This document shows positions 1 through 64,000 of a DNA stretch of 64,000 bases, one piece after another (within the stretch, counting starts at the first letter, position 1; each line of letters starts with the position of its first letter). This stretch comes from Pirellulales bacterium. GTDB taxonomy: Bacteria; Planctomycetota; Planctomycetia; Pirellulales; UBA1268. Location: the NCBI GenBank assembly GCA_040397545.1, contig JBBAVV010000003.1, positions 68,321 through 132,320 on the forward strand, given 5' to 3'. A program made the translations under genes and the position numbers. The notes beneath the pieces are model-generated. The model did no database searches. It had not been told where the DNA came from and saw only the letters and a list, made by a program, of their open reading frames with translations.

Positions 1-1
1 G

Positions 2-211
2 AGCCACCTGACGGTGACGCTCGCCAAGGAAACCTGCGACTGGCTGACGCAGCCGGCGGTCGAGTGGCTCGCCATCAGCGCCCACCGCGCGGTCGAGGCG
101 GAGTTTGACCGCTACATCGCCGCCGGCGATCTGGGGCGGACGCTCGAGCGACTGGCCCGGGAACAGGCCGACAGCGACGCCGCCGGCGGATTCCTCGGGA
201 TGAATCTGTAA
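2..211 (+). CDS. 3' end of an unidentified protein (partial; continues upstream of the window)
   Basis: The frame is open from base 2 to TAA at 209-211, with GC3-rich codons like the neighbouring genes. No family is recognisable from the ~69 C-terminal residues. Confidence 0.4.
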   Translation, partial: SHLTVTLAKETCDWLTQPAVEWLAISAHRAVEAEFDRYIAAGDLGRTLERLAREQADSDAAGGFLGMNL

Positions 212-216
212 AGAGC

Positions 217-309
217 GCGGACGAAGCCATCCCTGGCCTTCGTCCGCTTCGTCGAACGGAGCAAACGCCGAGGGTTTGCTGGTTCGACGGCCGCCGCATC
301 CGGCGGCGG
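217..309. repeat. 93-bp triple-hairpin intergenic element, copy 1
   Basis: Three consecutive hairpins. First: GCGGACGAAG-N11-CTTCGTCCGC. Second: CGTCGAAC..AGCAAAC-GCCGAGG-GTTTGCT..GTTCGACG. Third: GCCGCCG-CATC-CGGCGGC. The element repeats at 341-433 with a single mismatch (G259 vs C383). Confidence 0.9.
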
Positions 310-340
310 TTGCGCGATCGATGGCCTGGAGGCGATCCCT

Positions 341-433
341 GCGGACGAAGCCATCCCTGGCCTTCGTCCGCTTCGTCGAACGCAGCAAACGCCGAGGGTT
401 TGCTGGTTCGACGGCCGCCGCATCCGGCGGCGG
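341..433. repeat. 93-bp triple-hairpin intergenic element, copy 2
   Basis: Direct repeat of 217-309, offset by 124 bp. It ends 1 nt before the stop of the minus-strand aldo/keto reductase. Confidence 0.9.
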
Positions 434-434
434 A

Positions 435-1421
435 TCACCACCGATGGTGGACCAGCGGTCGGATCGCGTCGTCGTAGATCGCCTGGACGGCGGCGATCGT
501 GTGGGCGTCGAGGGGGGGAAGATCAGCGGCTTCGGCGTTGGCCTGTACCTGCTCGGGGCTTCGTCCCCCCGGGATCACGGTCGTGACGGCCTCGAACGAG
601 AGGATCCACTGGAGCGCGAACTGCGTCAGCGTGGCGCCGTCGGGCACGAGGGGGCGGAGCCGTTCGACGGCCTCGAGCCCAGTTTCGTAGTCGACCCCCG
701 AGAACGTCTCTCCGCGGTCGAACATCGCGCCCTCACGGTTGAAGAGGCGGTGATCCCCTTCGGGGAAGGCGCTGGTGCTGGTGAACTTTCCGCACAGCAT
801 TCCACTCGCCAGCGGCACCCGCGCGATGACCGCCACCTTCCGCCTCGCGGCTTGCTCGAAGAACAGCTCCGCGGGCCGGAGCCGGAAGGCGTTGAAGATG
901 ATCTGCACTGACTGGACGTTTGGATACTCGATCGCCTTGAGGGCCTCCTCCACCTTCTCGACGCTGACGCCGTAGAAGCGGATCTTCCCCGCCTTCACGA
1001 GCCCGTCGAGGGCATCGAAGACCTCGGGGCGGTAATAGACCTCCGTCGGCGGGCAGTGGAGCTGGACGAGGTCGAGGCAGTCGACGGCGAGGTTCGTCAG
1101 GCTGCGGTCGACGAAGGCGGCGAGGTTCGCGGCGTTGTAGCCGTCGGGGGTGTGCGGAGAGAGCCGACGGCCGGCCTTCGAAACGACGTAGAAAGGCTCC
1201 GACCGTTCGCGGCGGAGCCGTGCAATCAGGCGTTCGGAGAGGCCGTCGCCGTAGACGTCGGCGGTGTCGAAGAAATTGATGCCGGCGTCGACGGCCGCAT
1301 GGAGGGCTGCCATCGAGGCCTTCTCGTCGGCGCCACCCCACTGGCCACCACCGATGGCCCAGGCGCCAAAGCCGATCTCCGAGACGTTCCAACCGGTGCG
1401 ACCGAAGGTGCGTGTGTTCAT
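435..1421 (-). CDS. aldo/keto reductase family oxidoreductase
   Basis: The translation from MNTRTFGRTGWNVSEIGFGAWAIGG..INFFDTADVYGDGLSE.. is a typical AKR N-terminus and shows full-length similarity. Start chosen at the internal ATG at 1421 rather than the ORF-track start at 1514. Confidence 0.9.
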   Translation of the reverse strand: MNTRTFGRTGWNVSEIGFGAWAIGGGQWGGADEKASMAALHAAVDAGINFFDTADVYGDGLSERLIARLRRERSEPFYVVSKAGRRLSPHTPDGYNAANLAAFVDRSLTNLAVDCLDLVQLHCPPTEVYYRPEVFDALDGLVKAGKIRFYGVSVEKVEEALKAIEYPNVQSVQIIFNAFRLRPAELFFEQAARRKVAVIARVPLASGMLCGKFTSTSAFPEGDHRLFNREGAMFDRGETFSGVDYETGLEAVERLRPLVPDGATLTQFALQWILSFEAVTTVIPGGRSPEQVQANAEAADLPPLDAHTIAAVQAIYDDAIRPLVHHRW

Positions 1422-1500
1422 GGTGGGTGAAGTGTGGCCCGACAGGTGGAGCGGATTCAAGCCGGTGGTATCTTTTTCGCCATGACTGAAGCACAAAATC

Positions 1501-1713
1501 GTGGTCACCGACATTCAGGCCGGCTTCGTCGATACGGGGATGGCGAAGGGGGAGGGGGAGGGGGAGGGGGAGGGGCTGTTTTGGGTGGCACCGGTGGAGA
1601 CGGCGGCTCGGCAGATCGTGGCCGCGATCCGGCGGAAAAGCTCCCATGCCTACGTCACGCGGCGCTGGAGGCTCGTGGCCTGGCTGCTGCGGATTCTCCC
1701 CGACACGTGGTGA
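1501..1713 (+). pseudogene. C-terminal remnant of a short-chain dehydrogenase/reductase (SDR)
   Basis: VTDIQAGFVDTGMAKG..FWVAPVETAARQIVAAIRRKSSHAYVTRRWRLVAWLLRILP matches only the last ~70 residues of classical SDRs. No Rossmann N-terminus lies upstream in frame. The fragment is interrupted by a (GGGGAG)n run encoding GEGEGEGEG. Confidence 0.5.
1548..1575 (+). repeat. G-run tandem repeat (GGGGAG)n; canonical G-quadruplex motif
   Basis: Five runs of 4-5 G separated by single A residues (1548-1552, 1554-1558, 1560-1564, 1566-1570, 1572-1575). Confidence 0.85.
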
Positions 1714-1797
1714 CCAGGGACACCCCACCCAGCGGTGAGGTAGAATCCAATTGGAGCGCTCCCCGTCACACCCGGGTGAGCGCCCGGGGGCGAGGCC

Positions 1798-4236
1798 ATG
1801 GCTGTGACAGGGGCGTGGTGGAGCGGGAGCGCGACGGTCGCCGGGGCGATCGCCGGCGGAGTCTTGTCGCTCTTCCCGGGGTCTTTTCCCCTGGCGTTCG
1901 CAGCGGAATCCGAGCCGGCGGTGGTCGATCCCGGCTTCACGGAATCGATCGCGCCGCTGCTGGCGGCGCGTTGCCTGGGGTGCCACGCGGCCGATGAGGA
2001 GATCAGTGGCGGCCTGCGGCTCGATCTCCGTGACGGTTGGGCCCAGGGGGGGGATTCCGGGCCGGCGATCGTGCCGGGGGAACCGGAGCAGAGTCTTTTG
2101 GTGCGGGCGATCCGCTGGGAGGCCGGGGCGCCGCAGATGCCGCCCGATGGCAAGCTCGCGCCCGAAGAGATCGAGTTGGTGGAGGCTTGGGTGCGCCGCG
2201 GTGCCCACGACCCCCGTGGGGGTTCGGTCGATCCGCGGCCGCGTCTCCTTCCCGGCCAAGCGGAGGGAATGACGGCCGCCGAGGGGCGGCGCTTCTGGAG
2301 TGTCGCGCCCCTCGCCGACCCGACGACCCCCGATGTGGCCGATCCCACCTGGAACCGCACCCCGATCGACCGCTTCATCCGCGCCCGGCTCGATGCCGCC
2401 GGCGTCCGGCCGCAGGCCGAAGCGGCGCCCGAGGTGCTCGTCAGGCGGATCTCCGAGGATCTCATCGGCCTGCCGCCCACGCCGGAGGAGTCCGATGCCT
2501 TCGTCGCTCAGCATGCCCGCGACGCCGACGGCGCGGTGGCAGACCTCGTCGACCACCTCCTCGCCGACCCGGCCTTCGGCGAACGTTTCGGCCGTCACTG
2601 GCTCGATCTCGCCCGCTTCGCCGAATCGAGCGGCGGCGGCCGGACGCTCCTGTTCAAGGATGCCTGGCGCTACCGCGACTGGGTGATCGCCGCCGTGAAC
2701 GCCGACCTCCCCTATGACCGGTTCGTCGTGCCGCAACTCGCGGGGGATCTCCTCGCCGCCGAGGCGACCGACCCGGCCGCGGTCGGGGCCGATCTCGTCG
2801 CCAGTGGCTTCCTCGCTCTCGGCCCCACCAACTATGAGGAGCAGGAGAAAGCCCAGCTCCGCTTCGACATCATCGACGAGCAGCTCGAGACGATCGGGCG
2901 GACCTTTCTCGGGCTCTCGATCGGCTGTTGCCGTTGCCATGACCATCCCTCCGATCCCCTTTCACAGGCCGACTATTACGGGCTCGCCGGCATCTTCGCG
3001 AGCACGAGAACGCTCTTCAACGAGACCGATAACGTCGCCCGGTGGATGACCCGACCGCTGCCCGAGCCGGCGGAGATCGCCTCCCGCCGCGCCGTGATCG
3101 ATGCCCGCGTCGCCCTGCTGACGGCGGAACGCACGAAAGTGAAGAAAGAGATCGCCGACGCACCCTCTGGCGCTGCCACGGCAACGCCCGCCATGGAGCG
3201 CCTGGTGGAGATCGAGGCGGAGCTCGGCCGGCTCGGTGGGGAGCTGCCGCCGCGGCCGACGGCGATGGCCGTGGAGGACCACACCACCCCGGGCGACACG
3301 GCGATCCGTGTCCGCGGGGTCGAGAAGAACCGGGGGCGGGTCGTGCCCCGGGGGTTGCCCGAGGTTTTCGCGACTCACCTCGCCATCCCCGCCGGCTCCA
3401 GCGGCCGGATGGAATTGGCGGCGTGGATCGGGAGCGCGGAGAGCGCGCTTCCGCGGCGCGTGATCGTCAATCGCGTCTGGGGCTGGCTCCTCGGCCGCGG
3501 GATCGTCCCCACCGTCGACAACTTCGGGGCCAGCGGCGAGCCCCCCTCCCACCCGGAGCTCCTCGACTGGCTCGCGCGCCGGTTCGCGGAACAGGGCTCG
3601 CGGCTCAAGCCGCTCGTCCGGGAGATCGTCCTCTCCCGCACCTACCGGCAGGCGGTGGCCCCCCCCTCCGAACCCGATCGTGGGCTGTGGAGCGGGGCCC
3701 TGCGGCGCCGGCTCGATGCCGAGCAGATCCGCGACGGTCTGCTCGCGGCGGCGGGGAGGCTCGATCGAACCGTCGGCGGGCTCTCGATCGTGGGGGCGGG
3801 GGAGATCGACGCCAACGACACCGCCGCGCAGACGATCGAGTATGGCTACGTGTTTGACGACGTCCGCCGCAGCGTCTACACGCCCGCCTTCCGCAACCGC
3901 CGCCCCGTCCTCTTCGAGGCCTTCGATTTTGCCGACATCAACGCCTCCTCTGGGGGCCGTCAGGCGAGCACCGTCGCCGTGCAGGCGCTGTTTCTCGCCA
4001 ACGATCCGTTCGTCGTCGAGGCCTGCCGGGCCGTTGCCGCGCGGGTCCGTGCCGAGGCGGTCAGGGACGATGAGCGGCTCGACAGGGCCTTCCGGCTCCT
4101 CGTCGGGCGCCAGCCATCGGCCGGGGAACGGAGCGCGGCCGTCGACTTCCTCGTCCGCGCCGGGAGTGAACCCGAGGCCTGGGCGGTACTTTGCCAATCG
4201 ATCGTTTCGAGTCCCGATTTCCGCTTTCTCGACTGA
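1798..4236 (+). CDS. PSCyt1/DUF1549(PSCyt2)/DUF1553(PSD1) domain protein
   Basis: N-terminal signal-like segment, then the planctomycete cytochrome-c motif CLGCHAADEE..GGLRLDL. This is followed by DUF1549-type DRFIRARL..LIGLPPTPEESDAFV and a DUF1553-type C-terminus (..CQSIVSSPDFRFLD). Confidence 0.9.
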   Translation: MAVTGAWWSGSATVAGAIAGGVLSLFPGSFPLAFAAESEPAVVDPGFTESIAPLLAARCLGCHAADEEISGGLRLDLRDGWAQGGDSGPAIVPGEPEQSLLVRAIRWEAGAPQMPPDGKLAPEEIELVEAWVRRGAHDPRGGSVDPRPRLLPGQAEGMTAAEGRRFWSVAPLADPTTPDVADPTWNRTPIDRFIRARLDAAGVRPQAEAAPEVLVRRISEDLIGLPPTPEESDAFVAQHARDADGAVADLVDHLLADPAFGERFGRHWLDLARFAESSGGGRTLLFKDAWRYRDWVIAAVNADLPYDRFVVPQLAGDLLAAEATDPAAVGADLVASGFLALGPTNYEEQEKAQLRFDIIDEQLETIGRTFLGLSIGCCRCHDHPSDPLSQADYYGLAGIFASTRTLFNETDNVARWMTRPLPEPAEIASRRAVIDARVALLTAERTKVKKEIADAPSGAATATPAMERLVEIEAELGRLGGELPPRPTAMAVEDHTTPGDTAIRVRGVEKNRGRVVPRGLPEVFATHLAIPAGSSGRMELAAWIGSAESALPRRVIVNRVWGWLLGRGIVPTVDNFGASGEPPSHPELLDWLARRFAEQGSRLKPLVREIVLSRTYRQAVAPPSEPDRGLWSGALRRRLDAEQIRDGLLAAAGRLDRTVGGLSIVGAGEIDANDTAAQTIEYGYVFDDVRRSVYTPAFRNRRPVLFEAFDFADINASSGGRQASTVAVQALFLANDPFVVEACRAVAARVRAEAVRDDERLDRAFRLLVGRQPSAGERSAAVDFLVRAGSEPEAWAVLCQSIVSSPDFRFLD

Positions 4237-4246
4237 AGCTCCCCCC

Positions 4247-5665
4247 ATGTTTTCCACCATCGTCCCAGCGGGAATCACCTGGTCGCGGCGCGCGGCTCTG
4301 GCCCGCGCCGGATGCGGGTTCGGGGCAGTCGCCTGGGCCGGCTTGCACGCCGGCACAGCCCCCGCGGCGAGTGGCCCCCATCTTCCGCGGCGCGCCAAGC
4401 GGATGATTTTCCTCTTCATGGCCGGCGGCGTGAGCCAGGTCGACAGCTTCGATCCCAAGCCGCGGCTCACGACCGAAGACGGCAAGCAGATGCCGTTTGG
4501 CGACCTCCGCAGCCTCGCCAAGACGGGGAAGAGCCCGCCGCAGCGAGTCATGAAGCCGCTGTGGAAGTTTTCTCGGCGCGGGGAGAGCGGCCTTTGGGTC
4601 TCCGATCTCTTTCCGGAGATCGCGGGGATCGCCGACGATCTGTGCGTCGTCCGCAGCCTCCACACCGAGGGGATTGCCCACGGTCCAGCGACGCTCTTCC
4701 TCCACTGCGGTGCCACCACGGCGGTGCGCCCATCGCTCGGAGCCTGGCTCGACTACGGGCTCGGGACGGAGAACACCGACCTCCCCGGCTTCGTCAGCCT
4801 CTCGCCGAGTCTGGGCAACGGTGGCCCGCGGAACCACGGCACCGCCTTCCTCCCGCCGATCCACCAGGGCACTCCCATCGGGCGTGCCGGTCTGCCGGCC
4901 CGCGAGAGCGGCATCCGCAATCTCGTGTCGCCGCGCGGCGGGCCCCTGGCGGCGGCCGGCCGCGGGCTGCTCGCCGGGATCGGCGCCGCCCAGGCTGCGG
5001 CCCGCCCCGGCGATGCCGAGCTCGAGGCGGTGATCGCCGCCGGCGAACTGGCGGCGCGGATGGAGTCCGTGGCGCCGGGCGTCCTCGATCCCGCCGGCGA
5101 AACGGCCGAGACGCTCGCCCTCTACGGGATCGACGGCGGGCCGGCCGACAACTTCGGCCGCCAGTGCCTCCTCGCCCGCCGTCTGTGCGAGGCCGGTGTG
5201 CGCTTCGTGCAGGTCAACTATACCGACAACTCCAACAACCCGGCCTGGGACCAGCATTCCGACATGCCCAAGCATGCCCTCCACGCCCGCGCCACCGACC
5301 GGCCTGTGGCGGCGCTGGTCCGCGATCTGAAGCGGCGCGGGCTGCTTGATGACACGATCGTCTGGTGGGGGAGCGAGTTCGGCCGCACGCCATACGCCCA
5401 GGAGAATGGCACCGGCCGCGACCACAATCCCGCCGGGTTCAGCGTCTGGCTTGCCGGGGGCGGCTTCCGGGCCGGTCATGCCCACGGTGCGACCGACGAC
5501 TTCGGCCACCATGCCGTCGTCGACCGGGTTCACATGCACGATCTCCACGCCACGCTCCTGGCCGCGCTCGGGCTGGACCACACCCGGCTCACCTTTCGGC
5601 ACGCCGGGCGCGACCACCGCCTTACCGACGTCGCCGGCCGGGTCGAGGGACGGCTGTTTGCCTAA
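4247..5665 (+). CDS. DUF1501 domain protein (sulfatase-like, Tat signal)
   Basis: MFSTIVPAGITWSRRAALARAG.. is a twin-arginine signal. KRMIFLFMAGGVSQVDSFDPKP and ..WWGSEFGRTPYAQ..GRDHNP are typical DUF1501 motifs. The ATG lies 10 nt after the stop of the upstream DUF1553 gene. The ORF-track start at 3680 is an artefactual extension. Confidence 0.9.
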   Translation: MFSTIVPAGITWSRRAALARAGCGFGAVAWAGLHAGTAPAASGPHLPRRAKRMIFLFMAGGVSQVDSFDPKPRLTTEDGKQMPFGDLRSLAKTGKSPPQRVMKPLWKFSRRGESGLWVSDLFPEIAGIADDLCVVRSLHTEGIAHGPATLFLHCGATTAVRPSLGAWLDYGLGTENTDLPGFVSLSPSLGNGGPRNHGTAFLPPIHQGTPIGRAGLPARESGIRNLVSPRGGPLAAAGRGLLAGIGAAQAAARPGDAELEAVIAAGELAARMESVAPGVLDPAGETAETLALYGIDGGPADNFGRQCLLARRLCEAGVRFVQVNYTDNSNNPAWDQHSDMPKHALHARATDRPVAALVRDLKRRGLLDDTIVWWGSEFGRTPYAQENGTGRDHNPAGFSVWLAGGGFRAGHAHGATDDFGHHAVVDRVHMHDLHATLLAALGLDHTRLTFRHAGRDHRLTDVAGRVEGRLFA

Positions 5666-5713
5666 CGGTGGGCCTGCACCTCGGCGGCATCGAGAGGCCG
5701 CGGGGCAGGTCGG

Positions 5714-7096
5714 TCAGGGAAGGGCCTCGAGATCGATCGCCGGCCGTTTTGCCGGCGGCGGATCGAGGGTGAATACGCTGCCGAGCTTCACCGGCGGCGA
5801 GAAGAACCCGCAGTTCCGGAGGAAAAAGCCATCCCCTTCGATCCCCCCGGCGAAATCGAGGCGGTGGCCACCGGAGGCCGTGGCATCGCCGGTGAACCTC
5901 GCCGTGCTGATCGGGTGCCAGGTGCCCTCGGTGTCGCGCACCCATTGGTTCGCGTAGCGTGCCCGACGGCCGACGTTGCCGGTCGTGTCGAGGAAATTCT
6001 CGAGGAAGGAATGGAAGCCCGTCAGGTGGCGATCGGTCCGTGGGCGGCGGAACGAGGCGATCAACCGCCACGCATCCCCTTCGCCGAACCATGACGTGTA
6101 GGTTGTCGTCCCGTCGCCGGCCGGTTCGACGCGCGTCAGGAAGCGGTAGGGGAGGCCGGCCTTCCAGGGATGGACGAGGAAACTCTGCCCGCCGCTCCCC
6201 TCGTTGCCGAATTCACCCGTCCGCACCCCCTCCCCCTTGCGGAGCAGGGCGACGCGGTCGGCCTCTGGTACCTTCGTCGGATCGTCGGTCGTGAACGGGC
6301 TCCAGACGGAGAACAGCACACGCCGCTCCGCCGGGCCGTTGACCTGCATGCCGAAGTAACCCTCCCCGAACCCATTGGCCATGAAGAAGCTGCCGAGGGC
6401 ATCCTCCCCCTCGGGGACGGTCACCTCACCGTAGGCGTACTCGATTTCCTTCTCGGCCGGGAGCGAGTAACCAAGGTGGACCGAGGGGCCGCGACGGCCC
6501 CAGTAAAACATGGCGCCATCGTTGGTCGTGACGGCGGTCACGACGAGCTCGGGCGTCTCCGAGCGGATCCGCAGGACAGGGGCGCTTGCGAATGCCCCCC
6601 CCTCGCGGCGCACCCCCCGGATCTCGGCCTTGACGTAGCCCGGGCCAACAAGGGGAAAGGTCCCGAACGGGGCGCTTCCGCGATCGTTGCCGGAAAGTTC
6701 GGCGGTGACGGCGGTGTCGCCGATCGTCAGTTCCACTTCGGCTCGGCCGCCGGTTTCCGCCGAGACCAGTTCCACCGCGGCATCGGCCGACCGATCGATG
6801 TGGAACCAGACGCTCCAGGTCGTCTCCGGATCGTGCCAGCGGACCTCCGCTCCACCGCGCTCGAGACCGTCATTCGAGCCGGGCTTCGACGCCACTTCGT
6901 AGGCGTTCCCCCCGAACGGCACCGTCCATTCCGCGCCGTCGGCCGCCCGCGGATCGCCCCCCTGGCCGAGGAGCGGCGTGAGGGTGCACAGCCAGGCGAC
7001 GATGAGCCATCGACCGGCACAACGGCTCTGCAGGCCGCACCGGCGTGTCCTGGCATGGCGATCCTGGGGCTTCTGCACGGGGCAAACACGCTCCAT
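5714..7096 (-). CDS. DUF3472 (with DUF5077-like N-terminus) domain protein, secreted
   Basis: The core GYFGMQVNGPAERRVLFSVWSPF..GEFGNEGSGGQSFLVHPWKAG..TGFHSFLENF matches the DUF3472 family. A signal-like segment RWLIVAWLCTLTPLLG is present. Start chosen at the ATG at 7096, 1 nt after the upstream stop; ATGs at 7111 and 7156 are alternatives. Confidence 0.75.
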   Translation of the reverse strand: MERVCPVQKPQDRHARTRRCGLQSRCAGRWLIVAWLCTLTPLLGQGGDPRAADGAEWTVPFGGNAYEVASKPGSNDGLERGGAEVRWHDPETTWSVWFHIDRSADAAVELVSAETGGRAEVELTIGDTAVTAELSGNDRGSAPFGTFPLVGPGYVKAEIRGVRREGGAFASAPVLRIRSETPELVVTAVTTNDGAMFYWGRRGPSVHLGYSLPAEKEIEYAYGEVTVPEGEDALGSFFMANGFGEGYFGMQVNGPAERRVLFSVWSPFTTDDPTKVPEADRVALLRKGEGVRTGEFGNEGSGGQSFLVHPWKAGLPYRFLTRVEPAGDGTTTYTSWFGEGDAWRLIASFRRPRTDRHLTGFHSFLENFLDTTGNVGRRARYANQWVRDTEGTWHPISTARFTGDATASGGHRLDFAGGIEGDGFFLRNCGFFSPPVKLGSVFTLDPPPAKRPAIDLEALP

Positions 7097-7097
7097 G

Positions 7098-10000
7098 TCA
7101 GCTTTTTCCATCGGCGGAAGCGAGGAACGATTCCACCCGCTCCTGTCGCGTGGCATCGTCGGGGGTGAGGCGTTCCCGGCCGAGCCCGAGCGCTTTGGCC
7201 TGCGCCAATGAATCGCTGGCTGCTTTGAGGTCGGTGAGCTCGGCCTGGATCGTGGCGAGATGGAGGAGCTTGAGCGGGGACGGGGAGAGAACGGCGTCGT
7301 TCATGTCCTCGAGGGCGAGGATCGTCTGTCCCTTGGCGAGGCGGATGAGCGCCCGGGTGTCGAGGATGTCGGGGAGGGGGCCGAGCTCACGGATCGCCCG
7401 CTCGACGAGCTCGAGCGCCTCGTCGGCCGTTTCCGGGCGGGCGAGGATCCAGGCGAGATTGGCCGCCACGATACCGGCCTGAACATCCCCCAGGCCCTCG
7501 GTGGCAAGGAGTTGGCGGTAGTCCTGCTCCGCCTCGGCGATCCGGCCGAGGGCTTCCTTGGCGATCGCGGCCTGGAGCGCGATCTCGGGGGAGCCTGGAT
7601 TCTCGCGCTGGATCGCCTCGATCGAGCCGGCGACGAGGTCTTCGATCGCCGGGTCGCATGCTGTCTGTGCGTGCCGCAGGATCACCGCCAAGGCTTCGAG
7701 GTACATCGTCGGCGACACCTTGCCGCGGATCGTCTCCAGCATCTCCACCGCCTCCGTGGTGCGGTGTTGACGTCCCACTGACATCGCCCGCATCGCCACC
7801 CCCTGCGGTGACATCGAGGCGTAGCGCTCGAGCATCCCGTCGGCGGCTTCGGGGAAACCGAGGTCGGCCGCGACCCGAGCCGCCGAAAGCTGGCGGGGGG
7901 CATTTTGCGCGGTCAGGGTCTGATCGTCGAAGAGCTTCGCCACCACGCGGGCCGCCCGGTCGCGCTCCCCCTCGGCGAGGGCCAGCTTCGCCTCGAGGCT
8001 GACCGTCGTCAGGAGATCGGGGGACAATTCCTTGAGGCGCCGGAGCCATGAATTCGCCTCCGTGAAATCGCGATCGTTGGTGAGCAGCTCGACGATCGAG
8101 CTGACGACGGCCGTGCTCGTTTCAGTGGAGATCGCGATCGCCCTGAGATCGTCGCGGGCCTTCGTCCGATTCCCGACCAGCGACTGGATCCGGGCCAGGC
8201 TGATCCGTTCGTCGACGGTCAGCGGGCGACGTTTGGCGAGAGTCTCGAACAGGCTCTGGGCCCTGCGCCAACTGGCCGGGTCACTCCTGCCGATCAGGAA
8301 GCTGATCGACAGCGCGATGTCCTCGGAATACTGGAGCCCTGCCTCGTCGACGTTCTTCCCCAGGATCTCGATCGCCTGCTGGAGATCGACGTAGCGCGGG
8401 CTGGAGGCCAACTGCGAGGCGAGGACACGCCTGGCCCAAGCGACCGTCGGGGTTCCCGGGGCCGATTCCAGCCCTATGATCCGCCGCAGCTCCGCCCCGG
8501 CCTCGGCGGGGCGATTTCGCCGCAGGAGGAGGTCGACGAGATGTCGGGCAGCGACGAGATCTTCGGGAGCCTTCTCGACCGCCTCCCGGGCGGCGCGTTC
8601 GGTCGCCTCCGGGGAACCGATCGTTTCGTCAACGGCGGCCTCGAACCGTTCCCGACTTGGACCCTCGAGCTTCGAAAGCGCCAGGCTGGCCGTCTCGGTC
8701 GCCCGCTCGACCCCTCCGGCGGCAGCCTGCAGCCGGACGAGCGTCAGCCAGGTGTTGGCATCGGTGGGCGCCGCATCGGTCGCCCGGCGGCAGACCGCCT
8801 CGGCCTCCTCCGATCGGCCGCAGTTGGCCAGAAACCGGGCGTACCACACCAGCTGCTGCGGATCGCGGCAATCGTCCGGCGTGAGGGTGGCGCCGATCTG
8901 GAGGGCGATATCGGTCCGGCCCGCGCCGGCGAGGACCTGCGCGCGGATCCGGTCGATGGCCGGGCCCCCCGCATCGCCGAGCGACGCGATCACCGGCGCT
9001 GCCTCGTCAAGGCGACCGGCTACCGAGAGGAGGATGGCCAATCGGCGTCGCGCGAACGGGAGCGTCTCCCCGAGCCCGACCGCGCTGCGGAGGTGGCCAA
9101 TGGCGGCGCTCGGATCCCCCTGGAGCTCGGCGATCGCCGCCAGCATCCGTGGCACCTCCGACCAGCGTGGCCGCTCCTCGCCCGCCTGGACGAGGAGCCC
9201 ACGGGCTTCCTCCAGAATGACGCGATCCTCGGGCTTGAGTGCCACGGTGGGGGTCTCCTCGAAGCTCATCTTCTGCCGCTCAGCGCGGACGCCGACGATC
9301 CGGGAGACGGCGGTTGCCAGCCGAGCGGAGGCGGTGGTCGGCCCGGAAATACGGTTGATCTCGGCGGCCTCGCGGGCGACCTCGTCGACGGCGTCGCGCT
9401 CGGCGGCGATTTCGAGCACGACTTGGCGGATCGCGAGGTCCTTCGGTTGCCGCGCGAGGATCTTTTTGGCGAGACGCTCGGCGTCGGTGACGTTCCCCCG
9501 GCCGATATGGATGGCAATCATTTGGCGGGCACATTGGTCGGCGGCGGGGCCATTGACCCGCCCCATCCGTGCCTCGAGGTCGGTGAGCCAGCCAGCTGCG
9601 TCGGCGGCGGGGGCCGTTGCCGCCAAGCGGGCTTCTGCCTCGAGCACTTCAGCGGTGTCACGGAGCGAATCGGCGGCGCCGGCCAGCCTTGCCCGGGCTT
9701 CGTCGACCCGGCCGGCCGCGACAACGAGAAGGAGGTTTTGGGCGAAGAGCGACGAATTGTCGGGGTGTTCGGCGATCAGGGTTTCAGAGGCGGCGAGGGC
9801 CTCGTCGAGCTTCCCCTTGGCGGCGAGCACGTCGACCCTCATCCGCTCGATCTCGTTCGGATCGACGTCGGGCTTGGCGGCGATCGTATCGACGAGCGCC
9901 TCGACTTTGTCCCATTTGCGGAGCGGCTCGTCGCGCGTGACCTGGTCACGGATGCGGAGTCGGAGGAGCGGCTTCCACAGCGGCGGGTTATCGGCCAACG

Positions 10001-11426
10001 TCCCGGCGGGCAGTTGTGCCGCCAATTCCTCGGCGATCTGCAGTGCCTCCCGCCAGCGTTGGCTCTGCTCGAAGACGATCATTTCGGAGTATCGCGCGCC
10101 GGCCGATTCGGGTGCGTCGGCGAAGGCGCGCTTGCGGGCATCGTTGGCCTGATCGCGCTGGCCGAGCGCGCCGTAGCACGTCGCCACAAACGTCTCGACG
10201 CGCCGGGTGACCGCCGAATCGGCCGCGACCTGGGCCCTGACGCGCTCCCAGAGCTGAAGCGCCTCGAGCCAGCGCTGCTCCGCCATCGCCACCACCGCCT
10301 CGGCCCAGAGGATCGGCACCGCATCCTTGCCGAGGATCGGTAGCGATTCGGCGAGGAGCGGGCGGAGCTCGTCGATCCGCCGGAGATCGGCAAGACCGAG
10401 GAGGAGCTCGACCCGGTAGACGGCGTTGGCGGGATTCGAGGCATAGGCGTCGCGGTAGATTGCGATCACGCCTTCCCTGTCCCCTCGCTGGCCAGCGAGG
10501 AAGGCCTTCGCGGCGACGAGTGGTTCAGAATCGGGGGCATCGTGGAGCGGCCCGGCGAGGAGCTCCTCGACCCGGTCGTAACGCTTTCCGACCATCGCCA
10601 CCTGAAGCTCGAAGAGGGCCACCTCCTGGTCGTCGGGGGCGAGCGCTCGGGCCTTCTCCACCGCCTTGGCGGCTGCGTCGACCTGCCCATGACCCATCTG
10701 CCAGGCGGCCATGAGCTTCCAGGTTGCCACGTCGTGGGGCGCCAGTTCGACCATCCGCTCCACGATCCGTTCAGCTGTCTTCGGATCGCGCCGATGCTTC
10801 TCGAGAATCCCTGCCAGGTTGGAGAAGGCCTCGGGATGGCCGGGGGCCGGCGTGAAGGCGGGGTCGAATTGTTTCGAGCGTTGGTCGAAGCCGGTGATTG
10901 GGGCGAGGACCGCCTCGGCCTCGTCGAACTTCCCGGTCCGCGCTGCCATCGCCGCATAAAGCAGGTCGACGCGAATGGTGTCGTCGTTGGTCTCGCCAGC
11001 GGTGCGCCGGTCACGGATCATGGCGAAGTGGTCGCGGGCGGAGTCGGCGTCTCCCGTCCGGGCGAGCAGCGTTGCCAGTTTTTCGCGGAGGTCGTCTTCC
11101 TCAGGGTTTCTCCTGACGCTCACTTCGAGGGCCGCGAGCGTCGCGCCGACGGTGCGGGGAGTGGCCTTGCCCGAATCGACCTGGCGGAGGAGGACTTGCG
11201 CGTACTCGCGCTGCCGCGGGGCGTCGTCAGGCCGGAGGGCGACGTATCGCCCCAGAAGCCGGATCGCCTCTTCGTCGTTCCCCTCGTCAATTTGGCGTTT
11301 GGCCTGACGGGCCATGTCCTCGGCGTTGCGCCGCACTTGGAAGCGATGGAGCAGATACGTTCCTGCCACGCCGCCAAGGAGGAGAAGAGCGATGCCGATC
11401 ATGAGCGGCACGTTAACGCGTCGCAT
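7098..11426 (-). CDS. large TPR-repeat protein with a single N-terminal membrane anchor
   Basis: MRRVNVPLMIGIALLLLGGVAGTYLL is a TM anchor. It is followed by ~1400 aa of Ala/Leu/Arg-rich helical repeats with a TPR-like periodicity. Confidence 0.8.
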   Translation of the reverse strand: MRRVNVPLMIGIALLLLGGVAGTYLLHRFQVRRNAEDMARQAKRQIDEGNDEEAIRLLGRYVALRPDDAPRQREYAQVLLRQVDSGKATPRTVGATLAALEVSVRRNPEEDDLREKLATLLARTGDADSARDHFAMIRDRRTAGETNDDTIRVDLLYAAMAARTGKFDEAEAVLAPITGFDQRSKQFDPAFTPAPGHPEAFSNLAGILEKHRRDPKTAERIVERMVELAPHDVATWKLMAAWQMGHGQVDAAAKAVEKARALAPDDQEVALFELQVAMVGKRYDRVEELLAGPLHDAPDSEPLVAAKAFLAGQRGDREGVIAIYRDAYASNPANAVYRVELLLGLADLRRIDELRPLLAESLPILGKDAVPILWAEAVVAMAEQRWLEALQLWERVRAQVAADSAVTRRVETFVATCYGALGQRDQANDARKRAFADAPESAGARYSEMIVFEQSQRWREALQIAEELAAQLPAGTLADNPPLWKPLLRLRIRDQVTRDEPLRKWDKVEALVDTIAAKPDVDPNEIERMRVDVLAAKGKLDEALAASETLIAEHPDNSSLFAQNLLLVVAAGRVDEARARLAGAADSLRDTAEVLEAEARLAATAPAADAAGWLTDLEARMGRVNGPAADQCARQMIAIHIGRGNVTDAERLAKKILARQPKDLAIRQVVLEIAAERDAVDEVAREAAEINRISGPTTASARLATAVSRIVGVRAERQKMSFEETPTVALKPEDRVILEEARGLLVQAGEERPRWSEVPRMLAAIAELQGDPSAAIGHLRSAVGLGETLPFARRRLAILLSVAGRLDEAAPVIASLGDAGGPAIDRIRAQVLAGAGRTDIALQIGATLTPDDCRDPQQLVWYARFLANCGRSEEAEAVCRRATDAAPTDANTWLTLVRLQAAAGGVERATETASLALSKLEGPSRERFEAAVDETIGSPEATERAAREAVEKAPEDLVAARHLVDLLLRRNRPAEAGAELRRIIGLESAPGTPTVAWARRVLASQLASSPRYVDLQQAIEILGKNVDEAGLQYSEDIALSISFLIGRSDPASWRRAQSLFETLAKRRPLTVDERISLARIQSLVGNRTKARDDLRAIAISTETSTAVVSSIVELLTNDRDFTEANSWLRRLKELSPDLLTTVSLEAKLALAEGERDRAARVVAKLFDDQTLTAQNAPRQLSAARVAADLGFPEAADGMLERYASMSPQGVAMRAMSVGRQHRTTEAVEMLETIRGKVSPTMYLEALAVILRHAQTACDPAIEDLVAGSIEAIQRENPGSPEIALQAAIAKEALGRIAEAEQDYRQLLATEGLGDVQAGIVAANLAWILARPETADEALELVERAIRELGPLPDILDTRALIRLAKGQTILALEDMNDAVLSPSPLKLLHLATIQAELTDLKAASDSLAQAKALGLGRERLTPDDATRQERVESFLASADGKS

Positions 11427-13281
11427 GGCGGGGCCTGTTGGGGCTGGGGAGTGGGGAGTGGGGAGTGGGGAGAGCCGATGGGGATGCGACCGGGGGCCGA
11501 TTCGATTCTACTGGCTGCGGATGCCCGTGCACCCGTCCGCCGCCACCCCGCCGAACCATAGCCCGCGCGGGGGCTGGCGAGCCGGCGAGCTGGCGAGCTG
11601 GCGATGAGGGGACCATCCAGGCCAACGGGCCGGTCTGGAGCCAGACGAGCAGCCCGACAAGCACCGCGAGGGCGAGGCTGTGAGGGAAGACCCGCCGCAG
11701 GATCGCCCCCTCCTGGCGATCGATGCCGGTGGCGGTGGCGGCGACGACGATGCTCTGGGCGTCGATCATCTTCCCCATCACGCCACCGGTGCTGTTGGCC
11801 GTGCAAATCAGGAGCGGATCGAGGCCGAGTTGCCCGGCAGTGACGCGCTGGAGGCTGCCGAACATCGCGTTGCTCGAGGTATCAGAGCCGGTGAGGGCCA
11901 CTCCAAGCCAGCCGAGGAGCGCCGCGAACAATGGGTAGGCGGGGCCGGTCCGCGTCATGGCCAGGCCGAGGATCACGTCGGTCCCCGAGTAGCGCGTGAC
12001 GAAGGCCAGCGCCAGCATCGCGGCGATCGTCACCAGGGGAACGGCGAGCCGGGAGAGATTCTCCCCCCAGATCCGCCAGGCCCGCCGCGGAGCGATTCCC
12101 AGCCAGGGAATGGCGACCAGGGCCGCCAGGAGGATGCCGGTGCCGGCGGCGGAGAGCCAGTTGAGCCGGTAGACGGCACGCTCGAGCTCGCGGTCGAGGT
12201 GGGTCGCGGGCGCGACCTTCGCGACCGCCTCATGAAGGCGGGGCACGGGGAACTCCGGCGCCACGATCGCGATCGGTACGACGTCCGCCATCGCGCTTCC
12301 CGGCCGGGCCTCGAGCGCGGCTTTCACCGCCGGCAACCCCCAGGCGAACACCGAGAGCGAGAGAAACACCCACGGCATCCAAGCCCACACGATCCTGACC
12401 GGAGGATCGAGCGCCGCGGGGCCGGTTGCCGCGGAGGGCATCTCCGCCGCGCCGTAGCGCCAGCAATCCCTCGGCTGCCAGACCCGCATGAACGCCGCCA
12501 GGCAGGCGAGGCTCACGAGCCCACCGACGACGTCGACCAGCGCCGGGCCGACGAGATTCGCCACGCCCGCCTGCACCAGCGCGAACGAGGCCCCGCAGAC
12601 GAGGACCGCCGGCCAGACGCCGACGAGCCCCTTCCAGCCCGCCATCGTCACCACCATCCAGGCCGGGACGATGAGGGAGAAGAAGGGGAGCTGCCGCCCC
12701 GCCATCGCCGAGATTGCCTGCTCCTCGAGGCCGGTGACCTTGGCGAGGGTGATGATCGGGGTTCCCAGGGCCCCGAACGCGACCGGTGCGGTGTTGGCGA
12801 TGAGCGCCAGACAAGCCGCCTCGAAGGCGGGGAATCCGGCGCCGGTGAGGAGCGCCGCCGAGATCGCCACCGGTGCGCCGAAGCCGGCAGCTCCCTCGAG
12901 AAACGCGCCGAAGGCGAAAGCGATGAGGAGCGCTTGGATGCGGTGATCGGCGGAGAGCCGGGTCACCGAACGCTTCATGACGTCGAGGGCGCCAGCCTCG
13001 ACCGACAGACTGTAGAGAAACATCGCCGTGACGATGATCCAACCGATCGGGAAGAGCCCGAAGCAGGCGCCGTAGAGCGTGGCCGCCGCCGCGGCATCCA
13101 GCGGCATGCCGACGACGCCGACGGCCACGCCGAGGGCCGTGAGAAGACCGGCCAGCGCCGCGCGCTGCGCCGACCACCCGCAGCCGGCGAGCAATCCCAG
13201 CAGCACCACCAGCGGCAGCATCGCCACGAGCGTGGAGAGGAGCGGGGAACCGAGCGGATCGTAGACATGATCCCAGACCAC
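11413..13281 (-). CDS. lctP: L-lactate permease (LctP family)
   Basis: WDHVYDPLGSPLLSTLVAMLPLVVLL..FGLFPIGWIIVTAMFLY..AFAFGAFLEGAAGFGAPVAISAALL..ANTAPVAFGALGTPI are hallmark LctP segments. Start proposed at the GTG at 13281, just after the DUF202 stop. The ~65-aa low-complexity C-terminal tail is doubtful (see findings). Confidence 0.85.
   Translation of the reverse strand: MVWDHVYDPLGSPLLSTLVAMLPLVVLLGLLAGCGWSAQRAALAGLLTALGVAVGVVGMPLDAAAAATLYGACFGLFPIGWIIVTAMFLYSLSVEAGALDVMKRSVTRLSADHRIQALLIAFAFGAFLEGAAGFGAPVAISAALLTGAGFPAFEAACLALIANTAPVAFGALGTPIITLAKVTGLEEQAISAMAGRQLPFFSLIVPAWMVVTMAGWKGLVGVWPAVLVCGASFALVQAGVANLVGPALVDVVGGLVSLACLAAFMRVWQPRDCWRYGAAEMPSAATGPAALDPPVRIVWAWMPWVFLSLSVFAWGLPAVKAALEARPGSAMADVVPIAIVAPEFPVPRLHEAVAKVAPATHLDRELERAVYRLNWLSAAGTGILLAALVAIPWLGIAPRRAWRIWGENLSRLAVPLVTIAAMLALAFVTRYSGTDVILGLAMTRTGPAYPLFAALLGWLGVALTGSDTSSNAMFGSLQRVTAGQLGLDPLLICTANSTGGVMGKMIDAQSIVVAATATGIDRQEGAILRRVFPHSLALAVLVGLLVWLQTGPLAWMVPSSPARQLAGSPAPARAMVRRGGGGRVHGHPQPVESNRPPVASPSALPTPHSPLPSPNRPRHATR
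11446..11473 (+). repeat. (GGGGAGT)x4 tandem repeat; G-quadruplex motif
   Basis: GGGGAGT GGGGAGT GGGGAGT GGGGAGA lies 20-47 nt upstream of the minus-strand TPR start codon (11426), on the opposite strand. Confidence 0.9.
11576..11604. repeat. 8-bp tandem repeat (GGCGAGCY)x3.5
   Basis: ggcgagcc ggcgagct ggcgagct ggcgatga. The unit length is not a multiple of three. Confidence 0.85.
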
Positions 13282-13298
13282 AGGCGGCTCCTCGGAGC

Positions 13299-13718
13299 TC
13301 AGAAGGCGACGAGCATCGCGGCCAGACCGGCGATCCCCACGACGACGAGCCCGGCACCGAGCCAGCGCGCAATCGGCGGGCGTTCGGAATAGCGGTAATC
13401 GTCTTGGGAGACCGCCCGAAGAACGAGCCGGTGCTCCCACATCCCGGCGAGCGTCGCCACGATCCCCAGGGCCATGAGCGTCGCCCCGTAGAACCGTGTC
13501 TTGAGAGGCGAGAATCCGCCGCCGTCGAGGCTCATCGCCGCCTGACCGAAGCGCTCGATGCCGAAGCCGAGGCTGACCATCGCCAGGCTCGTGCGGATCC
13601 AGGCGAGTAAGGTGCGATCAGCCGCCTCGCGATTGCGCTCGCGGGCCAGTTCAGCGCTCACTGCCGCGCTATTCTCGTCGCGGTGGGGCCAGTGCTGCGG
13701 TGGTGGTGGGTTGCTCAT
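13299..13718 (-). CDS. DUF202 (YidH-like) membrane protein
   Basis: From MSNPPPPQHW..ELARERNREAADRTLLAWIRTSLAMVSLGFGIERF, followed by two further TM helices. This matches the DUF202 signature ANERT(F)LAW(I/L)RT. Confidence 0.75.
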   Translation of the reverse strand: MSNPPPPQHWPHRDENSAAVSAELARERNREAADRTLLAWIRTSLAMVSLGFGIERFGQAAMSLDGGGFSPLKTRFYGATLMALGIVATLAGMWEHRLVLRAVSQDDYRYSERPPIARWLGAGLVVVGIAGLAAMLVAF

Positions 13719-13743
13719 GGCCGGGAGGATACCACGCCACCGC

Positions 13744-16700
13744 TCACTCCACTTCCAAGCCGATAGAACCAGAGTGGGCGGAGAACTCCGGCGCATAGCG
13801 GCTGCGGATCGAAGCAAACCCGCTCGAGGCGCTGCCCCGGTGCGCCACCCGCAGCGAATACTCAAAGACGTGTGTCCCGCGAGGCAGCCGCTCGAAGAAC
13901 AGCTGCGTCGAGGCGTCGCGGACGGCCAGATACCAGCCGGCCCCGTCGGCCCAGCGCCACCCCGAGAGAACGTCGACCGGCTCGGTGAGGCTCGGGCGGT
14001 GGTCGGAGAGCTCGAGAAACTCGTAATCGCGGTCGCTGGTCACGACGAGCCGCACGACGAGCTCATCCCCCACCTCCACCCGCGTCGTGCCATCCTCGGC
14101 TGCGGCCACGAGCTCCGGCCCGGCCTTCGTCTGCCGCTTCACAAACACCTGCTTGTCGATCGCCAGCTCCGCTCTGCCCACTGCCGGGACATTGGCGATG
14201 TCGTCGAGATACTGCCAGTGGACGCCACCGAAGGCGAGCCCCTTCTCCTTTCGCGCGAGCGTGATCGTCCCCATCCGCGGCTCGATCTCACGGCGCGTGA
14301 AGCGCGTCTCGATGAATCCCGTGCCCGCCTCGGCGCGGGGCGCGCCGTCTTTCCCCGGCTCGATCTTCTCGCCACCGACGTCGACGGTCACCAGCTCCGT
14401 CGAAGCGAGGAGATCCGCGCCGCGGCCGAGGAGCGCGCCGACGGCGTCGGCCGTGGCCCGGTTGCCGCGCCACCGGCTCGTGCGCTTCTGCGACAGGAGC
14501 CAGACTTTCAGCGCCTCGACGGCGTCGCGGTCGCCGGCCACCTCGTCGAAGGCCTCGATCATGACTCCTTGAGTCTCGATCGGCGCCGCGGCCCACTGCC
14601 ACCAGGCCGGATGGGGATCGCGCCACCACATCCCCTGCCACGAATCCTTTTCCTCGCCAGGCTTGACGTCGGCATCGACGGCCCGCTCGCGGAGGCTGTC
14701 GATGATCGAGGCGGCCGTCTCGCGATCGCCCGATCGGAACAGCGCGATCGCCACATGCCCCTGCGAGCGGCGGGCGTCGAGCTTCACCCAGGTTTTCCGC
14801 GCGACCTCCCGCCAGAAGTCGATCGCGGCGGCAGCATCCCCCTGCGGCGGCATGTCGGCGGCGAAGAAGCTGCGGGCATAGAGGGCAAGCGCAACAGAAG
14901 AGTCGATCGTCGGCTCCCCCTTTCCTCTTTTTTTCGCTTCATTCCGCCACTCGACAAACTGACCGTCGAGCCAGGGGAGCGTGGCGAGCGCCGGCTGGAT
15001 GTCGAGATCGACCCCGGCGGCCCGGAGCCGGCCGAAGCCCGCGAGGATCGAGAGCGTCACCGGCGTGCAGGTCCGTCCCCCGGGGAACCAGGGCCAGCCG
15101 CCGTCGCCAGCTCGCATTCCTTCGAGGCGCCGCAGCGTCGAAGCCTGCTCATCGGCCGCCCGATTGGGATCGAAGAGGAGTCCGATGCGGTGGCGCGCCT
15201 CGCGCTCGTCGACCGCCTCGCGGACCCACGGCGTCTCGGCGAGGAGCGTCTGCATCAGCTCCGAGTTCTTCTCGAGCGGGCTCTCGAGTGGCTTCTGCCC
15301 CGGGGGGGGATTACGCCACTGTTCGAAGACCGCCGCGATCCGCTCGTCAGAGCGGGCGATGTGGCCAGCCCAGGCGTTGGCGTAGAACCGCGTGAACAGG
15401 GTCTCGACGCTCTCGTCGGTCGGCTCGGCGATCGACGGCAGGGCGAGGACGGCATACCAGGCGGGATTGGATGCCGCCTGGACGACGAGCGACTGGCTAG
15501 CGATCGAGGGATGATCCTTGACGTTTGCGAGGCGATGAATAGTCACCGTTTTCGAGCCGGGGCCGCGGAGTGTGATCGGCACCGACTCGTCGACGAGGAC
15601 GCGCCGGGAGAGGACCGGCAGGAAGGCCTCCTCGCCATCGGCGGCCCGGCCAGCCGAGCCGGTGGCGAGATAGCGCAAGGTCTCGGTGCCATCGGCGACG
15701 CGCACCCGGAAGACCACGGGCTTTGATTGACCGGCGGCAAGCTCAAAGGGCTGCTCGGCTGGTGTCTCCAGAAGGGCCTGGCGGGAGTCGCCGGTGCGGG
15801 CGTCGAAGAGCTCCAGGCGGATGTTTCCGGCGAGCGTGCCGGTCGAGCGATTGCCGACCTTCACCGGGATCTCGACGACGTCCCCTTCGCGGAGGAACCG
15901 TGGCACGACCGGCTCGACCATCAGGTCCTTGGCGGCCACGGCAGTATCGAGGAGCGTGCCGGAGCGGAGGCTCGCATCGTGGGCGAGGGATTTGAACTGC
16001 CAGGTGGTGAGCGTGTCGGGGAGGGTGAACTCGATCGTCACGCTGCCATCGTCGTTGCTTGTCAGGGCCGGCAGAAAGAAGGCCGTCTCGACGAGGTTTT
16101 TCCGCGGTGGCGGCGGCGCGGCGGCAGCCGTGTTGGCCGCTGGCGGTGGGCCTCCCCCGTCGCCCACAGCGGCGAAGTCCATCTCGAGGCCGAGGGCGAC
16201 CGGCGCTCCCTTGGCCATCATCCGGGACGGGGCCGCGTCGGCCATCATCGCGTCGGCCATCATCGGCGCCGCCATCGGCATCCAGCCTCGCATCATCCCC
16301 CGGCGGTTGAAGCCGAAGAACTGCATCGACTGGGGGCCGAACGGATCGCGGAACCGGCGCCAACTGATGTCCACCGGCACCTGCGGCACCACCCAGTTTC
16401 CGACGATCTGCTGGAGGACCTCAGGCCGATTGCTGAACACGGCTACCACCGCCGGAGAAGTCTCACGGCGGAACAGCCCGGAGAGCCCGGGAGGCCAGGC
16501 GAGCGGGGCGAGAGCATCGAGCGACTGGTCGTAGAGGGTCGCCACGATCTCGGCGGGCACCCCCTTCCCTGCCCCGTCGAGGGCGTCGTCGGCCGACTTC
16601 ACGCGGGCGCGCCAGATCTCCTTCGCTCCCGGCTCGACGCGGCGCGTGAATCGCTCCCAGACGATCTCGAGGGTCTTGTTTGTCCAGGGGACGTCGATCA

Positions 16701-19700
16701 CCTGCTCTTTGAGATGGAGCCGGCCGTCGCGCACCATCCAAGCCCGCAGCGTGAAGCCGCCGCGGTGGTCGTCGCCGACCTCGACCCGCACCGGCCATTG
16801 CGTCCGCCCCGGCTCGGTCCAGTGGCGCGTGAGGAGCTTGCCGTCGCGGAGCACTTCCACGAGGACGCGGCCCTGGTCGTAGCCGGTGGCGACGATCGCC
16901 TCGAAGGTGCTGCCCGGTTTGGCGGTCATCGTCGCCGCGGTGAGCATGAGGGGGCGCTTGATCACGGAAGTCGTCGCTTCTGGGTCGACGACTTCGATCG
17001 TGTGGCGGGCCTTCACGTCGGGGGCGCCGTCGGCGCCGGCGACGACAAACTCCGCCCTATAAATGCCGGGCCCCAGCTTGACCTTCGCCACGGCCTTGCC
17101 GGTGACTCCGTCGGTGTCGTCCTCGGCTTTGAAGACCTCCTCGCCGCTCTCCCAGCCCTCGGGATCATTCGGATCGGGGTTGGGGAGCGCGGCCGGGATC
17201 CGCCCCGGCTTGGCTCCACGTTGGCCCCCCGGTGCAGCCCGCCCGGCGGCCCGCGGCCGGACCACAGCGAATGGCTGGAGGAGGTCGCCGCGGAGCGGCT
17301 GCTCGGGCTGGACGAGGCGGCGGATCGTGAGCGTGCCAGTGGCCGCGCGCGGTTCGTCGTCGAGCGACTGCGTCGCGACGGTGAGCGTCACCTCGGCTGG
17401 CGCGCCGTCTGGGCCACTGGCCTGCCAGGCATCGGCCTTCACATCGGCTTGCAGCGGCGCGTAACCGGCGCGGATGGCCCGGTCGGCGGTGCGCGTCTCG
17501 CCCGAGGGATCGGTGACGTCGGCGATCACCCGGTAGGTGAATACCGGCAGGCTGTCGACCGGCACGCCACGGTCGGGCTTCGCCGGAAACTCCACCGTGA
17601 AGTGTCCATCGGCATCGGTCGTGGCGCTGCCCCGCAGAATCCGGGCCGGGCCGCCTTCAAACGGGATCCACGGAAAGAACCAGCGGCACCAGAGAGGAAA
17701 CCGCATCTGTCGCTCGACCCGGTAGCGGACCTTCGCGCCGGCCACCGGCAGGCCGGTGTAGGTCGTGGCGGTGCCGACGAGAGACACGGCCTTGTCGAGG
17801 ACGACGGGATTGCGAGGGACTGCGAGCTCGACTTTGAACTTCGGCCGTTTGTACTCCTCGATGCGAAGTCCGAGGACACCGGTCGTCCCCTCCCCCTCGG
17901 CGACGATCATCCATTGGCCCGGAAGGGCGCCTGAGGGAATGGCAAACTCACCATGGAACGACCCGGTCGCGTTCGACGTCTGCATCTGCCGGGAAAGTTC
18001 GCGGCCATTTGAATCGCGGAAGGTGACGCTCACATCGCGGTCGGCCAGCGCCCGGTAAATGCGATTGGCCCGATCGGCGTGGGCGAGGATCCCCTTGTAG
18101 CGGACGATCTGCCCGGGGCGGTGGATGCCGCGGTCGGCCATGAGGATGAAGCTCGCATGCTGTTGCGGCTGCTCTTGGTGCCAAATCGAGAGCGGGTCGG
18201 AGGCGATCTCGTGAAGGGCACCGTCGAGCGTCGTCGCGAACTGGAGGAGCGTCTCACGCTGTGGCTCGATGGCAAGCTCGTAAAAACCGTCGGCATCGGT
18301 CGTCGTCTTGCCGGCCGGCTCAAACGGCGCGGGATTGCCGGCCTGGGCACGGACGAAGGCTTGCACGCTCACGTCGGCCAGCGGCCTTCCGGAGGCGCTA
18401 TCGACGACATGGCCAGCCAGCGGGCCGCCGGCACCGGTGAAGACGTTCGTGCGCTGAACCACCGCCAGACGCGTCACCCACACAAGCGTCGTGGCCACGA
18501 CGTTGTCGTTGGGGCCGAAGTCTGCGTCGGCGCTCGCGAGCACCCAGTACGCGCCGGGGGGGAGATCCTCGGGCGCCTTGATGTCGTGGGTCTGGTCGCG
18601 GAGGTTGTCCGTGGCGGGGAGGTCGACGGCGAAGGCCTTGAGAGGTTTCGCGGCCACGAGCTTGGCCCGATCACCATCATCGAGCCACTGCCATTGCGGC
18701 TTGCCGGCGCGGAGGCGGGCGAGCCAATCGGCCTTCACGATTCGGATATGGACCTTCGCGAGGTTTTTGGAGCGCGCCCGGATCGTCGGCCAGGGGGCGT
18801 TCCAGGTGCGCTCGGTGAACAGCTCGAGCGATTTGCCGTCGATCTCGGCAACGAGATTTTTGCAGAGCTTGCCCCCGGCGGATTCAGGGTGAGACGCAGC
18901 GCCTGCGGCGGCGATGGCGCGGGCCTTCACCACCGCGTCGTCGTCGTTCATCTGGCGCACGACGCCCGCCAGCCTATGCCGGACCATCGCCGCGACGTCG
19001 TTCTCGCCGCAGTCTTCGAGCAAGGCTTCAAGTGCCTTGGTCGTTCGGGCGTTGCGATCCTCATCGCCGCCGGGGGAGATCGCGCTGGCGCTTGCCCGCT
19101 CGATCCGGTCGAGATCGGCCGCGAGCAGCGCCGTGCGATCGGCGTCGTCGGCGTGAGCCTCGAGAAGGCGGCGGAAGAGCAGCATCTCGCCTAAGAGTGG
19201 TGAATCGGTGTCGGTCGTGGCCTCCTCCGGCCTCCAGGCGAGAAACTCTTGCCGCGTGCCGAGGGGGGGGGAATCGATCTCAAACTCAAACAGATCTTCG
19301 GGATCGGCAAGCCCCCGCACGCCCGACGCGGCGAAGGCGAGGGCGTCGTGCGCGACGACATCCCACACCGTCGGCCGCCAGGCATCGGGCATCCCGCCCT
19401 TCTCGAGGATCTGATTCCACTCGGCCACCGGCATCGCTTGGAGACGCTCGGCCGGATCGAGCGCGGCGGTGAACCGGCGGCGGACTTCGGCGACAACGCG
19501 CGGCAGATCCCAGGAGGCGATGCCCGCGAGCCCCTCGACGGCTTTCCCTTCTTCGTTCACGCCACCGGTCGCGCCGCTTGTCCGCTGCGCGAAGCGCCAT
19601 TGATTGTTCTGGAAAAATCCCCAGGTCCAGTTGGCGAGGATCGCCTCGAGGACCGGCTTCACCTCGTCGGGCGCTCCTTGAAGCGCTGCTTCGAGACGGA

Positions 19701-20007
19701 CGAGACGCTCGGGATCTTCCGGGGGGCGGTCGCCGGTGTCGGCGTGAACGCGCGTGGCGATCGCCCGTGCCGCCTCGTCCCAGGCCTTGGCAGCGATTGC
19801 CCCCTGCTCGATCCCGGCGAGGGCCTCGAGGGCCGATTTTGGTTTTCCTTCGTCGAGGGCCCGTTGCACCGTCACCCACTGCCCTTCGCGGGCCCGGTTT
19901 GGAGCGGGGGGCTCGGCGGAGCGGCCGGGGGGGTTCATGACCAGGGCCCCGCCGAGAAGGACCAAAAGCCCGGCGAGGACCGGGGCGACACGTGGCAAAC
20001 GGGGCAC
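13744..20007 (-). CDS. alpha-2-macroglobulin family protein (YfaS-like; no thioester motif seen)
   Basis: MG-domain-like repeats, the A2M domain segment ETAFFLPALTSNDDGSVTIEFTLPDTLTTWQFKSLAHD, and a TED-like region. The start is uncertain: the GTG at 20007 gives the signal peptide PRLPRVAPVLAGLLVLLGGALV, whereas the track start at 20085 is a TTG. Confidence 0.85.
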   Translation of the reverse strand: MPRLPRVAPVLAGLLVLLGGALVMNPPGRSAEPPAPNRAREGQWVTVQRALDEGKPKSALEALAGIEQGAIAAKAWDEAARAIATRVHADTGDRPPEDPERLVRLEAALQGAPDEVKPVLEAILANWTWGFFQNNQWRFAQRTSGATGGVNEEGKAVEGLAGIASWDLPRVVAEVRRRFTAALDPAERLQAMPVAEWNQILEKGGMPDAWRPTVWDVVAHDALAFAASGVRGLADPEDLFEFEIDSPPLGTRQEFLAWRPEEATTDTDSPLLGEMLLFRRLLEAHADDADRTALLAADLDRIERASASAISPGGDEDRNARTTKALEALLEDCGENDVAAMVRHRLAGVVRQMNDDDAVVKARAIAAAGAASHPESAGGKLCKNLVAEIDGKSLELFTERTWNAPWPTIRARSKNLAKVHIRIVKADWLARLRAGKPQWQWLDDGDRAKLVAAKPLKAFAVDLPATDNLRDQTHDIKAPEDLPPGAYWVLASADADFGPNDNVVATTLVWVTRLAVVQRTNVFTGAGGPLAGHVVDSASGRPLADVSVQAFVRAQAGNPAPFEPAGKTTTDADGFYELAIEPQRETLLQFATTLDGALHEIASDPLSIWHQEQPQQHASFILMADRGIHRPGQIVRYKGILAHADRANRIYRALADRDVSVTFRDSNGRELSRQMQTSNATGSFHGEFAIPSGALPGQWMIVAEGEGTTGVLGLRIEEYKRPKFKVELAVPRNPVVLDKAVSLVGTATTYTGLPVAGAKVRYRVERQMRFPLWCRWFFPWIPFEGGPARILRGSATTDADGHFTVEFPAKPDRGVPVDSLPVFTYRVIADVTDPSGETRTADRAIRAGYAPLQADVKADAWQASGPDGAPAEVTLTVATQSLDDEPRAATGTLTIRRLVQPEQPLRGDLLQPFAVVRPRAAGRAAPGGQRGAKPGRIPAALPNPDPNDPEGWESGEEVFKAEDDTDGVTGKAVAKVKLGPGIYRAEFVVAGADGAPDVKARHTIEVVDPEATTSVIKRPLMLTAATMTAKPGSTFEAIVATGYDQGRVLVEVLRDGKLLTRHWTEPGRTQWPVRVEVGDDHRGGFTLRAWMVRDGRLHLKEQVIDVPWTNKTLEIVWERFTRRVEPGAKEIWRARVKSADDALDGAGKGVPAEIVATLYDQSLDALAPLAWPPGLSGLFRRETSPAVVAVFSNRPEVLQQIVGNWVVPQVPVDISWRRFRDPFGPQSMQFFGFNRRGMMRGWMPMAAPMMADAMMADAAPSRMMAKGAPVALGLEMDFAAVGDGGGPPPAANTAAAAPPPPRKNLVETAFFLPALTSNDDGSVTIEFTLPDTLTTWQFKSLAHDASLRSGTLLDTAVAAKDLMVEPVVPRFLREGDVVEIPVKVGNRSTGTLAGNIRLELFDARTGDSRQALLETPAEQPFELAAGQSKPVVFRVRVADGTETLRYLATGSAGRAADGEEAFLPVLSRRVLVDESVPITLRGPGSKTVTIHRLANVKDHPSIASQSLVVQAASNPAWYAVLALPSIAEPTDESVETLFTRFYANAWAGHIARSDERIAAVFEQWRNPPPGQKPLESPLEKNSELMQTLLAETPWVREAVDEREARHRIGLLFDPNRAADEQASTLRRLEGMRAGDGGWPWFPGGRTCTPVTLSILAGFGRLRAAGVDLDIQPALATLPWLDGQFVEWRNEAKKRGKGEPTIDSSVALALYARSFFAADMPPQGDAAAAIDFWREVARKTWVKLDARRSQGHVAIALFRSGDRETAASIIDSLRERAVDADVKPGEEKDSWQGMWWRDPHPAWWQWAAAPIETQGVMIEAFDEVAGDRDAVEALKVWLLSQKRTSRWRGNRATADAVGALLGRGADLLASTELVTVDVGGEKIEPGKDGAPRAEAGTGFIETRFTRREIEPRMGTITLARKEKGLAFGGVHWQYLDDIANVPAVGRAELAIDKQVFVKRQTKAGPELVAAAEDGTTRVEVGDELVVRLVVTSDRDYEFLELSDHRPSLTEPVDVLSGWRWADGAGWYLAVRDASTQLFFERLPRGTHVFEYSLRVAHRGSASSGFASIRSRYAPEFSAHSGSIGLEVE

Positions 20008-20270
20008 GGCGGAAGGCTCCGAGGGGCGAGACGAGGGGAGAGGGGGGCTGCAGAACGGCGCTGCGGCGCAAAGCGGCGGCGGCAACGGCTGGCCATGGAA
20101 TGCCCCGGGGGAACACGCGGCAGGGGCGAAGGCGTTTCACCCCCTCCGCCGCTGAAGAGCAAGTGTACGCGCGGTGGCCCTCCGCCGTCGCCCTTGGCGG
20201 GGGTGCGGACCCATCCCCTGGGAGGAGAAATCGAACGCATTCAGGTGCCGAACGAGGCCCCTAGCTGCCC

Positions 20271-20358
20271 GTGGAAAAAGTCATCCACGACCTTTTTCCA
20301 CTTGGAAAACCCCCGGTTTTCTCGAGTGCTCCGCACTCGCGACCGCCTCGTGCGGTCG
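20271..20358. other. array of four consecutive stem-loops between the mazF stop and the A2M start
   Basis: Four stem-loops in a row. (1) GTGGAAAAAG-N11-CTTTTTCCAC, 20271-20301. (2) GAAAACC-CCC-GGTTTTC, 20305-20321. (3) CGAGTGC-TCC-GCACTCG, 20323-20339. (4) CGACCGC-CTCGT-GCGGTCG, 20340-20358. Confidence 0.6.
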
Positions 20359-20382
20359 GGCCTGCACTTTATCCACAGCCTC

Positions 20383-20727
20383 CTAGCGGCCCAGGATGAG
20401 ATCGATTCCGGCAAAGATCCCCTCCATCGGTCGCTTCGGGAGTCGCCCGACGCGCTCGCTGAGGTGCCGCTTGTCGATCGTCACCAATTGCGTGACATTG
20501 GCGACGGAATCGCGATCGAGTCCGGTCTGCTTCGCCGTGAGCAAGACATTGCCGGGGGCGATCGACCAGCGCAGATTGCTCGTCAAGACAACACAGACGA
20601 CCGTGGCGATCTGGCTGCGGTTGAGCGCGTCAGACTGAAGGACGACCACCGGCCGACGGTATCCGGGGCTCGAGCCGATCGGCTCCGCGAGATCAGCCCA
20701 CCAGACTTCGCCTTGCGCAACGACCAT
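20383..20727 (-). CDS. mazF: type II toxin, MazF/PemK-family endoribonuclease
   Basis: MVVAQGEVWWADLAEPIGSSPGYRRPVVVLQSDALN..TVVCVVLTSNL..APGNVLL is the classic PemK/MazF pattern, and the length (114 aa) fits. Confidence 0.9.
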   Translation of the reverse strand: MVVAQGEVWWADLAEPIGSSPGYRRPVVVLQSDALNRSQIATVVCVVLTSNLRWSIAPGNVLLTAKQTGLDRDSVANVTQLVTIDKRHLSERVGRLPKRPMEGIFAGIDLILGR

Positions 20728-20736
20728 TGAGCGTAA

Positions 20737-20973
20737 CTACCATTCAGCGCGATGAACCGTTTGCTGTGCGGCCGCTTGCAGGAAGGTGGCATCCTCGCTT
20801 CCGGCCTCGCGGACGGCTTGATCCATCAGCGCCGTGACCCGGTCATCGTCATGGCGGGCAACGAACTCGGCGAGCGCTCGGGCATACATTTTGCTGCGAG
20901 AGATTTGCAATCGCGACGCCAATCGTTCCGCGTCCGCGAACACGTCGTCGGGGATCGAGACGGCTGTTTTCAT
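20737..20973 (-). CDS. ribbon-helix-helix antitoxin partnered with MazF
   Basis: MKTAVSIPDDVFADAERLASRLQISRSKMYARALAEFV is an RHH/CopG-type N-terminus. The 78-aa ORF ends 9 nt upstream of the toxin start. The track ORF 20737-21342 is an over-extension. Confidence 0.8.
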   Translation of the reverse strand: MKTAVSIPDDVFADAERLASRLQISRSKMYARALAEFVARHDDDRVTALMDQAVREAGSEDATFLQAAAQQTVHRAEW

Positions 20974-20979
20974 ACCGAA

Positions 20980-21007
20980 AGTATAACCGCACGAGCCCCT
21001 TCGGCAA
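20980..21007 (-). promoter_or_regulatory. sigma70-like promoter of the antitoxin-toxin operon, probably giving a leaderless mRNA
   Basis: On the minus strand: TTGCCG (21007-21002), a 16-nt spacer, then TATACT (20985-20980). The antitoxin ATG (20973) is only 6 nt downstream of the -10 box. Support is motif match only. Confidence 0.35.
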
Positions 21008-21114
21008 GGCCTCTGGATCGGCTCCGGTCGGCGACGTCGAGACGAGAGTCGATCGACTCGGCTGGACGCTCTGACCAGTCTGCTCCTACAAACTACGGTA
21101 GCCCGGAGGCGACG

Positions 21115-21339
21115 ATGAGCCGTAACGCAATCTTGGAAGACCTTCACGCCGTCCGCCGGAAGATCCTCGCGGACTGCAAGGGGGACACGGCGACGTATCT
21201 CCGCGAAGCTCACGAGCGCCTCGCAGTTTCCGGGAGGCCGATCTCGCACCGTCCCCAGCGCCTGATTCGCCAACCGGAGCCGGTGATTCCTCCGGACACG
21301 GCGACGGAAGCTGTTGCGGTAGCGCCGCTCGATCAGTGA
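21115..21339 (+). CDS. small hypothetical protein (74 aa)
   Basis: The ATG is preceded by GGAGG 6-7 nt upstream (cccGGAGGcgacgATG). MSRNAILEDLHAVRRKILADCKGDTATYLREAHERL.. matches no family I can assign. The gene is divergent from the antitoxin. Confidence 0.4.
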   Translation: MSRNAILEDLHAVRRKILADCKGDTATYLREAHERLAVSGRPISHRPQRLIRQPEPVIPPDTATEAVAVAPLDQ

Positions 21340-21470
21340 CACCTCAACCTGGGCGTCGCGGTTCGCCCCAGATCGCTGCGCGGAGTACCGCTGGTCGCCT
21401 GGCCTGTCGGAACCGATCGGGAAGACCTACGGTTCCTTTCGGCCGGCTGATTCTCCGCAAGACGCATGCG

Positions 21471-22439
21471 TCACGCCGCGTCAAAGAGCCCCTTGAGATA
21501 GCCAGCGGCGAAGAGGCGGCCGAGCATTTCGTAGCCCGGCGTCTCGTTGCTCTCGCCCGACATGCTCGGGGCGTGGTCGGGGCGGACGGTGCCTGCGTAG
21601 CCGATAGATTTCAGCGCCCGGAACACCGCCGGCATGTCGATCTCGCCGTCGTCGTGCCAGGTCTCCACGAAGTCGGCGGCCGTGCCGCGGACATTGCGGG
21701 CGTGAACAAAGGCGATCTTGTCCCTGAGGGCCGCGATCCCGGCGATCACATCCTCGCCGGCCGGATGGAGCGAGCCGACGCAGTAACAGATGGCGTTGGC
21801 GCGCGAGGGGACGAGTTGTGTGGCCCGCAGCAGGGCGGCGTTGGTATGCATGATCCGCGGCTGGCCGGCAAACTCGTCGAGCGGCGGATCGTCGGGATGG
21901 AGTGCGAGCCGGATCCCGCAGGCCTCCGCCACCGGCACGACCTCGTCGAGGAAGCGGTGGAGATGCTCCCAGAGCTTGTCGGCGGATGTCCGGACTGATG
22001 GGAGGCCGTCGGCATCGGTGACCGTCGGCCGCGAGGAAGCGCCGATGTCGGCGAGCCGGAAGGCGGTCGCCTTGGCGCCGCCACGGGCCGGGGCGACGGC
22101 GCTCGTCCGCTGCCAGTCTTCGTCGGGCATCCAGTTGTAACAAAGCACCTCCATACCATGGTCAGCCATGTGGCGGAGGAGCGTCTTGATCCCCGCTACC
22201 TGCTCGTCGCGGTTGGGGAGTCCATGGACGAGGCCGAGGTGGGGGAGCTTTCGCTCCACATGCGTGCAACGCATCCCGAAGGAGGCGATCCGCCGGCAGG
22301 TGGCGGCAAGCGCGGCCGGTTCGAGCCCCGGATAAGGAATGACGATGTCGCTGACGCCAACCTGCGCCGCCCACTCGAGGTGCCGGTCGGTGGGAGGATT
22401 GACGACCATCGACAGTCGCATCGACGTGCCCTGCGGCAT
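21471..22439 (-). CDS. uxuA: mannonate dehydratase (UxuA) family protein, short form
   Basis: VLCYNWMPDEDWQRT, VVPVAEACGIRLALHPDDPP, IAFVHARNV, GEIDMPAVFRALK, VRPDHAP and TPGYEMLGRLFAAGYLKG line up with conserved UxuA blocks (CYNFMPVLDWTRT, PVAEEVGVRMAVHPDDPP, MRPDHG, PGYSAIGRL). The start may instead be the ATG at 22421. Confidence 0.8.
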   Translation of the reverse strand: MPQGTSMRLSMVVNPPTDRHLEWAAQVGVSDIVIPYPGLEPAALAATCRRIASFGMRCTHVERKLPHLGLVHGLPNRDEQVAGIKTLLRHMADHGMEVLCYNWMPDEDWQRTSAVAPARGGAKATAFRLADIGASSRPTVTDADGLPSVRTSADKLWEHLHRFLDEVVPVAEACGIRLALHPDDPPLDEFAGQPRIMHTNAALLRATQLVPSRANAICYCVGSLHPAGEDVIAGIAALRDKIAFVHARNVRGTAADFVETWHDDGEIDMPAVFRALKSIGYAGTVRPDHAPSMSGESNETPGYEMLGRLFAAGYLKGLFDAA

Positions 22440-22701
22440 CGCTCACTCCTGAAACGCGGGATGTAGATGGCGCGCCGGTTGCGCCCGCTGCGAACCTTTC
22501 GGCTTTTTTATAGCCTTCTTCGCGGAATCGGTGGGTGACTTCTAACTCTGGTCGGCGGCCCCTTGCGTGAAACAGGGCGAACGCGATCCCTTGAGCGGCT
22601 CTGAAACCTGCCGCCGTGCTGGCGTTTTTTCGCCTGGCACAAGCAATCCGAGCCGGCAGCCGCCTAGCCCGCCCCCCGGATTCAATTCCCGCCCGGTTTT
22701 C

Positions 22702-22779
22702 GATTGCGCCCATTGGTCCCTGATCGCGCCCATTGGTCCTTGGGATGACCATTCGTCCCGGATTGAGCCACGTTCGTCC
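22702..22779. repeat. four phased direct repeats C(A/G)TT(G/C)GTCC at ~20-bp spacing (candidate regulator-binding array)
   Basis: GAT(T/C)GCGCCCATTGGTCC occurs at 22702-22719 and 22722-22739. Shorter copies follow: CATTCGTCC at 22750-22758 and CGTTCGTCC at 22771-22779. The array lies about 200 nt upstream of the FGE/PEP-CTERM gene. Confidence 0.6.
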
Positions 22780-22976
22780 CTTTTTTGGGGTGACGTGGAA
22801 ATCGTCTGTTAGAAACGGCGTGTCGATGAGCCGGGGGGCTCAAGGCGTTTCTGCACCCTCCCTTCTGAGGACACCTGCTCGTGAATCAATCCATGCGTTC
22901 TGGAAACTCTGCCGCTTGCGTCGTTAAGGCAAGAGGTCTCTGCAATCCAAGGCCACTGGTCAAAAGGATCGATCGT

Positions 22977-24011
22977 ATGCCGTACTTTTCTTTGAAAGTC
23001 TCTTCCCTTTGGCTGGCTGCCTTGGCCTGCCTGATGATGGGCTCTCTCGTCAACGCCGAACCGCTCCAGTGGGTGACGGTCGGCGACCCGGGGAACACGG
23101 CTGATACCACCGGAGTCCCGAATCCCGCTGGTGCCGTGGCGACTTCATTCCAGATCATGAAGTACGAGTTTACGAACCAGCTTTACACCGACTTCCTGAA
23201 CTCTGTGGCTGCGACCGACACCTACTCGCTCTACAACGCGAGCATGAGCAGCGAAGCCCGTGGCGGCATCACGCAATCCGGGTTGTCTGGTGCGTTCACC
23301 TATTTGGCCAAGACCGACATGGGCGACAAGCCGGTGAACTACGTGAGTTGGTTCGATGCGGCGCGGGTGTCTAACTGGTATCAGAACGGTGCAACGAGTT
23401 CGTCGGACACGGAGACGGGGGCGTATACTCTCGGCGGCGGCCAGACCACCGGTACGGCCCCGGCGGTGAACTCAGGGGCGACGTTCTACGTCCCGACGCA
23501 AGACCAGTGGTACAAGGCGGCGTACTACAAGGGCGGAGGCACGAGCGCCGGCTACTGGGATTACGCCACGCAGAGCAATTTGGACCCGACGGCGGTGACG
23601 GCAGGTTCGACAGGAATCGGCTCTGGTGGCAGCACTGGCAACTCCGCGAACTACAACTTGACCGCTGACTGGAATAGCCAAAATGGCAACGTGACGACGG
23701 TTGGCACCAACGGCGGGGCGAGTGCCTACGGGGCGTTTGATATGAGCGGAAACGTGGGTGAATGGAACGACCTCACGGGTGCTGCCGGCTCGTCTCGTGG
23801 GCGGCGTGGCGGCAGTTGGATCTCCGTCGCGTTCAATCTGTCGTCCTCCGGCAGCTATTCGCTCGACCCGTCGAGCGAGTTCAGCGGCATCGGTTTTCGT
23901 CTCGCAAGTCCGGTCAGCGTCCCCGAGATCGACCCGAGCGGTTTGAGTGCAGTGTTGGGGCTGCTCTTCGGCGGACTTGGGTTACTGGAACGACGACGGT
24001 ACGGCTGCTGA
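22977..24011 (+). CDS. formylglycine-generating-enzyme (SUMF1/FGE-sulfatase) domain protein with a C-terminal PEP-CTERM sorting signal
   Basis: Signal peptide MPYFSLKVSSLWLAALACLMMGSLVNA. FGE-domain blocks are present: YEFTNQLYTDFLN, KPVNYVSWFDAARVSNW, YGAFDMSGNVGEWNDL and RGGSW. The C-terminus VPEIDPSGLSAVLGLLFGGLGLLERRR has the PEP-CTERM pattern (PEP-like motif, TM helix, Arg cluster). Confidence 0.8.
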   Translation: MPYFSLKVSSLWLAALACLMMGSLVNAEPLQWVTVGDPGNTADTTGVPNPAGAVATSFQIMKYEFTNQLYTDFLNSVAATDTYSLYNASMSSEARGGITQSGLSGAFTYLAKTDMGDKPVNYVSWFDAARVSNWYQNGATSSSDTETGAYTLGGGQTTGTAPAVNSGATFYVPTQDQWYKAAYYKGGGTSAGYWDYATQSNLDPTAVTAGSTGIGSGGSTGNSANYNLTADWNSQNGNVTTVGTNGGASAYGAFDMSGNVGEWNDLTGAAGSSRGRRGGSWISVAFNLSSSGSYSLDPSSEFSGIGFRLASPVSVPEIDPSGLSAVLGLLFGGLGLLERRRYGC

Positions 24012-24534
24012 CGGTTCCCTTTGGGCTTTGTCCCTTTATCCCTTTGATCCCCCTGATCCCTTCTTCTCCTCTGCGACATCCAGCGATACTTTCCTTCGAT
24101 CAGCCAGGGTGTGCTCCTGAACACGATCCGCCGGGTGATTGCCGACCCGCAATGGATCGACCTCGTGCGACTGATTCTCGAGAGCCATGCCGAGAATGAA
24201 GTGCGGGAGCATTTCAGACCGTCAGCAGTGCCTCGTGTCAGGGACTACTCCGACTCTTCCTGTGCGGCCGAACGTCTGCCTCCGGGCGGCAGTCGGCCGG
24301 ACGAAGCCTGATGCCGCCACCGCGGCCCGACGGGTCGTGGCCATGACTGCCAGCCGGCCACGGCTGACTGCGGGCTGCGGTGGCGGTTCTTTTGCAGCTC
24401 CAAGCAGGACTTCTCTCGGGCCGGTCTGCGCCCACGGATTCTGCGGAGGAGGCTTTTTTTAGGGCACCCGATCGGAGCCTGGTGCGGCGTGGCTTCGTCC
24501 ACGCCTTGCCCGGAGGTCCTCCCGGGCCACAAGC

Positions 24535-24846
24535 CTATCGCAGCCCGGCCAGACGCAATGCCCACCGAGGAATCCAGTTCGGGATCGCGGGGACGGAAAA
24601 CTCTCCGATCGTGCCGATCTTCAGCCGGATCGGGACCTGCCCACGGCCGAGTGCCCCGAGCACACCCTGAAGCGCCGGCAGTTGCCTGCGCAGTCGCCAC
24701 GCCGAACGAACGGAGTCCACCGTCAGGCAAATCCCTCTGGGATCGGCCGTGATCGTGATCGGACGGCCGTCACAGCTGCCCGTGAGATGGCCTTCGATCT
24801 GCAGGGCAGCCATCGGAGTCGGACCGCGATCTGCCTGGGGGGACAT
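24535..24846 (-). CDS. hypothetical protein (103 aa)
   Basis: The ATG at 24846 lies 1 nt after the stop of the upstream small ORF, suggesting translational coupling. No family recognised. Confidence 0.4.
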   Translation of the reverse strand: MSPQADRGPTPMAALQIEGHLTGSCDGRPITITADPRGICLTVDSVRSAWRLRRQLPALQGVLGALGRGQVPIRLKIGTIGEFSVPAIPNWIPRWALRLAGLR

Positions 24847-24847
24847 T

Positions 24848-25048
24848 TCAAGTGCCCAGGTCGCGGGTGCGGATCTTCATGGTGCCGTGAAGAATCCACT
24901 CGGCGTAGGTGGCCGAAGGACCCGTGCCGCTGGGGATTTTCACATGCATGTTGTCGAACTCATACGTGATCTCAGCCTTCCGACCGGTCAGGCGGTCGTA
25001 GAGCCCGATCGCAAGGTCGGACCAGTCGAGTTGGTTGTCATTCGCCAT
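24848..25048 (-). CDS. hypothetical small protein (66 aa)
   Basis: The ORF opens at ATG 25048 (MANDNQLDWSDLAIGLYDRLTGRKAEITYEFDNMHVKIP..) in a stretch of relatively low GC, where an open frame is less likely by chance. No family recognised. Confidence 0.45.
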   Translation of the reverse strand: MANDNQLDWSDLAIGLYDRLTGRKAEITYEFDNMHVKIPSGTGPSATYAEWILHGTMKIRTRDLGT

Positions 25049-25158
25049 GGCGTACGGTTCCAAGGAGGAGAGGAAGACGAGTCCTGCTCAAACAGTACTC
25101 GACGTACCGTCACTATACGGCCTCCAGAACGCATGACCAGTGGAAAGGGACCACCAGT

Positions 25159-27816
25159 GTGTCTCCGATGAGCCTCTCCCGCCGGCATGAGACCGTTTTT
25201 GTCACCGGGGCGACAGGGTATGTCGGGGGGAGGCTCGTGCCCGCCCTGCTCGAGGCCGGCTACGGTGTTCGATGCCTCGTTCGGGCACCCCGGAAGCTCG
25301 ATCAAAAACCGTGGCGATCGCACCCGGCGGTTGAGGTCGTCGCTGGCGACGTTTCCTCGGAGGATTCGCTCGCAGATCAAATGGCCGGAGCCTCGGTCGC
25401 CTACTACCTCGTCCATTCCATGGAGTCGACGGGCGGTGAATACGCCGCTCGCGATCGGACGCTGGCCGCTTCCTTCGCTCGCGCTGCCGCCCGGGCCGGG
25501 GTGTCGCGGATCGTCTACCTGGGCGGTCTCGGCGAAATGGGCCCCGACCTGAGCGTCCACCTTCGCTCGCGCCGCGAAGTCGAGGAGGAGCTCGCCGCCA
25601 CAAACGTGCCGGTGACAACTTTTCGTGCCGCGATGATCATCGGAGCCGGCTCGGCCTCCTTCGAGATTCTCCGTTATCTCGTCGAGCGACTGCCCGTGAT
25701 GGTCACTCCGCGCTGGGTGAAGACGGAATGCCAGCCGATTGCCATTGAGGACGTCCTCCACTGGCTGGTCCGCTGCCTCGAGGTGCCCCAGTCAGCCGGA
25801 TGTACGCTCGAGATCGGTGGTCCGGACGTCTTTCCCTATCAGCAGTTGATGCAGATCATGGCCGAGGAGCTTCACTTACCGCGGCGGCTCATCGTGCCGG
25901 TGCCTGTGCTCACGCCGCGACTGAGCTCCCTGTGGATCAACATCGTCACGCCGGTGTCGTATCGGATCGCACGGCCCCTGGCCGAGGGCTTGAGAAACCG
26001 GGTCGTGCTCACCAATGACGATGCTCAGCGGCTCATGCCTCACGCGGCATTCGGGGCTCGGGAGGCGATTACGAGGGCGCTGCGGAAGGTCGAGGCCGGG
26101 GCGGTGGAGACGAGGTGGAGCGTGGCCGGCCCGATCCCGGGCGACCCTTCGTGGGCTGGTGGCACCGTCTTCTCCGACCGCCGGTCGGTGGAAATCGACG
26201 CCGATCCGCAGAGTGTGTTCGCCGCGGTCTGTCGAATTGGCGGGGGGAACGGCTGGTATGCCGGCGACATGCTGTGGCGACTGCGGGGCTGGATGGACAC
26301 GCTTGTCGGTGGGCCGGGGCTGCGTCGTGGCCGGCGGCATCCGGAAAACGTCGAGTTTGGCGAGACGCTCGATTTCTGGAGGGTGGTCGGCATTGATCGC
26401 GACCGATCTCTCTCGCTCCGGGCGGAGATGAAATTGCCCGGGGAGGCGAAGCTGGAGTTCGAGATCCTGCCGGCCGACGGCTCGGCTGATTTCCCGACGG
26501 AGCTCAAGATGACGGCCCTCTACAGGCCGAGGGGGCTGATCGGGATTCTCTACTGGTATGCGGTCGTCCCGCTCCACGAGATCGTCTTCGGTGGCATGCT
26601 CCGCGGCATTCGGAAGACGGCCGAGGCGATGCAGCGGGCGAAGTCGGCGAAACCGCCCGAGCAGCCAATCTCCGCCGACACGCTCCCAGGGTATGGCCGG
26701 GCGCGGTTGTGGCTGGGAATCTCCGCGGTTGGCACGATGGTGGTGCTCAGTGCCGCGGGATTGGCCGTGAACGCCAGCGGGCGGGCCCTGCCTCCAGCCG
26801 ACGCCCCGTTGGCGGCGCAGATCGTCGGGCTGCTGGCCTTCGTGCTTTGCTACGTTGTCATCCAATTGCCGCTGGATCTCTGTGGCGGCTTTCTGCTCCC
26901 GCGGCGTTTTTCACGCGCGCACCCGCCGCTCGGAAAGTATTTGGCCGGCTTGGTCCGCGGAATCGCGGTCCATGCCACCCTCCTGTTTACGACCGCGGTC
27001 GCGATGCTCGTGGCGGGAAGGCTCGGAGGCGTCGTTGGCGTGGTGATGGCCGGGGCTGCTCTCATGCTGCTGCTCCTGCGTGGCCGTGTGCTGCTCGCCT
27101 CGGCCGCTGCGCCGCTCGAGGTGACTCCCAGCCACGAACGCTCCACCGGCGCGGAGGAATCGGTCGCCACCTTCGTCGCCGAGAGCCAGGACGAGGGATT
27201 CACCGGCGGCATTGTCGGCGTGCTCGTGCCGCGGCTCCATCTGCTGCCCATGAAATGGCGGGAGATGCTCGAGCCCGATCAGCTTGCAGCGGCCCTGGAG
27301 CGCCGGACCATGGCAGTCGGTTCCGGAAGTTGGCTGCGGGGCCGCCTTCTGGCACTGGGCTTCACGCTCACCGGCATCACGGTAGCCGCCTGCCTGGTGG
27401 GCCGCGATCGGCTGGGTGTGGCATCCGGCACCATTGACCTCAGTCTTTGGTTCACTCTGTGGTCGTTTCTCGGGCTTCTCCTCCTGCCCACGCCGAGCCG
27501 CCGTGGCGTCACGGAAGTGGATGAGCGGGTGCTCGAAGCCGGATGTTCCCGCGGTAGCATGGAAAGGGCGATCACCGCTCTCGACGATCTGCAGGACCGC
27601 GAACGGAATCGGCCGCCGTGGGTCGAAGCGATCTTCCATCCGGTGCCGAGCGTCACCCAGCGGCTGCGCGGGCCGCACTCGCTGGGCTTGAACGGCTTCT
27701 GGGATGCAGCGCGAACGAGCGTGTTTCTCAGCGCGGCAGGGCTTGGCCTGCTGGGCCGGGCCGTGCACTGCAACTGCGGCAGACCGGCGCTGTGGGTCTT
27801 TCTTCCCGGCGACTGA
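25159..27816 (+). CDS. fusion protein: NAD(P)-binding SDR (NmrA-like) + DUF2867 + multi-pass membrane domain resembling an inactivated M48 peptidase
   Basis: N-terminus VFVTGATGYVGGRLVPALLEAGYGVRCLVR is a Rossmann GxxGxxG. The middle part has a DUF2867-like region (..GGGNGWYAGDMLWRLRGWMD..). The C-terminal ~370 aa contain several TM helices and M48-like blocks, but LERRT replaces HEXXH (see findings). Confidence 0.8.
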   Translation: MSPMSLSRRHETVFVTGATGYVGGRLVPALLEAGYGVRCLVRAPRKLDQKPWRSHPAVEVVAGDVSSEDSLADQMAGASVAYYLVHSMESTGGEYAARDRTLAASFARAAARAGVSRIVYLGGLGEMGPDLSVHLRSRREVEEELAATNVPVTTFRAAMIIGAGSASFEILRYLVERLPVMVTPRWVKTECQPIAIEDVLHWLVRCLEVPQSAGCTLEIGGPDVFPYQQLMQIMAEELHLPRRLIVPVPVLTPRLSSLWINIVTPVSYRIARPLAEGLRNRVVLTNDDAQRLMPHAAFGAREAITRALRKVEAGAVETRWSVAGPIPGDPSWAGGTVFSDRRSVEIDADPQSVFAAVCRIGGGNGWYAGDMLWRLRGWMDTLVGGPGLRRGRRHPENVEFGETLDFWRVVGIDRDRSLSLRAEMKLPGEAKLEFEILPADGSADFPTELKMTALYRPRGLIGILYWYAVVPLHEIVFGGMLRGIRKTAEAMQRAKSAKPPEQPISADTLPGYGRARLWLGISAVGTMVVLSAAGLAVNASGRALPPADAPLAAQIVGLLAFVLCYVVIQLPLDLCGGFLLPRRFSRAHPPLGKYLAGLVRGIAVHATLLFTTAVAMLVAGRLGGVVGVVMAGAALMLLLLRGRVLLASAAAPLEVTPSHERSTGAEESVATFVAESQDEGFTGGIVGVLVPRLHLLPMKWREMLEPDQLAAALERRTMAVGSGSWLRGRLLALGFTLTGITVAACLVGRDRLGVASGTIDLSLWFTLWSFLGLLLLPTPSRRGVTEVDERVLEAGCSRGSMERAITALDDLQDRERNRPPWVEAIFHPVPSVTQRLRGPHSLGLNGFWDAARTSVFLSAAGLGLLGRAVHCNCGRPALWVFLPGD

Positions 27817-27829
27817 CTCGCAGACGCGG

Positions 27830-28885
27830 TCAACTGCAGCCTGCGATCGCCTCGGCAAGGCGGTGGACGCTCCACGGCGCCGAGCCCTCTGCCTTGTTGT
27901 TGATCGTCACGAGGACTGTGCGCCCCGAGCGCGCCTCGGTGCGGACGAGCCGGGCGAGGCTGTCGCGCGTCTGGAGATCCTCCTCGACGAGCCGGTCGAA
28001 GGGGAAGTATTCCTGCTTTGCCCCCTCGTAGTCCTTGCCGGCATGGAGATTCCAGCGGACGACCAGCGGGCTCGTCAGCGGGAAGCGATCGAGCCGCCAG
28101 AGGTCGGCTTGCGCCTCCAGCGGCGGCATTCGGGCGTGCGCTGCGAGACAGGGCACGGCGCCAGCATCGACAAGGCCCGCCGCGAGCGCCTCGCAGACCA
28201 GCACTGGATCGCGGATCTCGAGCGCGATCGCCGGCCCGTGCGGGAGGCCCTCGGTGCGCGGCCGTGGCAGGGCGGCCACGAAGGCCCCGAGGCGGTCGAC
28301 GAGCCGCGGCACGTTGGCGAGGAGCGATCTTCCCAAAGGAGGAAACTGAAACACGATCGCGCCGAGTTTCGCCCCCAAGCCGGCGACCGCCGGGGCGACG
28401 CAGACTGCATGCGCGGTGGCGGCGTCGAGGAACGTGGGATTCTCGCCACTGACCTGCCCCGAGCCGCCGAGTCGTTTGAAGGGATCAGTGATTGCCGCCG
28501 GCGACTTGACGACAAACCGAAACGTCGCGGGCACCGCCGCGGCATAGGCAGCGTATTCGTCGGCAAGCAGCGGGGCGTAGAAGGTGCGATCGAGGCTCAC
28601 GCTCCCGAAGAGGGGATGCTGCGCGTAGGCGGCGAGCCCTTCGCGTGCCAGCCGCTGCTCGCTCTCCGGCTTGCCGTGGCGCGGCGCGTAAACGAGGCCC
28701 GTCCAGCCGGGGAATGACCAGCTCGATGTGCCGAGGTGGACGTCTGCCGGAAGCCGGGCGGCGAGGGCGTGGATGTCTGCGGCGACGAGGGCCGGCGCGA
28801 CCGGGTCGGCGCGCGGGGCCTTAGCCAGCGGGGATTCCGGGAGTGGGTCGTCGTCGAACAGCGTGCCTTGTGTTTCGCGCCCCAT
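27830..28885 (-). CDS. DUF72 (UPF0759) family protein
   Basis: HLGTSSWSFPGWTGLVYAP..SVSLDRTFYAP..FRFVVKSP.. matches the DUF72 signature (GTSGWSYxxW..FYP). Confidence 0.9.
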   Translation of the reverse strand: MGRETQGTLFDDDPLPESPLAKAPRADPVAPALVAADIHALAARLPADVHLGTSSWSFPGWTGLVYAPRHGKPESEQRLAREGLAAYAQHPLFGSVSLDRTFYAPLLADEYAAYAAAVPATFRFVVKSPAAITDPFKRLGGSGQVSGENPTFLDAATAHAVCVAPAVAGLGAKLGAIVFQFPPLGRSLLANVPRLVDRLGAFVAALPRPRTEGLPHGPAIALEIRDPVLVCEALAAGLVDAGAVPCLAAHARMPPLEAQADLWRLDRFPLTSPLVVRWNLHAGKDYEGAKQEYFPFDRLVEEDLQTRDSLARLVRTEARSGRTVLVTINNKAEGSAPWSVHRLAEAIAGCS

Positions 28886-28891
28886 TGTCGT

Positions 28892-29275
28892 TCAGCCCGG
28901 TTCGGTCGGCCGGTTCGAGCCGATCGCCGTGACGAGGTCGTCGACGATGTCGAACGTCGTGTCGAGCCGGGTGACGCGGAACACTTCGCGGATCTTCGCG
29001 TCGACATGGCACAGCGTCAGCCACCCGTGGGCACGGTCGACCCGTGCGGCGAGTTCGACGAGGCGGCCGAACGAATCGCTCCCGAAATAGGTGACACGGG
29101 AGAAGTCGAGCACGAGCCCATCGCCGCCGAGGCTGTCGGCCTCCGGCAGGAGCTGGTCGTCGAACATGGCGCTGGCCCGGGCCCCGAGGACCCGCTTGTC
29201 GAGGAGCGTCGCCACGGTGACGGCGCCGAGGCGGCGGATCTCAACCGGTGGGAGTTCGGCGTGCGGGGTCGACAT
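28892..29275 (-). CDS. STAS-domain anti-sigma-factor antagonist
   Basis: VEIRRLGAVTVATLLDKRVL..GLVLDFSRVTYFGSDSFGRLVEL..LTLCHVDAKIREVFRVTRLDTTFDIVDD is the typical SpoIIAA/STAS layout, and the size (127 aa) fits. Confidence 0.85.
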   Translation of the reverse strand: MSTPHAELPPVEIRRLGAVTVATLLDKRVLGARASAMFDDQLLPEADSLGGDGLVLDFSRVTYFGSDSFGRLVELAARVDRAHGWLTLCHVDAKIREVFRVTRLDTTFDIVDDLVTAIGSNRPTEPG

Positions 29276-29378
29276 GATGATCCGGCGGGAGGCGGAGAGA
29301 GTGTCCGAAAAGGGCCCGAGAAAAGGCTACCATGAACAGAGCGGTTTCTCCTTTCCCGTTTTCCCTCCGTAGCCAGCC

Positions 29379-32300
29379 ATGACCCACCGCGTGTCGAGCG
29401 AGCAGAATCCCGCCGCCAATCCTTTCCTGCAGGATGCCCGATTCCAACAGCGCCTGGCGGCGCTCGCCGCGCGGCTCGACGGCGAACTGCTCGTCGATGA
29501 CACGACGCTGATGATCTACGCCACGGATGCCTCCGAATACCAGGAGCGGCCGCTGGCGGTGGCGCTGCCCAAGACCGACGCCGATGTCGGCGAACTCGTC
29601 CGCTTCGCCGCGGCCGAAGGGGTGGGGATCATTCCCCGCGGCGCCGGTACGTCGCTCGCCGGCCAGGTGGTTGGAGGGGGGATCGTCGTCGACACCGGCC
29701 GCCACCTGAACAGGATCGTGGCGATCGATGTCGAGCGGCGCACGGTGCGCGTCCAGCCGGGCGTGGTCCGCAATGCCCTCAATCAGGCCCTCGCCCCCCA
29801 TGGCCTGTATTTCGGCCCCGAGACGTCGACCGCTTCGTGGGCGATGATCGGCGGGATGGTGGGGAACAACTCCTGTGGCTCAAACTCGATCGCTTGGGGG
29901 ACGACACGTGACCATCTCCGCGCCGCCCGCGGCTTCCTCGCCGACGGCTCGGAGGTGACCTTCGCGGCAGAATCGGCGCCTGAGTTCGCGGCGAAGTGCG
30001 CTGGCCCCGACACGCTCGAGACCAGGATCCACCAGGGGCTCCGCGACCTGCTCGGCGATGCAGCCGTGCGGGCCGAAGTGGAGCGAAGCTTTCCGAAGGC
30101 GGCCGTCACCCGGCGCAACACCGGCTACGCCCTCGATGCCCTCATGAACGCCGACTGCTTCGATCCGGCGAGCTCCCGTCCCTTCAACGCCTGCCGACTT
30201 GTCGCCGGCTCGGAGGGAACGCTGTTTCTCGGGGTGGAGTTCGAACTCGGGCTGATCGAGTTGCCGGCGCCGGGGGGGCTGCTTGTGGCGCACTGCAGCA
30301 GCGTCGACGAAGCGCTCCGTGGGGCCGTCGTCGTCATGCACGAGGGGAAGGCCGCGGCGGTGGCGGAAGGGGGCGTGCTCTCCGGCTGCGAGCTGATCGA
30401 TCGGAAGATCCTCGAGTGCACGAAGGGCAACGCCGAGCAGACGCGCAACCGGAGCTTCGTCGTCGGTGATCCCGGCGCCATTCTCGTCGTCGAGATCCGC
30501 CATGCTGATCGGGGCGCAATCGAGCGGGCGCTTGCGGCCACCGAGTGGGCGCTTGCCGCGGCGGGGATTGGCCATGCCTACCCGCGCCTCTTCGGCGACG
30601 ATGCCAACAAGGTGTGGGAGCTGCGCCGAGCCGGGCAGGGGCTCGTGCAGAACATCCCCGGCGACAAAAAGCCGCGCGAGATCGTCGAGGACACCGCCGT
30701 CGCCATCGACGACCTCCCCGCCTACATCGCCGACTTCGACCGGCTCCTGGCGGAGAAGTATGCAATCGACTGCATCCACTACGCCCACGCCGGCGCCGGC
30801 GAGCTCCACCTCCGGCCGCTCTTCGACCTCCGCACGGTCGAGGGCTTGAAGATGTTCCGTGACGTCGCCACCGACGTCGCGCACCTGGTGAGAAAATACC
30901 GGGGGAGCTTGAGTGGCGAGCATGGCGACGGACGGCTCCGCGGCGAGTTCATCCGCACGATGGTCGGCGACGCCTGCTACGAGCATCTCGTCCGGGTGAA
31001 GCGGCTGTTTGATCCGCAGGGGATCCTCAATCCCGGCAAGATCGTCGACACGCTCCCGATGGACACGCAACTGCGGATCGTGCCGGGGGAGCCGGAGCCG
31101 AGCCACGAGACGGTGTTCAATTTCGACGCCGTTCAGGGGGTGTTGCGGGCGGCGGAGAAGTGTGGCGGCGTCGGCCAATGCCGTAAGTCGGCCGAGATGG
31201 GGGGGACGATGTGCCCCAGCTACATGGCGACGCGCGATGAGAAGGACACGACCCGGGCCCGGGCCAATGTTCTCCGCCAGGCGCTCGCCTCGACGGTGGG
31301 GAGCCCGGGGGCCAATCCCTGGACGACGCCCGAGCTGGCCGAGGTGATGGATCTGTGCCTCTCTTGCAAGGGCTGCAAGAGCGAGTGCCCGTCGAACGTC
31401 GACATGGCGCGGCTCAAGAGCGAATGGGAGCAGCACTGGATCGACGCCCACGGCATCCCATTGCGGACGAGACTGATCGCCGAGACGGGGCGGGCGATGC
31501 AGTGGGCGGCGCGCGTCCCCTGGCTCTACAACACCCTCGTCACCGCGCCGGGGATCTCGGGACTGCTCAAGTGGGGGATGGGGTTCGCGGCGGGCCGGTC
31601 GCTGCCGCGCGTCCATGGCACGACGCTCTCCCGCTGGATGCGGAGCCGGCCACGGCGTCCCGGAAGGCTCGGTCGTGTCCACCTTTTCTGCGATGAGTTC
31701 ACCGACACCCTCGACGCGCCGCTCGGCATCCGCGCCGTCGAGCTCCTCGAACGGCTCGGCTACGAGGTGGTGATCCCCGACCATGTTGCCAGCGGCCGGC
31801 CGCAGATCTCGAAGGGGCTTCTGCGTGAGGCACGGGGCTTGGCGATCGAGAACGTCCGCCGGCTCGACGGCGTGATCACCGACGAGGCGCCGCTGGTGGG
31901 GATCGAGCCGTCGGCGATCCTCGGCTTCCGCGACGAGGTCCCCGATCTCGTGCCGCGCGACATGATTCCCGCAGCGCGGCGGCTGGCCGGGAGGGCGCTG
32001 CTGATTGACGAGCTCCTCGCCCGGGAGGCCGCAGCCGGGCGGATCGGCCCGGATTCCTTCACCGACGAGCCGCGCACGATCCGCCTCCATGGGCACTGCC
32101 ATCAAAAGGCGCTCGCCTCGATCCAGCCGACGGTGGCGGCCCTGTCGATTCCGCGGCACTATGCCGTCGAGCCGATCCCCAGCGGCTGCTGCGGCATGGC
32201 CGGCTCGTTCGGCTACGAGCGCGAGCATTTCGACGTCTCGATGCGGATCGGCGAGCTCGTCCTCTTTCCGGCGGTGCGGGCCGCCGCGGCCGATGTGCTG

Positions 32301-32408
32301 ATCGCCGCCCCGGGGACGAGCTGCCGCCACCAGATCAAAGATGGCACCGGCCGCACCGCCCTCCATCCGGTGGAGATCCTCCATGCGGCGCTGCGGCCTT
32401 CTGAGTGA
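29379..32408 (+). CDS. FAD-binding oxidase fused to an (Fe-S)-binding/CCG domain (GlcD-GlcF-like, D-lactate/glycolate oxidase type)
   Basis: FAD-binding PCMH region (IIPRGAGTSLAGQVVGGGIVVD). Two ferredoxin-type Cys clusters (CGGVGQCRKS..MCPSY and CLSCKGCKSECPSNVD). C-terminal CCG repeats (HGHCHQKA..SGCCGMAGSFGYE). Confidence 0.9.
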   Translation: MTHRVSSEQNPAANPFLQDARFQQRLAALAARLDGELLVDDTTLMIYATDASEYQERPLAVALPKTDADVGELVRFAAAEGVGIIPRGAGTSLAGQVVGGGIVVDTGRHLNRIVAIDVERRTVRVQPGVVRNALNQALAPHGLYFGPETSTASWAMIGGMVGNNSCGSNSIAWGTTRDHLRAARGFLADGSEVTFAAESAPEFAAKCAGPDTLETRIHQGLRDLLGDAAVRAEVERSFPKAAVTRRNTGYALDALMNADCFDPASSRPFNACRLVAGSEGTLFLGVEFELGLIELPAPGGLLVAHCSSVDEALRGAVVVMHEGKAAAVAEGGVLSGCELIDRKILECTKGNAEQTRNRSFVVGDPGAILVVEIRHADRGAIERALAATEWALAAAGIGHAYPRLFGDDANKVWELRRAGQGLVQNIPGDKKPREIVEDTAVAIDDLPAYIADFDRLLAEKYAIDCIHYAHAGAGELHLRPLFDLRTVEGLKMFRDVATDVAHLVRKYRGSLSGEHGDGRLRGEFIRTMVGDACYEHLVRVKRLFDPQGILNPGKIVDTLPMDTQLRIVPGEPEPSHETVFNFDAVQGVLRAAEKCGGVGQCRKSAEMGGTMCPSYMATRDEKDTTRARANVLRQALASTVGSPGANPWTTPELAEVMDLCLSCKGCKSECPSNVDMARLKSEWEQHWIDAHGIPLRTRLIAETGRAMQWAARVPWLYNTLVTAPGISGLLKWGMGFAAGRSLPRVHGTTLSRWMRSRPRRPGRLGRVHLFCDEFTDTLDAPLGIRAVELLERLGYEVVIPDHVASGRPQISKGLLREARGLAIENVRRLDGVITDEAPLVGIEPSAILGFRDEVPDLVPRDMIPAARRLAGRALLIDELLAREAAAGRIGPDSFTDEPRTIRLHGHCHQKALASIQPTVAALSIPRHYAVEPIPSGCCGMAGSFGYEREHFDVSMRIGELVLFPAVRAAAADVLIAAPGTSCRHQIKDGTGRTALHPVEILHAALRPSE

Positions 32409-32537
32409 TCGACCGCTGCGGGGCTGCTACGATGCCGAACCGATCGGGTCCCGATCGGGACGCCACGGCTTCCTGCCGCGTCCATCGCCCCGTGAACGCC
32501 AGCTGCGACCGCCTCCGCCGCGAGACCGATCGGGACG

Positions 32538-33731
32538 ATGAAACCGCCACCACGCCGACCGGTCGTCCTCGTCTTCGCCGGCTACTATCGGCCTGCGTTC
32601 CGCTCCGGTGGGCCGTTGCGGACGTTGCTCAACATGGTCGACCAGCTCGGCGACGAGGTCGACTTCCGGATCTTCACCCGCAACCACGACCTGGGATCGC
32701 GGGAGCCGCTCGCCGGGGTCCCGCTCGGGCGCTGGTGCGATGTCGACGGGACGCCGGTGTTTTACGGATCCTCCTCCGACCGTAGCCTGTCGGCCGTGGC
32801 CCGCCTCATCCGGGATGTCGGGCCCGACACGGTCTATCTGAACAGTTTCCTCGACCCGTCGTTCTCGATCCTGCCGCTGGTCGTGCGCCGGCTCGGCTGG
32901 ACTCCCCCTCGGCTCCGCTGGGTGCTCGCGCCGCGCGGCGAGTTCGCCCCGAGCGCCCTGCGGATCAAGGCGCCGAAGAAGCGGCTGTTCCGCTTCGCCG
33001 CCGGGCTCACCGGGCTCCATTCGGGGCTCACCTGGCAGGCGTCGAGCGACTTCGAGCGGGACGACATCCGTCGCGCCATGGGGGGCATCGCCGCCGACAT
33101 CCGCGTCGCCACCGATCTCACCGAACGGCTCGCCGACACGCCCCCGCCGGCGACGCCCCGGCCGGAGGGGCCGCTGCGGGTCTGCCTGCTGTCGCGGATC
33201 AGTCCGATGAAGAACGTCCGCTACGCGATCGAGGTCGTCCTGAAGCTCCGCGTTCCGGTGGAGTTTTCGATCCATGGCCCGATTGAAGACCGGGCCTATT
33301 GGGAGACCTGCCAGCCGTTGATCGCGGCGGCGCCGGCCGGTTGCCGGATCGCATGGAAGGGGGAGGTGACCCCCGATCAGGTCCGCGCGACGATCGCGCG
33401 GCACGATCTCTTCCTCCTCCCGACCCGCGGCGAGAATTTCGGGCATGTGATTTTCGAGTCGCTGGCGGCGGGGGTGCCGGTGTTGGTCAGCGACCGGACA
33501 CCCTGGCGCGATCTCGACGCCCGGGGCTCGGGGTGGGTCTGCCCGCTCGAGACGCCACAGGCCTTCGTCGACGTCCTCGAGTCGGCCGCCGCCCGCGATC
33601 CGGCGGCGCGGCGGGCCGCCGCGGTGGCCGCCCATGCCCATGCGCTCGAGGTGTCGCGTTCGGCGGCCGTGCTCGGCGCTAATCGCGGGTTGTTTCTCGA
33701 CGCCGCCACCGCTCCGCCGCCGGCCGGATGA
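32538..33731 (+). CDS. glycosyltransferase (GT4/GT1-type)
   Basis: VLVFAGYYRPAFRSGGPLRTLLNMV at the N-terminus, and the C-terminal GT1 block LFLLPTRGENFGHVIFESLAAGVPVLVSD (EX7E-like). Confidence 0.85.
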   Translation: MKPPPRRPVVLVFAGYYRPAFRSGGPLRTLLNMVDQLGDEVDFRIFTRNHDLGSREPLAGVPLGRWCDVDGTPVFYGSSSDRSLSAVARLIRDVGPDTVYLNSFLDPSFSILPLVVRRLGWTPPRLRWVLAPRGEFAPSALRIKAPKKRLFRFAAGLTGLHSGLTWQASSDFERDDIRRAMGGIAADIRVATDLTERLADTPPPATPRPEGPLRVCLLSRISPMKNVRYAIEVVLKLRVPVEFSIHGPIEDRAYWETCQPLIAAAPAGCRIAWKGEVTPDQVRATIARHDLFLLPTRGENFGHVIFESLAAGVPVLVSDRTPWRDLDARGSGWVCPLETPQAFVDVLESAAARDPAARRAAAVAAHAHALEVSRSAAVLGANRGLFLDAATAPPPAG

Positions 33732-33863
33732 CGGCGCGGCGCTCGCCCGAGGAGCCCGTTTGGATGGTATGCTCCGACCCTATTGGGGGCGACCGGTTCG
33801 GATGGGGCACCCCGCCCCTGTCGACCGCCCCGCGAGTTCCATTCCCGTTCGAGGAGTCTTCTC

Positions 33864-34430
33864 ATGCCCCGCTTCTCCGCCCTGTTGGCCATCGTCCTCG
33901 CCCTTGCCACCGGATCGCTCCGCGCTGCCGACGACTACGACTACGATCTCGTCCATTCGTCGGTCGGCTTCAAGGCCCGCTTCCTCGACATCAGCTGGAT
34001 CCAGGGGCGCTTCAATGACGTCTCCGGGAAGTTCTCCCTCGACCGCCAGGATCCCTCGAAGTCGACCTTCTCCCTGACGATCAAGGCCGACAGTGTCGAC
34101 ACCGCCAACGCCGCGCGCGACGAGCATCTCCGTCAGCCCGACTACTTCGACACCAAGCAGTTTCCGACGATCGAGTTCCGCAGCACGGCCGTGAAGGCGA
34201 TTCCGGAGGGCTACGAGGTGGCTGGCACCTTCACGATGCACGGGGTCACCAAGCCGGTGACGCTCAAGCTCGTCGGCGGCAAGGAGATCGAAGCGATGGG
34301 GAAGAAGCGCGTCGGCTTCGGCACCGAGCTCAAGCTCAAGCGGAGCGACTTCAACTTCGACAAGGGGCAGATCGGCAATATCGGCGACGAGGCGATCATC
34401 GTCATCGACTGCGCCGGTCAGCGGGACTGA
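33864..34430 (+). CDS. YceI family periplasmic protein
   Basis: Signal peptide MPRFSALLAIVLALATGSLRA, then HSSVGFKARFLDISWIQGRFNDVSGKF..VDTANAARDEHLRQPDYFDTKQFPTIEF..GTFTMHGVTKPVTL is a textbook YceI sequence. Confidence 0.9.
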   Translation: MPRFSALLAIVLALATGSLRAADDYDYDLVHSSVGFKARFLDISWIQGRFNDVSGKFSLDRQDPSKSTFSLTIKADSVDTANAARDEHLRQPDYFDTKQFPTIEFRSTAVKAIPEGYEVAGTFTMHGVTKPVTLKLVGGKEIEAMGKKRVGFGTELKLKRSDFNFDKGQIGNIGDEAIIVIDCAGQRD

Positions 34431-34434
34431 CGCC

Positions 34435-35457
34435 GTGCCCGATGTGGCGATGGTGGTCCGCGCGGTGCTGGGCGCGTTCGCGGTGGCCGCAGCGCTCGGC
34501 GCCGTCGGCGCCGGGATCTCGCGGCGCCAGCCGGCGCTGGCCGCAGTGGCGGCGATCGTGGCTTTCGTCTGGGGGGTGGTCGCGGGGCTGTGCCTGCTCC
34601 GCGCTCTCCCTTCGCTGCCGCCGACAACAGGGCTCGACCGGTACCTCGTCATCCTCCTCCCGGTGGCCCTGGCGATCGAGGTCGAGGCGGCGGCCAACTG
34701 GATCGGCGGATTCTGGTTGACCGCCGAGCGCGGGTGTGTGGCGCTGTTGGCGGTGCCTGTGCTCCTCCATGGATCGGTGTGGCTGGAGGGGGGGACGCCG
34801 GCGGTGGTGATCCTCGCCGCGGCGCTCTTTCTGTGGGCGTCGTGGGAGGGGATCACGGGGGACGTGCGCTCAAGCGGAGACCGGGTCGTGGCCGTGGTGA
34901 CGGTTGGAGCACTGGTCGTCGCCGGGCTTTCGATCGCGCTGGCCGGATGGTTGAAGGGGGGGCTGGTGGCGCTGCCGCTGGCCGGAGCCCTGGCTGGCGC
35001 GCTGCTCGCCGATTGGGGGGGCGGGCCGACGAGGGGGCGCAGCGGCTGCGGGGAGGTGTGGGGCACCCCCGGGCTGCCGGGGCTGACGGCAGTGGGGCTG
35101 GTGGCGCTGTTTGGCCTTGTCGTGGTGGGGCGCTGTTTCGGTCGGCTGGGATCGGCCGCGGCGCTGCTGATCCTCCTGGCGCCGTTGTTGGCAGTGCTCC
35201 CGCTGGGGATCGGCCGAATGCTGCCCGACTCCGCCGGCCAGCGCCTCCTCCGCTCGGCGCGCTACCGGATCCTGCTGGCGCTGGTGCCGCTGGTGATCGT
35301 CGTGATCGTGGCGAAGGCAGACTTCGACACGCGGCTCGGCCGGCTCGTCGGAGAAATCCCGCCGCCGGGGCCGGTGGTGGTGGCGGTCTCCCCGAGCGCC
35401 GATCCTTTCAAGCTCTCGCGAACACCAGGCAGTGCCAGCCGTCGAGTGCGGTCATGA
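34435..35457 (+). CDS. hypothetical multi-pass membrane protein
   Basis: About 9 hydrophobic segments rich in Ala/Leu/Val/Gly. The gene starts 4 nt after the yceI-like stop. The 3' end overlaps convergent prmA by ~50 nt, so the true end or start is uncertain. Confidence 0.55.
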   Translation: MPDVAMVVRAVLGAFAVAAALGAVGAGISRRQPALAAVAAIVAFVWGVVAGLCLLRALPSLPPTTGLDRYLVILLPVALAIEVEAAANWIGGFWLTAERGCVALLAVPVLLHGSVWLEGGTPAVVILAAALFLWASWEGITGDVRSSGDRVVAVVTVGALVVAGLSIALAGWLKGGLVALPLAGALAGALLADWGGGPTRGRSGCGEVWGTPGLPGLTAVGLVALFGLVVVGRCFGRLGSAAALLILLAPLLAVLPLGIGRMLPDSAGQRLLRSARYRILLALVPLVIVVIVAKADFDTRLGRLVGEIPPPGPVVVAVSPSADPFKLSRTPGSASRRVRS

Positions 35458-36397
35458 TTGGCTCGGCGGGGAGCTGGCGATTGTAGAGAGCGGTGATCTC
35501 GGGCACGTCGGCGGCGAGCAGGCCGCAGAGCACGATCCTCCCGCCTGGTGCGAGGCGGCGGCAGAGGTCGTCGACATGGGCCCGGAGCACCGGGGCGACG
35601 ATGTTGGCGAGGATCAGGTCGTGGGGTGAGTCTGCGGGAAGCTCGTCGAGGGTGGCCGACACGCGGACACGGTCGGCAACCCCGTTGAGCGCCGCGTTGT
35701 GGCCGATGGCGGCGTGGACGCGCGGGTCGATCTCGACGGCGTCGACGGCCGGGGCGCCGCGGAGAGCGGCGGCGATCGCGAGGATCCCGGAGCCGGCGCC
35801 AAAATCGAGCACGCGCTGCGGTGGCGATTGGCCGGTCCCCAGAGCAGCCAGGCAGAGCTTCGTCGTCGGGTGGAGCCCTGTCCCGAACCCGCTGCCGGGG
35901 TCGATGACGAGCGTCGTCCCGGCAGCCGGCAGTCGTTGGTCGGGGGTTTCCCACGGGGGCAGAATCGTGCCGAAGCCGGGGATGTCGATCGGGCCATGAC
36001 CGGCGCGGCTCTCGGCCTCCCAGTCGTGGGGCTCCTCGTGGCGGACGCCGACCACGGCGCAGCCGGTGAGCCCGGCGAGGATCGCGGCGGCGGCCCGGGC
36101 ACCACTCTCGTCGGCAAACCACAGCTCCGCGGTGATCGTGTCGCGGGCCGCTACCCAGTCACGGGCAGGATCCCCCGCCGCGGCGTCGAGCACCATGTCG
36201 CTGGTGGTGATCCCGGCCGCGAACGCCTCCAGGGCATCGAGCGAGCCTTCGTGGATGCCGGCCAGGCTGGTGCCGTCGAGGAGCTCCCAGAGGAGGGGGA
36301 GAAAGTCGTCGCGGGGAATCGGTTCGGCCGGATCGATCGCCACCCGGCGGGCGATCGTGACAGCGACGATCCAGCAGGGATCGGGGGGCGTGGGCAT
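35408..36397 (-). CDS. prmA: ribosomal protein L11 methyltransferase
   Basis: GSGFGTGLHPTTKLCLAAL, the SAM motif VLDFGAGSGILAIAAALRGA, and DLILANIVAPVL..GGRIVLCGLL are conserved PrmA blocks. Confidence 0.8.
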   Translation of the reverse strand: MPTPPDPCWIVAVTIARRVAIDPAEPIPRDDFLPLLWELLDGTSLAGIHEGSLDALEAFAAGITTSDMVLDAAAGDPARDWVAARDTITAELWFADESGARAAAAILAGLTGCAVVGVRHEEPHDWEAESRAGHGPIDIPGFGTILPPWETPDQRLPAAGTTLVIDPGSGFGTGLHPTTKLCLAALGTGQSPPQRVLDFGAGSGILAIAAALRGAPAVDAVEIDPRVHAAIGHNAALNGVADRVRVSATLDELPADSPHDLILANIVAPVLRAHVDDLCRRLAPGGRIVLCGLLAADVPEITALYNRQLPAEPIMTALDGWHCLVFARA

Positions 36398-36504
36398 CGA
36401 TCGATCCAGCGGTCGAAAGGTCGTGACGCCCCGTGCCGAGGAGCGTAGAATGGGGCTTCAGCCCAACGGTCTCCAGACCGCGGGCGTCGCCCGGGGGAGT
36501 GACC

Positions 36505-39500
36505 ATGGTACGCACCTTTCTTCGTCTGCGGGGCCCGGTCATCGCGCTGCTTGCCTGGGGAGGGGTGTTGCTGGCCCGCCCGGCGCTGGCCGATCCGACA
36601 GGCCCGTCGTTCGCCGCCGACATCAAACCGCTCCTCTCCAACCGCTGCCTCCGCTGCCACGGCCCGGACGACTCGACGCGGCAAGGGGGGGGCGAGGCGG
36701 GGCTGCGGCTCGACACGTTCGCCGGGGCCACGGCCGATCTCGGCGGGCATGCGGCGATCGTGCCAGGAGATCCCGACGCGAGCGTCTTGATGGCCCGGAT
36801 CACGTCGAGCGATCCCGACACCGTCATGCCCCCTCCCGACGGTGGCGAACGGCTCGCGCCCGCCCAGATCGTGGCGTTTCGGGGGTGGATCGCCGCCGGC
36901 GCGAAGTTCGAGCGGCACTGGTCGTATCTCCCGCCGGTCCGCCCGGAGGTGCCGGCCGTGGCCGGCGCGGTGCGCAACCCGATCGATGCCTTCGTCATCG
37001 CCCGGCTGGCGCGCGAGGGGCTCGCCCTCCAGCCCGAGGCCGACCGGGCGGTGCTCGCCCGCCGCCTCGCCCTCGATCTCGTCGGCCTGCCGCCGACGCC
37101 GGAGGAGGTCGATGCCTTCGTCGCCGATCCTGCCCCGGAGGCCTACGAACGCTATGTCGACCGGCTGCTGGCCCACGACGGCTACGGCGAGCACCAGGCC
37201 CGGCAGTGGCTCGATCTCGCCCGTTATGCCGACAGCGCCGGCTACGCCGACGATCCCCCGCGCTCGATCTGGGGATTCCGTGACTGGGTGATCCGGGCCT
37301 TCGACGCCAACATGCCGTTCGACCGGTTCACGACGCTCCAGTTGGCGGGCGACATGGTGCCCAACGCCAGCCCCGACGACCGGATGGCGACCGCCTTCCA
37401 TCGCAACACGATGACGAACACCGAGGGGGGAACGATCGACGAGGAGTTCCGCAATGTGGCCGTCATCGACCGGGTGAACACGACCTTCGGCACCTGGATG
37501 GGAACGACGATCGGCTGTGCCCAGTGCCATAACCACAAATACGATCCGCTCTCGCAGCAGGATTTCTTCCGGCTCTACGCGGTCTTCAACAACACGGCCG
37601 ATGCCGATCGCGGCGACGACACGCCGGTGCTCGAGTTCTTCACGGCCACCCAGGAGGCGGAGCGGGCGCGGATCCTGGCCTCGATGGCCGCCGCCGAGAG
37701 CGTCCTTGCCACCGACACGCCCGAGATCGCCGTTGCCCGGGCGGCCTGGGATGCTGGCTTTCCGCGCGCCATCGGCTGGACGACGCTCCGGCCGACGGCG
37801 GCCTCGGCAGCGTCTTTCCCAGCGGCAGAATCTGGGCCCGTTCCCGCCGCGGTCGACGCCGACGGGACGATCCACTTCCCCGCCGTCGGGCCGCGGGGGG
37901 TATCGCGGATCGAGCTTCCGGTGGAGGGGATGCTCGCCGCGGTGGAGTTGGCCTTTCCGGGCGACGCGACCCTGCCGGGGGGATCGTCGGGACACGCCGG
38001 CAATCTCGTCGTCACCGGCATCTCGGCCCGGCTCGAGCCGGTTGACGCGGCGGCAGCGCCGCGCGGCAGATTCGTCCGCATCGAGCTTCCCGGCAATGAA
38101 AAGATCCTTTCGCTGGCCGAGGTCGAGATTTTCCGCGGCGGCGAAAACATCGCCCGTGGCAAGCCGGCGACGCAGGCCTCGACGACCCACGACGCCCCCG
38201 CCGGCCGCGCCGTCGACGGCGTCACCGCAGGGGGATTCTTCGTCGCCAACTCCGTCACCCACACCGCCACGCAGGCCGATCCGTGGTGGGAGGTCGATCT
38301 GGGGGCTGATGAAGCGGTGGAGCAGATCGTCGTCTGGAACCGGACCGACGGCGGCGTCGGCACGCGCCTCGCCGGGGCGCGGGTGCTCCTCCTCGACACG
38401 AACCGGCAGCCGCTCTGGCAGACGGTTCTCGCCACGGCCCCGGAGTCGAGCGTGGCGCTGGTGCCGGCAGGGGGGCGCGACGTGCCGTTGGCGGTGGCAT
38501 TCGCGAGCCGGTCGCAGGAGGGCTTCCCGGCGGCCGCAGTGCTCGCTCCCGCCGACGAGAAAAAGGAGCTCGATGCCGGCTGGGCGCCGGGGGGCACCGC
38601 GCCGGCGACACTCGTCGTAAGCTCGGCCGAAGCGGTGGCCGTGCAGCCGGGTGAGCGGCTCGTTCTCTCCCTCCGCCAGCGTTCCAAGCATGACAACCAC
38701 ACGATCGGCATCGTCCGCGTCGGGGTCTCCGCGGAGCCGCGCGTCAAGGAGTGGGCCGGCATGCCCGCCGACGTGATCGCGATCCTCGTCAAGCCGGCCG
38801 GGGAGCGGAGTGACGCCGAACAGGCCCGGCTCGCCGACCACCACCGCCGCGTCGTCGCCAGCGAGACGGCCCCGGCCCGGGAGCGGATGACGGCGCTGAC
38901 TGGGGAGCTTGCCGCGCTCAAGCCGGCGAAGGTGCCGGTGATGGAGGAGCTTGCCGCGGGCCAGCGCAGGGTGACGAAGGTCCAGCACCGCGGCAACTGG
39001 CAGGATCTGGGGGCCGAGGTCGAGGAAGGGGTGCCGGAGGCGTTTGCACTCCCCGTGGCCCCGTCGCCGGCCGGCCGGATCGATCGGCTCGCGCTGGCAA
39101 CGTGGCTCGTCGATCCAGCCAATCCGCTTACGGCGCGCGTCACGGTGAACCGGCTGTGGGAGCGGCTGTTCGGCATCGGGCTTGTCTCCACGAGCGAGGA
39201 GTTCGGCAGCCAGGGGGATCTGCCGAGTGACCCCCAGCTCCTCGATTGGCTCGCCGTCGAGCTCGTGGCCCGCGGCTGGGACACCAAGGCGATTCTCCGG
39301 GAGATCGTCACCAGCGCCACCTACCGGCAGACGTCGAAGGCCGATCCGGCGATCGTCGCCCGTGATCCCGACAACCAGCTCCTGGCCCGCGGCCCGCGCG
39401 TCCGCCTCTCTGCCGAGGTGATCCGCGACCAGGCCCTCGCGGCCGCGGGGCTCCTGTCGCAGAAGAAGGGGGGGCCGAGCGTCAACCCGCCGCAGCCCAA

Positions 39501-40026
39501 CCTCGGGCTCACCGCCGCCTTCGGCAGCGGGATCGATTGGCAGACGAGCCAGGGTGAGGATCGCTGGCGCCGGGCGATCTACACGACCTGGCGGCGGAGC
39601 AATCCGTACCCATCGATGGCTGCCTTCGATGCCCCCAACCGCGAGGTCTGCACGATCCGCCGGCCGCGGACGAACACTCCGCTCCAGGCGCTGGTGACCC
39701 TCAATGATCCGGTCTATGTCGAGGCGGCCCAGAGCCTGGCTCGGCGGATGGTGACCGAGGGGGGATCGACCGATCCCGAGCGGGTGATCCGCGGCTTCCG
39801 GCTCGTCCTCGCCCGGCAGCCGTCGGCCTTCGAGATCGATCGGCTCGTCCGGCTCCATGCCGAGAGCTTGGCCGACTACCGGCAGACGCCAGAGGAGGCG
39901 CGGAAACTGGCGACCGAGCCACTGGGGCCCCCCCCTGCCGACCTCACCGACCTCGCCGATCTGGCCGCATGGACGGTGGTGGCCAACGTGATCCTGAATC
40001 TCGACGAATCATTCATGTGCCCGTGA
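36505..40026 (+). CDS. PSCyt1/DUF1549/DUF1553 protein with an inserted F5/8 type C (discoidin-like) domain
   Basis: Signal peptide, then CLRCHGPDDSTRQGG..LRLD. DUF1549 block (NPIDAFVIARL..LVGLPPTPEEVDAFV). Mid-protein RFVRIELPGNEKILSLAEVEIF..GKPATQASTTHDAPAGRAVDG..DPWWEVDLG..VVWNR is discoidin-like. DUF1553-type C-terminus. Start taken at ATG 36505. Confidence 0.9.
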   Translation: MVRTFLRLRGPVIALLAWGGVLLARPALADPTGPSFAADIKPLLSNRCLRCHGPDDSTRQGGGEAGLRLDTFAGATADLGGHAAIVPGDPDASVLMARITSSDPDTVMPPPDGGERLAPAQIVAFRGWIAAGAKFERHWSYLPPVRPEVPAVAGAVRNPIDAFVIARLAREGLALQPEADRAVLARRLALDLVGLPPTPEEVDAFVADPAPEAYERYVDRLLAHDGYGEHQARQWLDLARYADSAGYADDPPRSIWGFRDWVIRAFDANMPFDRFTTLQLAGDMVPNASPDDRMATAFHRNTMTNTEGGTIDEEFRNVAVIDRVNTTFGTWMGTTIGCAQCHNHKYDPLSQQDFFRLYAVFNNTADADRGDDTPVLEFFTATQEAERARILASMAAAESVLATDTPEIAVARAAWDAGFPRAIGWTTLRPTAASAASFPAAESGPVPAAVDADGTIHFPAVGPRGVSRIELPVEGMLAAVELAFPGDATLPGGSSGHAGNLVVTGISARLEPVDAAAAPRGRFVRIELPGNEKILSLAEVEIFRGGENIARGKPATQASTTHDAPAGRAVDGVTAGGFFVANSVTHTATQADPWWEVDLGADEAVEQIVVWNRTDGGVGTRLAGARVLLLDTNRQPLWQTVLATAPESSVALVPAGGRDVPLAVAFASRSQEGFPAAAVLAPADEKKELDAGWAPGGTAPATLVVSSAEAVAVQPGERLVLSLRQRSKHDNHTIGIVRVGVSAEPRVKEWAGMPADVIAILVKPAGERSDAEQARLADHHRRVVASETAPARERMTALTGELAALKPAKVPVMEELAAGQRRVTKVQHRGNWQDLGAEVEEGVPEAFALPVAPSPAGRIDRLALATWLVDPANPLTARVTVNRLWERLFGIGLVSTSEEFGSQGDLPSDPQLLDWLAVELVARGWDTKAILREIVTSATYRQTSKADPAIVARDPDNQLLARGPRVRLSAEVIRDQALAAAGLLSQKKGGPSVNPPQPNLGLTAAFGSGIDWQTSQGEDRWRRAIYTTWRRSNPYPSMAAFDAPNREVCTIRRPRTNTPLQALVTLNDPVYVEAAQSLARRMVTEGGSTDPERVIRGFRLVLARQPSAFEIDRLVRLHAESLADYRQTPEEARKLATEPLGPPPADLTDLADLAAWTVVANVILNLDESFMCP

Positions 40027-40043
40027 GCGGAGGAACCTGCCCC

Positions 40044-41588
40044 ATGGATCCGATCCTCGAACAGAAGCGCCTCGCCACCCGGCGCCACCTCCTCGGTGGC
40101 ATGGGAGGGGGCATCGGTGGACTGGCGCTCGAAGCGCTCCTCGGGGGTGCGGCGCCGTTCGGCCGCGAGGCGCCGTTCGGCCGCGAGGCGCCGTTCGGCC
40201 GCGAGGCGCCGTTCGGCCGCGAGGCGCGGGGGGCGGAGAGCGAGGCGAACCATGGCCACGTCGTCCCGGCCGATCCCCTCGCCCCGCGGGTGCCGCACTT
40301 CACGCCGAAGGCGAAGCGGATGATCGTCATCCACCTCACCGGCTCGCCCCCCCATCTCGATCTCTACGACCACAAGCCGGAGCTCGTGAAGCATTCGGGG
40401 GAGGATTGCCCGGCCGAGACGATCAAGGGGAAGACGTTCGCCTTCACCAGCGGTACGCCGAAGCTCATGGGGACTCCCCGCAGCTGGCAGCGCTGCGGCG
40501 AAAGCGGCATGGAGCTTTCCGACGCGATCCCCAATCTCCAGCGCGTGGCCGATCGACTCTGCGTCGTGCGGAGCATGCACACCGACCAGTTCAACCATGC
40601 CCCGGCGGAGCTCCTCCTCTACACCGGCGCCGCGCGATCGGGCCGGCCGAGCCTGGGGAGCTGGGCGACCTACGGCTTGGGGAGCGAGAACCAGGATCTC
40701 CCCGGCTTCGTCGTTCTCATCTCCTCGGGGGTCCAGCCCAACGGCGGCACGAGCAGCTTCGGATCGGGCTTCCTACCGAGCGTCTACCAGGGCGTGCAGT
40801 GCCGTTCGCAGGGGGATCCGGTGCTGTATGTCTCCGATCCCCCTGGCATGGACAGGAAGACGCGGCGCCAGAGCCTCGACGCCCTCAAGGATCTCAACGA
40901 GCTCCAGGCTCGCGAGCTGGGGAATGCCGAGACCCTGACGCGCATCGCCCAGTACGAGCTGGCCTACCGAATGCAGACGAGCGTGCCGGAGGTGATGGAC
41001 ATCTCGCGCGAATCGCCGGCAGTCCTCGAGGCCTACGGCGCGAAGCCCGGGCAGGCGAGCCTTGCCAACAACTGCCTCCTCGCCCGGCGGCTTGTCGAGC
41101 AGGGGGTGCGGTTCGTCCATCTCTTCGACTGGGGCTGGGACTTCCACGGCACCGGCCCGGGGGAGGACATCCGCGACGGGCTGACAAGGAAGGCGGCGAC
41201 GTTCGACAAGCCGGCCGCGGCGCTGATTGAGGATCTCGAGGCCCGCGGGCTCCTCGACGACACGCTCATCCTCTGCACTGGCGAGTTCGGGCGGACCCCG
41301 TTCCGCGAGGGGCGCACCGCCGGTGGCGACATCCTGGGGCGCGACCATTTCCCCGATTGCTACTCGATCTGGATGTGTGGAGGCGGGACGAAGCCGGGAT
41401 TCGTCCATGGGGCGAGCGACGATCTCGGCTTCAAGCCGGCGGTCGATCCGGTCCACGTCCACGATCTCCAGGCGACGATCATGCATCTCCTCGGCTTCGA
41501 CCACACCAAGCTGACGTGGCGCTTCCAGGGGCGCGACTACCGGCTTACCGACGTCCATGGCACGGTCATCCGGCCGCTCTTGGCATGA
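40044..41588 (+). CDS. DUF1501 domain protein (Tat signal)
   Basis: GGAGG lies 11 nt upstream of ATG 40044. RRHLLGGMGGGIGGLALEALLGG is the Tat signal. KRMIVIHLTGSPPHLDLYDHKP and GEFGRTPFREG..GRDHFP are DUF1501 motifs. Confidence 0.9.
   Translation: MDPILEQKRLATRRHLLGGMGGGIGGLALEALLGGAAPFGREAPFGREAPFGREAPFGREARGAESEANHGHVVPADPLAPRVPHFTPKAKRMIVIHLTGSPPHLDLYDHKPELVKHSGEDCPAETIKGKTFAFTSGTPKLMGTPRSWQRCGESGMELSDAIPNLQRVADRLCVVRSMHTDQFNHAPAELLLYTGAARSGRPSLGSWATYGLGSENQDLPGFVVLISSGVQPNGGTSSFGSGFLPSVYQGVQCRSQGDPVLYVSDPPGMDRKTRRQSLDALKDLNELQARELGNAETLTRIAQYELAYRMQTSVPEVMDISRESPAVLEAYGAKPGQASLANNCLLARRLVEQGVRFVHLFDWGWDFHGTGPGEDIRDGLTRKAATFDKPAAALIEDLEARGLLDDTLILCTGEFGRTPFREGRTAGGDILGRDHFPDCYSIWMCGGGTKPGFVHGASDDLGFKPAVDPVHVHDLQATIMHLLGFDHTKLTWRFQGRDYRLTDVHGTVIRPLLA
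40152..40223 (+). repeat. perfect 18-bp tandem repeat x4 (in frame, encodes APFGRE x4)
   Basis: gcgccgttcggccgcgag is repeated four times without a mismatch, immediately after the Tat signal of the DUF1501 gene. Confidence 0.95.
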
Positions 41589-43102
41589 GCATGGTTGGCA
41601 CGATCGGCATGACGATGGAGAACCGGCGACGGTGGCTGGCGCTGGTGGTGATGGCGGCTTGGATGCTCATGGGACCAGGGCCTGAGGGAGTGGCCGACGG
41701 CGCGACGGCCCGGCCGAATGTCCTGTGGTTTGTCGTCGACGACATGTCGGCCGACTTCTCCTGCTACGGCGGGAGACGCGTCGCCACGCCACACGTCGAC
41801 CGGCTGGCACGCGAGGGGACGCTCTTCGAGCACGCCTTCACGACGGCGCCGGTCTGCTCGCCGAGCCGCTCGGCGCTGATCACGGGGATGTTCCAGACGG
41901 CGATCGGCGCCGAGCATCACCGCAGCGGCCGCGGCGTGCTGAAGATCGACCTTCCGCCCGGCATCAGACCGCTGCCGGCGATGCTCAAAGACGCCGGCTA
42001 CCACACCTCCATCGGCGACGGACTCGGCGTTGCCGGGGACGGCCAGTTCGGCAAGACCGACTACAACTTCCAGTGGGATCGGGCGATCTACGATGCGAGC
42101 GATTGGGGGGCTCGGCAGCCGGGGCAGCCGTTCTTCATGCAGGTGATGCTCCCCGGGGGGAAGCTCCGCGGCGAATCGATCGAGTCGATCCGGGCGCTCT
42201 CGAAGCGCGCGATCGACACCTTCGGCGCCGCGGTGGGGCCCGACGACGTGGAGCTGCCGCCGTACCTGCCGCGGGATCCGGTCCTCCTCGAAGACCACGC
42301 CGCCTATCTCTCGGCGGTCCGCTTCACCGATGCCCACGTGGGGCGGGTGCTCGCGCGTCTGGAGGCCGAGGGGATCCTCGACGACACGGTCGTGATCTTC
42401 ATGACCGATCACGGCATCAGTCATGCCCGCGGGAAGCAATTTCTCTACGACGAGGGGACACGAATCCCGCTGATCGTCCGCGGCCCGGGGATCCCCCGGG
42501 GTGTCCGCCGCAGCGACCTCGTCATGCAGATCGACCTGGCGGCAATCACGCTGGCGGCCGCCGGCGTGGCGCAGCCGGCATCGATGCAGGCCCGCGATCC
42601 CTTCGCGCCCATCTTCGAGCCGCGCGAGGCGGTGTTTGCCGCCCGCGACCGCTGCGATGAGACGGTCGACCGGATCCGCTCCGTCCGCACGCCAGCGTGG
42701 CTCTACGTGCGGAACTTTCACCCCCGTCGTCCGCACCTCCAGCCCAATGCCTACAAGGATGGCAAGGCGATCGTGCAGCGGCTCCGGGAGCTCCACGCCA
42801 CAGGCTCGCTCGACCCGCTCCAGGAGCAGCTTCTCTTCGCGGCGCAGCGCCCGGAGGAGGAGCTCTATGCCTGGCCGGAGGACCGTCACCAGCTGCGGAA
42901 TCTGGCCGCCGATCCGGCCCATGCGGCTGACCTGGCCGACCTCCGCCGCCGGCTGGAGGGCTGGATGGCGGCCTGCGGCGACTCCGGGCCGGAGCCGGAA
43001 GCGATGTACGACAGCGACATGGCGGTCTATCTGGCGCCGGGGAGGCCGGAGGTGGAGCGGAACATCGCCACGATGAAGGCCTGGTGGGCCGAGGGGAGAT
43101 AA
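41585..43102 (+). CDS. Cys-type sulfatase (arylsulfatase A family)
   Basis: PNVLWFVVDDMSADFSCYGG and the FGly motif APVCSPSRSALITG (C-x-P-x-R), plus FMTDHGIS. The ATG overlaps the DUF1501 stop (ATGA at 41585-41588). Confidence 0.9.
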   Translation: MSMVGTIGMTMENRRRWLALVVMAAWMLMGPGPEGVADGATARPNVLWFVVDDMSADFSCYGGRRVATPHVDRLAREGTLFEHAFTTAPVCSPSRSALITGMFQTAIGAEHHRSGRGVLKIDLPPGIRPLPAMLKDAGYHTSIGDGLGVAGDGQFGKTDYNFQWDRAIYDASDWGARQPGQPFFMQVMLPGGKLRGESIESIRALSKRAIDTFGAAVGPDDVELPPYLPRDPVLLEDHAAYLSAVRFTDAHVGRVLARLEAEGILDDTVVIFMTDHGISHARGKQFLYDEGTRIPLIVRGPGIPRGVRRSDLVMQIDLAAITLAAAGVAQPASMQARDPFAPIFEPREAVFAARDRCDETVDRIRSVRTPAWLYVRNFHPRRPHLQPNAYKDGKAIVQRLRELHATGSLDPLQEQLLFAAQRPEEELYAWPEDRHQLRNLAADPAHAADLADLRRRLEGWMAACGDSGPEPEAMYDSDMAVYLAPGRPEVERNIATMKAWWAEGR

Positions 43103-43216
43103 TTGCCTGTTTCTCTCCCCGCCCCTTGCAAAACCCCCCGGGCGTGGGTTATTGGTAGGTCTAAAGGGTGGGTTAGCCAGGGGTCTGCCGCCGCCCGGTC
43201 TCCGGGAGACCTGTCC

Positions 43217-45937
43217 ATGAGCACCGCATCGACCCGGGAAAAGCTGTTCGCTGCCTTCGCGCGCCGTCTGGGGTATGTCACCGACGGCCAGCTCGAGGTG
43301 GCCTGCCAGGCGCGGCACCGCGACCCGTCGAGGGGGTTGGCCGACATCCTCGTCGCCCAAGGGGCGATTGACGACAGGAATCGGGTCCTCATCGAGGAGG
43401 TCGTGGAGAGCCACCTCGCGCCGCATGCCGGGGACACGGAGGCATGCTTTGCGGGCATCCTCGACAAGGGTTGGGTCCCCGCGGCGCTCTTCGCCGACGG
43501 GTCCGACCTCCCTACGGCGGCCGGTGCGCCGATGGGGCCGGAGCCGCCGGTCGTTGCGTGGGAAGAAGGAAATGCCGACGCCCTCGCCGAGACGGTGACG
43601 CTCGGGAGCTACACCTCCGGCGGGAGCCGCTACGAGCTCCTCGAGCTGAAGGGGTGGGGGGGAATGGGGGAGGTGTGGCTGGCCCGTGATCGCGAGCTCA
43701 ATCGGGAAGTCCTTCTCAAGCAGGTCCTGCCGCAGCTCGCCGAAAACGCGCAGAACCGAGAGAGATTTCTTCGTGAGACGCGCACCGGCGCGATTCTCGA
43801 GCATCCGGGGATCGTGCCGGTCTACGACATCGGCCAGCATCCCGGTGGCCAGCTCTTTCAGGTGATGCGGTATTTCAGGCCTGGTTCGCTTCACAAGAAG
43901 ATCGCCGCCTACCATCTCGCCCACCCCGACGCGATCGATGAGCTGGCCTTCCGGACGCTCCTGGGGCACTTCGCTACCGCCTGCCGGGCGATCGAGTTTG
44001 TCCACACCCGCGGCATCCTCCACCTCGACATCAAGCCGCAGAACATCGTCACCGGCGAATTCGGCGAGACCCAGATCATCGACTGGGGGCTCGCGCAGAT
44101 CACCGACGCCGACATGCTCGGGAAAGTCCACGAGGAGAGCGGGAATCTCGCGAGCGGATCGCCGCGCGGCGACTCGGTGCCGCCCACATCGAGGGAAAAG
44201 CGGACCGTGACCGACGTCTTGCCGCGGGGTCTGCGGGGGACCCCCGCCTATGCCGCCCCGGAGCAGTGGCAGGGGGATCCGAAGGCGCTCGGGCACCGGA
44301 CCGACGTCTACGGCCTCGGGGCCACGCTCTTCGAGATCCTCGCCGGCAAGGCGCCTTTCAAGGTGCCCGCGCCGACGCTTCGAGAGGATGTCGAGATCGG
44401 AAACCTCCACCGGGAAGTGAAGCCGTGGGTGCCGGCGAACCTGCGGGCGATCTGCCGCAAGGCGATGGCGGTGACGCCGGGCGACCGCTACGCCACGGCG
44501 GCGGCCCTCGCCGACGACGTCGACCGCTTCCTCGCCGACGAGCCGGTGGCAGCCTGGCCCGATCCCTGGCGGGTGCGGCTGTGGCGATTCGTCAAGGGCC
44601 ACCGGACGGCCGTGGCGGCGGCCGGCGTACTCCTGGCCACGACGACGGTGGCCCTGGCGATCGGGAACGTGCTCGTGTCGCGGGAGCGCGACGTGGCCAC
44701 GCGCAACGCCGCAATGACGCGCGACGTGATCGCCGACTTCATCGAGAAGGTTGCCGACGACCAGTGGGGAAAGATCCCCGGAACGGGGACGCTCCGGCTC
44801 GACGCCGTGAAGAGCGTCGTCGACAAGTTTCCCGACTTGATCGAGCAGCAGCCCGACAATCCTGACCTGAAGTACGACGCGGCGCTGATCTACCGGCGGT
44901 GCGCGAATCTCTACCGCCTGCTCGGAAAGCTCGACGAGGCGAAGCCGCTCTACGACCAGTCGCGGGAGATCATGGAAAAGCTCGTCGCCGAGCATCCGGA
45001 CGTCGCCCTCTACGGCCTGGGATGGTGCCACAATCTTCTCGAGGAGGCGGAGATCCTCGTCCGGGAATCCGGTCCCGAGCCGGCCCTGCCGACCCTGAAT
45101 GAGGCGCTCGTGGCCGCCGAGCGGAGCGTGGCGCAGTTTCCGCAGCCCTCCTCCGGGGCACGACGAGTACTCGCCCAGGTGCAGATGGATCTCGCCGAAG
45201 TGCTTGTCAATACCGGTAGGGTCGATGAGAGCGTGAAACTTTCGGGAGAGGCGGTGAAGAATTTCGACAACGTCACGGCCCGGGATGCAGACGACGACGA
45301 GGAGACCCGCGTTGTGACGCGGCTCCTTGCCGCGTTGGCGGCGGTCGTCGCCACGAATGCCCGCTCGGAGGCCGATCGGCGGGACGAGGCGAGGGAAATG
45401 GCCGAGAAGGCCGACCGACAGACGGCGGAACTGTCAGCGCAGCACGGCGGCGATCCGAACGTCGACTACGTCCGGGCCCTGGCTCTCGATGAACGGGCCC
45501 GCGTCCTCGGGCTCGACGCCGCGACGGCGGCGGAGGGAGAGAAGCTCGGGAACGAGGCGATCGACAAGCTCCGGGCCCTCGTCGCGAGCGCTCCCGACGA
45601 GGCCAACTTCCGGCCGGCACTCGCCGACATCCTCGTCGATCGGGGTGAAAAACGCCTCGCTGCGGAGAACACCGCCGAGGCCGCCAAGCTCGCCGACGAA
45701 GCGCTCGTCGCCGTCGCCCCCCTCGACGAGCCGACCGGCGCCGCCGAGGCAAAGCGCTCCCTCGCCCGGGCCCACGCCCTCCGCGGCCGGGCCGCCACGG
45801 CCGCCGGCGACGCCGCCGCCGCCAAGACGCATCTTCAGTCGGCGAGGGAGTTCTACGAACCGGCCATGGCCGGAGCACCTGAAAACAAAAAACTCCGCGA
45901 AGAGGCCGCCGAGATCGGGCGGCTCCTCGCGGAGTGA
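43217..45937 (+). CDS. membrane Ser/Thr protein kinase with C-terminal TPR-like domain (paralogue 1)
   Basis: Hanks kinase blocks: GWGGMGEVWLARD..VLLKQV, HPGIVPVYD, HLDIKPQNIV, IIDWGLA, GTPAYAAPEQ. TM segment AVAAAGVLLATTTVALAIGNVLV, followed by a helical repeat region. Confidence 0.9.
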   Translation: MSTASTREKLFAAFARRLGYVTDGQLEVACQARHRDPSRGLADILVAQGAIDDRNRVLIEEVVESHLAPHAGDTEACFAGILDKGWVPAALFADGSDLPTAAGAPMGPEPPVVAWEEGNADALAETVTLGSYTSGGSRYELLELKGWGGMGEVWLARDRELNREVLLKQVLPQLAENAQNRERFLRETRTGAILEHPGIVPVYDIGQHPGGQLFQVMRYFRPGSLHKKIAAYHLAHPDAIDELAFRTLLGHFATACRAIEFVHTRGILHLDIKPQNIVTGEFGETQIIDWGLAQITDADMLGKVHEESGNLASGSPRGDSVPPTSREKRTVTDVLPRGLRGTPAYAAPEQWQGDPKALGHRTDVYGLGATLFEILAGKAPFKVPAPTLREDVEIGNLHREVKPWVPANLRAICRKAMAVTPGDRYATAAALADDVDRFLADEPVAAWPDPWRVRLWRFVKGHRTAVAAAGVLLATTTVALAIGNVLVSRERDVATRNAAMTRDVIADFIEKVADDQWGKIPGTGTLRLDAVKSVVDKFPDLIEQQPDNPDLKYDAALIYRRCANLYRLLGKLDEAKPLYDQSREIMEKLVAEHPDVALYGLGWCHNLLEEAEILVRESGPEPALPTLNEALVAAERSVAQFPQPSSGARRVLAQVQMDLAEVLVNTGRVDESVKLSGEAVKNFDNVTARDADDDEETRVVTRLLAALAAVVATNARSEADRRDEAREMAEKADRQTAELSAQHGGDPNVDYVRALALDERARVLGLDAATAAEGEKLGNEAIDKLRALVASAPDEANFRPALADILVDRGEKRLAAENTAEAAKLADEALVAVAPLDEPTGAAEAKRSLARAHALRGRAATAAGDAAAAKTHLQSAREFYEPAMAGAPENKKLREEAAEIGRLLAE

Positions 45938-46013
45938 AGGAATGGGCGGCTGCAGCCAAGAATTGCTCCGTATGAGACTTTGGCGTTCCCGTATGGCTCA
46001 GGAATACCAGACT

Positions 46014-46394
46014 TTACGGTGTTAGCAACGGTTTCATCGTTATCGTCATTTTTCGACTACCCCCAGGTTTAGGAAGAGAGGTGAATTCCTCTGCGTCAAG
46101 CTCAGCGACGAATTGATTTCCTTCAAGTTTCACACTTAAGAAGCTCGCTGGAGAATCATTGGAACCACTCTTCTTGATGTTCACGGGATTATTATTTTCA
46201 TCCGCGACTGAGATGAAAAATTCTCTTACGGGATTTCCATGGCAGGTGATTACGACGTCGGTCACGTCAAAAATGAGTTTGTAGATTTGTTTCTGTGGTC
46301 TTGAAGCGGTTGGACGGTGACGCGTGGAGGGTTTTCGTGGCGTTGATTTCTTTGTAGTCCCTCGCGCTCTCGCCGCCTTTTTCTTCTTCGCCAT
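46014..46394 (-). CDS. small basic-tailed protein 1 (126 aa): MAKKKK Lys/Ser/Thr/Pro-rich tail plus beta-rich domain
   Basis: AAGGAG lies 8 nt upstream of ATG 46394. A 381-nt frame stays open in DNA of about 40-45% GC, where stop codons are frequent by chance. No signal peptide and no family recognised. Confidence 0.65.
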   Translation of the reverse strand: MAKKKKAARARGTTKKSTPRKPSTRHRPTASRPQKQIYKLIFDVTDVVITCHGNPVREFFISVADENNNPVNIKKSGSNDSPASFLSVKLEGNQFVAELDAEEFTSLPKPGGSRKMTITMKPLLTP

Positions 46395-46730
46395 TGCATG
46401 ATCTCCTTGAAGGGCATCAATCGGGTCATGGCCGACGATCTGGCCGACGATCTGGCCGACGATCTGGCCGACGATCGGCGGGATCGTGCGGGCCCATGAT
46501 AGCGGGGAGTGGTTCACTCTGCACGAGGGGGATGGTCGTAGGTGCCCATCAGCCCCGCCGGATCGAACCCCCCCGCAATCAGGCCGCCAGGAGGGTTCGC
46601 CCGTGTCCTGGGAGCCGGCGTTGCAGGCCAGCGCATCCATGGATGGCAAAGCGTAGCCGGCACCCGAGTGAAGCTTTGGCCCGGAAGGCCAAAGCGAACG
46701 TCGGTCGACAGGGCACGGGCGACCCCGACC
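46378..46730 (-). repeat. conserved GC-rich leader element, copy A (upstream of small protein 1)
   Basis: Aligns by hand with 48286-48613. The 46558-46730 block matches 48441-48613 with 12 mismatches in 173 nt. The 46381-46433 block matches 48289-48341 with 2 mismatches in 53 nt. The element spans the RBS and the first 5 codons. Confidence 0.9.
46430..46477. repeat. 12-bp tandem repeat (GGCCGACGATCT)x4 inside leader copy A
   Basis: Three perfect units plus a fourth with one mismatch. Copy B (48338-48361) carries only two degenerate units. Confidence 0.9.
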
Positions 46731-46796
46731 CCCACCGGGGCCTGCAGCCCTCGGGCTTACCGACGTTTGGTGATCGAACAGCCCCCTGAGCCCGCG

Positions 46797-47633
46797 TCAG
46801 CGCAGCGCCTCCTCGGTCGGGATCGGCCGGCGGCCACGGAGCCGGAAACGGGCCAGGGCGATGAGGCCGGGGATCACGAGCAGCCAGCCCCCGCCGTTCA
46901 AGCAATCCTGGGCCGGAAGGGGAAGGTGGCTCGTGAGGGGATCGAGGAGATCATAGGCCGGCTGGAAGAGGTCGTTGACGCCCTTCCAGCGCAACACAAG
47001 GCGGCGGAGGACGGGGCCTTCGTCGCGCCCTAGCTTCTCGATCTTCTGCTGGAGGGCGGGGAGGCCATCGGGGGCGGCCGCGGCGGCAGCGGCCCGGCGA
47101 TTGGCCGCGGCAACCCGCCGGGGCACCTTCCCGTCGGCTCCCCTCTCGACACCGACGAAGAAACTGAACACCAGCGAGAGCACCGCCATCGCGAAAATAT
47201 TGAGAAACAACTGGCTCAAGAAGACGAGCATCCCGACCCGGAAGGGGATCTTCCAGAGCAGCACTTGAACGACCCCGCCGGCGCAGAGGGCGAAGAGGAC
47301 GGGGAGATAGCGGATCAGCGGCACGTAGCCGAGGACAAACCACTTCAGCCCCATCGGCTCGCGGAGCCAGGTGAGATAGCTGAAGTTGGGGGGGAAGGCG
47401 ATCCCGAGACGCGGATCCTGCATGAGCCGGGCGAAGCCGTAGCCGGAGAGGTCGTAGACGAAGAAGACGGTGAGCCAGACCGCGAACACGGTCTTCGCGG
47501 CGCCGAGGATCGTCGCCGGCCCTTCCTCCGTCCAGAAGGCGGTGGTGCGCATGAGGATGAAGATGGCGATCGGGAGCATGAGCAGCCAGAACAGGATCGG
47601 CAGCAGGCTCGAGTGTTCGATCGACTGGATCAT
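46797..47633 (-). CDS. hypothetical multi-pass membrane protein (278 aa)
   Basis: MIQSIEHSSLLPILFWLLMLPIAIFILM.. is followed by ~6 hydrophobic helices and then a soluble Arg/Ala-rich C-terminus. Codon usage is genome-typical. Confidence 0.7.
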   Translation of the reverse strand: MIQSIEHSSLLPILFWLLMLPIAIFILMRTTAFWTEEGPATILGAAKTVFAVWLTVFFVYDLSGYGFARLMQDPRLGIAFPPNFSYLTWLREPMGLKWFVLGYVPLIRYLPVLFALCAGGVVQVLLWKIPFRVGMLVFLSQLFLNIFAMAVLSLVFSFFVGVERGADGKVPRRVAAANRRAAAAAAAPDGLPALQQKIEKLGRDEGPVLRRLVLRWKGVNDLFQPAYDLLDPLTSHLPLPAQDCLNGGGWLLVIPGLIALARFRLRGRRPIPTEEALR

Positions 47634-47685
47634 GCCGCATCTTGTAGCGGGGGAGTCTGGAAGCTTCGTGGCGGTCGGTGAGGCG

Positions 47686-47858
47686 TCATTTGACGAGCCC
47701 GCTGCTCGTGTCGAGCGTGCTCATGCCGCGCAGCGCCAAGGCGACCGCGTCGGGGTTCGTCGAGAGGCGGCGGGCCTCGGTGCCGGTGATCTGACCGCGG
47801 TTGGAGAGCTCCGTCAGGTGCTGGTCGAAGAGCTGCATGCCATGGATCCGGTTTAATC
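47686..47858 (-). pseudogene. pilT: 3' remnant of a PilT/PilU-type twitching-motility ATPase gene
   Basis: The minus-strand translation ..RIHGMQLFDQHLTELSNRGQITGTEARRLSTNPDAVALALRG..* matches the conserved extreme C-terminus of PilT (..GMQT(F/M)DQ.L..L...G.I..EEA......P..L). An in-frame stop lies ~18 codons upstream, and there is no ATPase core. Confidence 0.6.
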
Positions 47859-48302
47859 GGGGATACTCGCGTTGGTTTTGTAAGTAGTTTCCTTTCTACG
47901 GAAGGGTGGAGTGGTCCGTCCCGCCAGGATCGTGATTTTTAGTTTACCCGTGCCACGCAATTCGATCGATCGCCGCGAAATCCCAGTCACTTTTATAACA
48001 AATTGACCGGGTGTGCTGTCCGAAAATGAAACCTTGTCATTGGGAATCGGGTGTGTGGCTTGTGTGTCATCATCTGTGAACACAAGCACGTTTGTGTCAC
48101 TGTAAACGGCTGGGTTGGAGAGATTGCTACCCATTACTGTAAACCAGAAGTTGTCCTTGCTGAGGGGGATGGCCTCAGGATCAGTGCTGTAGATTACGGG
48201 CGCTAGAACTGTCGGGTTGGTCTTCGGGGCCTTCTGTTTGCCGGACCCCGAAGTTGTCTTCGGGTGAGAGCGTTTGGCAACTGCTACTTTCTTCTTCGCC
48301 AT
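47853..48302 (-). CDS. small basic-tailed protein 2 (149 aa): MAKKK tail plus IPT/TIG-like beta-sandwich
   Basis: AAGGAG lies 8 nt upstream of ATG 48302. The 450-nt frame is open in ~45-48% GC DNA. PVIYSTDPEAIPLSKDNFWFTVMGSNLSNP resembles the first strands of IPT/TIG Ig-like domains. Confidence 0.65.
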   Translation of the reverse strand: MAKKKVAVAKRSHPKTTSGSGKQKAPKTNPTVLAPVIYSTDPEAIPLSKDNFWFTVMGSNLSNPAVYSDTNVLVFTDDDTQATHPIPNDKVSFSDSTPGQFVIKVTGISRRSIELRGTGKLKITILAGRTTPPFRRKETTYKTNASIPD

Positions 48303-48613
48303 TACATGATCTCCTTGAAGGGCATCGATCGGGTCATGGCCATCGATCCGGCCGACGATCGGCGGGTCGTGCGGGGCCATCATAGCGGGGAGTCGGGCAC
48401 CCGGCACGAGGGGGGCGCAAAGAAGTGTCGAACGGCGCTACCGGATCGAACTCCCCCGTAGTCAGGCCGCGAGGAGGGGTCGCCCGTGTCCTGGGAGCCG
48501 GCGTTGCAGGCCAGCGCAGCCATGGATGGCGAAGCGCCGCCGGCACCCGAGTGAAGCTTTGGCCCGGAAGGCCAAAGCGAATGTCCGGCGACAGGGCACG
48601 GGCGACCCCGACC
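48286..48613 (-). repeat. conserved GC-rich leader element, copy B (upstream of small protein 2)
   Basis: Paralogue of 46378-46730. It contains an 18-bp long-range stem (48476-48493 with 48592-48609) and a 9-bp hairpin (48556-48578). Confidence 0.9.
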
Positions 48614-48826
48614 TGCCGCTTCGGCCCGCAGCACCCGGTCCCCGACGTTGCAGGTTGCGGCGATCGGGATCGGCAGCGCCCCGGGGGAAGAGGCCGCACC
48701 GAACGGTGGATGCGGGCCATCATAAGGGGTGACGAGCGGTCCGCGCGGGGGGTAATCTTTCCGTGGCGTTGGCGGGCGGGATCCCCCCCGACGGTCGTCG
48801 ATCGATCACTTCACTGAGGTGCACCC

Positions 48827-51475
48827 ATGCCGACCGACCCGACCCGAGGCCTTCTGTGTGCGATCTTCGCAATCCACCTCAACTTCATCACCCGCAACCA
48901 ACTTGCGGCCGCGATCGCCGAGTGGATCCGGGATCCGGCGCGCGCGATCGCCGAGATCCTCGTCGCGCAGAAGGCGATCGACCCACGGACGCGGGAGATC
49001 GTCGAGGACGTCGTGGCCCGGCATCTCGAGCAGCATCACGGGGATGTGGAGCAGAGCCTCGCCACTCTCGACGCCAAGGGGCTGATCCCGCCGGAGCTCG
49101 CCTCGGTGCTCGGCGACAGCCTGACCTCCGAAGCCCGCCCACCGGCATCGGCGGGGGCCGAGGCGAGCACCCCGGTCTCGCTCGACGGCTACGCCTCCGG
49201 GGGAACGCGCTACCGGGTGTTGGGGCCGCAGGAGCGGGGGGGGATGGGGGAGGTGCTCGTCGCCCGCGATCTCGAGCTCGGCCGCAAGGTGCTTCTCAAG
49301 CAGCTCCCCGATCGCAACGCCGACGACCCGGGGCACCGGGCCTCCTTTCTCAAGGAAATCCTTGCCGGCGCGGCGCTGGAGCATCCCAACATCGCGCCGG
49401 TCTACGACATCGGGCAGTATCCGGGGGGGCGATTGTTCCAGGTGATGCGGTTGATCCCCGGCGGCACGCTCGCACGGGCGATCCGCGATCATCACGCCTC
49501 CGGCGGCGCGGTGCCGGTGGCCGGGAGGATGCTCCGCTTTCGCGAGCTCCTCGGGCACTTCGTCGATGCCTGTCAGGCGATCGAGTATGCCCACAGCCGC
49601 GGGGTGCTCCACCGCGACATCAAGCCGAACAACATCATGCTCGGGTCGTTCGGCGAGACGCAGGTGATCGACTGGGGGCTGGCCCGCATCGCCGGGCACG
49701 ATCTCTCCGCCGGGAAAGGATCACCGGAAGAGCTCATCTCGCCCGCCGACATCGGGGAGGATTCGCAGCCGACGAAGGAGGGGCAGTTCAAGGGGACGCC
49801 GGCCTATGCGAGCCCCGAGCAGGCGGATGGAAAGCAAGACCTGATCGATGCCCGCAGCGATGTCTACGGCCTCGGGGCGACGCTCTATTGCCTCCTCACC
49901 GGCGAGGCGCCGTTCCATGTGCGGTCGCCCCTGATCCTCGACGACGTCAAGAATGGGAGGTTTCCCCGACCGCGGCTGATGCGCGCCGACGTTCCGCCGG
50001 CGCTGGAGTCGATTTGCCTCAAGGCGATGGCCAAGGCCCAGAAGGATCGGTACCAATCGCCGCGCGACCTGGCGACGGATGTCGAGCGCTGGCTGGCCGA
50101 CGAGCCGGTCCTCGCCCATCCCGATCCCTTCTCCGTTCGGCTGCGGCGCTGGGGGCTGCGGCACCGCACCGCCGTCGCCGCGGCCGCGGCGCTCCTCCTC
50201 ACGAGCGTCGTCGGCCTCGGCATCGGCTATGCGGCGGTCAAGGAGCAGCGCGACGTGGCGGAGAAGAGTACCGATCTGACACTCACCGCCATCGAGGACA
50301 TCGTCATCGAGATCGGAGATGATTCGTGGGTCCAGGATCCTGAATCGCTCCCGCGACGACGGCAGGCAGTGGAACGTGCCATCGAGATGTATGAGGACGT
50401 CTTGCAGTCAGACTCGAGGAATAGCCGCGCCACACAGGGGCTCAATAACGCCCGACAACGCAAGGGGTTCCTGGAGAGACTCAGCGGGGATGATTCCCTC
50501 GCGATCGAGAGCTTCAAGAAATCGATCGAGGGCTTGGAGCAGCAATTGGAATCGAGTCTGAAAAATCCCATCGACTTCCGGGACATCATCGCTACCCGTA
50601 GTGACATGGCGATGGCATTGCTCTTTTCCGAGGGTTCGGCAGCGGCGGAAAGTTTTCAGCGGCAGACGTGCGAAAGGGCCGCAGCCGTTTTGAAAAATGA
50701 ACCGGAATCGCAGTTGGCGAAGGAGATGAATGCCTGTGCTGAACGAGCGCTTGCCAGCATCCTCGAAGCGGCTGGAAAGACCGAAGACGCCGTGGCCTTG
50801 ATGGTGCGGAGCGCCGATACCTATTCGGAGCTCGCAGCAGATGACGAAGGACTTCATCAGCAGGCCTTCCGGGCCTGCACGTTGCGGGCGGAGTCGGCCC
50901 GTTGCTATCGACGGCTCGGCCGACTCGACGAGGCTCGGAAAGCCGCGAAGATGGCAAGGAACCTCAATGAGGGATTGATGGCTTTTGGTGTTGATTTCGT
51001 TGACTTGCGGCAGGCCAATGCCCTGACACTTCGCGAGCTGGCGATGACGGTCGATGAGCCTGCCCGAGCCGAAGCAGACGAAATGCTCCGCGATTCATTG
51101 GGGATCTATGACCAGCTGATGAAGCTGAATAGGAAGATCTGGCGATATCAACGCGATTTCTCCGAGACGTACGTTGATCGTGGTCGGATGCGACTCCAAA
51201 ATGCCGACGTCGAGGGCGCCGAGCGCGATGTCGATGCCATCCTGAAAGAGTGGCAAGCGACGGATTGGCCTCCTGCGGCACGGGCCCAGACCTCGGCGCG
51301 GTTGTTTGCCTTGAGGGGCCTGATTGCCGAACAGCGGGGGGATGAACCGCGGGCGCGCGAACTGTTGAAGTCGGCACTCGAACACTGCGTTGAATCGCGT
51401 CGCTTCGGGTTCGGTGTGATCGCGGATGTCGAAGCCGAGGTCGGCCAGCATCTTGAACGGCTCGGATCGCCGTAA
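48827..51475 (+). CDS. membrane Ser/Thr protein kinase with C-terminal helical-repeat domain (paralogue 2)
   Basis: Kinase blocks: ERGGMGEVLVARD..VLLKQL, HPNIAPVYD, HRDIKPNNIML, VIDWGLA, GTPAYASPEQ. TM segment AVAAAAALLLTSVVGLGIGYAAV. The N-terminal ~70 aa are similar to kinase 1. Confidence 0.9.
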   Translation: MPTDPTRGLLCAIFAIHLNFITRNQLAAAIAEWIRDPARAIAEILVAQKAIDPRTREIVEDVVARHLEQHHGDVEQSLATLDAKGLIPPELASVLGDSLTSEARPPASAGAEASTPVSLDGYASGGTRYRVLGPQERGGMGEVLVARDLELGRKVLLKQLPDRNADDPGHRASFLKEILAGAALEHPNIAPVYDIGQYPGGRLFQVMRLIPGGTLARAIRDHHASGGAVPVAGRMLRFRELLGHFVDACQAIEYAHSRGVLHRDIKPNNIMLGSFGETQVIDWGLARIAGHDLSAGKGSPEELISPADIGEDSQPTKEGQFKGTPAYASPEQADGKQDLIDARSDVYGLGATLYCLLTGEAPFHVRSPLILDDVKNGRFPRPRLMRADVPPALESICLKAMAKAQKDRYQSPRDLATDVERWLADEPVLAHPDPFSVRLRRWGLRHRTAVAAAAALLLTSVVGLGIGYAAVKEQRDVAEKSTDLTLTAIEDIVIEIGDDSWVQDPESLPRRRQAVERAIEMYEDVLQSDSRNSRATQGLNNARQRKGFLERLSGDDSLAIESFKKSIEGLEQQLESSLKNPIDFRDIIATRSDMAMALLFSEGSAAAESFQRQTCERAAAVLKNEPESQLAKEMNACAERALASILEAAGKTEDAVALMVRSADTYSELAADDEGLHQQAFRACTLRAESARCYRRLGRLDEARKAAKMARNLNEGLMAFGVDFVDLRQANALTLRELAMTVDEPARAEADEMLRDSLGIYDQLMKLNRKIWRYQRDFSETYVDRGRMRLQNADVEGAERDVDAILKEWQATDWPPAARAQTSARLFALRGLIAEQRGDEPRARELLKSALEHCVESRRFGFGVIADVEAEVGQHLERLGSP

Positions 51476-51536
51476 TCCGCGTTGGCAGTCAGCGCGGAGG
51501 ATTTGGATCGGGATCTCGGCCGGTGATGGGCTCGCG

Positions 51537-51591
51537 CCGACCGATGACCTCGCCAGCCCAAGCGTCGGCACGAGGTGAGGTCATCGGTCGG
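51537..51591. terminator. perfect 15-bp inverted repeat between convergent genes (candidate bidirectional terminator)
   Basis: CCGACCGATGACCTC (51537-51551), a 25-nt loop, then GAGGTCATCGGTCGG (51577-51591). No obvious U-tract. Confidence 0.45.
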
Positions 51592-51641
51592 TCAGTCGAG
51601 AGCGCGCCTGGCAGGCATCGGCCACCATCCGCTCCGGACGG

Positions 51642-51818
51642 CTATTTGCCGATGACCTTCCGTTTGCCGCCTCCGATGGGAACTTGCTGTGGGGAGTCGA
51701 CGTCCTCGCGTGGCCCCCTCGGCTTGCGGGCTACCTTCTTCACGGCCTTCTTGGTGACCTTCTTCGTCACCTTCTTCGCCGCGGCGGGCTTCTTCTTCGC
51801 GGCCTTCTTCTTCGCCAT
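51642..51818 (-). CDS. small Lys/Ala-rich histone-H1/AlgP-like basic protein (58 aa)
   Basis: MAKKKAAKKKPAAAKKVTKKVTKKAVKKVARKPRG.. with AGGAG 10 nt upstream of the ATG. Low-complexity KK(A/V)(T/A)KK repeats resemble bacterial H1-like proteins. Confidence 0.55.
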   Translation of the reverse strand: MAKKKAAKKKPAAAKKVTKKVTKKAVKKVARKPRGPREDVDSPQQVPIGGGKRKVIGK

Positions 51819-52033
51819 GATCCATGACTCCTGCAGAACGTTCGATGGGCGCCCGATCGCCGACGGCGATCGTGGATGATCGTTTTCGTACCACACGCAC
51901 GGGGGAAGCGACAACGGCCCGGCGTGGTGCAAAGCGCGAGGCTCGCCGCCCGGAGCCCCACCCGGATCCGGTCGACGGGATACCCTGTCGGGTGCGTCCT
52001 GTCGTGCTTCGCTCCCGGCCCCCGATCGATCCC

Positions 52034-54802
52034 ATGCCCCACCTCCACTCCTGTCTCCGTTTCGCGCCCCTTCTCCTCGCCCTCCTGTTCTGGCCCGGCC
52101 GCACGTCGGCTGCCGACGAGCGCCCGGTCGTCGTGGCTGACTTCAGCACCCCCGCGCACGGCTGGCGAGCCAACGGCTCGATCGGCGGTCTGGCGGAGGG
52201 GGCGGATGGGCTGTCGATGATCTGCCGGGGAGAGGATCCCTATCTCGTCGGGCCGGTCGTCGATCTCCCTCTGCCCCCCGGCGCCCGCAAGCTCCTGCTC
52301 GAACTCGAAGGGAGCGCGGCAGGGGATGTCCGCTGCTACGCCGCGGCCGAGGGGAAGGAGTTTGCCGAGGGGTGGGCAGTGAATCTCGTCGCCGACGGCA
52401 CGGGGACATTTCGCGGGGTGCTGCCGGCGCTCGGCGAGCGCGTCCGATTCCGGCTCGATCCCCCCGACGGCGCTGTCCCCGTCCGCCTCGGACGGCTCGT
52501 CGCCACGCCTCTGATCCCGCTCGCCCCGGCCCCCCCGGCCGGCCGCCCCGCGCCGCTGATCCTCCCGGGCGACGCCCTGGTGGTGAAGCAGGGGGGGGTA
52601 AGCGTGGCTCACGATCCGCACCGCTGGAACGCCCTCTCGATCTCGATCGGCGGCCGGCGGATGGCCGACAGCAATCCAGCCGAGGTGTTTTCCTCTCGGG
52701 GGGCGGCTGGTGGAATCCCCGTCGATGCCGGCGCCGGGGGCGTCGTGTCGCGGGTGCTGGCGGAGGGATTCGAGATCGTCGCCACGGTGCCCGAAGAGGG
52801 CGACGGGGCCGCCACCTGGCGCTTCAGCCGGCGGTTCACGGCCGCCGAGCGCGGCGTGCGCATCGAGACTCTCGTTGAAGTCGACCGGCCTCGCGAGCTG
52901 ATCCATCTGCCGTGGCTGACGCTCTTTGCCGGCCGGGGAACGTTCGGCACGGGCAAGTCGCAGGCGCTCCTGCCGGGGGTCGAATACCTCGACGACGAAC
53001 CCTCTTCGAACGACAAGGAGATCCGCGGGCCAGCCGCGAACCGGCAGCTTGTCGATCCTGCCAAGGTTTGCTTTCCATCGATGGTCCTCGTCGCCGCTGG
53101 GCGCTGGCTGGCGGTCGACTGGGAGCCGGGGGCCGTCCCGGCCTCCCCCCTCTTCGATTCCCCCGATCGGATGTTCGCGTCCGGTGGCCATGTTCTCGGG
53201 CTCTGGTCGCCAGCGGCAGGGGCCTTCGAGCCGCTGCCGCCGCGCTTCGAGGGGGAGCGGGAGATCTACCGGGGTGTCATGCTCGAGCCTGGCAAGGCGG
53301 TGCGCCAGGCGATCACGATCCGCGGCGGCGGCGGCGATACGGTCCTCGCCGCGGTGGCCGAGTGGGTCCGCGTCGAGGGGCTGCCGCCACTCCCCGCCAG
53401 CGCCCCCGGGGCCGATGGCGGCCTCGAGGCCGCCTGTCGGCTCCTCGCCCACGGCTGGCTCGATTCCACCGCGCGCGACGGCACGACCTGGCGCCACGCC
53501 GTCTGGCAGGGGCGCTTCGCCGCACAGCCCGCCGCCGATGCGCCGGCCTGCATGCTCTGGCTGGCTGCGCATGTCGGCGATGCGCCACTTGCCGCGCGGC
53601 TCCGTGCCACGGCGCATGAAGCGCTCGCGGCGCTGCCGGCAGGGGCCACCGGGGGCATCGGTCATCTCGCGCGGCCGGCGCTGCCGCTCCTCCTGCGCCC
53701 CGCGGTGGCCGATGACGCCGCCGTCGGGCTGGCGCTCACGGCTGCGGCGGCGCAGGCCCGGGCGATCGCTGCCGAACTGACGGCAGCGGGAGGGAAGGAT
53801 CGCTACGTCGCCGGCCCGACCGACTACGCGGCGACGCTCGGGGGAGACGGATGCAACGGCCACACCGCCATTCGGGCCGAGGCCCTGCTCGAGGCGGCGG
53901 TTTTGGGGGGGGACGAAGCGGCGATCGGTGCGGCCCTCGCCGCGCTCGATGGAGTCGCGGTGGCCTGGCCGGCCGGCGCCGTGCCGCGTGGCGCGCAGCC
54001 TTGGGAGATGCCGCTCCACACCCCCGACATCCTCGCCTCGGCCCGGCTCGTGCGCATCCATCTCCTCGGCCATCTCCTCGATGGCGATCCGGCCCGGCTC
54101 GAGCAGGCCCGACTGTGGGCCTGGTCGGGCGTGCCGTTTGTCTATCTGCGGGATCCGCTCCCCGGGCCGGTGGGGCGCTATGCCACGATCGGGGTTCTCG
54201 GGGCCACCGATTGGGTGGCGCCGGTGTGGATCGGGCAGCCGGTGCAGTGGTGCGGGCTGGTCTATGCCGGCGCCCTCCACGACCTCACCCGCGCCACCGA
54301 CGGCGCCGCCGCAGAGCCCTGGCAGACGCTCGCCCGCGGGATCACGCGGAGCGGACTGCAGATGACGTTCCCGATCGATGACGCGGCCGGTCGCGGTGGC
54401 CTCCTCCCCGACTATTGGCTGTTCGGATCGAACTGCGGCGCCGGGCCGGCGATCAACCCGGCCACGGTCCAGGCGACGCTCGCCGAGGCCTTCGAGGCCA
54501 CGCCGCTGGTGACGGCGACGCGCCTCACCGGGAGCCCGACGGATTCAGCCGGCCACGTCCTCCATCTTCCCGGTGTGGTGCGCCGCGCGACCTCCACCGC
54601 CGCCGCGACCACCGTCGAGGTCATGCTCTGGCCGGAGGAGCCGAGCCGGCTGATCCTGACGCGTGTGACGCGGCTCCCGCATGCAGTCGTCTGGAATGGA
54701 CTGCCGATCGAGGCCCGCCTCCTGGCCACCGGTTGCTTGACGGTCACCGTCCCCGGTCAGGACGGGGCCCGTCGCGCCGGCACGCTCGTCATCGAGTGGT
54801 GA
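52034..54802 (+). CDS. large secreted hypothetical protein (922 aa)
   Basis: Signal peptide MPHLHSCLRFAPLLLALLFWPGRTSA, consistent GC3-rich coding throughout, and no family recognised. The track start at 51824 is an upstream over-extension. Confidence 0.7.
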   Translation: MPHLHSCLRFAPLLLALLFWPGRTSAADERPVVVADFSTPAHGWRANGSIGGLAEGADGLSMICRGEDPYLVGPVVDLPLPPGARKLLLELEGSAAGDVRCYAAAEGKEFAEGWAVNLVADGTGTFRGVLPALGERVRFRLDPPDGAVPVRLGRLVATPLIPLAPAPPAGRPAPLILPGDALVVKQGGVSVAHDPHRWNALSISIGGRRMADSNPAEVFSSRGAAGGIPVDAGAGGVVSRVLAEGFEIVATVPEEGDGAATWRFSRRFTAAERGVRIETLVEVDRPRELIHLPWLTLFAGRGTFGTGKSQALLPGVEYLDDEPSSNDKEIRGPAANRQLVDPAKVCFPSMVLVAAGRWLAVDWEPGAVPASPLFDSPDRMFASGGHVLGLWSPAAGAFEPLPPRFEGEREIYRGVMLEPGKAVRQAITIRGGGGDTVLAAVAEWVRVEGLPPLPASAPGADGGLEAACRLLAHGWLDSTARDGTTWRHAVWQGRFAAQPAADAPACMLWLAAHVGDAPLAARLRATAHEALAALPAGATGGIGHLARPALPLLLRPAVADDAAVGLALTAAAAQARAIAAELTAAGGKDRYVAGPTDYAATLGGDGCNGHTAIRAEALLEAAVLGGDEAAIGAALAALDGVAVAWPAGAVPRGAQPWEMPLHTPDILASARLVRIHLLGHLLDGDPARLEQARLWAWSGVPFVYLRDPLPGPVGRYATIGVLGATDWVAPVWIGQPVQWCGLVYAGALHDLTRATDGAAAEPWQTLARGITRSGLQMTFPIDDAAGRGGLLPDYWLFGSNCGAGPAINPATVQATLAEAFEATPLVTATRLTGSPTDSAGHVLHLPGVVRRATSTAAATTVEVMLWPEEPSRLILTRVTRLPHAVVWNGLPIEARLLATGCLTVTVPGQDGARRAGTLVIEW

Positions 54803-54828
54803 GCGGCGCGGGCGCAGCCCCGGGGCGA

Positions 54829-56151
54829 CTACACCAGTTCCCGGATCAGGCCCCGCTCCGCGAGGAGGTGCCAGGGCCTGCCGGTATTGTCGTCGAGCGT
54901 GGTATCGGGATTGATGCCGAGGTGACGGTAGATCATCGCCAGGACATGCTGCGGTCGGTAGGGGGCGGCATTCGCTGCCGCCCCGTTGGCATCGGTGGCG
55001 CCGATCACCTGCCCCATCTTCAATCCCCCGCCTGCCACGAGAACGCTCATCACTCTCCCCCAGTGATCACGGCCGGCCGTCTTGTTGACCTTCGGGGTCC
55101 GTCCGAACTCCCCCATCGCCACGACGAGCACATCCCGGTCGAGGCCACGCTCGCCGAGATCACCCACCAGGGCCGCGATCGCCTGATCGTAGCGCCCGCC
55201 CTTGCCGCGCATCGATTTCTCGATGTCTTTGTGATCATCCCAGCCCGGGACTCGCACGGTGACGAACATCACCCCGTGCTCGACGAGGCGCCGCGCGAGG
55301 AGCATGCTCTGTCCGACGGGGTTCCGCCCGTAGACTTTGCGGATTCTGGCATCCTCCTGGTCGATGTCGAAGGCCCTGCGGGCACCATCGCCGGTGAGCA
55401 TCTCGAAGGCTTCGTCGGCGAGCGTGTCCATCGCCAGCACTGTCCCCGCCGTGTCGCGGAGGTGTCGGGCCTGGTCGAGCTCTGCCAGGAGCGATTGCCG
55501 ATCGGCGAGCCGCTCGGGGGTCAGCCCCCGTGCAAGGCTGATGTTCGGCACCGTGAAGGGGGTCTTGTTGGGATCATTGACGGTCTCGTACGGCGCGAAT
55601 CCCGCGCCGAGCCAGGCAGCGCCACCGAACCGCATGCCCCTCGGGATTGCGACGAACGCCGGCAGGCCGGGCCTGTTCCTGCCACGGAGATGAGCCGCCA
55701 CCGCGCCCACGCAAGGCATCTCGTTTTGCCGGCTCTGGTTGTTGCGCAGGTACCAGCCGGTCTGCGCCAGGTGGGCGCTGGTCTCGTGGCTCCCCGAGTT
55801 GTGGGTGACCGAACGGATGATGGCGAGCTTGTCGGCGATCTTGGCCTGCTCGGCCATGAGCTCGCTGAACTCGATCCCCGGGACATTCGTAGGGATGGCC
55901 CGCAGTGGCCCGCGGACTTCGGCCGTCGCACGGGGCTTGGGGTCGTAGGTCTCGTGTTGAGCGGGTCCGCCGGCCAATTCGACGTAGATCACGGCCGCTG
56001 TCTTGGAGGACGAACCGGCAGCCATGCTCTCCGCCTGAAGCCGACGGAGTGCCGGGAGGGAGAGGCCAATCATCCCCCCCAGGCCGCTGTGGAGCAGATG
56101 GCGACGATGGAATCGATCACGCGCCGCGCCGATTTCGCTGCAACCAGACAT
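54829..56151 (-). CDS. DUF1501 domain protein (Tat signal)
   Basis: MSGCSEIGAARDRFHRRHLLHSGLGG.., then AVIYVELAGGPAQHETYDPKP and AMGEFGRTPKVN..GRDHWG. It occupies only the 3' third of track ORF 54829-59133; the rest of that ORF is antisense shadow. Confidence 0.9.
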   Translation of the reverse strand: MSGCSEIGAARDRFHRRHLLHSGLGGMIGLSLPALRRLQAESMAAGSSSKTAAVIYVELAGGPAQHETYDPKPRATAEVRGPLRAIPTNVPGIEFSELMAEQAKIADKLAIIRSVTHNSGSHETSAHLAQTGWYLRNNQSRQNEMPCVGAVAAHLRGRNRPGLPAFVAIPRGMRFGGAAWLGAGFAPYETVNDPNKTPFTVPNISLARGLTPERLADRQSLLAELDQARHLRDTAGTVLAMDTLADEAFEMLTGDGARRAFDIDQEDARIRKVYGRNPVGQSMLLARRLVEHGVMFVTVRVPGWDDHKDIEKSMRGKGGRYDQAIAALVGDLGERGLDRDVLVVAMGEFGRTPKVNKTAGRDHWGRVMSVLVAGGGLKMGQVIGATDANGAAANAAPYRPQHVLAMIYRHLGINPDTTLDDNTGRPWHLLAERGLIRELV

Positions 56152-56279
56152 GACTCGCTCCAGACCAAGGGGAGGGGGCGACCAGGGCCTCCAAGCATAG
56201 TTGATCCCCTTCCGGTCAAGCGGACGCGCGTGGCCCCACCCGGCCGCCGCACGCGCCCTACCCTGGGCCGGCGACGGAG

Positions 56280-56309
56280 TTGCAACCCGCGCGGCAGCGG
56301 AGCGACAAT
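56280..56309 (+). promoter_or_regulatory. sigma70-like promoter candidate for the third PSCyt/DUF1553 gene
   Basis: TTGCAA (56280-56285), an 18-nt spacer, then GACAAT (56304-56309), ~45 nt upstream of ATG 56356. Support is motif match only. Confidence 0.3.
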
Positions 56310-56355
56310 CATGGTTTGGCGAGGTGAGGGGTTTTTTCTGAAGGAGCGTCGCGGC

Positions 56356-59300
56356 ATGGCCATGCTCGGGCAGGGAACGGTTCAACGGGCGGGCCGGGTG
56401 GCCGCGCTGCTGATCGCGGCCGGTGTCGGCATGCTCGCCGGGAAGGGGGCGCGTGCCGCTGAAGCGCCGGCTCCCGCGGCTGTCCGCTTCGACCGCGACG
56501 TCCTTCCGGTCCTCGCCAATGCCTGCTTCGCCTGCCACGGGCCCGATGCGGCCAACCGTCAGGCCGATCTGCGGCTCGACACCCTCGAGGGGGCCACCGC
56601 GCCGCGCGACGGCAGCCCGGCGATCGTGCCAGGCAATCCACAGGCAAGCGTGCTCCTCGAGCGGCTCCGCTCCACCGATCCCGACGTCGTCATGCCCCCT
56701 CCCGGCACGAATAAGGTGGTCACGCCGCAGCAGCGCGACTCGATCGCAGCCTGGATCGCCGCCGGCGCCCCCTACGAGGGGCATTGGGCCTACCGTCCGC
56801 TCGTCCGCCCGGTGCCTCCGGCAGCCGGGCTGCCGGTCGATGCCTTCATCGGCAGGGAGCTGGCAGCTTCGGGGCTCGCGGCCGCCGGCGAGGCCGATCG
56901 GGCGACGCTTGCCCGCCGCGTCTCCCTCGATCTCACCGGCATCCCCCCGGAACCGGCCGAGATCGATGCCTTCCTGGCCGATCCCTCCCCCGAGGCTTTC
57001 GAGCGCTTCGTCGATCGGCTCCTCGCCAGCCCCGCCCATGCCGAACGGATGGCGGCGTGGTGGCTCGATCTGGTGCGCTACGCCGATTCGGTCGGCTACC
57101 ACGGCGACCAGGAGGTGACGGTGTGGCCCTACCGCGATTGGGTGATCCGGGCGTTCGCGGAGAACATGCCGTTCGACCGCTTTACGCGCGAGCAACTCGG
57201 CGGCGATCTCCTCCCCGGCAATACGCTCGATCAGCGCGTCGCCGCGGCCTACAACCGGCTCGGGATGATGAGTGCCGAAGGGGGGGCGCAGGCCGAGGAA
57301 TACCTCCTCAAGTATGCCTCCGACCGGGTGCGCGACGTCTCGGGGGCCTGGCTCGGCTCGACGCTCGGCTGCGCCGAATGCCACGACCACAAGTACGACC
57401 CGTTCACGATGCGCGACTTCTACTCGATGGCGGCCTACTTTGCCGACATCGAGGAGCGCGGCGTCTACGACATCGGCCAGGGGCGCGACAAGGCGTGGGG
57501 ACGGATGGAGCTGTTCACGACGCCGCTCCAGGCAGCTGAGCTTGCCGCGCTCGACGAGCGTGTCGCCACGGCGAAGCGCGATCTCGACACCGACACGCCC
57601 TCCCTCGCAGCCGCGCGGGAGGCCTGGATCGAACGGGTGAAGCAGGATCCCTGGAAGACGCTCGCACCGCTGACCAGCGCCGCCAGCGGTGGCGCCACCC
57701 TCGCCCTCCAGGACGACCGCTCGGTGCTCGCCTCCGGCCCGCGCCCTGACGTTGGCGACACGACGCTCGTCTTCGAGCTTCCCCCGGGGCCTTTTGTCGG
57801 CCTCCGGCTCGAGGCCCTGACGCACGACAGCCTCCCCAACAAGGGCCCGGGGCGGGCCGACAATGGCAACTTTGTCGTCTCCGAGGTGACGCTCGCCCTC
57901 CGCAGTGCCGCCGCCGGGAAGGAGGCGAAGGGGCTCGCCGACGACAAGCCCGTGCCACTCACGCGCGCCCTGGCGAGCTTCGAGCAGTCGGTGGTGGGCG
58001 ACATCACGCCGTCGGGGAAGTGGCTGGCGGCCTATACCATCGACGGCCGCCACAGCGGCGACAACGTCGGCTGGGCGATCCACGAGGAGGTGGGGCGCGA
58101 CCAGTGGCTCATCGTCCGTGCCGACACACCGATCGGGATTCCCGCCGACACGCTCCTGGTGGTCACGATCGAGCAGCACCATCCGGTCGGCTACCAGGTG
58201 GGGCGGTTCCGCCTGGCGGTGGCGGCCGAGCCGACCGACGATCCCGGCCCCGGCCTCCACCCGGAGCCGGTTCGGATCGCCAGTGGCAAGCCGGCGGCCG
58301 AGCGGTCGGCCGAAGAGACGGCGCTGTTGGTCGAGCGTTTCCGGGCGAGCGCCCCGGAGCTCTCCGGCCAGCGCGAAGCGCTCGCCGCGGCGCAGCGGGC
58401 CCGCAAGGACTTCGTCGATCGCCTCCCCTACATCCCGGTGACGGTGGCAGTCGAGCCGCGCCCGGTGCGGATCCTTCCCCGCGGGAATTGGATGGATCGC
58501 TCCGGCGACGTCGTGGTGCCTTCCGCGCCGGCGTTCCTCTCCGGAGCGGCGGCCGCTGCCGCAGCCGCGCCCCCCCCGCGCCCCACCCGTCTCGATCTCG
58601 CCGCGTGGATGACCGCGCCTGCCAATCCCCTCGTCGCGCGCGTCCTCGCCAACCGGCTGTGGGCGATCTGCTTTGGCCAGGGGCTCTCCCGTCGGCTCGA
58701 CGACCATGGCGCCCAGGGGGAGCCGCCGAGCCACCCCGAGCTGCTCGATTGGCTCGCCTGCGAACTGCGGGATGGCACCGCGCAGCCTCCGGGCACCCCC
58801 TGGAACCTCCGCGCGGTTCTCCGGGAGATCGTCACGAGCCGGGCCTACCGTCAAAGCAGCACCGCACCGCGCGAGGCGATCGAGCGCGATCCGGAGAATC
58901 GGCTCCTCGCTCGGCAGAACCGGCTTCGGGTCGAGGCGGAGATGGTCCGCGACACGGCACTGTCGGCGGCGGGCTTGCTCGTGCGCACGGTGGGGGGCCC
59001 GAGCGTGAAGCCCTACCAGCCGGAGGGCTACTGGGATTATCTGAACTTCCCACAGCGCACCTGGCAGGCCGATCAGGGGGAGAGCCTCTACCGGCGCGGC
59101 CTCTACACCCACTGGCAGCGGCAATACCTCCATCCGGCGCTGATGGTCTTCGATGCCCCCAGCCGGGAGGAATGCACCGCGCGGCGCCCCCGGTCAAATA
59201 CGCCGCTCCAGGCCCTCGTGCTTCTGAACGATCCCGAATATGTCGAGGCAGCGCGCGCCCTGGCGACCAAATCGATGGCCGAGGCGGGGCCCGATCCTCT

Positions 59301-59547
59301 CGCGCGGGCACGCTTCCTTCTTCGTCGTGCCGTGGGGCGGATTCCCACGGAGCGGGAAGTGGCGGTCGTCGCGGAACTGGCGACGGCCGAACGGGCCCGG
59401 TTTGCCGCCGTTGCCGGGGCGGCTGAAAAGCTCCTCTCGATCGGTGCGCACCCGGTGCCGGCAGGTCTCGATCCGATCGAGCTTGCCGCCTGGACGACCG
59501 CCGCCCGGGCCGTGCTCAACATGCAGGAAACCTACACGAGGAACTGA
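56356..59547 (+). CDS. PSCyt1/DUF1549/DUF1553 domain protein
   Basis: AAGGAG lies 10 nt upstream of ATG 56356. Signal peptide, then CFACHGPDAANRQADLRLD. DUF1549 block (VDAFIGREL..LTGIPPEPAEIDAFL). DUF1553-type C-terminus. Confidence 0.9.
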   Translation: MAMLGQGTVQRAGRVAALLIAAGVGMLAGKGARAAEAPAPAAVRFDRDVLPVLANACFACHGPDAANRQADLRLDTLEGATAPRDGSPAIVPGNPQASVLLERLRSTDPDVVMPPPGTNKVVTPQQRDSIAAWIAAGAPYEGHWAYRPLVRPVPPAAGLPVDAFIGRELAASGLAAAGEADRATLARRVSLDLTGIPPEPAEIDAFLADPSPEAFERFVDRLLASPAHAERMAAWWLDLVRYADSVGYHGDQEVTVWPYRDWVIRAFAENMPFDRFTREQLGGDLLPGNTLDQRVAAAYNRLGMMSAEGGAQAEEYLLKYASDRVRDVSGAWLGSTLGCAECHDHKYDPFTMRDFYSMAAYFADIEERGVYDIGQGRDKAWGRMELFTTPLQAAELAALDERVATAKRDLDTDTPSLAAAREAWIERVKQDPWKTLAPLTSAASGGATLALQDDRSVLASGPRPDVGDTTLVFELPPGPFVGLRLEALTHDSLPNKGPGRADNGNFVVSEVTLALRSAAAGKEAKGLADDKPVPLTRALASFEQSVVGDITPSGKWLAAYTIDGRHSGDNVGWAIHEEVGRDQWLIVRADTPIGIPADTLLVVTIEQHHPVGYQVGRFRLAVAAEPTDDPGPGLHPEPVRIASGKPAAERSAEETALLVERFRASAPELSGQREALAAAQRARKDFVDRLPYIPVTVAVEPRPVRILPRGNWMDRSGDVVVPSAPAFLSGAAAAAAAAPPPRPTRLDLAAWMTAPANPLVARVLANRLWAICFGQGLSRRLDDHGAQGEPPSHPELLDWLACELRDGTAQPPGTPWNLRAVLREIVTSRAYRQSSTAPREAIERDPENRLLARQNRLRVEAEMVRDTALSAAGLLVRTVGGPSVKPYQPEGYWDYLNFPQRTWQADQGESLYRRGLYTHWQRQYLHPALMVFDAPSREECTARRPRSNTPLQALVLLNDPEYVEAARALATKSMAEAGPDPLARARFLLRRAVGRIPTEREVAVVAELATAERARFAAVAGAAEKLLSIGAHPVPAGLDPIELAAWTTAARAVLNMQETYTRN

Positions 59548-59551
59548 CACC

Positions 59552-61012
59552 GTGAGCCCCTTCGATCCGCGATCCGGCCCCCTCCCCGCAGGGCTCGACC
59601 CGGCCCGGCGTGCGTTCCTCGCCCGGGCTGCCGGCGGGCTCGGGCCTCTCGCCCTTGGCTCGCTCCTCGGGGGCCGGGGGGAGGCCCGGGCCGCCGCGCC
59701 GACCGGGGAGGATCTGGCCCGGTGGCCGGGGGTGATCCGGCCGTACCATGTGCCGCCGCGAGCGAAGCGGGTGATCTGGCTCTACATGGCCGGCGGCATG
59801 ACCCACCTCGACACCTTCGACCACAAGCCGAAGCTCGCCGCCATGAATGGCGAGCCGATGCCGGAGAGCTTCACCAAGGGGCAGCAGATCGCCCAGCTCC
59901 AGGGGCAGGCGCTCAAGTGTCTTGGTCCCCAGCATCCGTTCCACAAGGTGGGAAACAGCGGCCAGGAGATCAGTACGATCTTCCCGGAGATCTCCGCGCG
60001 GATCGCCGACCGAATCGCGATCGTGAAGAGCCTCCACACCGAGGCGATCAACCACGATCCCGCCCACACCTTCATGAACACCGGCGCCATGGTGCCGGGG
60101 CGGCCGGCGGCGGGGAGCTGGCTGTGGTACGGCCTCGGCTGCGACGCCCACGACCTCCCCGGCTTCATCGTCATGGTGAGCACGGGCAACTACGGCCAGC
60201 GGCAGCCGATCGCCGCGCGGCAGTGGCATTCGGGCCTTCTCCCCAGCCGGTTCCAGGGGGTCGAGTTCCGTTCCAAGGGAGACGCCGTCCTGTACGTCAA
60301 GCCGCCGGTGGGGCTCGACGGCCAGCGCGCGGTCGTCGACGCGGTCACGAGGCTCGACGGCCTCCACAACGAGGTCGTCGACGATCCGGAGATCGCTGCC
60401 AGGCTCGCGCAGTACGAGCTCGCCTTCCGGATGCAGTCGAGCGTGCCGGGGCTCCTCGATCTCTCCGATGAGACGGCCGAAACGTTCGAGCTCTACGGCA
60501 CGAAGGGGGGCGACGGATCGTTCGCCTCCAACTGCCTCCTCGCCCGGCGGCTCGCCGAACGGGGCGTCCGTTTCATCCAGCTCTATCACCGCGACTGGGA
60601 TCATCACGGCGCCGTCCAGGAGCATGTGAAGGGGACGGCGGCGGAGGTCGATCGGGGCGCTGCGGCGCTCGTCGAGGATCTGGCGCGGCGGGGGATGCTC
60701 GACGAGACGCTCGTTGTCTTCGGGACGGAGTTCGGGCGGACGCCGATGGCCCAGGGGAACGGTCGCGACCACCACATGAAGGCGTTTTCGATGTGGCTGG
60801 CCGGCGGCGGCATCAAGGGGGGGATCAGCCACGGTGCGACCGACGACCTCGGTTACGGCGTCGTCGAGAACCCTGTCACGGTCCACGACCTCCACGCCAC
60901 GCTCCTCCACCTCCTCGGCATCGACCACCTCCGGCTCACGATCCGCTCCCAGGGGCGCGATTTCCGGCTCACCGACGTCCATGGCCACGTCGTCACGGAT
61001 CTCCTCGCCTGA
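59552..61012 (+). CDS. DUF1501 domain protein (Tat signal)
   Basis: The GTG start lies 4 nt after the upstream stop. ARRAFLARAAGGLGPLALGSLLG is the Tat signal. KRVIWLYMAGGMTHLDTFDHKP and FGTEFGRTPMAQGNGRDHH are DUF1501 motifs. Confidence 0.9.
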   Translation: MSPFDPRSGPLPAGLDPARRAFLARAAGGLGPLALGSLLGGRGEARAAAPTGEDLARWPGVIRPYHVPPRAKRVIWLYMAGGMTHLDTFDHKPKLAAMNGEPMPESFTKGQQIAQLQGQALKCLGPQHPFHKVGNSGQEISTIFPEISARIADRIAIVKSLHTEAINHDPAHTFMNTGAMVPGRPAAGSWLWYGLGCDAHDLPGFIVMVSTGNYGQRQPIAARQWHSGLLPSRFQGVEFRSKGDAVLYVKPPVGLDGQRAVVDAVTRLDGLHNEVVDDPEIAARLAQYELAFRMQSSVPGLLDLSDETAETFELYGTKGGDGSFASNCLLARRLAERGVRFIQLYHRDWDHHGAVQEHVKGTAAEVDRGAAALVEDLARRGMLDETLVVFGTEFGRTPMAQGNGRDHHMKAFSMWLAGGGIKGGISHGATDDLGYGVVENPVTVHDLHATLLHLLGIDHLRLTIRSQGRDFRLTDVHGHVVTDLLA

Positions 61013-61034
61013 CGAAGGGGCGGCCCGGCGCGGC

Positions 61035-62501
61035 TCAAGGCCGGCCGGCAGCGACCGTGTCGAGAAATCGGAAGACGTCGTCGAGGGCGGCCTGGACGAT
61101 CACCATGTGTTCGACATCGGGGTATTCCCGGAAGTCGACCGTGGCCCCTGCCGCTTCGAGGCGCTTGGCCAGGGCCGCCGCGCCGGGGCGGCCGAAGTCG
61201 GCGGTACCCGCCGCGACCAACCAGGGAACGCGCTGCGCCTTCTCCCCCCCCGGAGCCGCCGCGCCGCCACCGAGCGCGACCGCGGCGGCCACTGTCTCGG
61301 GATGGAGCCCCACCTGCTTCGCCACCTGCCCGGCCCCCATCGAATGGCCGACGAGAAACACGCGCGACGTGTCAATCTCGAACGAATCTCCGAGGAGCTC
61401 GAGCATCTCCTCGACGTCGAGTGCCAGGCCGAAGAGCCCCTGGCGCGGAGCGACGACGAGCCAGCCGCGCTCGATCCCGAGGGCGGCCGCGCGGCCGGCG
61501 CCGCAGGTGTCGAAAAACATGTTCTCGCTGCCGCCGGCGCCGTGGTGGAGAAAGAGCACCGGGAGGGGGCCGGCAGCGTCGGCCGGCGCGCGGAGCCGCA
61601 CCGGCACCTCACCGCGGCCGGTGGAGAGCGTGAGCCACAAGTCGCCGCTCCGCGCCGCTTCCCGAATCGTGTCGGCCGGCAGGCCCGCTCCGGCCCGCAA
61701 TCCTTCGGCGAAGCGGAGGAGCCGGGCGGCGGGGAAGTCGGTCTCCTGCCCGCGCCCATCGGCCAGGGCTTTGAAGAGCGGGAGGAGCGCGGCGAAGGTT
61801 GCGCGGACGGTCGGCGGCGTCGCTTCGGGCCAGGTGTTGGCCGCGGTAGCGAGGGCGTCGAGTTGTTCGCGGAGCCGCTCGACCCGCGACAGCCCGATCC
61901 GGGTGATCTCGATCGACTCCTGTTCGTCGAGCCATTCGACGACGAGCGTCAGATCCCCTGCCGGGAGCGGGCCGGTCTGCCACTGGATCATGCCGCCGGT
62001 TTCGGCCCAGTCGCCCTGCCGCTGGGCGCGCGTCTCCCCGGCGCCATCGACGATCGAGAGCCGCAGCCGGGACGGCGCTGCGGCGACGTCGCGCTCCACC
62101 TCATACAAAGGCTCGAACGCCAGCGAGAGGGTCTCTGCCGTCGTGTCGGCCAGGAGCGGCGTCGCGGTCACGGCGGTGGCGATCGCCGCGCGCTCGGCCG
62201 GATCGGGCGCATCCCCGGGGCGCACCGCGTACCAGGCCCCGTCGAGGTGCCTGGCGGCGGCCTGAAGCTGGAGCGTGAAGAAGCTCCGCACCGCCGCCGT
62301 CATTGGCGCGACGGCGGCGGCCCGCCGCTCCCCATCGGCTTTTTGCCAGGCGATCTCGAACCGCCGCAGCCGCTTCCCGAGCTCGGCGCGCGGCGTCTCG
62401 GCACGGGCCGGAGCCGAGAGGATGGGGCTGACAAGGGCTCCGGCCAGTGCCGCGGTGGTCAGCCAGATCAGCCGGTGGGTTGCGGAAGGAGATCGAATCA
62501 T
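61035..62501 (-). CDS. secreted alpha/beta hydrolase (esterase/dienelactone-hydrolase-like C-terminal domain)
   Basis: Signal peptide, then LPVLFLHHGAGGSENMFF.., the nucleophile elbow VFLVGHSMGAG, and ..AGTADF..DVEHM. The N-terminal ~230 aa are unassigned. Confidence 0.8.
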   Translation of the reverse strand: MIRSPSATHRLIWLTTAALAGALVSPILSAPARAETPRAELGKRLRRFEIAWQKADGERRAAAVAPMTAAVRSFFTLQLQAAARHLDGAWYAVRPGDAPDPAERAAIATAVTATPLLADTTAETLSLAFEPLYEVERDVAAAPSRLRLSIVDGAGETRAQRQGDWAETGGMIQWQTGPLPAGDLTLVVEWLDEQESIEITRIGLSRVERLREQLDALATAANTWPEATPPTVRATFAALLPLFKALADGRGQETDFPAARLLRFAEGLRAGAGLPADTIREAARSGDLWLTLSTGRGEVPVRLRAPADAAGPLPVLFLHHGAGGSENMFFDTCGAGRAAALGIERGWLVVAPRQGLFGLALDVEEMLELLGDSFEIDTSRVFLVGHSMGAGQVAKQVGLHPETVAAAVALGGGAAAPGGEKAQRVPWLVAAGTADFGRPGAAALAKRLEAAGATVDFREYPDVEHMVIVQAALDDVFRFLDTVAAGRP

Positions 62502-63268
62502 GTCTTCACGACGACCGTGCCGGAGATGAGATCGTGGGCGCCTTGTTTCCTAGGGAGGATCAGCACGAGGATGGCGCCGACGAAGAGGACCATCGGGACG
62601 GCTTTGCCGACGTTCCGCAGCAGCGCCTTGCCGAGGCCGATAGGCCGTCCCTCGAGGTCTGTGACGCGGATCGACATCGCTCGCTTGCCGAGCGTGGCGC
62701 CGTCGCGTCCCGCCTCCATCAGTGTCCCGTACGCCACCGTCACGATGGGCATGCACATTTGGAGGAGGATGGCGAGCTTCTGAATGTCCTGCCGATCGGT
62801 GCCGCGCACCACGAGGACGAAAACGAGGATCAGGACCGGAATCGAGAACAGCAGCGAATCGAGGAACATCGCGACGAATCGTGCGCCGAGCCCCGCGTAA
62901 TTCAGCCGCTTCGCCGCCTTGATCGGCTTGTAGTTCGGTGCCGCCTCGATCGGCTTCGGCGGCGGCGGCTCCTCCGGCGTCGGCACGTAGGCCGGCATCT
63001 CGAATCCGGAGAATGCGGCGGTCGGATCGTTGCTGTCGGGGGCTGCGAGGGGATTGTCGAAGGCCGGCGGCGGCGGGGCGAGGCTGGCGGGTGCGGCGGC
63101 GACGAACAGCCCCTTCGCCGACGAACAGGGCACCCACTTCTCCATCCCCTCTTTCCAGAGCTGGTCGGTGCGGTCGATCTTCCCGGTGGCGGCGAGCTTC
63201 TTCAGTTGCTCGTTGGTGAACGGGCCATGTTTCTTTCCGCCCTTTCGGACGTACCATTGATCGGCCAT
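62498..63268 (-). CDS. GYF_2 (DUF4339) + RDD-family membrane protein
   Basis: MADQWYVRKGGKKHGPFTNEQLKKLAATGKIDRTDQLWKEGMEKWVP is a GYF_2 domain. The C-terminal YAGLGARFVAMFLDSLL..GATLGKRAMSIRV..HDLISGTVVV is an RDD domain. The stop overlaps the downstream hydrolase start (ATGA). Confidence 0.8.
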   Translation of the reverse strand: MADQWYVRKGGKKHGPFTNEQLKKLAATGKIDRTDQLWKEGMEKWVPCSSAKGLFVAAAPASLAPPPPAFDNPLAAPDSNDPTAAFSGFEMPAYVPTPEEPPPPKPIEAAPNYKPIKAAKRLNYAGLGARFVAMFLDSLLFSIPVLILVFVLVVRGTDRQDIQKLAILLQMCMPIVTVAYGTLMEAGRDGATLGKRAMSIRVTDLEGRPIGLGKALLRNVGKAVPMVLFVGAILVLILPRKQGAHDLISGTVVVKT

Positions 63269-63420
63269 CGCTCGTTCGTTCCCCCCAGAGCTGGATCGTC
63301 TCCTCCGCCGGACGCCATCGTTCGGCAATCCCCGGTCGATGTCAAGATTCTGGTTCGCGGGGGGGCTATTTTCTCCGCCGCCGTTGCCCATCTTCCCCAC
63401 CCTGATGGAGGCTCGATCAA

Positions 63421-64000
63421 ATGTCGACCCGTTTCATCCGGCTTGTCGGCACAGCCGTGCTCGGCCTCGGCTTCGCGGCAGTGGGCCCTTTGGCAAGCCA
63501 ACGATCGGCCCAGGCCGACGACTTCGCGCCGCGGCAGGATCGGCTGCCGGTCGAGGCGCCGGCCGGGGCCGTCGTCGTTCTCGGGGCGGGGATCGAGCCG
63601 CGGTTGGTGGGAATGAATGGCGGGCCGACCGACTGGCAACACGACGGCGACGAGCTCGTCGTCACGCGCACCGAGGGACATGCCAATCATGTCCACTCGA
63701 TCGACACCTTCGAGGATTGCGATCTCCATGCCGAGTTCGTCGTCGATCCGCAGGCCCACGGCAATAGCGGCCTCTATTTCCACGGCTGGTTCGAGATGCA
63801 GATCTACGACTCGGCTGGCATCGATCCGGTCACCGACCAGGACGAAGGAAGCCTCTACCGCTTCGCCAAGCCGCTGGTGAATGCCGCCCGACCGGCCGGC
63901 CAGTGGCAGGTGTACGACATCCGCTACACCGCCCCGCGCCGCGCCGCCGATGGAAAGGTGACGCGGCCCGGGTCGATCATCGCCTGGCTCAACGGCCAGA
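63421..64000 (+). CDS. DUF1080 (3-keto-disaccharide hydrolase-like) protein, partial at the window end
   Basis: Not in the ORF track because no stop is reached. Signal peptide MSTRFIRLVGTAVLGLGFAAVGPLA. Then W..DGDELVV..HSIDTFEDCDLHAEFVV..HGNSGLYFHGWFEMQIYDS..GSLY..P..NAARPAGQWQVYDI fits the DUF1080 pattern. Confidence 0.8.
   Translation, partial: MSTRFIRLVGTAVLGLGFAAVGPLASQRSAQADDFAPRQDRLPVEAPAGAVVVLGAGIEPRLVGMNGGPTDWQHDGDELVVTRTEGHANHVHSIDTFEDCDLHAEFVVDPQAHGNSGLYFHGWFEMQIYDSAGIDPVTDQDEGSLYRFAKPLVNAARPAGQWQVYDIRYTAPRRAADGKVTRPGSIIAWLNGQ

Follow-up and report, generated by a model that had tools for sequence, protein, structure and literature searches.

Allelic hypervariability of a small-protein gene beside a receptor kinase gene in a planctomycete locus

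The main feature of the locus described here, absent from the earlier note on this DNA, is the allelic hypervariability of a small gene, S, behind a constant promoter-like block and leader. The window is a stretch of 64,000 nucleotides from a Pirellulales bacterium. Comparison of metagenome assemblies from a single clade of uncultured freshwater Planctomycetes shows that this locus varies from strain to strain within the clade, and that its constant core consists of the receptor kinase gene K1 and one small gene, S, arranged tail to tail. The earlier note had described two paralogous kinases interleaved over 8.6 kb with three small proteins starting MAKKK, a membrane protein, and a pilT remnant, and every element lies where it was placed:

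43217–45937, plus strand: K1, a receptor-type Hanks Ser/Thr kinase with a cytoplasmic N-domain, the kinase domain, one transmembrane (TM) helix (residues ~464–489), and a periplasmic TPR-like domain
44933–45460, plus strand: periplasmic variable segment of K1 (residues ~573–748), found as discrete alleles
45940–46380, minus strand: replaceable S cassette at its native site (K1–S spacer and S1 from around codon 6 through its stop)
46014–46394, minus strand: S1, a type 1 S of 126 aa
46395–46531, minus strand: S1 leader and promoter-like block, conserved across all S types
46593–46726, no strand assigned: palindromic element, copy 1, lying upstream of the S promoter; 134 nt, bounded by 18-nt terminal inverted repeats
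46797–47633, minus strand: M, a 278-aa polytopic membrane protein
47686–47838, minus strand: pilT 3′ remnant (last 50 codons)
47839–47852, minus strand: junction between S 3′ spacer and pilT (rearrangement scar), with ~14-nt overlap
47853–48302, minus strand: S2, a type 2 S of 149 aa, the displaced second copy
48303–48415, minus strand: S2 leader and promoter-like block (copy 2), a duplicate of the S1 copy
48476–48609, no strand assigned: palindromic element, copy 2, 134 nt
48827–51475, plus strand: K2, a paralogous receptor kinase of the RD type (HRD); its TM helix spans residues ~447–472
50258–51472, plus strand: periplasmic domain of K2, an idiomorphic segment
51642–51818, minus strand: S3, a 58-aa Lys/Ala-rich, H1-like peptide, its gene convergent with K2

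The sequence ATGGCNAARAARAAR occurs exactly three times in the 64 kb, at the starts of S1, S2, and S3, and not once in 100 shuffles. The proposal that two kinases and three small proteins form a three-part module did not survive comparison with other loci: they are not a unit, the core is the K1–S pair, and the layout stems from recent rearrangement.

Variable S genes behind a constant front

All loci share a syntenic block of DUF1501, sulfatase, K1, S, and p925. The interval between K1 and p925 is a hotspot of gain and loss, in which M, pilT, Pk551, p273, K2, and S3 are variably present across loci; S is retained at all of them, despite the loss of neighbors. The minimal loci L014 and L035 lack M, pilT, and K2 and still carry the K1–S pair, and L021 keeps S in the absence of M and pilT. 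Recombination around the locus is mosaic, with a sulfatase dS of 0.10 versus a K1 dS of 0.32 in L022.

Beyond the promoter-like block, leader, Shine-Dalgarno site, and codons 1–5, all of which are conserved, S splits into at least five to seven types. Between the window and L025, DNA identity is 97.6% in K1 and 97.8% in M; across 45940–46380 it is at random level (15–47% per 40 nt), with sharp breakpoints, one at the stop of K1 and the other near codon 5 of S. Relative to the window, K1 orthologs are 69–90% identical, M 89–93%, the sulfatase 82–95%, and S 29–77%. The dS of S ranges from 0.4 to >2, compared with 0.1–0.4 for the flanks, and its GC3 is 0.46–0.80 versus 0.85–0.89 for the neighbors (S1, GC 0.46 and GC3 0.46; S2, GC 0.51 and GC3 0.57). 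S dN/dS values lie between 0.19 and 0.70 (type 2, 0.19–0.32; types 1 and C reach 0.5–0.7). Judged by sequence divergence, the comparisons show S alleles to be under purifying selection and apparently older than both their flanks and the rest of the genome. The types are shown to be deeply diverged alleles of one design, a tail followed by an Ig-like sandwich, and they appear to be exchanged via homologous recombination in the conserved flanks. Long-term balancing or diversifying selection would be expected to give such an allele pattern; alternatively, the high dS and low GC3 could reflect a foreign origin or a local mutation or repair regime.

A conserved Shine-Dalgarno sequence, AGGAGA, lies 7 nt ahead of the S1 ATG (46402–46407). 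The leader is ~82 nt long and in S1 contains a 12-nt tandem repeat in four copies (46429–46476), and the promoter-like block CCCCCTCGTGC..CTCCCCGCTATCATGG is located at 46494–46531. Both block and leader are kept in all S types, including those of the distant L014 and L035, and their conservation exceeds that of many coding regions, also where K1 identity is down to 50%. Leader and block show no stable RNA fold, there is no Rfam match, and no terminator-like site was found between S and K1. The leader and block of S2 share 81–86% identity with copy 1 and 82–83% with the region orthologous to them in L001 and L004. S1 and S2 both start with MAKKK because a noncoding upstream stretch of ~350 nt, ending at codon 5, was duplicated (81–86% identity). 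The palindromic element is found only at this site among the loci; it is missing in L006, L007, and L014, where the flanking sequences GGGGTCGCCC and CTCCT are contiguous.

The S proteins comprise 125–150 aa, with a polycationic disordered tail of ~30–35 residues at the N-terminus and one Ig-like β-sandwich. Word-index searches covering 5.8 billion proteins, together with a complete HMMER scan over 1.84 billion representatives, return ~25 small homologs in all, plus Ig repeats within giant proteins. These include P0001–P0004 and L031 for S1 (type 1) and P0005–P0011, which are 53–99% identical, for S2 (type 2). S has no relatives in Pfam, NCBIfam, PADLOC, PHROGs, or PDB, and was found nowhere but at the syntenic site described here, in at least 16 contigs. 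All placeable homologs are convergent to a K1 ortholog, and the spacer from the K1 3′ end to the convergent MAKKK gene is 26–196 nt for every K1 ortholog whose 3′ end is on the contig. The check proposed earlier, for co-localization of MAKKK ORFs with kinase–TPR genes in relatives, is thus positive, with pairing that persists down to 50% K1 identity (at least 16 contigs). All of these loci represent one syntenic block in one clade, so adjacency is indistinguishable from inherited synteny. The small ORFs had been taken for genes, and this is borne out by their homologs, by ORFs of 126–151 codons that are intact in every lineage and type with length and architecture preserved, and by dN/dS of 0.2–0.7.

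BLASTP detects no similarity between the S1 and S2 proteins; profile comparisons connect types 1, 2, C, and F at 69–99.6% probability. Types D and G have in common with other S proteins only the start, the tail character, and a short C-terminal motif, and may be unrelated genes put in place of S. Most types feature a GKLxITI-like strand near the C-terminus. The AF2 model of S1 (pLDDT 71) has a disordered tail and β-strands from residue 37, and that of S2 (pLDDT 71, pTM 0.62) a disordered tail and a β-sandwich. Foldseek matches the S2 model to generic Ig domains (E = 2e-4), and the S1 model gives weak, nonsignificant matches to donor-strand pilins (E = 0.06–0.5). As the earlier note had stated, the small proteins have no signal peptide and their tails are rich in Lys/Arg and Ser/Thr/Pro: no hydrophobic stretch is present in S1, S2, or S3, S also lacks a hydrophobic helix and a lipobox, the first 35 residues contain 9–14 Lys/Arg and almost no acidic residues, and the S tails are predicted to be disordered. 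Of the comparison with H1-type tails, this polycationic character is supported; the H1-type motif [ST]Px[KR] is found in no more than roughly one S protein in two. The tails differ between S types; within type 1 they are near-invariant to residue 25, with the domain ~30% conserved.

Receptor kinases and S3

The Pfam search identifies a Pkinase domain in K1 (1.5e-27, plus TPR_12) and in K2 (2.4e-28), with weak TPR matches in both, and no FHA or other phospho-binding domain at the locus. K1 is a non-RD kinase (HLD) whose catalytic motifs VLLK, HLD, DWG, and APE are kept among orthologs, and its hydrophobicity profile has a single cluster of 19-mers at residues 464–471. K2 retains its catalytic motifs. 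Their proposed paralogy, including the shared N-terminal region, is confirmed by 37% identity over the full length (E = 1e-138).

Both periplasmic parts are variable. Residues 573–748 of K1 fall into three allele classes, with 86–99% identity within a class and 53–65% between classes; outside this segment the compared orthologs are 85–99% identical. Residues 1–477 of K2 are 85–100% identical to K2 of L011 and L021, compared with 8–33% for residues 478–882, and blastn homology ends at 50267. Neither the K1 segment classes nor the K2 sensor allele is linked to S type, and no K1 region co-varies with it. Of the earlier idea that the small proteins are partners of the adjacent kinases, the gene pairing is upheld.

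S3 is a separate kind of gene, outside the S family and tied to K2; the three small proteins grouped together in the earlier note are not of one kind. The K2–S3 pair is kept wherever the K2 3′ flank is readable, namely in L011, L015, L020, L021, and the window. S3 has no β-domain, a different upstream region, and a normal GC3 of 0.86 (0.46–0.57 in S1 and S2), and its only family match is a weak one, to a PHROG.

Known systems and competing explanations

Mycobacterial HupB is phosphorylated by Ser/Thr kinases and provides a precedent for Hanks kinases modifying basic tails. GarA and OdhI are small Hanks kinase substrates with a disordered phospho-acceptor N-tail and a β-sandwich FHA domain. S has the same layout, a disordered Ser/Thr N-tail of ~30–45 residues followed by a β-sandwich of ~100 residues, but it lacks an FHA signature or Pfam match and is hypervariable, whereas GarA is highly conserved. 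The variable regions of type IV pilin (pilA) and flagellin are loci of allelic replacement. Like them, S combines conserved expression signals and N-terminus with a divergent low-GC remainder, apparently swapped via conserved-flank recombination, and its alleles fall into discrete groups; unlike them, it has no prepilin leader, hydrophobic helix, or secretion signal, and belongs to no pilin or flagellin family.

Basic-tailed proteins associated with the nucleoid or polyphosphate include Chlamydia Hc2 (PMC2848022), Streptomyces DdbA (PMC3643593), and Pseudomonas AlgP (PMC9239181). What S has in common with these and with HupB is a low-complexity tail rich in Lys, which may or may not be joined to a folded domain; S3 is of the pure Lys/Ala-repeat kind. 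S differs in that its folded part is an Ig-like sandwich without known relative, its predicted tail is N-terminal, short, and type-specific, and it is idiomorphic, which none of the four is. Membrane-spanning Ser/Thr kinases with periplasmic TPR arrays have been described in Planctomycetota (PMC11032199). K1 and K2 share their architecture: the Pkinase domain is cytoplasmic, there is one TM helix, and the TPR-like domain at the C-terminus is predicted to face outward. The passages searched in that source make no mention of gene neighbors; in K1 and K2, by comparison, the periplasmic parts are discrete alleles in near-identical backgrounds. In the Brassicaceae S-locus, the receptor kinase SRK and the small basic protein SCR/SP11 are under balancing selection (PMC2045110). 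There, as here, a small basic hypervariable protein is encoded next to a receptor Ser/Thr kinase whose extracellular part is hypervariable, and the alleles appear older than the lineages carrying them. SCR, however, is a secreted protein that evolves together with the tightly linked SRK, whereas S lacks a signal peptide and is of a type unlinked to the K1 or K2 sensor allele; the likeness is to be read as analogy only, not homology.

The best overall explanation, to which we give about an even chance, is a hypervariable cassette beside K1 that encodes a cytoplasmic S with a polyanion-binding tail and a variable recognition domain. S would be cytoplasmic and probably well expressed, its tail would bind DNA, RNA, or polyphosphate, and its variable Ig domain would form a recognition surface in a conflict, either with phage or among strains, whose pressure would also diversify the periplasmic domains of K1 and K2. 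K1 may also phosphorylate the S tail, going by adjacency alone. Counting against this explanation, hypervariability is commoner in surface-exposed than in cytoplasmic proteins, and because S type is unlinked to the sensor alleles, a common selective agent is an assumption. The earlier model, in which the adjacent kinases have S1, S2, and S3 as their dedicated substrates or partners in the cytoplasm and tail phosphorylation switches nucleic-acid binding, seems to us rather unlikely. It has parallels in HupB phosphorylation and the GarA tail/FHA switch of mycobacteria, and is favored by the invariant K1–S pairing (at least 16 contigs, minimal loci included), the K2–S3 pairing, the Ser/Thr/Pro-rich disordered tails, the retained catalytic motifs of both kinases, and the near-invariant type 1 tails. 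Adjacency, however, says little within a single syntenic block of one clade, and the kinase and small genes are convergent, without co-transcription. Moreover, no K1 region follows S type although the tails do, the H1-type motif is missing from about half of the S proteins, phospho-binding domains are absent, S3 is unrelated to S, and the model leaves unexplained why a substrate should be idiomorphic.

Inherited synteny alone is likewise an improbable account, with S a fast-evolving, dispensable, lineage-specific gene in a recombination-prone islet between K1 and p925, diversified by relaxed constraint and imported divergent alleles and without functional tie to the kinases. The gain/loss hotspot, the mosaic recombination seen in L022, dN/dS up to 0.5–0.7 in types 1 and C, and a low GC3 that suggests poor fit to the genome codon regime are in keeping with it. 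Yet S is never lost while its neighbors are, its upstream region is conserved beyond many coding regions at 50% K1 identity, ORF length and architecture are the same across all types, and type 2 dN/dS (0.19–0.32) is well under 1. We consider it quite doubtful that S is exported nonclassically as a surface-exposed phage receptor, adhesin, or filament subunit, hypervariable like pilins, flagellins, and periplasmic kinase domains. The conserved N-terminus and sharp cassette edges do recall pilin and flagellin loci, the adjacent variable parts of K1 and K2 are extracytoplasmic, pilT and a membrane protein are often neighbors, and the S1 model weakly matches donor-strand pilins; these matches are not significant, however, S lacks a signal peptide, hydrophobic helix, and lipobox, it persists in L014, L035, and L021 without M and pilT, and we know of no secretion signal of such a form. 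Hardly any credence attaches to the idea that the small ORFs are untranslated and that the upstream element drives a noncoding or antisense RNA into the K1 3′ end. An upstream region conserved above the ORF, the convergent layout with its 26–196-nt spacer, and the absence of a detected terminator-like site would suit it; the intact ORFs, dN/dS <1, the conserved AGGAGA, confident β-sandwich predictions from shallow alignments, and the lack of an Rfam match or stable fold do not.

Rearrangement in the window

M contains several hydrophobic segments, has no match in Pfam, NCBIfam, or PADLOC, and is missing from L014 and L035; it is an accessory neighbor. The pilT remnant recognized earlier is indeed one: at the DNA level it matches, with 93% identity, the final 156 nt of pilT in L011, a full TIGR01420 member (426.7 bits). 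In direct sequence comparison, homology to the L001 S 3′ spacer reaches 47827 and pilT homology begins at 47841. Mapping against L011 and L001 shows that the leader-plus-S unit was duplicated and that a deletion took most of pilT along with p273 and a third kinase, which is why the window holds two S alleles. The interleaved layout is derived rather than ancestral, and L015–L018, which are independent assemblies, have the same arrangement as the window.

Gene content and neighbourhood of the locus

The analysis identifies a locus that encodes a hypervariable small protein without annotation, next to receptor kinases that are themselves idiomorphic. An earlier note had proposed a module of Ser/Thr kinases with TPR repeats and small, basic-tailed proteins starting MAKKK, the latter acting as nucleoid-associated kinase substrates or partners. 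Its observations are confirmed and its interpretation is partly supported. The gene order and coordinates that it claimed agree with the map of open reading frames.

Open reading frames of the locus (window coordinates)
43217-45937, + strand: K1, receptor-type Hanks kinase
46014-46394, - strand: S1, small protein, native copy (type 1)
46797-47633, - strand: M, 278-aa membrane protein
47686-47838, - strand: pilT remnant, 50 codons
47853-48302, - strand: S2, small protein, displaced second copy (type 2)
48827-51475, + strand: K2, receptor-type Hanks kinase
51642-51818, - strand: S3, small protein

The three MAKKK starts are genuine, with ATGGCNAARAARAAR occurring three times in the window, exactly at the starts of S1, S2, and S3, and in 0 of 100 shuffles. 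These proteins had been described as devoid of signal peptides, and indeed none contains a hydrophobic 19-mer or the prepilin leader and N-terminal hydrophobic helix of a type IV pilin. The paralogy of K1 and K2 extends over their full lengths (37% identity, E 1e-138) and includes the N-terminal region as proposed, an N-domain of ~110 residues in both, for which no sequence relatives of solved structure were found.

Both K1 and K2 are Hanks-type kinases according to their Pkinase (PF00069) scores of 97.1 and 99.7 bits (cut-off 31.7). DWG replaces DFG in each, and the remaining catalytic motifs are intact: VLLK, HLD, and APE in K1, which is therefore non-RD, and HRD in the RD kinase K2. K1 reads GILHLDIKPQN near residue 266 (about 44012-44044), and 12 of 14 orthologues are likewise non-RD. 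One hydrophobic helix follows each kinase domain (K1 ~464-489, K2 ~447-472). The TPR matches are weak, with 32.7 bits for TPR_12 in K1 and all K2 matches below the Pfam cut-off. Both proteins have the architecture of receptor Ser/Thr kinases with a predicted periplasmic TPR region, the same order of cytoplasmic kinase, transmembrane helix, and periplasmic TPR that PMC11032199 describes as common in Planctomycetota.

The related loci (L-numbers) come from metagenome assemblies of one clade of freshwater Planctomycetes. Every S gene that can be placed (S denoting the small gene tail-to-tail with K1) converges on a K1 orthologue whose stop is 26-196 nt away, always within a block of the order DUF1501, sulfatase, K1, S. 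Co-localisation, proposed earlier as a check, holds within one clade, where each K1 gene with its 3' end on the contig has a convergent MAKK(K) gene; the reverse search of metagenomes from the kinase N-domain yielded 12 further loci. The K1-S pair is thus conserved in one clade. The interval between K1 and a conserved gene of ~925 aa (p925) differs between lineages.

Layouts from K1 to p925 in related loci
L014, L035: K1, S, p925
L021, L020: K1, S, M, K2, S3, p925 (the L025 contig ends within K2)
L011: K1, S, M, pilT, kinase-551, p273, K2, S3, p925
L001: like L011, without K2 and S3
L031, L032: like L011, contig ending within kinase-551

S is the sole element of this interval that is never missing. 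S3 is retained beside K2 at every locus with a readable K2 3' flank. It consists of Lys/Ala repeats only; with unexceptional codon usage (GC3 0.86) and an upstream region unlike theirs, it is a different gene from S1 and S2. The possibility that S3 is a truncated S was rejected because its upstream region is unalignable beyond the start codon and its codon usage is normal.

The contig carrying L001 and L019 (CAMARC010000029.1) is titled as a 'Candidatus Kuenenia stuttgartiensis' MAG. This label looks wrong, given a G+C content of 68% and synteny with the other freshwater Planctomycetia loci. The DUF1501-like protein upstream of the sulfatase in the window (39969-41588, + strand) has a perfect fourfold GREAPF tandem repeat near its N-terminus.

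Constant expression module, replaceable coding cassette

Relative to the window, K1 is 69-90%, M 89-93%, and the sulfatase 82-95% identical, vs 29-77% for S. BLAST sorts the S proteins into at least five clusters; counted as named types there are seven, and these do not track the flanking genes: K1 of L006 is 90% identical and its S 45%, and the corresponding values for L021 are 90% and about 33%. In L025, K1 and M DNA are 97.6% and 97.8% identical to the window and positions 45940-46380 only 15-47% per 40-nt stretch; identity breaks off at the stop codon of K1 on one side and near codon 5 of S on the other. The dS of S alleles is 0.4 to >2, vs 0.1-0.4 in the flanks, at a dN/dS of 0.19-0.70. 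The alleles thus predate the genomes in which they occur and encode constrained proteins. GC3 is 0.46-0.80 in S and 0.85-0.89 in its neighbours. We infer that alleles too divergent to recombine with one another escape GC-biased conversion; the alternative is that low GC3 reflects a foreign origin. As for a diversity-generating retroelement, Pfam annotates no neighbour in any locus as a reverse transcriptase, and there is no template-like repeat of S within 9 kb.

The kinases vary in a similarly discrete manner. K1 residues ~573-748 (44933-45460), in the periplasmic domain, form three classes, with 86-99% identity within and 53-65% between classes; the rest of K1 is 85-99% identical. In K2, residues 478-882 (50258-51472) share 8-33% identity with L011 and L021, vs 85-100% for residues 1-477. 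The boundaries of these periplasmic alleles are sharp, and that of K2 lies directly after the transmembrane helix. The locus thus holds three separate idiomorphic segments within 8 kb (S, the K1 sensor, and the K2 sensor), two of them outward-facing.

Upstream of S1 and S2 lies a repeat of ~350 nt with 81-86% identity, which is non-coding because of a 25-nt indel. It ends exactly after ATGGCGAAGAAGAAA; beyond codon 5 the DNA of the two genes is unalignable, and the proteins show no BLASTP similarity. Alignment with relatives resolves the repeat into a promoter-like block with its leader and a palindromic element. The block reads CCCCTCGTGC.GGG-N10-CTCCCCG.TATGATGG and is followed by a leader of ~82 nt with AGGAGA 7 nt before the ATG. 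Block and leader are kept in every relative, even where K1 is only 50-69% identical. The expression module is constant and its coding cassette is replaceable.

The palindromic element, located upstream of the S promoter, has 18-nt terminal inverted repeats GGGGTCGCCCGTGCCCTG; within it are a hairpin, GCTTTGGCCTTCCGGGCCAAAGC, and a 12-nt palindrome, CATCCATGGATG.

Copies of the 134-nt palindromic element in the window
46593-46726: upstream of S1
48476-48609: upstream of S2

Among the window and 36 loci, it is seen only upstream of S; L006, L007, and L014 have a clean empty site, and in L011 (8243-8756) its left flank is tandemly triplicated. The element may represent a MITE; alternatively, it may lie behind the M operon as a terminator or insulator. 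It accounts for the modest fold z-scores of the upstream repeats (-3.75 and -2.1). A structured, tRNA-like, or tmRNA-like RNA in the ~350-nt repeat was rejected, since Rfam gives no match at E <= 1 over 42000-53000, ARAGORN finds no tRNA or tmRNA in the upstream region, and the S leader folds no better than shuffled controls (z of about 0).

The S1 leader contains four tandem copies of the 12-nt unit GATCGTCGGCCA (46429-46476), and all other loci have two degenerate copies. A conserved ATGATG opens a possible upstream reading frame of 16-23 codons (MMAPHDPADRRPDRWP, then a stop), intact in 9 of 16 loci. The 12-nt repeat of the S1 leader lies within this frame and would add in-frame DRRP units. 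Elsewhere the frame or its stop is lost, by fusion to S in S2, L006, and L035 and by running on in L014, L025, and L031. Clustering of GATC in the leader as a methylation switch was also rejected, given a window-wide density of 11.9 per kb and other 100-nt windows that are as rich.

The S protein family

Among 5.8 billion proteins, S1 has 4 and S2 has 7 homologous clusters. Searching 1.84 billion representatives with a profile added three small proteins at greater distance, the other matches being only Ig/fn3 repeats of giant proteins; after a second profile search, the small proteins numbered about 25 in all. S has no match in Pfam (E <= 0.1 for S1 and S2), NCBIfam (E <= 0.01 for both), PHROGs, PADLOC, or PDB sequences. 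A phage origin was rejected on the grounds that PHROGs gives no match and IMG/VR no relatives of the type 1 or type 2 profiles.

All S types share the start and a tail with 9-14 Lys/Arg per 35 residues (3 in type G) and almost no acidic residues, and most have a GKLxITI-like strand near the C-terminus. With regard to the earlier comparison with histone H1, the Lys/Arg richness is universal, and the H1/SPKK-type motif [ST]Px[KR] occurs in about half of 26 S proteins (TPRK in S1, none in S2). When profiles are compared, types 1, 2, C, and F are linked with probabilities of 69-99.6%, and no relation of types D and G to other types is detected beyond short motifs.

AlphaFold models, built from shallow alignments, predict a disordered tail followed by a β-sandwich (S2 pLDDT 71, pTM 0.62; S1 pLDDT 71). 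With Foldseek, the S2 model matches generic Ig domains at E 2e-4 (TM 0.36-0.5) and, at E 4e-3, IPT proteins of phages; the S1 model gives no significant structure match. HMMER weakly links the S2 profile to Ig and fn3 repeats in giant proteins, and Pfam reports no Ig or TIG match for S. An FHA domain like that of GarA is not seen in S1 or S2, neither having a Pfam or NCBIfam match and the Foldseek matches being Ig-like. Judged by sequence, S is a real, narrow, unannotated family with a basic tail and a putative Ig-like domain.

Origin of the layout and possible functions

The earlier note treated the interleaved kinases and small proteins as a unit, a view that comparison with L011 and L001 does not uphold. 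In relatives, pilT is preceded by an unannotated protein of 273-309 aa and a third Ser/Thr kinase of 534-551 aa with a C-terminal kinase domain (L011 3742-6215; L001 5002-7595); in L011 the genes for this protein and the kinase share an overlap of 4 nt. The window lacks this entire operon. The absent segment, L011 3326-7197, comprises p273, the third kinase, and about 312 codons of pilT, and its place is occupied by a second copy of the leader plus S, namely S2. Only the last 50 codons of pilT remain, so the window encodes no full-length PilT/PilU ATPase (TIGR01420), whereas the L011 orthologue is a full member (426.7 bits vs a cut-off of 319.1). Homology of the S2 copy to the 3' spacer of L001 S overlaps the start of pilT homology by ~14 nt (47827-47841), which reads as the signature of a duplication junction followed by deletion. 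The duplication is derived, and with it the interleaved module. Four independent assemblies share the layout, which is therefore not an assembly artefact.

HupB and GarA provide precedents for small kinase substrates, and the idea that S is a substrate of K1 is compatible with the data. The adjacency of S and K1 agrees with it, within one syntenic lineage only; against it stand the lack of K1-S co-variation, an H1-type motif that is not universal among S proteins, and the absence of a phospho-binding domain. Independent variation of K1 and S also argues against lock-and-key pairing of S with the K1 sensor; such co-evolution was rejected, as the S types are scattered across all three classes of K1 sensor and follow no other part of K1 either. 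Nor is the locus part of an anti-phage defence system by PADLOC, which sees the generic kinase domain alone: K1, K2, and the third kinase (Pk551) match PD-T4-6 and mad6 through that domain only, and S1, S2, S3, M, p273, and p992 have no match.

Three idiomorphic segments in 8 kb, two of them outward-facing, suggest a conflict or recognition interface. Lacking a hydrophobic segment, S is probably cytoplasmic; the variability of its putative Ig-like domain points to a role in recognition, and its tail may bind a polyanion, as judged from composition and from analogy with Hc2, DdbA, and AlgP (PMC2848022, PMC3643593, PMC9239181). The closest organisational analogy is the plant S-locus (PMC2045110), although the missing linkage and an S protein without a signal peptide oppose its logic here. 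One speculative reading, which we regard as improbable, is a bacterial recognition system under balancing selection, in which the idiomorphic sensors of K1 and K2 and a constantly expressed S with an idiomorphic Ig domain would set strain identity or phage/toxin-sensing specificity; S would serve inside the cell as a variable adaptor or decoy, with K1 controlling its polycationic tail. Such a system could be likened to receptor-kinase/small-protein S-loci, or to non-RD pattern-recognition kinases, in a prokaryotic version made from an undescribed protein family.

Discrete patterns of ancient alleles usually mark the interfaces of bacteria with phages or with one another. To our knowledge, almost nothing is known of such interfaces in Planctomycetes, or of the stimuli perceived by their very large sets of kinases. 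Should the allelic picture hold, the locus is a clean natural case of a cytoplasmic-looking protein for which numerous ancient, discrete alleles are maintained behind a promoter that does not vary, next to receptor kinases whose outward-facing domains are likewise kept as discrete alleles. If synteny alone is involved, it is an ordinary lineage-specific flexible islet. The locus defines a new protein family, with a basic tail, a putative Ig-like domain, and no annotated relatives, and offers a small, defined experimental target, a single 440-bp cassette.

Elsewhere in the window, A strongly outnumbers T on the + strand at 11500-14000 (AT skew 0.28; 381 A vs 213 T in 12001-14000), and nothing comparable is seen in the remaining sequence. 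Two direct 93-nt GC-rich copies (217-309 and 341-433) are 99% identical and lie 124 nt apart. Three paralogous sets of PSCyt/PSD-type and DUF1501-type genes, a pairing typical of Planctomycetes, occupy 1800-5700, 36000-41600, and 54800-62800, with DNA repeats that are 66-78% identical.

Follow-up and report, generated by a model that had tools for sequence, protein, structure and literature searches.

Locus organization and the two leader copies

Within the window (the whole stretch of 64 kb that was analyzed), two copies of an intergenic control region, leader A and leader B, were found in front of two short genes, ORF-A and ORF-B (Table 1). There are only two leader copies in the window, and each precedes one of its only two low-GC islands. 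Both genes and both leaders lie on the minus strand, which corrects the orientation in the preliminary description. In this orientation, BLASTN aligned the leaders with 242 identities over 280 positions (86%, with five gap positions) and 52 over a further 54 (96%), bearing out the near-identical pair described earlier; find_repeats listed this pair too, as D1/D2. A recount of the alignment gave the same 12 mismatches in the distal ~173 nt and two in the proximal block, and the length difference of 25 nt is made up, as had been proposed, of two extra 12-bp units and one 1-nt indel. Identity stops past codon 5 (ATG GCG AAG AAG AAA, MAKKK), again as described; at the other end, weaker homology extends ~50 nt beyond the upstream limit first noted, to about 46782 in copy A and 48652 in copy B. 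The homology covers nearly the whole intergenic region, from the stop codon of the upstream gene to codon 5, and the upstream limit of leader B is also where homology to the conspecific L041 ends.

Leader A is composed of an upstream junction motif, a self-complementary block (the Y-module), a variable spacer, promoter-like boxes, a 5' UTR containing a 12-bp VNTR, and a Shine-Dalgarno (SD) sequence. The copy number of the 12-bp repeat differs among lineages, with about one to two in leader B and most relatives, three in L008, and four in L007. Leader B is closer to the leaders of three relatives (L016, L019, and L039) than to leader A.

Table 1. Positions of genes and sequence features at the two-leader locus
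Feature	Position	Strand	Remarks
ORF-A, cassette type A, 126 aa	46014..46394	-	GC 0.47, GC3 0.46; SD AAGGAG at 46403-46408
Leader A	46395..46782	-	Full intergenic control region, from mem278 stop codon to ORF-A start
12-bp tandem repeat, 5' UTR of leader A	46429..46476	-	4.0 perfect copies (TRF)
Promoter-like core, leader A	46494..46531	-	Kept in all lineages, including outgroups
CCCGCTATCATGG, leader A	46494-46506	-	-10-like TATCAT at 46496-46501
Box 1 CCCCCTCGTGCAGAG, leader A	46517-46531	-	Promoter function putative
Y-module, copy A	46591..46731	-	Outer stem 46593-46610 with 46709-46726; covariance-model match 150 bits
mem278, conserved 278-aa membrane-protein gene	46797..47633	-	Slot anchor; cassette slot directly downstream
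PilT-like ATPase gene, 3' remnant (last ~55 codons)	47686..47853	-	Homology from exactly the ORF-B stop codon
ORF-B, cassette type B, 149 aa	47853..48302	-	GC 0.51, GC3 0.57; Ig-like beta-sandwich
Leader B	48303..48652	-	Paralogous copy of the leader A control region
Promoter-like core, leader B	48377..48415	-	Kept in all lineages, including outgroups
CCCGCTATGATGG, leader B	48377-48389	-	-10-like TATGAT at 48379-48384
Box 1, leader B	48398-48415	-	Promoter function putative
Y-module, copy B	48474..48614	-	Outer stem 48476-48493 with 48592-48609; covariance-model match 171 bits
Third TATGATGG box, upstream of leader B	48717..48729	-	Part of an older, more diverged leader
Histone-H1-like gene, 58 aa, Lys/Ala-rich (MAKKKAAKKKPAAAKK...)	51642..51818	-	SD, start, and upstream region cassette-leader-like

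Promoter-like core of the leaders

A leader core of ~110 nt is kept in every lineage, comprising the box CCCCTCGTnnCGGG, the box TATGATGG, the UTR, AGGAG, and ATGGCGAAGAAGAA; the outgroup leaders consist of this core only and carry no Y-module. Each leader copy in the window possesses the promoter-like box pair, a 5' UTR of ~80-100 nt with the 12-bp VNTR, a strong SD sequence, and the codons MAKKK. According to their conservation, the two boxes would function as a promoter. A simple sigma-70 scan did not call a promoter site, because the -35 region is non-canonical. The promoter-like word pointed out before, CCCNNTATGATGG, has exactly three sites in 64 kb with one mismatch allowed (0.59 expected), all of them where they had been placed, and the TATGATGG box is likewise confined to three sites in the window (leaders A and B and the older leader). 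In L041, this older leader with the third box leads into an SD sequence and a truncated mini-ORF, 'MAKGVGLP*', located just before mem278.

Cassette proteins encoded by ORF-A and ORF-B

The two ORFs had been considered unrelated, which is wrong. They encode remote homologues (hhalign of A against B, 88% probability, E = 3e-6) with shared termini and the same architecture, a disordered Lys/Arg-rich N-terminal tail of ~35 aa followed by an all-beta domain. All cassette types have the MAKK start and the C-terminal strand in common, the latter with a conserved G-x-G-K/R-L-x-I-T-I, and are joined by transitive BLAST links. AF2 models of both proteins, of moderate confidence (pLDDT 71), show the disordered basic tail and the all-beta domain; the ORF-B model contains nine strands, and every one of its top Foldseek matches in the PDB is to an Ig domain (E = 2e-4, TM about 0.5 relative to target). 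ORF-A and ORF-B are hyper-divergent members of one lineage-restricted family.

The cassette proteins resemble IPT/TIG-type and other bacterial Ig-like domains in the beta-sandwich recognized by Foldseek, and the cassette profile touches Ig and fn3 repeats of large proteins. The pattern 'P-V-I-x-G-T-x-P ... F-x-V-x-G-S-N-L', seen by eye, is one that we take to be IPT/TIG-like. Unlike the known Ig-like families, the cassette proteins have a single, cytoplasmic-looking domain with a basic tail, and neither ORF matched a Pfam or NCBIfam family at threshold; no signal peptide and no PADLOC or PHROG match was found for the cassette proteins. To our knowledge, no described family combines a single Ig-like domain with a basic tail. 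The N-terminal tail resembles the neighboring histone-H1-like, Lys/Ala-rich gene product, and this gene may be the source of both the shared leader and the tail.

The pN/pS of the cassettes ranges from 0.4 to 0.9, while their pS of 0.31-0.56 exceeds that of mem278 (0.13-0.17), a synonymous divergence 2-4 times deeper than in the flanks. GC3 is 0.46 in ORF-A and 0.57 in ORF-B versus 0.89 in the neighboring gene. By these sequence properties, the cassettes are real genes that look like old and foreign alleles.

A hypervariable gene slot

In a narrow clade of freshwater (lake) Planctomycetaceae, the cassette slot is flanked by mem278 on one side and by a convergent Ser/Thr kinase gene on the other. 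The order of mem278, leader, small ORF, and convergent kinase was found in more than 30 contigs and MAGs, with slot flanks of 86-98% nucleotide identity among relatives. The slot itself is either empty or contains one of at least eight cassette types (A, A', B, B'', C, D, E, or F), and the window is 98% identical to L041 outside 46784-45946. In position, flanks, and allele divergence, the slot agrees with a replacement-type hypervariable locus, and its alleles are older than and compositionally distinct from the background, forming the low-GC islands mentioned above.

Replacement-type flexible islands and hypervariable allelic loci include O-antigen islands, flagellin or pilin glycosylation islands, and pilin or flagellin alleles with conserved ends. 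As in these, the slot occupies one chromosomal position between conserved genes, 98%-identical conspecifics carry mutually very divergent alleles, the alleles deviate in composition and coalesce deeper than the flanks, and a hypervariable middle is framed by a conserved 5' end and by conserved extreme N- and C-termini. It differs from them in its tiny size (one gene of ~130-150 aa plus leader), in an unannotated protein family that lacks both a signal peptide and a known surface role, and in the presence of two tandem units in one lineage.

Taken together, the leaders are probably paralogous control regions of a lineage-specific hypervariable gene slot, with copy B having arisen by local tandem duplication. 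As one unit, the leader together with its cassette would be exchanged between the conserved genes on either side; leader and first codons would stay alike because expression depends on them, and the rest of the cassette protein would diverge or be replaced. No recombinase domains were found in the neighbor genes of the window and its relatives.

Origin of the second copy

The PilT-like gene is intact in relatives (363 aa); in the window, the stop codon of ORF-B abuts pilT codon 309, a junction that can be read from the sequence as the joint of a tandem duplication. The conspecific L041 (98% identity over >10 kb) does not have the segment 48652-47654. The duplicated segment is also present in L012-L015, and among these the independent contig L013 shows the same two-copy arrangement and breaks inside the Y-module at both ends.

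The second unit in the lineage of the window would exist because a segment consisting of the pilT 3' end, mem278, leader, and cassette B was duplicated in tandem, fusing the ORF-B stop codon to pilT codon 309. The upstream pilT-mem278 copy would then have been lost, leaving a downstream slot that now carries cassette A; this order of events is inferred. The left junction of copy B requires a second event and admits no unique reconstruction.

The arrangement resembles segmental tandem duplications in which a gene is copied along with its promoter and 5' UTR, as the paralogous segments are collinear over the whole intergenic region and the gene, a novel joint is kept, and the segment is polymorphic in presence and absence within the species. 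It differs in that identity between the copies is no more than 86% and each has a different cassette allele. The leader identity of only 86% therefore indicates either an old duplication or the import of copy B from a related lineage, and together with the different cassettes it points to allele replacement or import after duplication.

The earlier suggestion of a promoter cassette copied by recombination thus gains support from the paralogous whole control regions, the kept joint, and the within-species presence or absence seen in L041. It had also been proposed that the direct repeats could mediate deletion between them, which was not seen: the one conspecific haplotype without copy B has its junctions outside the repeat pair.

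Structure, conservation, and distribution of the Y-module

The 18-bp outer stem, the hairpin GCTTTGGCC/GGCCAAAGC, and the GCCGGC stem that had been predicted are all present in the sequence, the outer stem enclosing the GCTTTGGCC hairpin and a branched GCCGGC arm. The minimum free energy (MFE) of the 146-nt Y region is -89 kcal/mol in the sense and -95 kcal/mol in the antisense direction (z = -6.8 and -7.6, respectively, versus 200 dinucleotide shuffles). The Y-module is the most conserved block of the leader (0.92-0.985 versus 0.35-0.58 for the spacer), and its loops are near-invariant as well as its stems. Its divergence of ~4% compares with 13-17% at neutral sites of the neighboring gene, and paired columns show a 2.3-fold depletion of substitutions (p = 0.04-0.06). 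Among 11-13 distinct sequences, which at 93-97% identity are too alike to decide on covariation, none of the 48 pairs changed on both sides; 39 are invariant, eight show broken cells only, and one shows a wobble.

The module follows closely on the mem278 stop codon and precedes the promoter-like boxes kept in all lineages. It is missing from leaders of intact orthologues in the ingroup (L007/L008, L001-L011, and L025/L026) and in the outgroups (L042-L046 and L022), and each of the three Y-less ingroup lineages (L008, L001, and L025 types) has a different junction. Ancestral flank, also found in Y-less leaders, supplies the 5' arm of the outer stem (GGGGTCGCC...), and an inverted copy of this arm forms the 3' end of the insert; the inner termini, CGTGCCCTG and CAGGNCACG, read from the alignment as 9-bp inverted repeats. 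No clean direct target-site duplication was found around the insert.

Searches for further copies covered the 64-kb window, 257 kb of related loci, a metagenome, and a viral collection, with no complete genome of the clade among them. The window contains no copy beyond the two, the covariance model found no further sites in the related loci, the viral collection gave no match, and eight of the 11 metagenome matches are at this locus, the other three covering the hairpin only. The idea of a repeat-family element is therefore rejected, since the Y-module was found only at this locus in the metagenome, covariance-model, and viral searches.

Possible roles of the Y-module

According to these comparisons, the Y-module appears to lie outside the minimal expression unit, as an optional, strongly self-complementary add-on of 135 nt that has been deleted repeatedly. 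Tentatively, it could be a cis-acting element (terminator, insulator, 3'-end-stabilizing hairpin, or operator) where the mem278 transcript borders on the cassette promoter. Against such a role, no U-tract follows the stem, the near-invariance of both loops and stems exceeds the needs of a plain terminator, and copy B has no gene on the same strand upstream of the module. A protein-binding or other cis role may be exerted at the DNA level.

The preliminary description had named a riboswitch-like or protein-binding 5' UTR among its options. For this, transcription would have to start upstream of the Y-module, from the third TATGATGG box in copy B and by read-through from mem278 in copy A, so that the module and the downstream leader form a long structured 5' UTR whose junction controls translation or stability of the cassette; a 3'-UTR-derived or independent sRNA is a variant of the same idea. 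With known leader RNAs, the Y-module shares its position in front of a gene and a long, GC-rich three-way junction of outstanding thermodynamic stability. Its fold is very stable and well defined (in the antisense direction the MFE structure equals the centroid), no leader block is more conserved, paired columns show the mild depletion of substitutions, and copy B has a promoter-like box upstream of it. However, sense and antisense fold equally well, as palindromic DNA should, the core common to all lineages is downstream of the module, and the module is gone from three ingroup lineages and all outgroups though their genes are intact. The pairs show no compensatory change, albeit among highly similar sequences, and the proximal leader has no conserved structure. 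Rfam returned nothing at gathering score in the 64-kb window, and at E <= 10 the sole match in 45900-48900 was an unrelated snoRNA-like one at 47100, none falling on the Y-module. An RNA function is thus unsupported, and we regard the structured UTR as unlikely.

A bolder proposal is similarly doubtful, namely that the leader is a dedicated expression site for an undescribed hypervariable Ig-like family with histone-like tails, kept under balancing or diversifying selection (e.g., by phage, predator, or self/non-self recognition), with the Y-module as a new class of structured element (three-way-junction RNA or folded DNA site) that regulates the cassettes or aids their exchange.

The module might also be a functionless relic, no longer mobile, of an inserted palindrome that was MITE-like or a fold-back/template-switch inverted copy of the left flank; it would have been inserted a single time, in the subclade ancestor, and would now be undergoing loss via hairpin-mediated deletion. 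The outgroup leaders, which have neither the module nor the surrounding extension, are consistent with this, as are the pre-existing 5' arm with its inverted copy, the 9-bp inverted repeats, and recurrent loss at short direct repeats such as CCCT. REP/BIME, ERIC, and Correia-type MITEs are likewise imperfect palindromes (115-135 nt for the Y-module) in intergenic positions just past a stop codon, present or absent among close relatives, with a plausible transcript-boundary or mRNA-stabilizing role. Unlike these, the Y-module is single-locus, has no TIR with direct TSD, and uses ancestral flank as one stem arm; a dispersed repeat, MITE, or REP family is rejected on the first two grounds for the sequences searched. 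A relic would not stay this conserved: conservation of the module is 3-4 times that of neutral sites in the neighboring gene and far above that of the adjacent spacer. A functionless origin is thus improbable.

Least credible is a dedicated site-specific exchange system, integron-like or shufflon-like, for the low-GC cassettes, with the leader as its attachment or expression site and the Y-module as a folded recombination site: many unrelated-looking cassettes do occupy one site behind one conserved leader, leader variants and cassette types are reshuffled (one SD-proximal variant precedes types A, B, E, and F), and the module is an imperfect palindrome within the attC size range, but no integrase, recombinase, or transposase was found in the surrounding ~30 kb or on the relatives' contigs, equally diverse cassettes stand behind Y-less leaders (types A, A', and C), and between conspecific genomes the island is bounded by the stop codons of its two neighbor genes, the pattern of ordinary homologous replacement. 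An integron cassette with attC site was rejected on the lack of a nearby recombinase and on the module itself, which is 5' of the promoter rather than at cassette 3' ends and, unlike attC sites, is conserved in sequence.

Implications

What appeared to be a riboswitch before two unrelated genes is better read as a compact hypervariable gene slot in uncultured, abundant lake Planctomycetes, probably with one conserved control region in front of at least eight ancient, foreign-like alleles of an unannotated family with Ig-like domain and basic tail, and with two tandem units in one lineage. As the Y-module is strongly constrained, highly structured, dispensable, and confined to a single locus, it offers a clean case in which, with transcript data, RNA-level and DNA-level function could be told apart. 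Owing to their short length, the cassettes can be tracked as a strain marker in metagenomic time series. Because hypervariable loci like the slot usually signal an interface with phages, grazers, or kin, it is a concrete candidate for one in a phylum that has been little studied.

Repeat pair and organization of the locus

Leader A and leader B, the control regions ahead of ORF-A and ORF-B, lie about 1.9 kb apart and form a real pair of direct repeats, which was recovered by BLASTN (242 of 280 positions, 86%, and 52 of 54, 96%, identical) as well as in the repeat families D1 and D2. A recount upheld the mismatches first reported (proximal block, 2; distal ~173 nt, 12). Two additional 12-bp units plus a 1-nt indel indeed account for the 25 nt by which the copies differ in length, identity stops past ATG GCG AAG AAG AAA, and the proposed stems are present in the window (inverted repeats I4, I7, and I12). 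The word TATGATGG occurs three times in 64 kb, all at this locus, versus 0.6 expected. On strand and extent, the preliminary description was corrected: the leaders and the genes behind them are all read on the minus strand, and weaker homology runs ~50 nt further upstream of the core match, to ~46782 and ~48652, so that it covers nearly the whole intergenic region. The observation is confirmed, and its interpretation is partly supported. Only two copies were found in the window by BLASTN and nhmmer, and on copy number, here and in the wider scans described below, the repeat-family reading fails. Deletion between the direct repeats found no counterpart, as no such recombinant was present among the fetched contigs. 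The ORFs behind the two copies are the sole low-GC islands in 64 kb (GC 0.43-0.50 vs 0.686).

Features of the two-leader locus (window positions)
Feature	Position	Strand	Context
Convergent Ser/Thr kinase	43217-45937	+	after ORF-A
ORF-A	46394-46014	-	after leader A
12-bp tandem repeat (VNTR)	46429-46476		5' UTR of leader A
mem278 (conserved 278-aa membrane protein)	47633-46797	-	after 50-aa ORF
50-aa ORF (3' remnant of PilT-like ATPase)	47686-47853	-	after ORF-B
ORF-B	48302-47853	-	after leader B
kin882	48827-51475	+	divergent; upstream of leader B
58-aa histone-H1-like gene	51642-51818	-	upstream region to ~51950

On contigs encoding relatives of ORF-A or ORF-B, the order of mem278, intergenic leader, small ORF, and convergent kinase recurs. 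A genome scan anchored on mem278 returned only eight species-level MAGs, all with 88-93% amino acid identity, and the flanking genes are 86-98% identical in nucleotides across all loci. The Ser/Thr kinases on either side of the locus are paralogues (37% amino acid identity), both ending in C-terminal TPR repeats, and a third kinase of 534-551 aa is located upstream of pilT in relatives; the small cassette proteins might be kinase-linked. Four MAGs carrying this locus (L025, L026, L028, and L030) were deposited as 'Candidatus Kuenenia stuttgartiensis', a label that looks wrong, because ~69% GC, a lake origin, and PSCyt/PSD1, DUF1501, and sulfatase neighbours are consistent with Planctomycetaceae-like heterotrophs.

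Cassette proteins form one hypervariable family

The two ORFs had been described as unrelated, which is incorrect: their profiles match each other with 88% probability (E = 3e-6). In a near-isogenic background, the slot between mem278 and the kinase holds an ORF-A-like, A', B, B'', C, D, E, or F protein, or is empty. Every cassette type begins with MAKK(K), has a low GC content (0.47-0.57), and shares the C-terminal end G/A-x-G/A-K/R-L-x-I-T-I. AF2 models of A and B (each with pLDDT 71) consist of a ~35-aa disordered basic tail followed by an all-beta domain, and Foldseek matches are Ig domains. Several results, namely the profile-profile match between A and B, transitive BLAST links among the types, and these models, tie the cassettes into one family. 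The cassettes are real genes (pN/pS 0.4-0.9). Across identical genome pairs, their synonymous divergence (0.31-0.56) is higher than that of mem278 (0.13-0.17) by a factor of 2-4, and their GC3 is 0.46/0.57 vs 0.89 in the neighbouring gene.

The family is narrowly distributed. Among 5.8 billion clusters, only four are homologous to ORF-A and seven to ORF-B, all from Planctomycetia MAGs or lake metagenomes, and exhaustively searching 1.84 billion representatives with an HMM turned up about four full-length relatives. PADLOC gave no defence-system match for the cassettes or mem278. A phage origin was rejected, as viral contigs did not match the leader or the self-complementary module within it and the cassette proteins had no PHROG match. 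A PDB sequence match to the FHA protein Rv0020c was weak (E = 1.4) and, with FHA motifs absent, was treated as chance.

In some gene calls, the cassette ORF begins at an ATGATGG box (region 48380-48407 of the window), giving, for instance, the 155-aa P0004 or a 184-aa ORF (47853-48407). This N-terminal extension is in frame in some lineages only and is probably an annotation artefact, since a 1-nt indel puts it out of frame in others. At the type-C loci (L025, 7073-7800; L026, 3301-4100), the low-GC stretch runs several hundred bases past the 126-aa cassette and may contain a second low-GC gene or represent a longer island.

Leader anatomy

Thirteen distinct leaders bearing the Y-module, a ~135-nt self-complementary three-way-junction segment with an 18-bp outer stem, were aligned with several leaders lacking it. 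From 5' to 3', the leader opens with a junction motif (GCTGCAGGCCCCAGCGGCAGGTCGGGGTCGCC) and the Y-module; next come a semi-conserved stretch and a hypervariable spacer (pairwise identity averaging 0.35-0.58), then box1 (CCCCTCGTGCAGGG) and CCCCGCTATGATGG. The UTR that follows carries GCCGATCGTCGGCC-type palindromes together with the 12-bp VNTR, and AAGGAG, 8 nt, and ATGGCGAAGAAGAA complete the leader. In the outgroups (L042/L043, with mem278 82% identical in nucleotides, and the L022/L044/L045 group), the leader is only ~110 nt long and is reduced to box1, TATGATGG, a ~50-nt UTR, the Shine-Dalgarno (SD) site, and the start codon. This universally conserved core, in which box spacing is constant, is a putative promoter with its 5' UTR. 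A consensus scan of the leader called no canonical sigma-70 promoter and no intrinsic terminator, and the proximal leader showed no convincing conserved RNA structure (weak consensus of -22 kcal/mol, essentially no covariation).

The VNTR GGCCAGATCGTC was found by TRF as 4.0 perfect copies in leader A; L007 also has four, L008 three, and the other leaders one or two. Its unit length is a multiple of 3, each unit contains a small GCCGATCGTCGGC palindrome, and the repeat could modulate expression. In L019 (4484-4700), as well as in L020, L021, and L035, the junction motif just upstream of the Y-module (GGCCCCAGCGGCAGGTCGGGGTCGC...) forms three tandem ~77-nt repeats; this too points to a region in which slippage and rearrangement occur readily. 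The Lys/Ala-rich histone-H1-like gene (MAKKKAAKKKPAAAKKVTKK...) resembles the cassette leader in its SD site, start codon, and upstream region (CCCCCGTGCG..., CACGATCGCCGTCGGCGATCGG); its homologues adjoin the locus in L002, L023, L024, and L029, and the leader and basic N-tail that the cassettes share may have evolved from this gene.

The Y-module

Folding energies of the 146-nt Y region are -89 kcal/mol in the sense and -95 kcal/mol in the antisense direction, with z = -6.8 and -7.6, respectively, versus dinucleotide shuffles. The module sits between the stop codon of mem278 and the putative cassette promoter core; cassettes with the module ahead of them are A (window), A' (L033), B, D, E, and F. 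The module is missing from all outgroups and from three further groups, each with a different junction: GCCCGTG joined to CCCTCATGG at a CCCT direct repeat (L007/L008), GGTCGCC joined to CCTCCTGG (L001-L011), and GGTCGGGG joined to GCTGACTGG (L025/L026). The 5' arm of the 18-bp stem is also found in leaders without the module. Scanning metagenomes with the hairpin core yielded 11 matches, eight at this locus and three hairpin-only; 257 kb searched with a covariance model contained no additional copy, and viral scans were empty.

The Y-module is the most conserved part of the leader (0.92-0.985). It is 96-97% identical where mem278 or the kinase is 86-90% in the same pairs, its divergence is ~3-4 times below that of neutral sites, and substitutions are 2.3-fold depleted in its paired columns (p = 0.04-0.06). 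Of 48 predicted pairs, 39 are invariant, eight depart by broken cells only, and one keeps a wobble; none is compensatory, a count for which the sequences are too similar to be decisive and shuffle controls uninformative. Taken together, distribution, conservation, and copy number define a dispensable, constrained, single-locus, and strongly self-complementary module.

The riboswitch-like reading proposed earlier fails on family match (Rfam gave nothing relevant at gathering score or E <= 10), on retention across orthologues, and on position relative to the conserved core. A tRNA or tmRNA was suggested by the T-loop-like word GGTTCGATCC, but ARAGORN returned nothing. A coding role was rejected, as none of the six frames gave a convincing signal: pN/pS is 0.49 in the best frame, which lacks a conserved start and is frameshifted in L040, and an antisense 'MAKRRR' ORF meets a stop at codon 3 in most lineages.

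Proposed replacement and duplication of the leader-cassette unit

Over >10 kb, the conspecific contig L041 matches the window at 98% identity. The exception is the interval from the mem278 stop codon (46784) to that of the kinase (45946), in which L041 has cassette D behind another leader variant (85% identical). Leader and cassette therefore behave as a replaceable mini-island. The earlier suggestion of a promoter cassette copied by recombination holds. Integron-like exchange was rejected, as a recombinase is absent near the locus and the Y-module is wrongly placed for attC. The abrupt end of identity after codon 5 would mean that expression signals and N-terminal start are under constraint, with the rest of the protein diversified or replaced.

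The 50-aa ORF behind ORF-B is what is left of a PilT-like (T2SSE) ATPase gene, namely its 3' end (TIGR01420 positions 313-342). In nucleotides it is 86-90% identical to the intact 363-aa counterparts in L016 and L019; pilT is also intact (363 aa) in L030. Homology to the intact gene starts at 47853, which is both the last base of the ORF-B stop codon and pilT codon 309. The order in L016 and L019 is pilT, mem278, leader, and cassette B; a head-to-tail duplication from pilT codon 309 to the cassette-B stop would yield exactly this joint, the first pilT-mem278 copy having since gone. No 5' pilT sequence was found in the 64-kb window, so the ATPase encoded ahead of mem278 in relatives has apparently been lost from this lineage. 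The upstream limit of leader B, at 48652, abuts an older leader that has diverged further and bears the third TATGATGG box; in L041, this older leader leads into an SD site and an 8-codon truncated mini-ORF (MAKGVGLP, then stop; L041 2168-2228) just upstream of mem278.

The arrangement of the window is common to L012-L015, and the 1-kb segment is absent from L041 and L031. With just 86% identity between leaders A and B, and with leader B nearer to the leaders of other lineages, either the duplication is old or copy B was imported; the order of the duplication events is one that we infer. In L002 (255-800), a 57-aa kinase fragment (98% identical to kin882) lies in the stretch upstream of mem278; from the L041 and L002 rearrangements, this stretch is a rearrangement hotspot.

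A full-text search found no literature specific to this locus. The best explanation for the two leaders is a paralogous control-region pair of a hypervariable replacement locus, the architecture being a small version of known hypervariable replacement loci, joined here with a segmental duplication. The Y-module is a constrained palindromic module with no known counterpart, and the cassettes represent an unannotated, hypervariable protein family with one conserved leader, a finding of moderate novelty.

Follow-up and report, generated by a model that had tools for sequence, protein, structure and literature searches.

How do two small open reading frames whose GC content lies far below that of their surroundings come to stand directly behind GC-rich leaders? 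Are they foreign cargo joined to a native 5' end? The case is provided by ORF A (46394..46014, minus strand, 126 aa) and ORF B (48302..47853, minus strand, 149 aa), both found in the window (the whole stretch of 64,000 nucleotides from a Pirellulales bacterium). A preliminary description of this DNA proposed that a 5' module derived from a histone H1-like gene had been recombined onto horizontally acquired ORFs. The span it considered runs from 46014, the end of the stop codon of ORF A, to 48302, the first base of the start codon of ORF B, and leader B (48303-48649) falls outside it. The analysis presented here points elsewhere: the two ORFs are probably very different alleles of one lineage-restricted hypervariable family, occupying a single-gene replacement locus where homologous recombination in the flanking sequence would exchange one allele for another.

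The compositional anomaly itself is as sharp as it was first described. GC and GC3 are both 0.46 in ORF A and reach 0.51 and 0.57, respectively, in ORF B, while the GC of leaders A and B is 0.67 and 0.70 and the GC3 of the flanking genes 0.78-0.89. When GC was followed along the 64 kb in 300-nt windows, the two ORFs turned out to be the two deepest troughs, with minima of 0.427 (ORF A) and 0.477 (ORF B) versus a mean of 0.686 (sd 0.044), and just 0.5% of those windows had a GC below 0.50. The hand counts of the preliminary description are exact (40.0% GC at 46141-46200 and 48.3% at 47941-48000), and the compositional switch does coincide with the end of leader identity, past codon 5. The AT shift is present in all 22 alleles of the family and extends to the 3' UTR, with family means of 0.66-0.73 GC for the leader, 0.46-0.60 for the ORF and 0.58-0.59 for the first 60 nt past the stop codon; A+T at third positions amounts to 0.44 in the alleles versus 0.17 in flanking genes. 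Low GC is, in other words, a stable and family-wide feature of the segment that cannot be aligned between alleles, coding and non-coding alike.

Each ORF is part of a module of ~0.8 kb, including its own leader, which consists of the leader (promoter-like motifs, a 5' UTR of ~75 nt, a strong ribosome-binding site and codons 1-5), the variable ORF and a type-specific 3' UTR. Leader A (46395..46767, minus strand) and leader B (48303..48649, minus strand) have ~350-390 nt in common at 81-86% identity (81% over ~390 nt for leader A against leader B), and this identity continues through ATGGCGAAGAAGAAA, i.e., codons 1-5, and then ends, so the described succession of a conserved 5' region and a variable body is borne out. 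On the minus strand of leader A lie a ribosome-binding site AGGAG (46407..46403), four tandem copies of the 12-nt repeat GATCGTCGGCCA (46476..46429), a -10-like TATCAT (46501..46496) and a -35-like GTGCAG (46524..46519), the latter two inferred from conservation only; leader B, on the same strand, has its AGGAG at 48315..48311 and the promoter-like motifs TATGAT (-10-like, 48384..48379) and GTGCCG (-35-like, 48407..48402). A consensus scan of the leaders gave no σ70 or terminator match. Conservation of the proximal 130 nt extends to all 25 unique leaders, and different causes of it were considered and discarded. The upstream ORF MMAPHDPADRRPDRWP was rejected because its frame or stop codon is broken in at least 6 of the 25 leaders and also because no position of its variable codons is spared from change. 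A conserved RNA structure of the proximal 5' UTR was rejected because the RNAalifold fold is weak (-13 kcal/mol) and has no covariation support. ARAGORN predicted neither a tRNA nor a tmRNA, even though some leaders contain a T-loop-like GGTTCGATCC. A Dam-type phase-variation switch based on GATC clustering was dismissed, as GATC is common genome-wide (11.9 per kb) and the leaders rank only in about the top 3% of windows for it.

Both leaders also contain a palindromic, structured element, here called PAL, at 46593..46730 in leader A and 48476..48618 in leader B (minus strand in both cases). The ends of PAL in leader A are 18-bp inverted arms, GGGGTCGCCCGTGCCCTG...CAGGACACGGGCGAACCC, and its fold energy is -76 kcal/mol (z = -3.5). 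The element, of ~140 nt, is present in about half of the loci, cleanly missing from some leaders, and ~94-100% identical across species. No copies outside these leaders were found in the 365 kb examined, and Rfam returned no family for either the leader or PAL at gathering thresholds over the window, nor more than a single chance-level match (E 5) at permissive thresholds over 45.8-49 kb. In metagenomes, contig depth over PAL rises to 70-190x, and to 600-700x at single positions, versus ~20x in the flanks, a spike that could come from co-occurring relatives sharing PAL. With its discrete size, inverted termini, clean presence/absence boundaries, identity across species and depth spikes, PAL resembles MITE/REP-like elements but, unlike these dispersed repeats, it is confined to these leaders within the 365 kb.

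Outside one group of freshwater planctomycetes the family was not found; its members invariably follow this conserved control region and occupy one fixed chromosomal slot between a gene for a 278-aa membrane protein and a convergent Ser/Thr kinase gene. The former (46797..47633, minus strand) is the conserved upstream flank and encodes a hydrophobic, probably polytopic membrane protein that is 76-97% identical across relatives (GC3 0.89) and has no Pfam, PADLOC or PHROGs match. The latter, K944 (43103..45937, plus strand, start codon approximate), is the downstream flank; it combines Pfam Pkinase with TPR repeats (TPR_12), shares 97.8% nucleotide identity with the same-species relative L051 and adjoins the module in nearly all loci. 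Between ORF A and the stop codon of this kinase gene lies the type-specific 3' UTR of module A (45947..46013, minus strand, GC 0.54), for which no alignable counterpart exists except behind other type A alleles; right next to it, at 45946, the same-species identity is regained. Neighbours are the same in nearly every locus long enough to judge, although the upstream gene differs in L012. Leader B and ORF B, in turn, constitute a second copy that is a secondary rearrangement, having replaced two genes and most of a pilT gene. What is left of the pilT-like ATPase gene is its last 50 codons (47686..47838, minus strand), starting 15 nt past the stop codon of ORF B and matching the C-terminal end of PilT in L001, where the protein is intact (363 aa); relatives have the full gene at this place. 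The arrangement of module B followed by the pilT remnant is limited to the window and the near-identical relatives L013 and L014. The upstream boundary of this insertion is a divergent Ser/Thr kinase gene, K882 (48827..51475, plus strand, Pfam Pkinase), on whose side 98% nucleotide identity to L051 extends up to 48659. PADLOC matches of the two kinases were not taken as evidence of defence, being generic kinase-domain matches. All these comparisons are based on metagenome contigs and MAGs, so copy numbers per genome and species assignments are approximate.

What happens at the slot in other strains? L051 and L030 have flanks that are 97-98% identical to those of the window, yet their slot contains a 138-aa type that cannot be aligned with A or B, and both are devoid of the B insertion; in L018, from a related species, the slot is empty. 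Bodies are thus exchanged as units, with different strains and species having unalignable bodies at the same place, which bears out part of the preliminary interpretation. Its idea of a native 5' end is not supported. Between same-species genomes, the leader is only 79-89% identical (89% for leader B against that of L051) versus 97-98% in the true flanks and, since it is more diverged than these, the leader belongs to the exchanged module. At synonymous sites, the alleles have usually diverged several times as far as the flanks: for type B, the dS between the window and L009 is 1.03 (0.14 for the 278-aa gene and 0.31 for the kinase), and for type A, between the window and L005, 0.79 (0.19 for the kinase). 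The exception is the comparison with L001, where the dS of B is 0.40 and that of the kinase 0.38. A mechanism consistent with these data would be the swapping of alleles through homologous recombination, with crossovers in the conserved flanks, and selection acting on the variable domain, either diversifying or frequency-dependent, may preserve the resulting diversity. A rise of SNP density at the recombination boundaries, expected from such a model, is only modest: at the K882 boundary, differences per 100 nt increase from ~0-1 to 4-8, and over the initial 800 nt of K944 they go from ~1.5 to ~3.5, in a patchy pattern.

At the protein level, the family members (126-154 aa) open with MAKKK and a disordered basic tail, which is followed by a variable domain rich in beta strands and, near the C-terminus, by a conserved G(K/R)LxITI strand. 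A scan of metagenome contigs with the leader pattern gave 17 true hits, every one followed by an ORF of 126-154 aa with MAKKK and the GKLxITI strand and with a GC of 0.47-0.57 inside contigs of 0.60-0.69. There are at least seven deeply divergent types, with a between-group identity of ~20%, among which M1, A2, K3, I and T are invariant and G and L nearly so. The tail is Ser/Thr/Pro-rich and its net charge is +9 to +13 in 18 of the 21 listed members; hydropathy revealed no N-terminal hydrophobic segment, signal peptide or transmembrane segment in family members. In ORF A, MAKKKK and a basic tail of ~37 aa precede a beta-rich body and the strand RKMTITMKP, and the homologues P0001, P0002 and P0003 are 97, 88 and 40% identical; its AF2 model, of low confidence (pLDDT 66, from a 4-sequence alignment), has a disordered tail and then beta strands. 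In ORF B (homologues P0005 to P0011, identity 99 to 53%), MAKKK and a basic tail of ~34 aa are followed by what is modelled as an Ig-like beta sandwich and by the strand GKLKITI; the AF2 model (pLDDT 71) has nine strands. Both proteins are thus modelled as beta-rich behind a disordered basic tail, in agreement with the earlier reading of the sequence, whereas the assignment of ORF B as IPT/TIG-like stands only in part. Its model does resemble Ig-like beta-sandwich domains (IPT/TIG, Big_2, I-set, V-set), its best Foldseek matches in the PDB being generic Ig domains (E 2e-4 to 1e-3) and some viral matches being annotated as IPT, but the TM scores are just 0.35-0.5 and there is no match to the PF01833 HMM. 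Pfam gave no IPT/TIG or other Ig-family match for ORF A, ORF B or any of the 22 family members (the lone match of any kind was to MBTPS1_3rd, E 0.096, in one of them), and family proteins differ from those domains in being single-domain, apparently cytoplasmic and provided with a basic tail. PADLOC and PHROGs gave no match for the small ORFs, and PDB sequence matches (FHA domain, IgA Fc receptor, IsdB) were rejected as chance (E ~0.07-1.5).

Are the two bodies then unrelated, as was initially claimed? All types share the MAKKK start, the near-invariant G-x-L-x-I-T strand, size, architecture, leader and locus, which speaks against it. An hhalign comparison of families A and B is limited to the C-terminal strand pair (E 2e-4, probability 45%), and there may be modular reuse of the tail and the last strand on unrelated middles.

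If the low GC were the signature of lower-GC donors, from which the ORFs had been acquired horizontally behind an H1-derived 5' module, the sharp drop of GC and GC3 at the end of leader identity, the unalignable bodies found in one slot and the MAKKK start common to the small ORFs and the H1-like gene would be accounted for. Such an origin is nevertheless very unlikely. Searching 1.84 billion representative proteins with a profile retrieved only family members and weak partial matches to Ig-repeat proteins, lying over the last strands, and no donor was found in a 5.8-billion-cluster index either. There was no match of either body to phages (tblastn), of the module to plasmids (blastn) or of the leader pattern in a scan of viral contigs, and no integrase, transposase or reverse transcriptase is encoded among the ten large ORFs scanned nearby (~34.4-61 kb). 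Moreover, the C-terminal strand and the architecture are common to all alleles, and the leader diverges along with the ORF. Regarding the H1-like gene, the lysine-rich 58-aa gene with the MAKKK opening (MAKKKAAKKKPAAAKK..., 51642..51818, minus strand) exists as described and is GC-normal (GC3 0.86), but it lies outside the module, has its own context, conserved in L013, L017, L018, L023 and L027, and it resembles the modules in no more than 29 nt, spanning the ribosome-binding site and MAKKK (86% identity, E 0.14 within the window). The small ORFs are reminiscent of histone H1-like/Hc1-type proteins in their MAKKK start and Lys/Arg/Ala/Pro-rich low-complexity segment, whereas the H1-like gene has no beta domain and no shared leader; neither the tails nor the 58-aa protein have a Pfam match, and the likeness is compositional and does not demonstrate homology. 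Finally, polarised GC>AT and AT>GC substitutions in type B lineages number 13/15, 15/12 and 19/19 (small counts, by parsimony); they are balanced, which indicates a composition at equilibrium and not one being ameliorated. There is, hence, no sign of a recent import from another organism, and homologues with the same composition and tails recur at the slot across many related genomes, which the preliminary description would have held against a foreign origin, although in a patchy, allele-swapped and not strictly vertical manner.

If not from a donor, where does the AT-richness come from? The preferred cause within the replacement-locus model is that deeply diverged alleles would be cut off from homologous recombination and GC-biased conversion, which may keep the remaining genome at a GC3 near 0.85. 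Where these processes are impossible, the universal AT-biased mutation pressure would set a local equilibrium near 50% GC. In bacteria, mutation is AT-biased (PMC2936529) and higher GC is associated with recombination (PMC4450053). The locus model could also hold with an AT-richness that is selected instead of being a neutral by-product, possible reasons being the binding of an AT-preferring nucleoid or silencing protein, a low mRNA structure or an expression control by rare codons. Low GC is kept in 22 of 22 alleles at equilibrium despite saturated divergence, a lysine-rich H1-like gene is 3 kb away, and the strong ribosome-binding site and conserved leader suggest a tight expression control; this variant nonetheless seems unlikely, because the shift also affects the non-coding 3' UTR and starts exactly at the limit of alignability, which fits a recombination boundary, and a candidate silencer was not identified. 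The type B gene of L012, which speaks against either cause, has a GC3 of 0.80 and an excess of AT>GC changes, so the composition can differ between lineages. Much less probable still is that A and B are duplicates within this genome that diverged rapidly in place. Two copies 1.9 kb apart with similar leaders might suggest it, but the closer relatives of each are elsewhere, at the single ancestral slot (P0001 and L040 for A; L001, L009 and L023 for B), module B with its pilT remnant is limited to the window, L013 and L014, and in the same-species L051 just one copy is present, which is of a different type. As for whether the ORFs are genes at all, their atypical codon usage and the lack of a known domain and of expression data (no RNA-seq runs containing the sequence were found) would suit an AT-rich spacer or decaying pseudogene open by chance. 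That is extremely improbable, considering that ORF length is kept at 126-154 aa across alleles only ~20% identical, that the ribosome-binding site, start codon and C-terminal strand are conserved, and that the type B model is a coherent beta sandwich. The dN/dS (0.52 for ORF A against L005, 0.17-0.33 for ORF B) shows that these are real coding genes, and the alleles have been evolving as such under purifying selection.

A replacement locus of this kind has precedents. Flagellin and type IV pilin loci are the classical single-gene analogues. The closest comparison is with the replacement flexible genomic islands of aquatic prokaryotes, which are exchanged via flanking homologous recombination (Lopez-Perez, Martin-Cuadrado and Rodriguez-Valera 2014, PMC4033161). 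Like them, this slot is located at the same chromosomal position between conserved flanks (97-98% nucleotide identity to L051), its content is unrelated or highly diverged within the species and atypical in composition, and exchange would take place by homologous recombination in the flanks. Unlike them, the exchanged unit is not a multi-gene cluster but a single small gene, of ~0.8 kb with its leader, whose product, without signal peptide or membrane segment according to hydropathy, does not resemble an exposed structure; conservation is reduced to five codons and one C-terminal strand, and the SNP peaks at the boundaries are only modest. Two other systems were considered and rejected: an integron gene cassette, given that the palindrome is upstream of the ORF, with a multi-branched fold, and that no integrase is found among the ten large ORFs (~34.4-61 kb), and the target of a diversity-generating retroelement, given the lack of a reverse transcriptase among the neighbours, the lack of a repeat of the ORF body in 45-53 kb or elsewhere in the window, and a divergence that affects the whole body and not adenine-specific sites.

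What the protein does can only be guessed at with low confidence, the best guess being an intracellular binding module whose variable surface takes part in a strain-specific interaction, for example with phage. Its basic tail, rich in Ser, Thr and Pro, could bind nucleic acids or act as a kinase substrate. A bolder reading, which is doubtful at present, is that this is an undescribed intracellular hypervariable Ig-like recognition protein, a single-gene specificity determinant in planctomycetes. In it, the ultra-conserved control region, the basic tail, which might serve the adjacent kinase as a substrate or anchor the protein to nucleic acid, and a single docking strand would be constant and the rest diversified between strains, with roles such as phage sensing or evasion or self-identity. 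If that were true, the AT-richness would be a natural read-out of a segment of a high-GC genome cut off from homologous recombination. Around 0.5 kb of coding and non-coding sequence remains steadily at 50% GC and meets, with single-nucleotide precision, sequence at ~70% GC. This boundary is the limit of alignability between alleles, just where one would predict it if GC were raised by a process that depends on recombination, for instance biased gene conversion. For annotation, the lesson is that an abrupt AT-rich trough in GC-rich surroundings does not have to indicate recent foreign DNA. If the replacement-locus reading is correct, these uncultured freshwater planctomycetes provide a compact natural case in which alleles of a protein family without known relatives are replaced within a species, and the locus would offer a test bed for why GC-rich bacteria stay GC-rich.

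Sliding-window composition across the 64 kb, whose overall GC is 68.6%, reveals two sharp troughs, at 46000-46400 (0.42-0.49) and 47800-48300 (0.49-0.54). In 300-nt windows (background mean 0.686, sd 0.044), the two lowest-GC regions of the entire stretch are two small minus-strand ORFs, ORF A (46394..46014, 126 aa, GC3 0.46) and ORF B (48302..47853, 149 aa, GC3 0.57), with minima of 0.427 and 0.477, respectively. GC3 in the neighbouring genes is 0.78-0.89, and the upstream regions of the two ORFs (leader A and leader B) have a GC of 0.67 and 0.70. The preliminary description had proposed AT-shifted small ORFs behind GC-rich leaders, which both the composition and the leader alignment confirm, and its hand counts of GC prove exact (recomputed as 0.400 and 0.483); the troughs are real and highly non-random. 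Elsewhere, the C-terminal half of the divergent Ser/Thr kinase K882 (50360-51270, plus strand) shows a broadly lowered GC (0.54-0.58), the third-lowest near the two ORFs, in an otherwise GC-normal gene, and the only other trough of the window below 0.56 (22690-23082, minimum 0.537) covers intergenic DNA and the beginning of a 376-aa protein whose C-terminus resembles PEP-CTERM. The whole window also carries 759 GATC sites (11.9 per kb, about four times the expectation from base composition) and 159 CGATCG sites; the leaders, with 4-6 GATC per 100 nt, fall only in about the top 3% of windows.

The two leaders share approximately 350-390 nt at 81-86% identity, which runs on through ATGGCGAAGAAGAAA and then ends, so that the composition switch had been rightly placed where leader identity stops. 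The proximal ~130 nt are conserved in all 25 unique leaders and include the block CCGCCGATCGTCGGCCGGATCGGTGGCCATGACCCGATCGATGC, a TAnnAT motif (TATGAT, TATCAT or TAAGAT) kept in every leader and a ribosome-binding site (AGGAG) 8 nt before the ATG. In the two leaders of the window, GTGCAG or GTGCCG lies 17 nt upstream of TAnnAT, and these motifs may represent -35-like and -10-like promoter elements, respectively; a simple consensus scan of the leaders returned no sigma-70 site. Most leaders contain a 16-codon upstream ORF (MMAPHDPADRRPDRWP) ending at the TGA within GGCCATGACC (46496-46530 and 48379-48410 in the window, and also in the leaders of the related loci L001-L051), which in leader B is joined in frame to ORF B by a 1-nt deletion. 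Translation of this ORF was rejected as the cause of leader conservation, since at least 6 of the 25 leaders disrupt its frame or stop, which places the conservation at the nucleotide level. RNAalifold predicts for the proximal region a weak structure with zero covariation support. Leader A carries four tandem copies of the 12-nt repeat GATCGTCGGCCA (46429-46476, minus strand) and most other leaders a single copy followed by a degenerate one; the copy number is polymorphic, one unit being absent from a lake-metagenome contig (run X3).

Further upstream, leaders may contain a palindromic element (PAL) of ~140 nt with 18-bp inverted ends, located at 48476-48618 in leader B. Its predicted fold reaches -76 kcal/mol (z = -3.5) and its identity across species is approximately 94-100%, and it is cleanly missing from some leaders. 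It matches no Rfam family, and no copy outside leaders was found in the 365 kb examined. In two lake metagenomes, Logan contig depth over PAL averages 70-190x, with 600-700x at single positions, against ~20x for the rest of the window, and several variant unitigs occur at the PAL of leader B. PAL is either a dispersed repeat or common to many co-occurring relatives.

The leaders had been proposed to derive from a GC-normal, H1-like lysine-rich gene (51818..51642, minus strand, 58 aa). This derivation is unsupported: within the window, the similarity between that gene and the leaders is restricted to 29 nt (the ribosome-binding site and MAKKK) at 86% identity, with an E-value of 0.14. At least five related contigs conserve the H1-like gene, with a variable repeat length (57-65 aa); its GC3 is normal (0.84-1.0 over the last ~24 codons), and its product has no Pfam match.

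Homology searches with the small-ORF proteins retrieved few relatives, all of them from freshwater metagenomes or planctomycete MAGs: P0001 to P0004 for type A (97-40% identity) and P0005 to P0011 for type B (99-53%). A genome scan with the 278-aa membrane protein encoded beside the ORFs revealed in the identical slot a 126-aa third type (MAKKTKTL...), and metagenomes scanned for the conserved motif of ribosome-binding site and start yielded 17 true matches, all with an ORF of 126-154 aa, a MAKKK start and a G(K/R)LxITI strand near the C-terminus, and with an ORF GC of 0.47-0.57 versus 0.60-0.69 for their contigs. The family comprises at least seven groups with a between-group identity of only ~20%; in an alignment of 22 sequences, M1, A2, K3, I and T are invariant, and K4, K5, G and L nearly so. 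The bodies of A and B had been regarded as unrelated, a view that their shared architecture (MAKKK and the C-terminal strand), leader and locus speak against, pointing to two members of one family. We infer homology of the whole bodies from these same features, the sequences themselves aligning only over the last two strands in the profile-profile comparison (E 2e-4, probability 45%). The dN/dS values (0.52 for type A, 0.17-0.33 among type B alleles), together with the ORF length and terminal motifs kept across alleles, show both ORFs to be real genes.

The family appears isolated in the databases. The type B body profile, compared with 1.84 billion representative proteins, found family members (P0005, P0012 and P0018) and otherwise only weak partial Ig-repeat matches, and all 14 clusters retrieved by the family profile from a 5.8-billion-cluster index are family members; Pfam, PADLOC and PHROGs gave no family match. 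The AF2 model of type B (pLDDT 71) shows a 34-residue disordered tail followed by a nine-strand beta sandwich, and the low-confidence model of type A (pLDDT 66) likewise has a disordered tail and then beta strands. Foldseek returned generic Ig-domain matches in the PDB and among viral models (TM 0.35-0.5). Of the earlier "beta-rich" and "IPT/TIG-like" assignments, the predicted beta strands and a generic Ig resemblance therefore stand, but the proteins belong to no Pfam Ig family. Among the 21 listed members, the tail has a net charge of +9 to +13 in 18, and Ser, Thr or Pro make up ~30% of its residues; hydropathy indicates no N-terminal hydrophobic segment.

The gene order in relatives is kinase, PilT-like ATPase, 278-aa membrane protein, leader, small ORF and a convergent Ser/Thr kinase (K944 in the window). 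The slot between the 278-aa gene and this kinase holds type A in some of these genomes and type B in others, and in some the scan with the 278-aa protein found no small ORF. Two same-species relatives (L051 and L030) are 97-98% identical to the window in nucleotides across K882, the 278-aa gene and K944, and their slot contains a 138-aa allele that is unalignable with A or B. Identity between the window and L051 is lost at 46775 and regained at 45946, which delimits the exchanged segment as leader, ORF and 3' UTR, reaching the stop codon of the kinase. With 89% identity to leader B and 79% to leader A, the leader of L051 falls below the conservation of the flanks, so the leader is part of the exchanged module and not a fixed native 5' end as had been supposed. 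What survives of the earlier scenario is its modularity, with different types in one slot, but not the native 5' end, the H1 derivation or the foreign cargo discussed below. Alleles would be swapped at this one slot by homologous recombination in the conserved flanks, where SNP density rises only modestly toward the module. Synonymous divergence of alleles is usually several-fold above that of the flanks (window versus L009: dS 1.03 for ORF B, 0.14 for the 278-aa gene and 0.31 for the kinase; window versus L005: 0.79 for ORF A and 0.19 for the kinase), with the exception of window versus L001 (0.40 for ORF B, similar to 0.38 for the kinase).

The slot locus is structurally dynamic and unstable across species. 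L018 has an empty slot, where ~105 nt separate the stop codons of the 278-aa gene and of the kinase, which is shortened; L017 and L021 lack the kinase too, and the 278-aa gene is followed there by a different one; and in L023 to L025, L029 and L047 the leader cuts the 278-aa gene at about residue 174. Several MAGs with this high-GC planctomycete locus (L019, L020, L022 and L026) are titled "Candidatus Kuenenia stuttgartiensis", which looks like a mislabel, related MAGs with the same locus being titled Planctomycetaceae, Pirellulales or Planctomycetia. Compared with L051, the window has an additional segment (48658..47654) that contains leader B, ORF B and a remnant of a pilT-like ATPase gene (47686-47838, minus strand); this remnant retains the last 50 codons and starts 15 nt past the ORF B stop codon. 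Relatives in which the locus is intact have at this position a full 363-aa PilT together with a gene of 273-309 aa and a kinase of 534-551 aa, all missing in the window. The near-identical contigs L013 to L016 show the same arrangement, with module B ahead of the pilT remnant, and in L014 the 278-aa gene is seen downstream as well. The extra copy in the window is the product of a secondary rearrangement by which a complete leader-plus-ORF unit was moved.

The AT shift is family-wide. The mean values for 22 unique alleles are 0.66-0.73 GC for leaders, 0.46-0.60 for ORFs and 0.58-0.59 for the 60 nt directly past the stop, beyond which GC recovers to ~0.67; third-position A+T is 0.44 versus 0.17 in flanking genes. 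The preliminary description had raised foreign cargo as one scenario for this composition. Nonetheless, no donor, phage, plasmid or viral-contig match was found for the allele sequences, and the neighbourhood consists of ordinary planctomycete core genes (PSCyt1/PSCyt2/PSD1, DUF1501, sulfatase and kinases); neither an integrase nor a transposase or reverse transcriptase turned up among the ten large ORFs scanned between about 34.4 and 61 kb. Furthermore, the parsimony-polarised substitutions of type B lineages run about equally in both directions (GC>AT versus AT>GC: 13/15, 15/12, 19/19 and 24/19), except in the L012 lineage (8/28), whose allele has a GC3 of 0.80. This balance indicates a local equilibrium near 50% GC and is at odds with the amelioration expected of recently imported AT-rich DNA. 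Mutation in bacteria is AT-biased (PMC2936529) and recombining bacterial genes are GC-enriched (PMC4450053), on which grounds we prefer to explain the shift by exclusion: a non-alignable allelic segment would be left out of the homologous recombination that sustains high GC elsewhere. Such an exclusion would account for the composition switch exactly at the limit of alignability, and also for the AT shift of the non-coding 3' UTR. That the AT-richness of the alleles is itself selected is a live alternative to this exclusion from recombination.

Neither an integron cassette, for the module, nor a diversity-generating retroelement target, for the small ORFs, proved to be a valid identity. Among described systems, the nearest counterpart is the replacement flexible genomic island known from aquatic prokaryotes (PMC4033161), with which the slot has in common its fixed position, unrelated content, conserved flanks and atypical composition, as well as a presumed exchange by flanking homologous recombination. 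Unlike these islands, the slot contains just one small gene, preceded by a conserved control region of its own; the product of this gene looks cytoplasmic from its sequence, and its conservation is limited to one strand and a few codons. We therefore explain the two ORFs best as alleles of a hypervariable, lineage-restricted locus at which single genes are replaced and whose composition is stably AT-shifted; for the proteins, we tentatively favour a strain-specific intracellular binding role.
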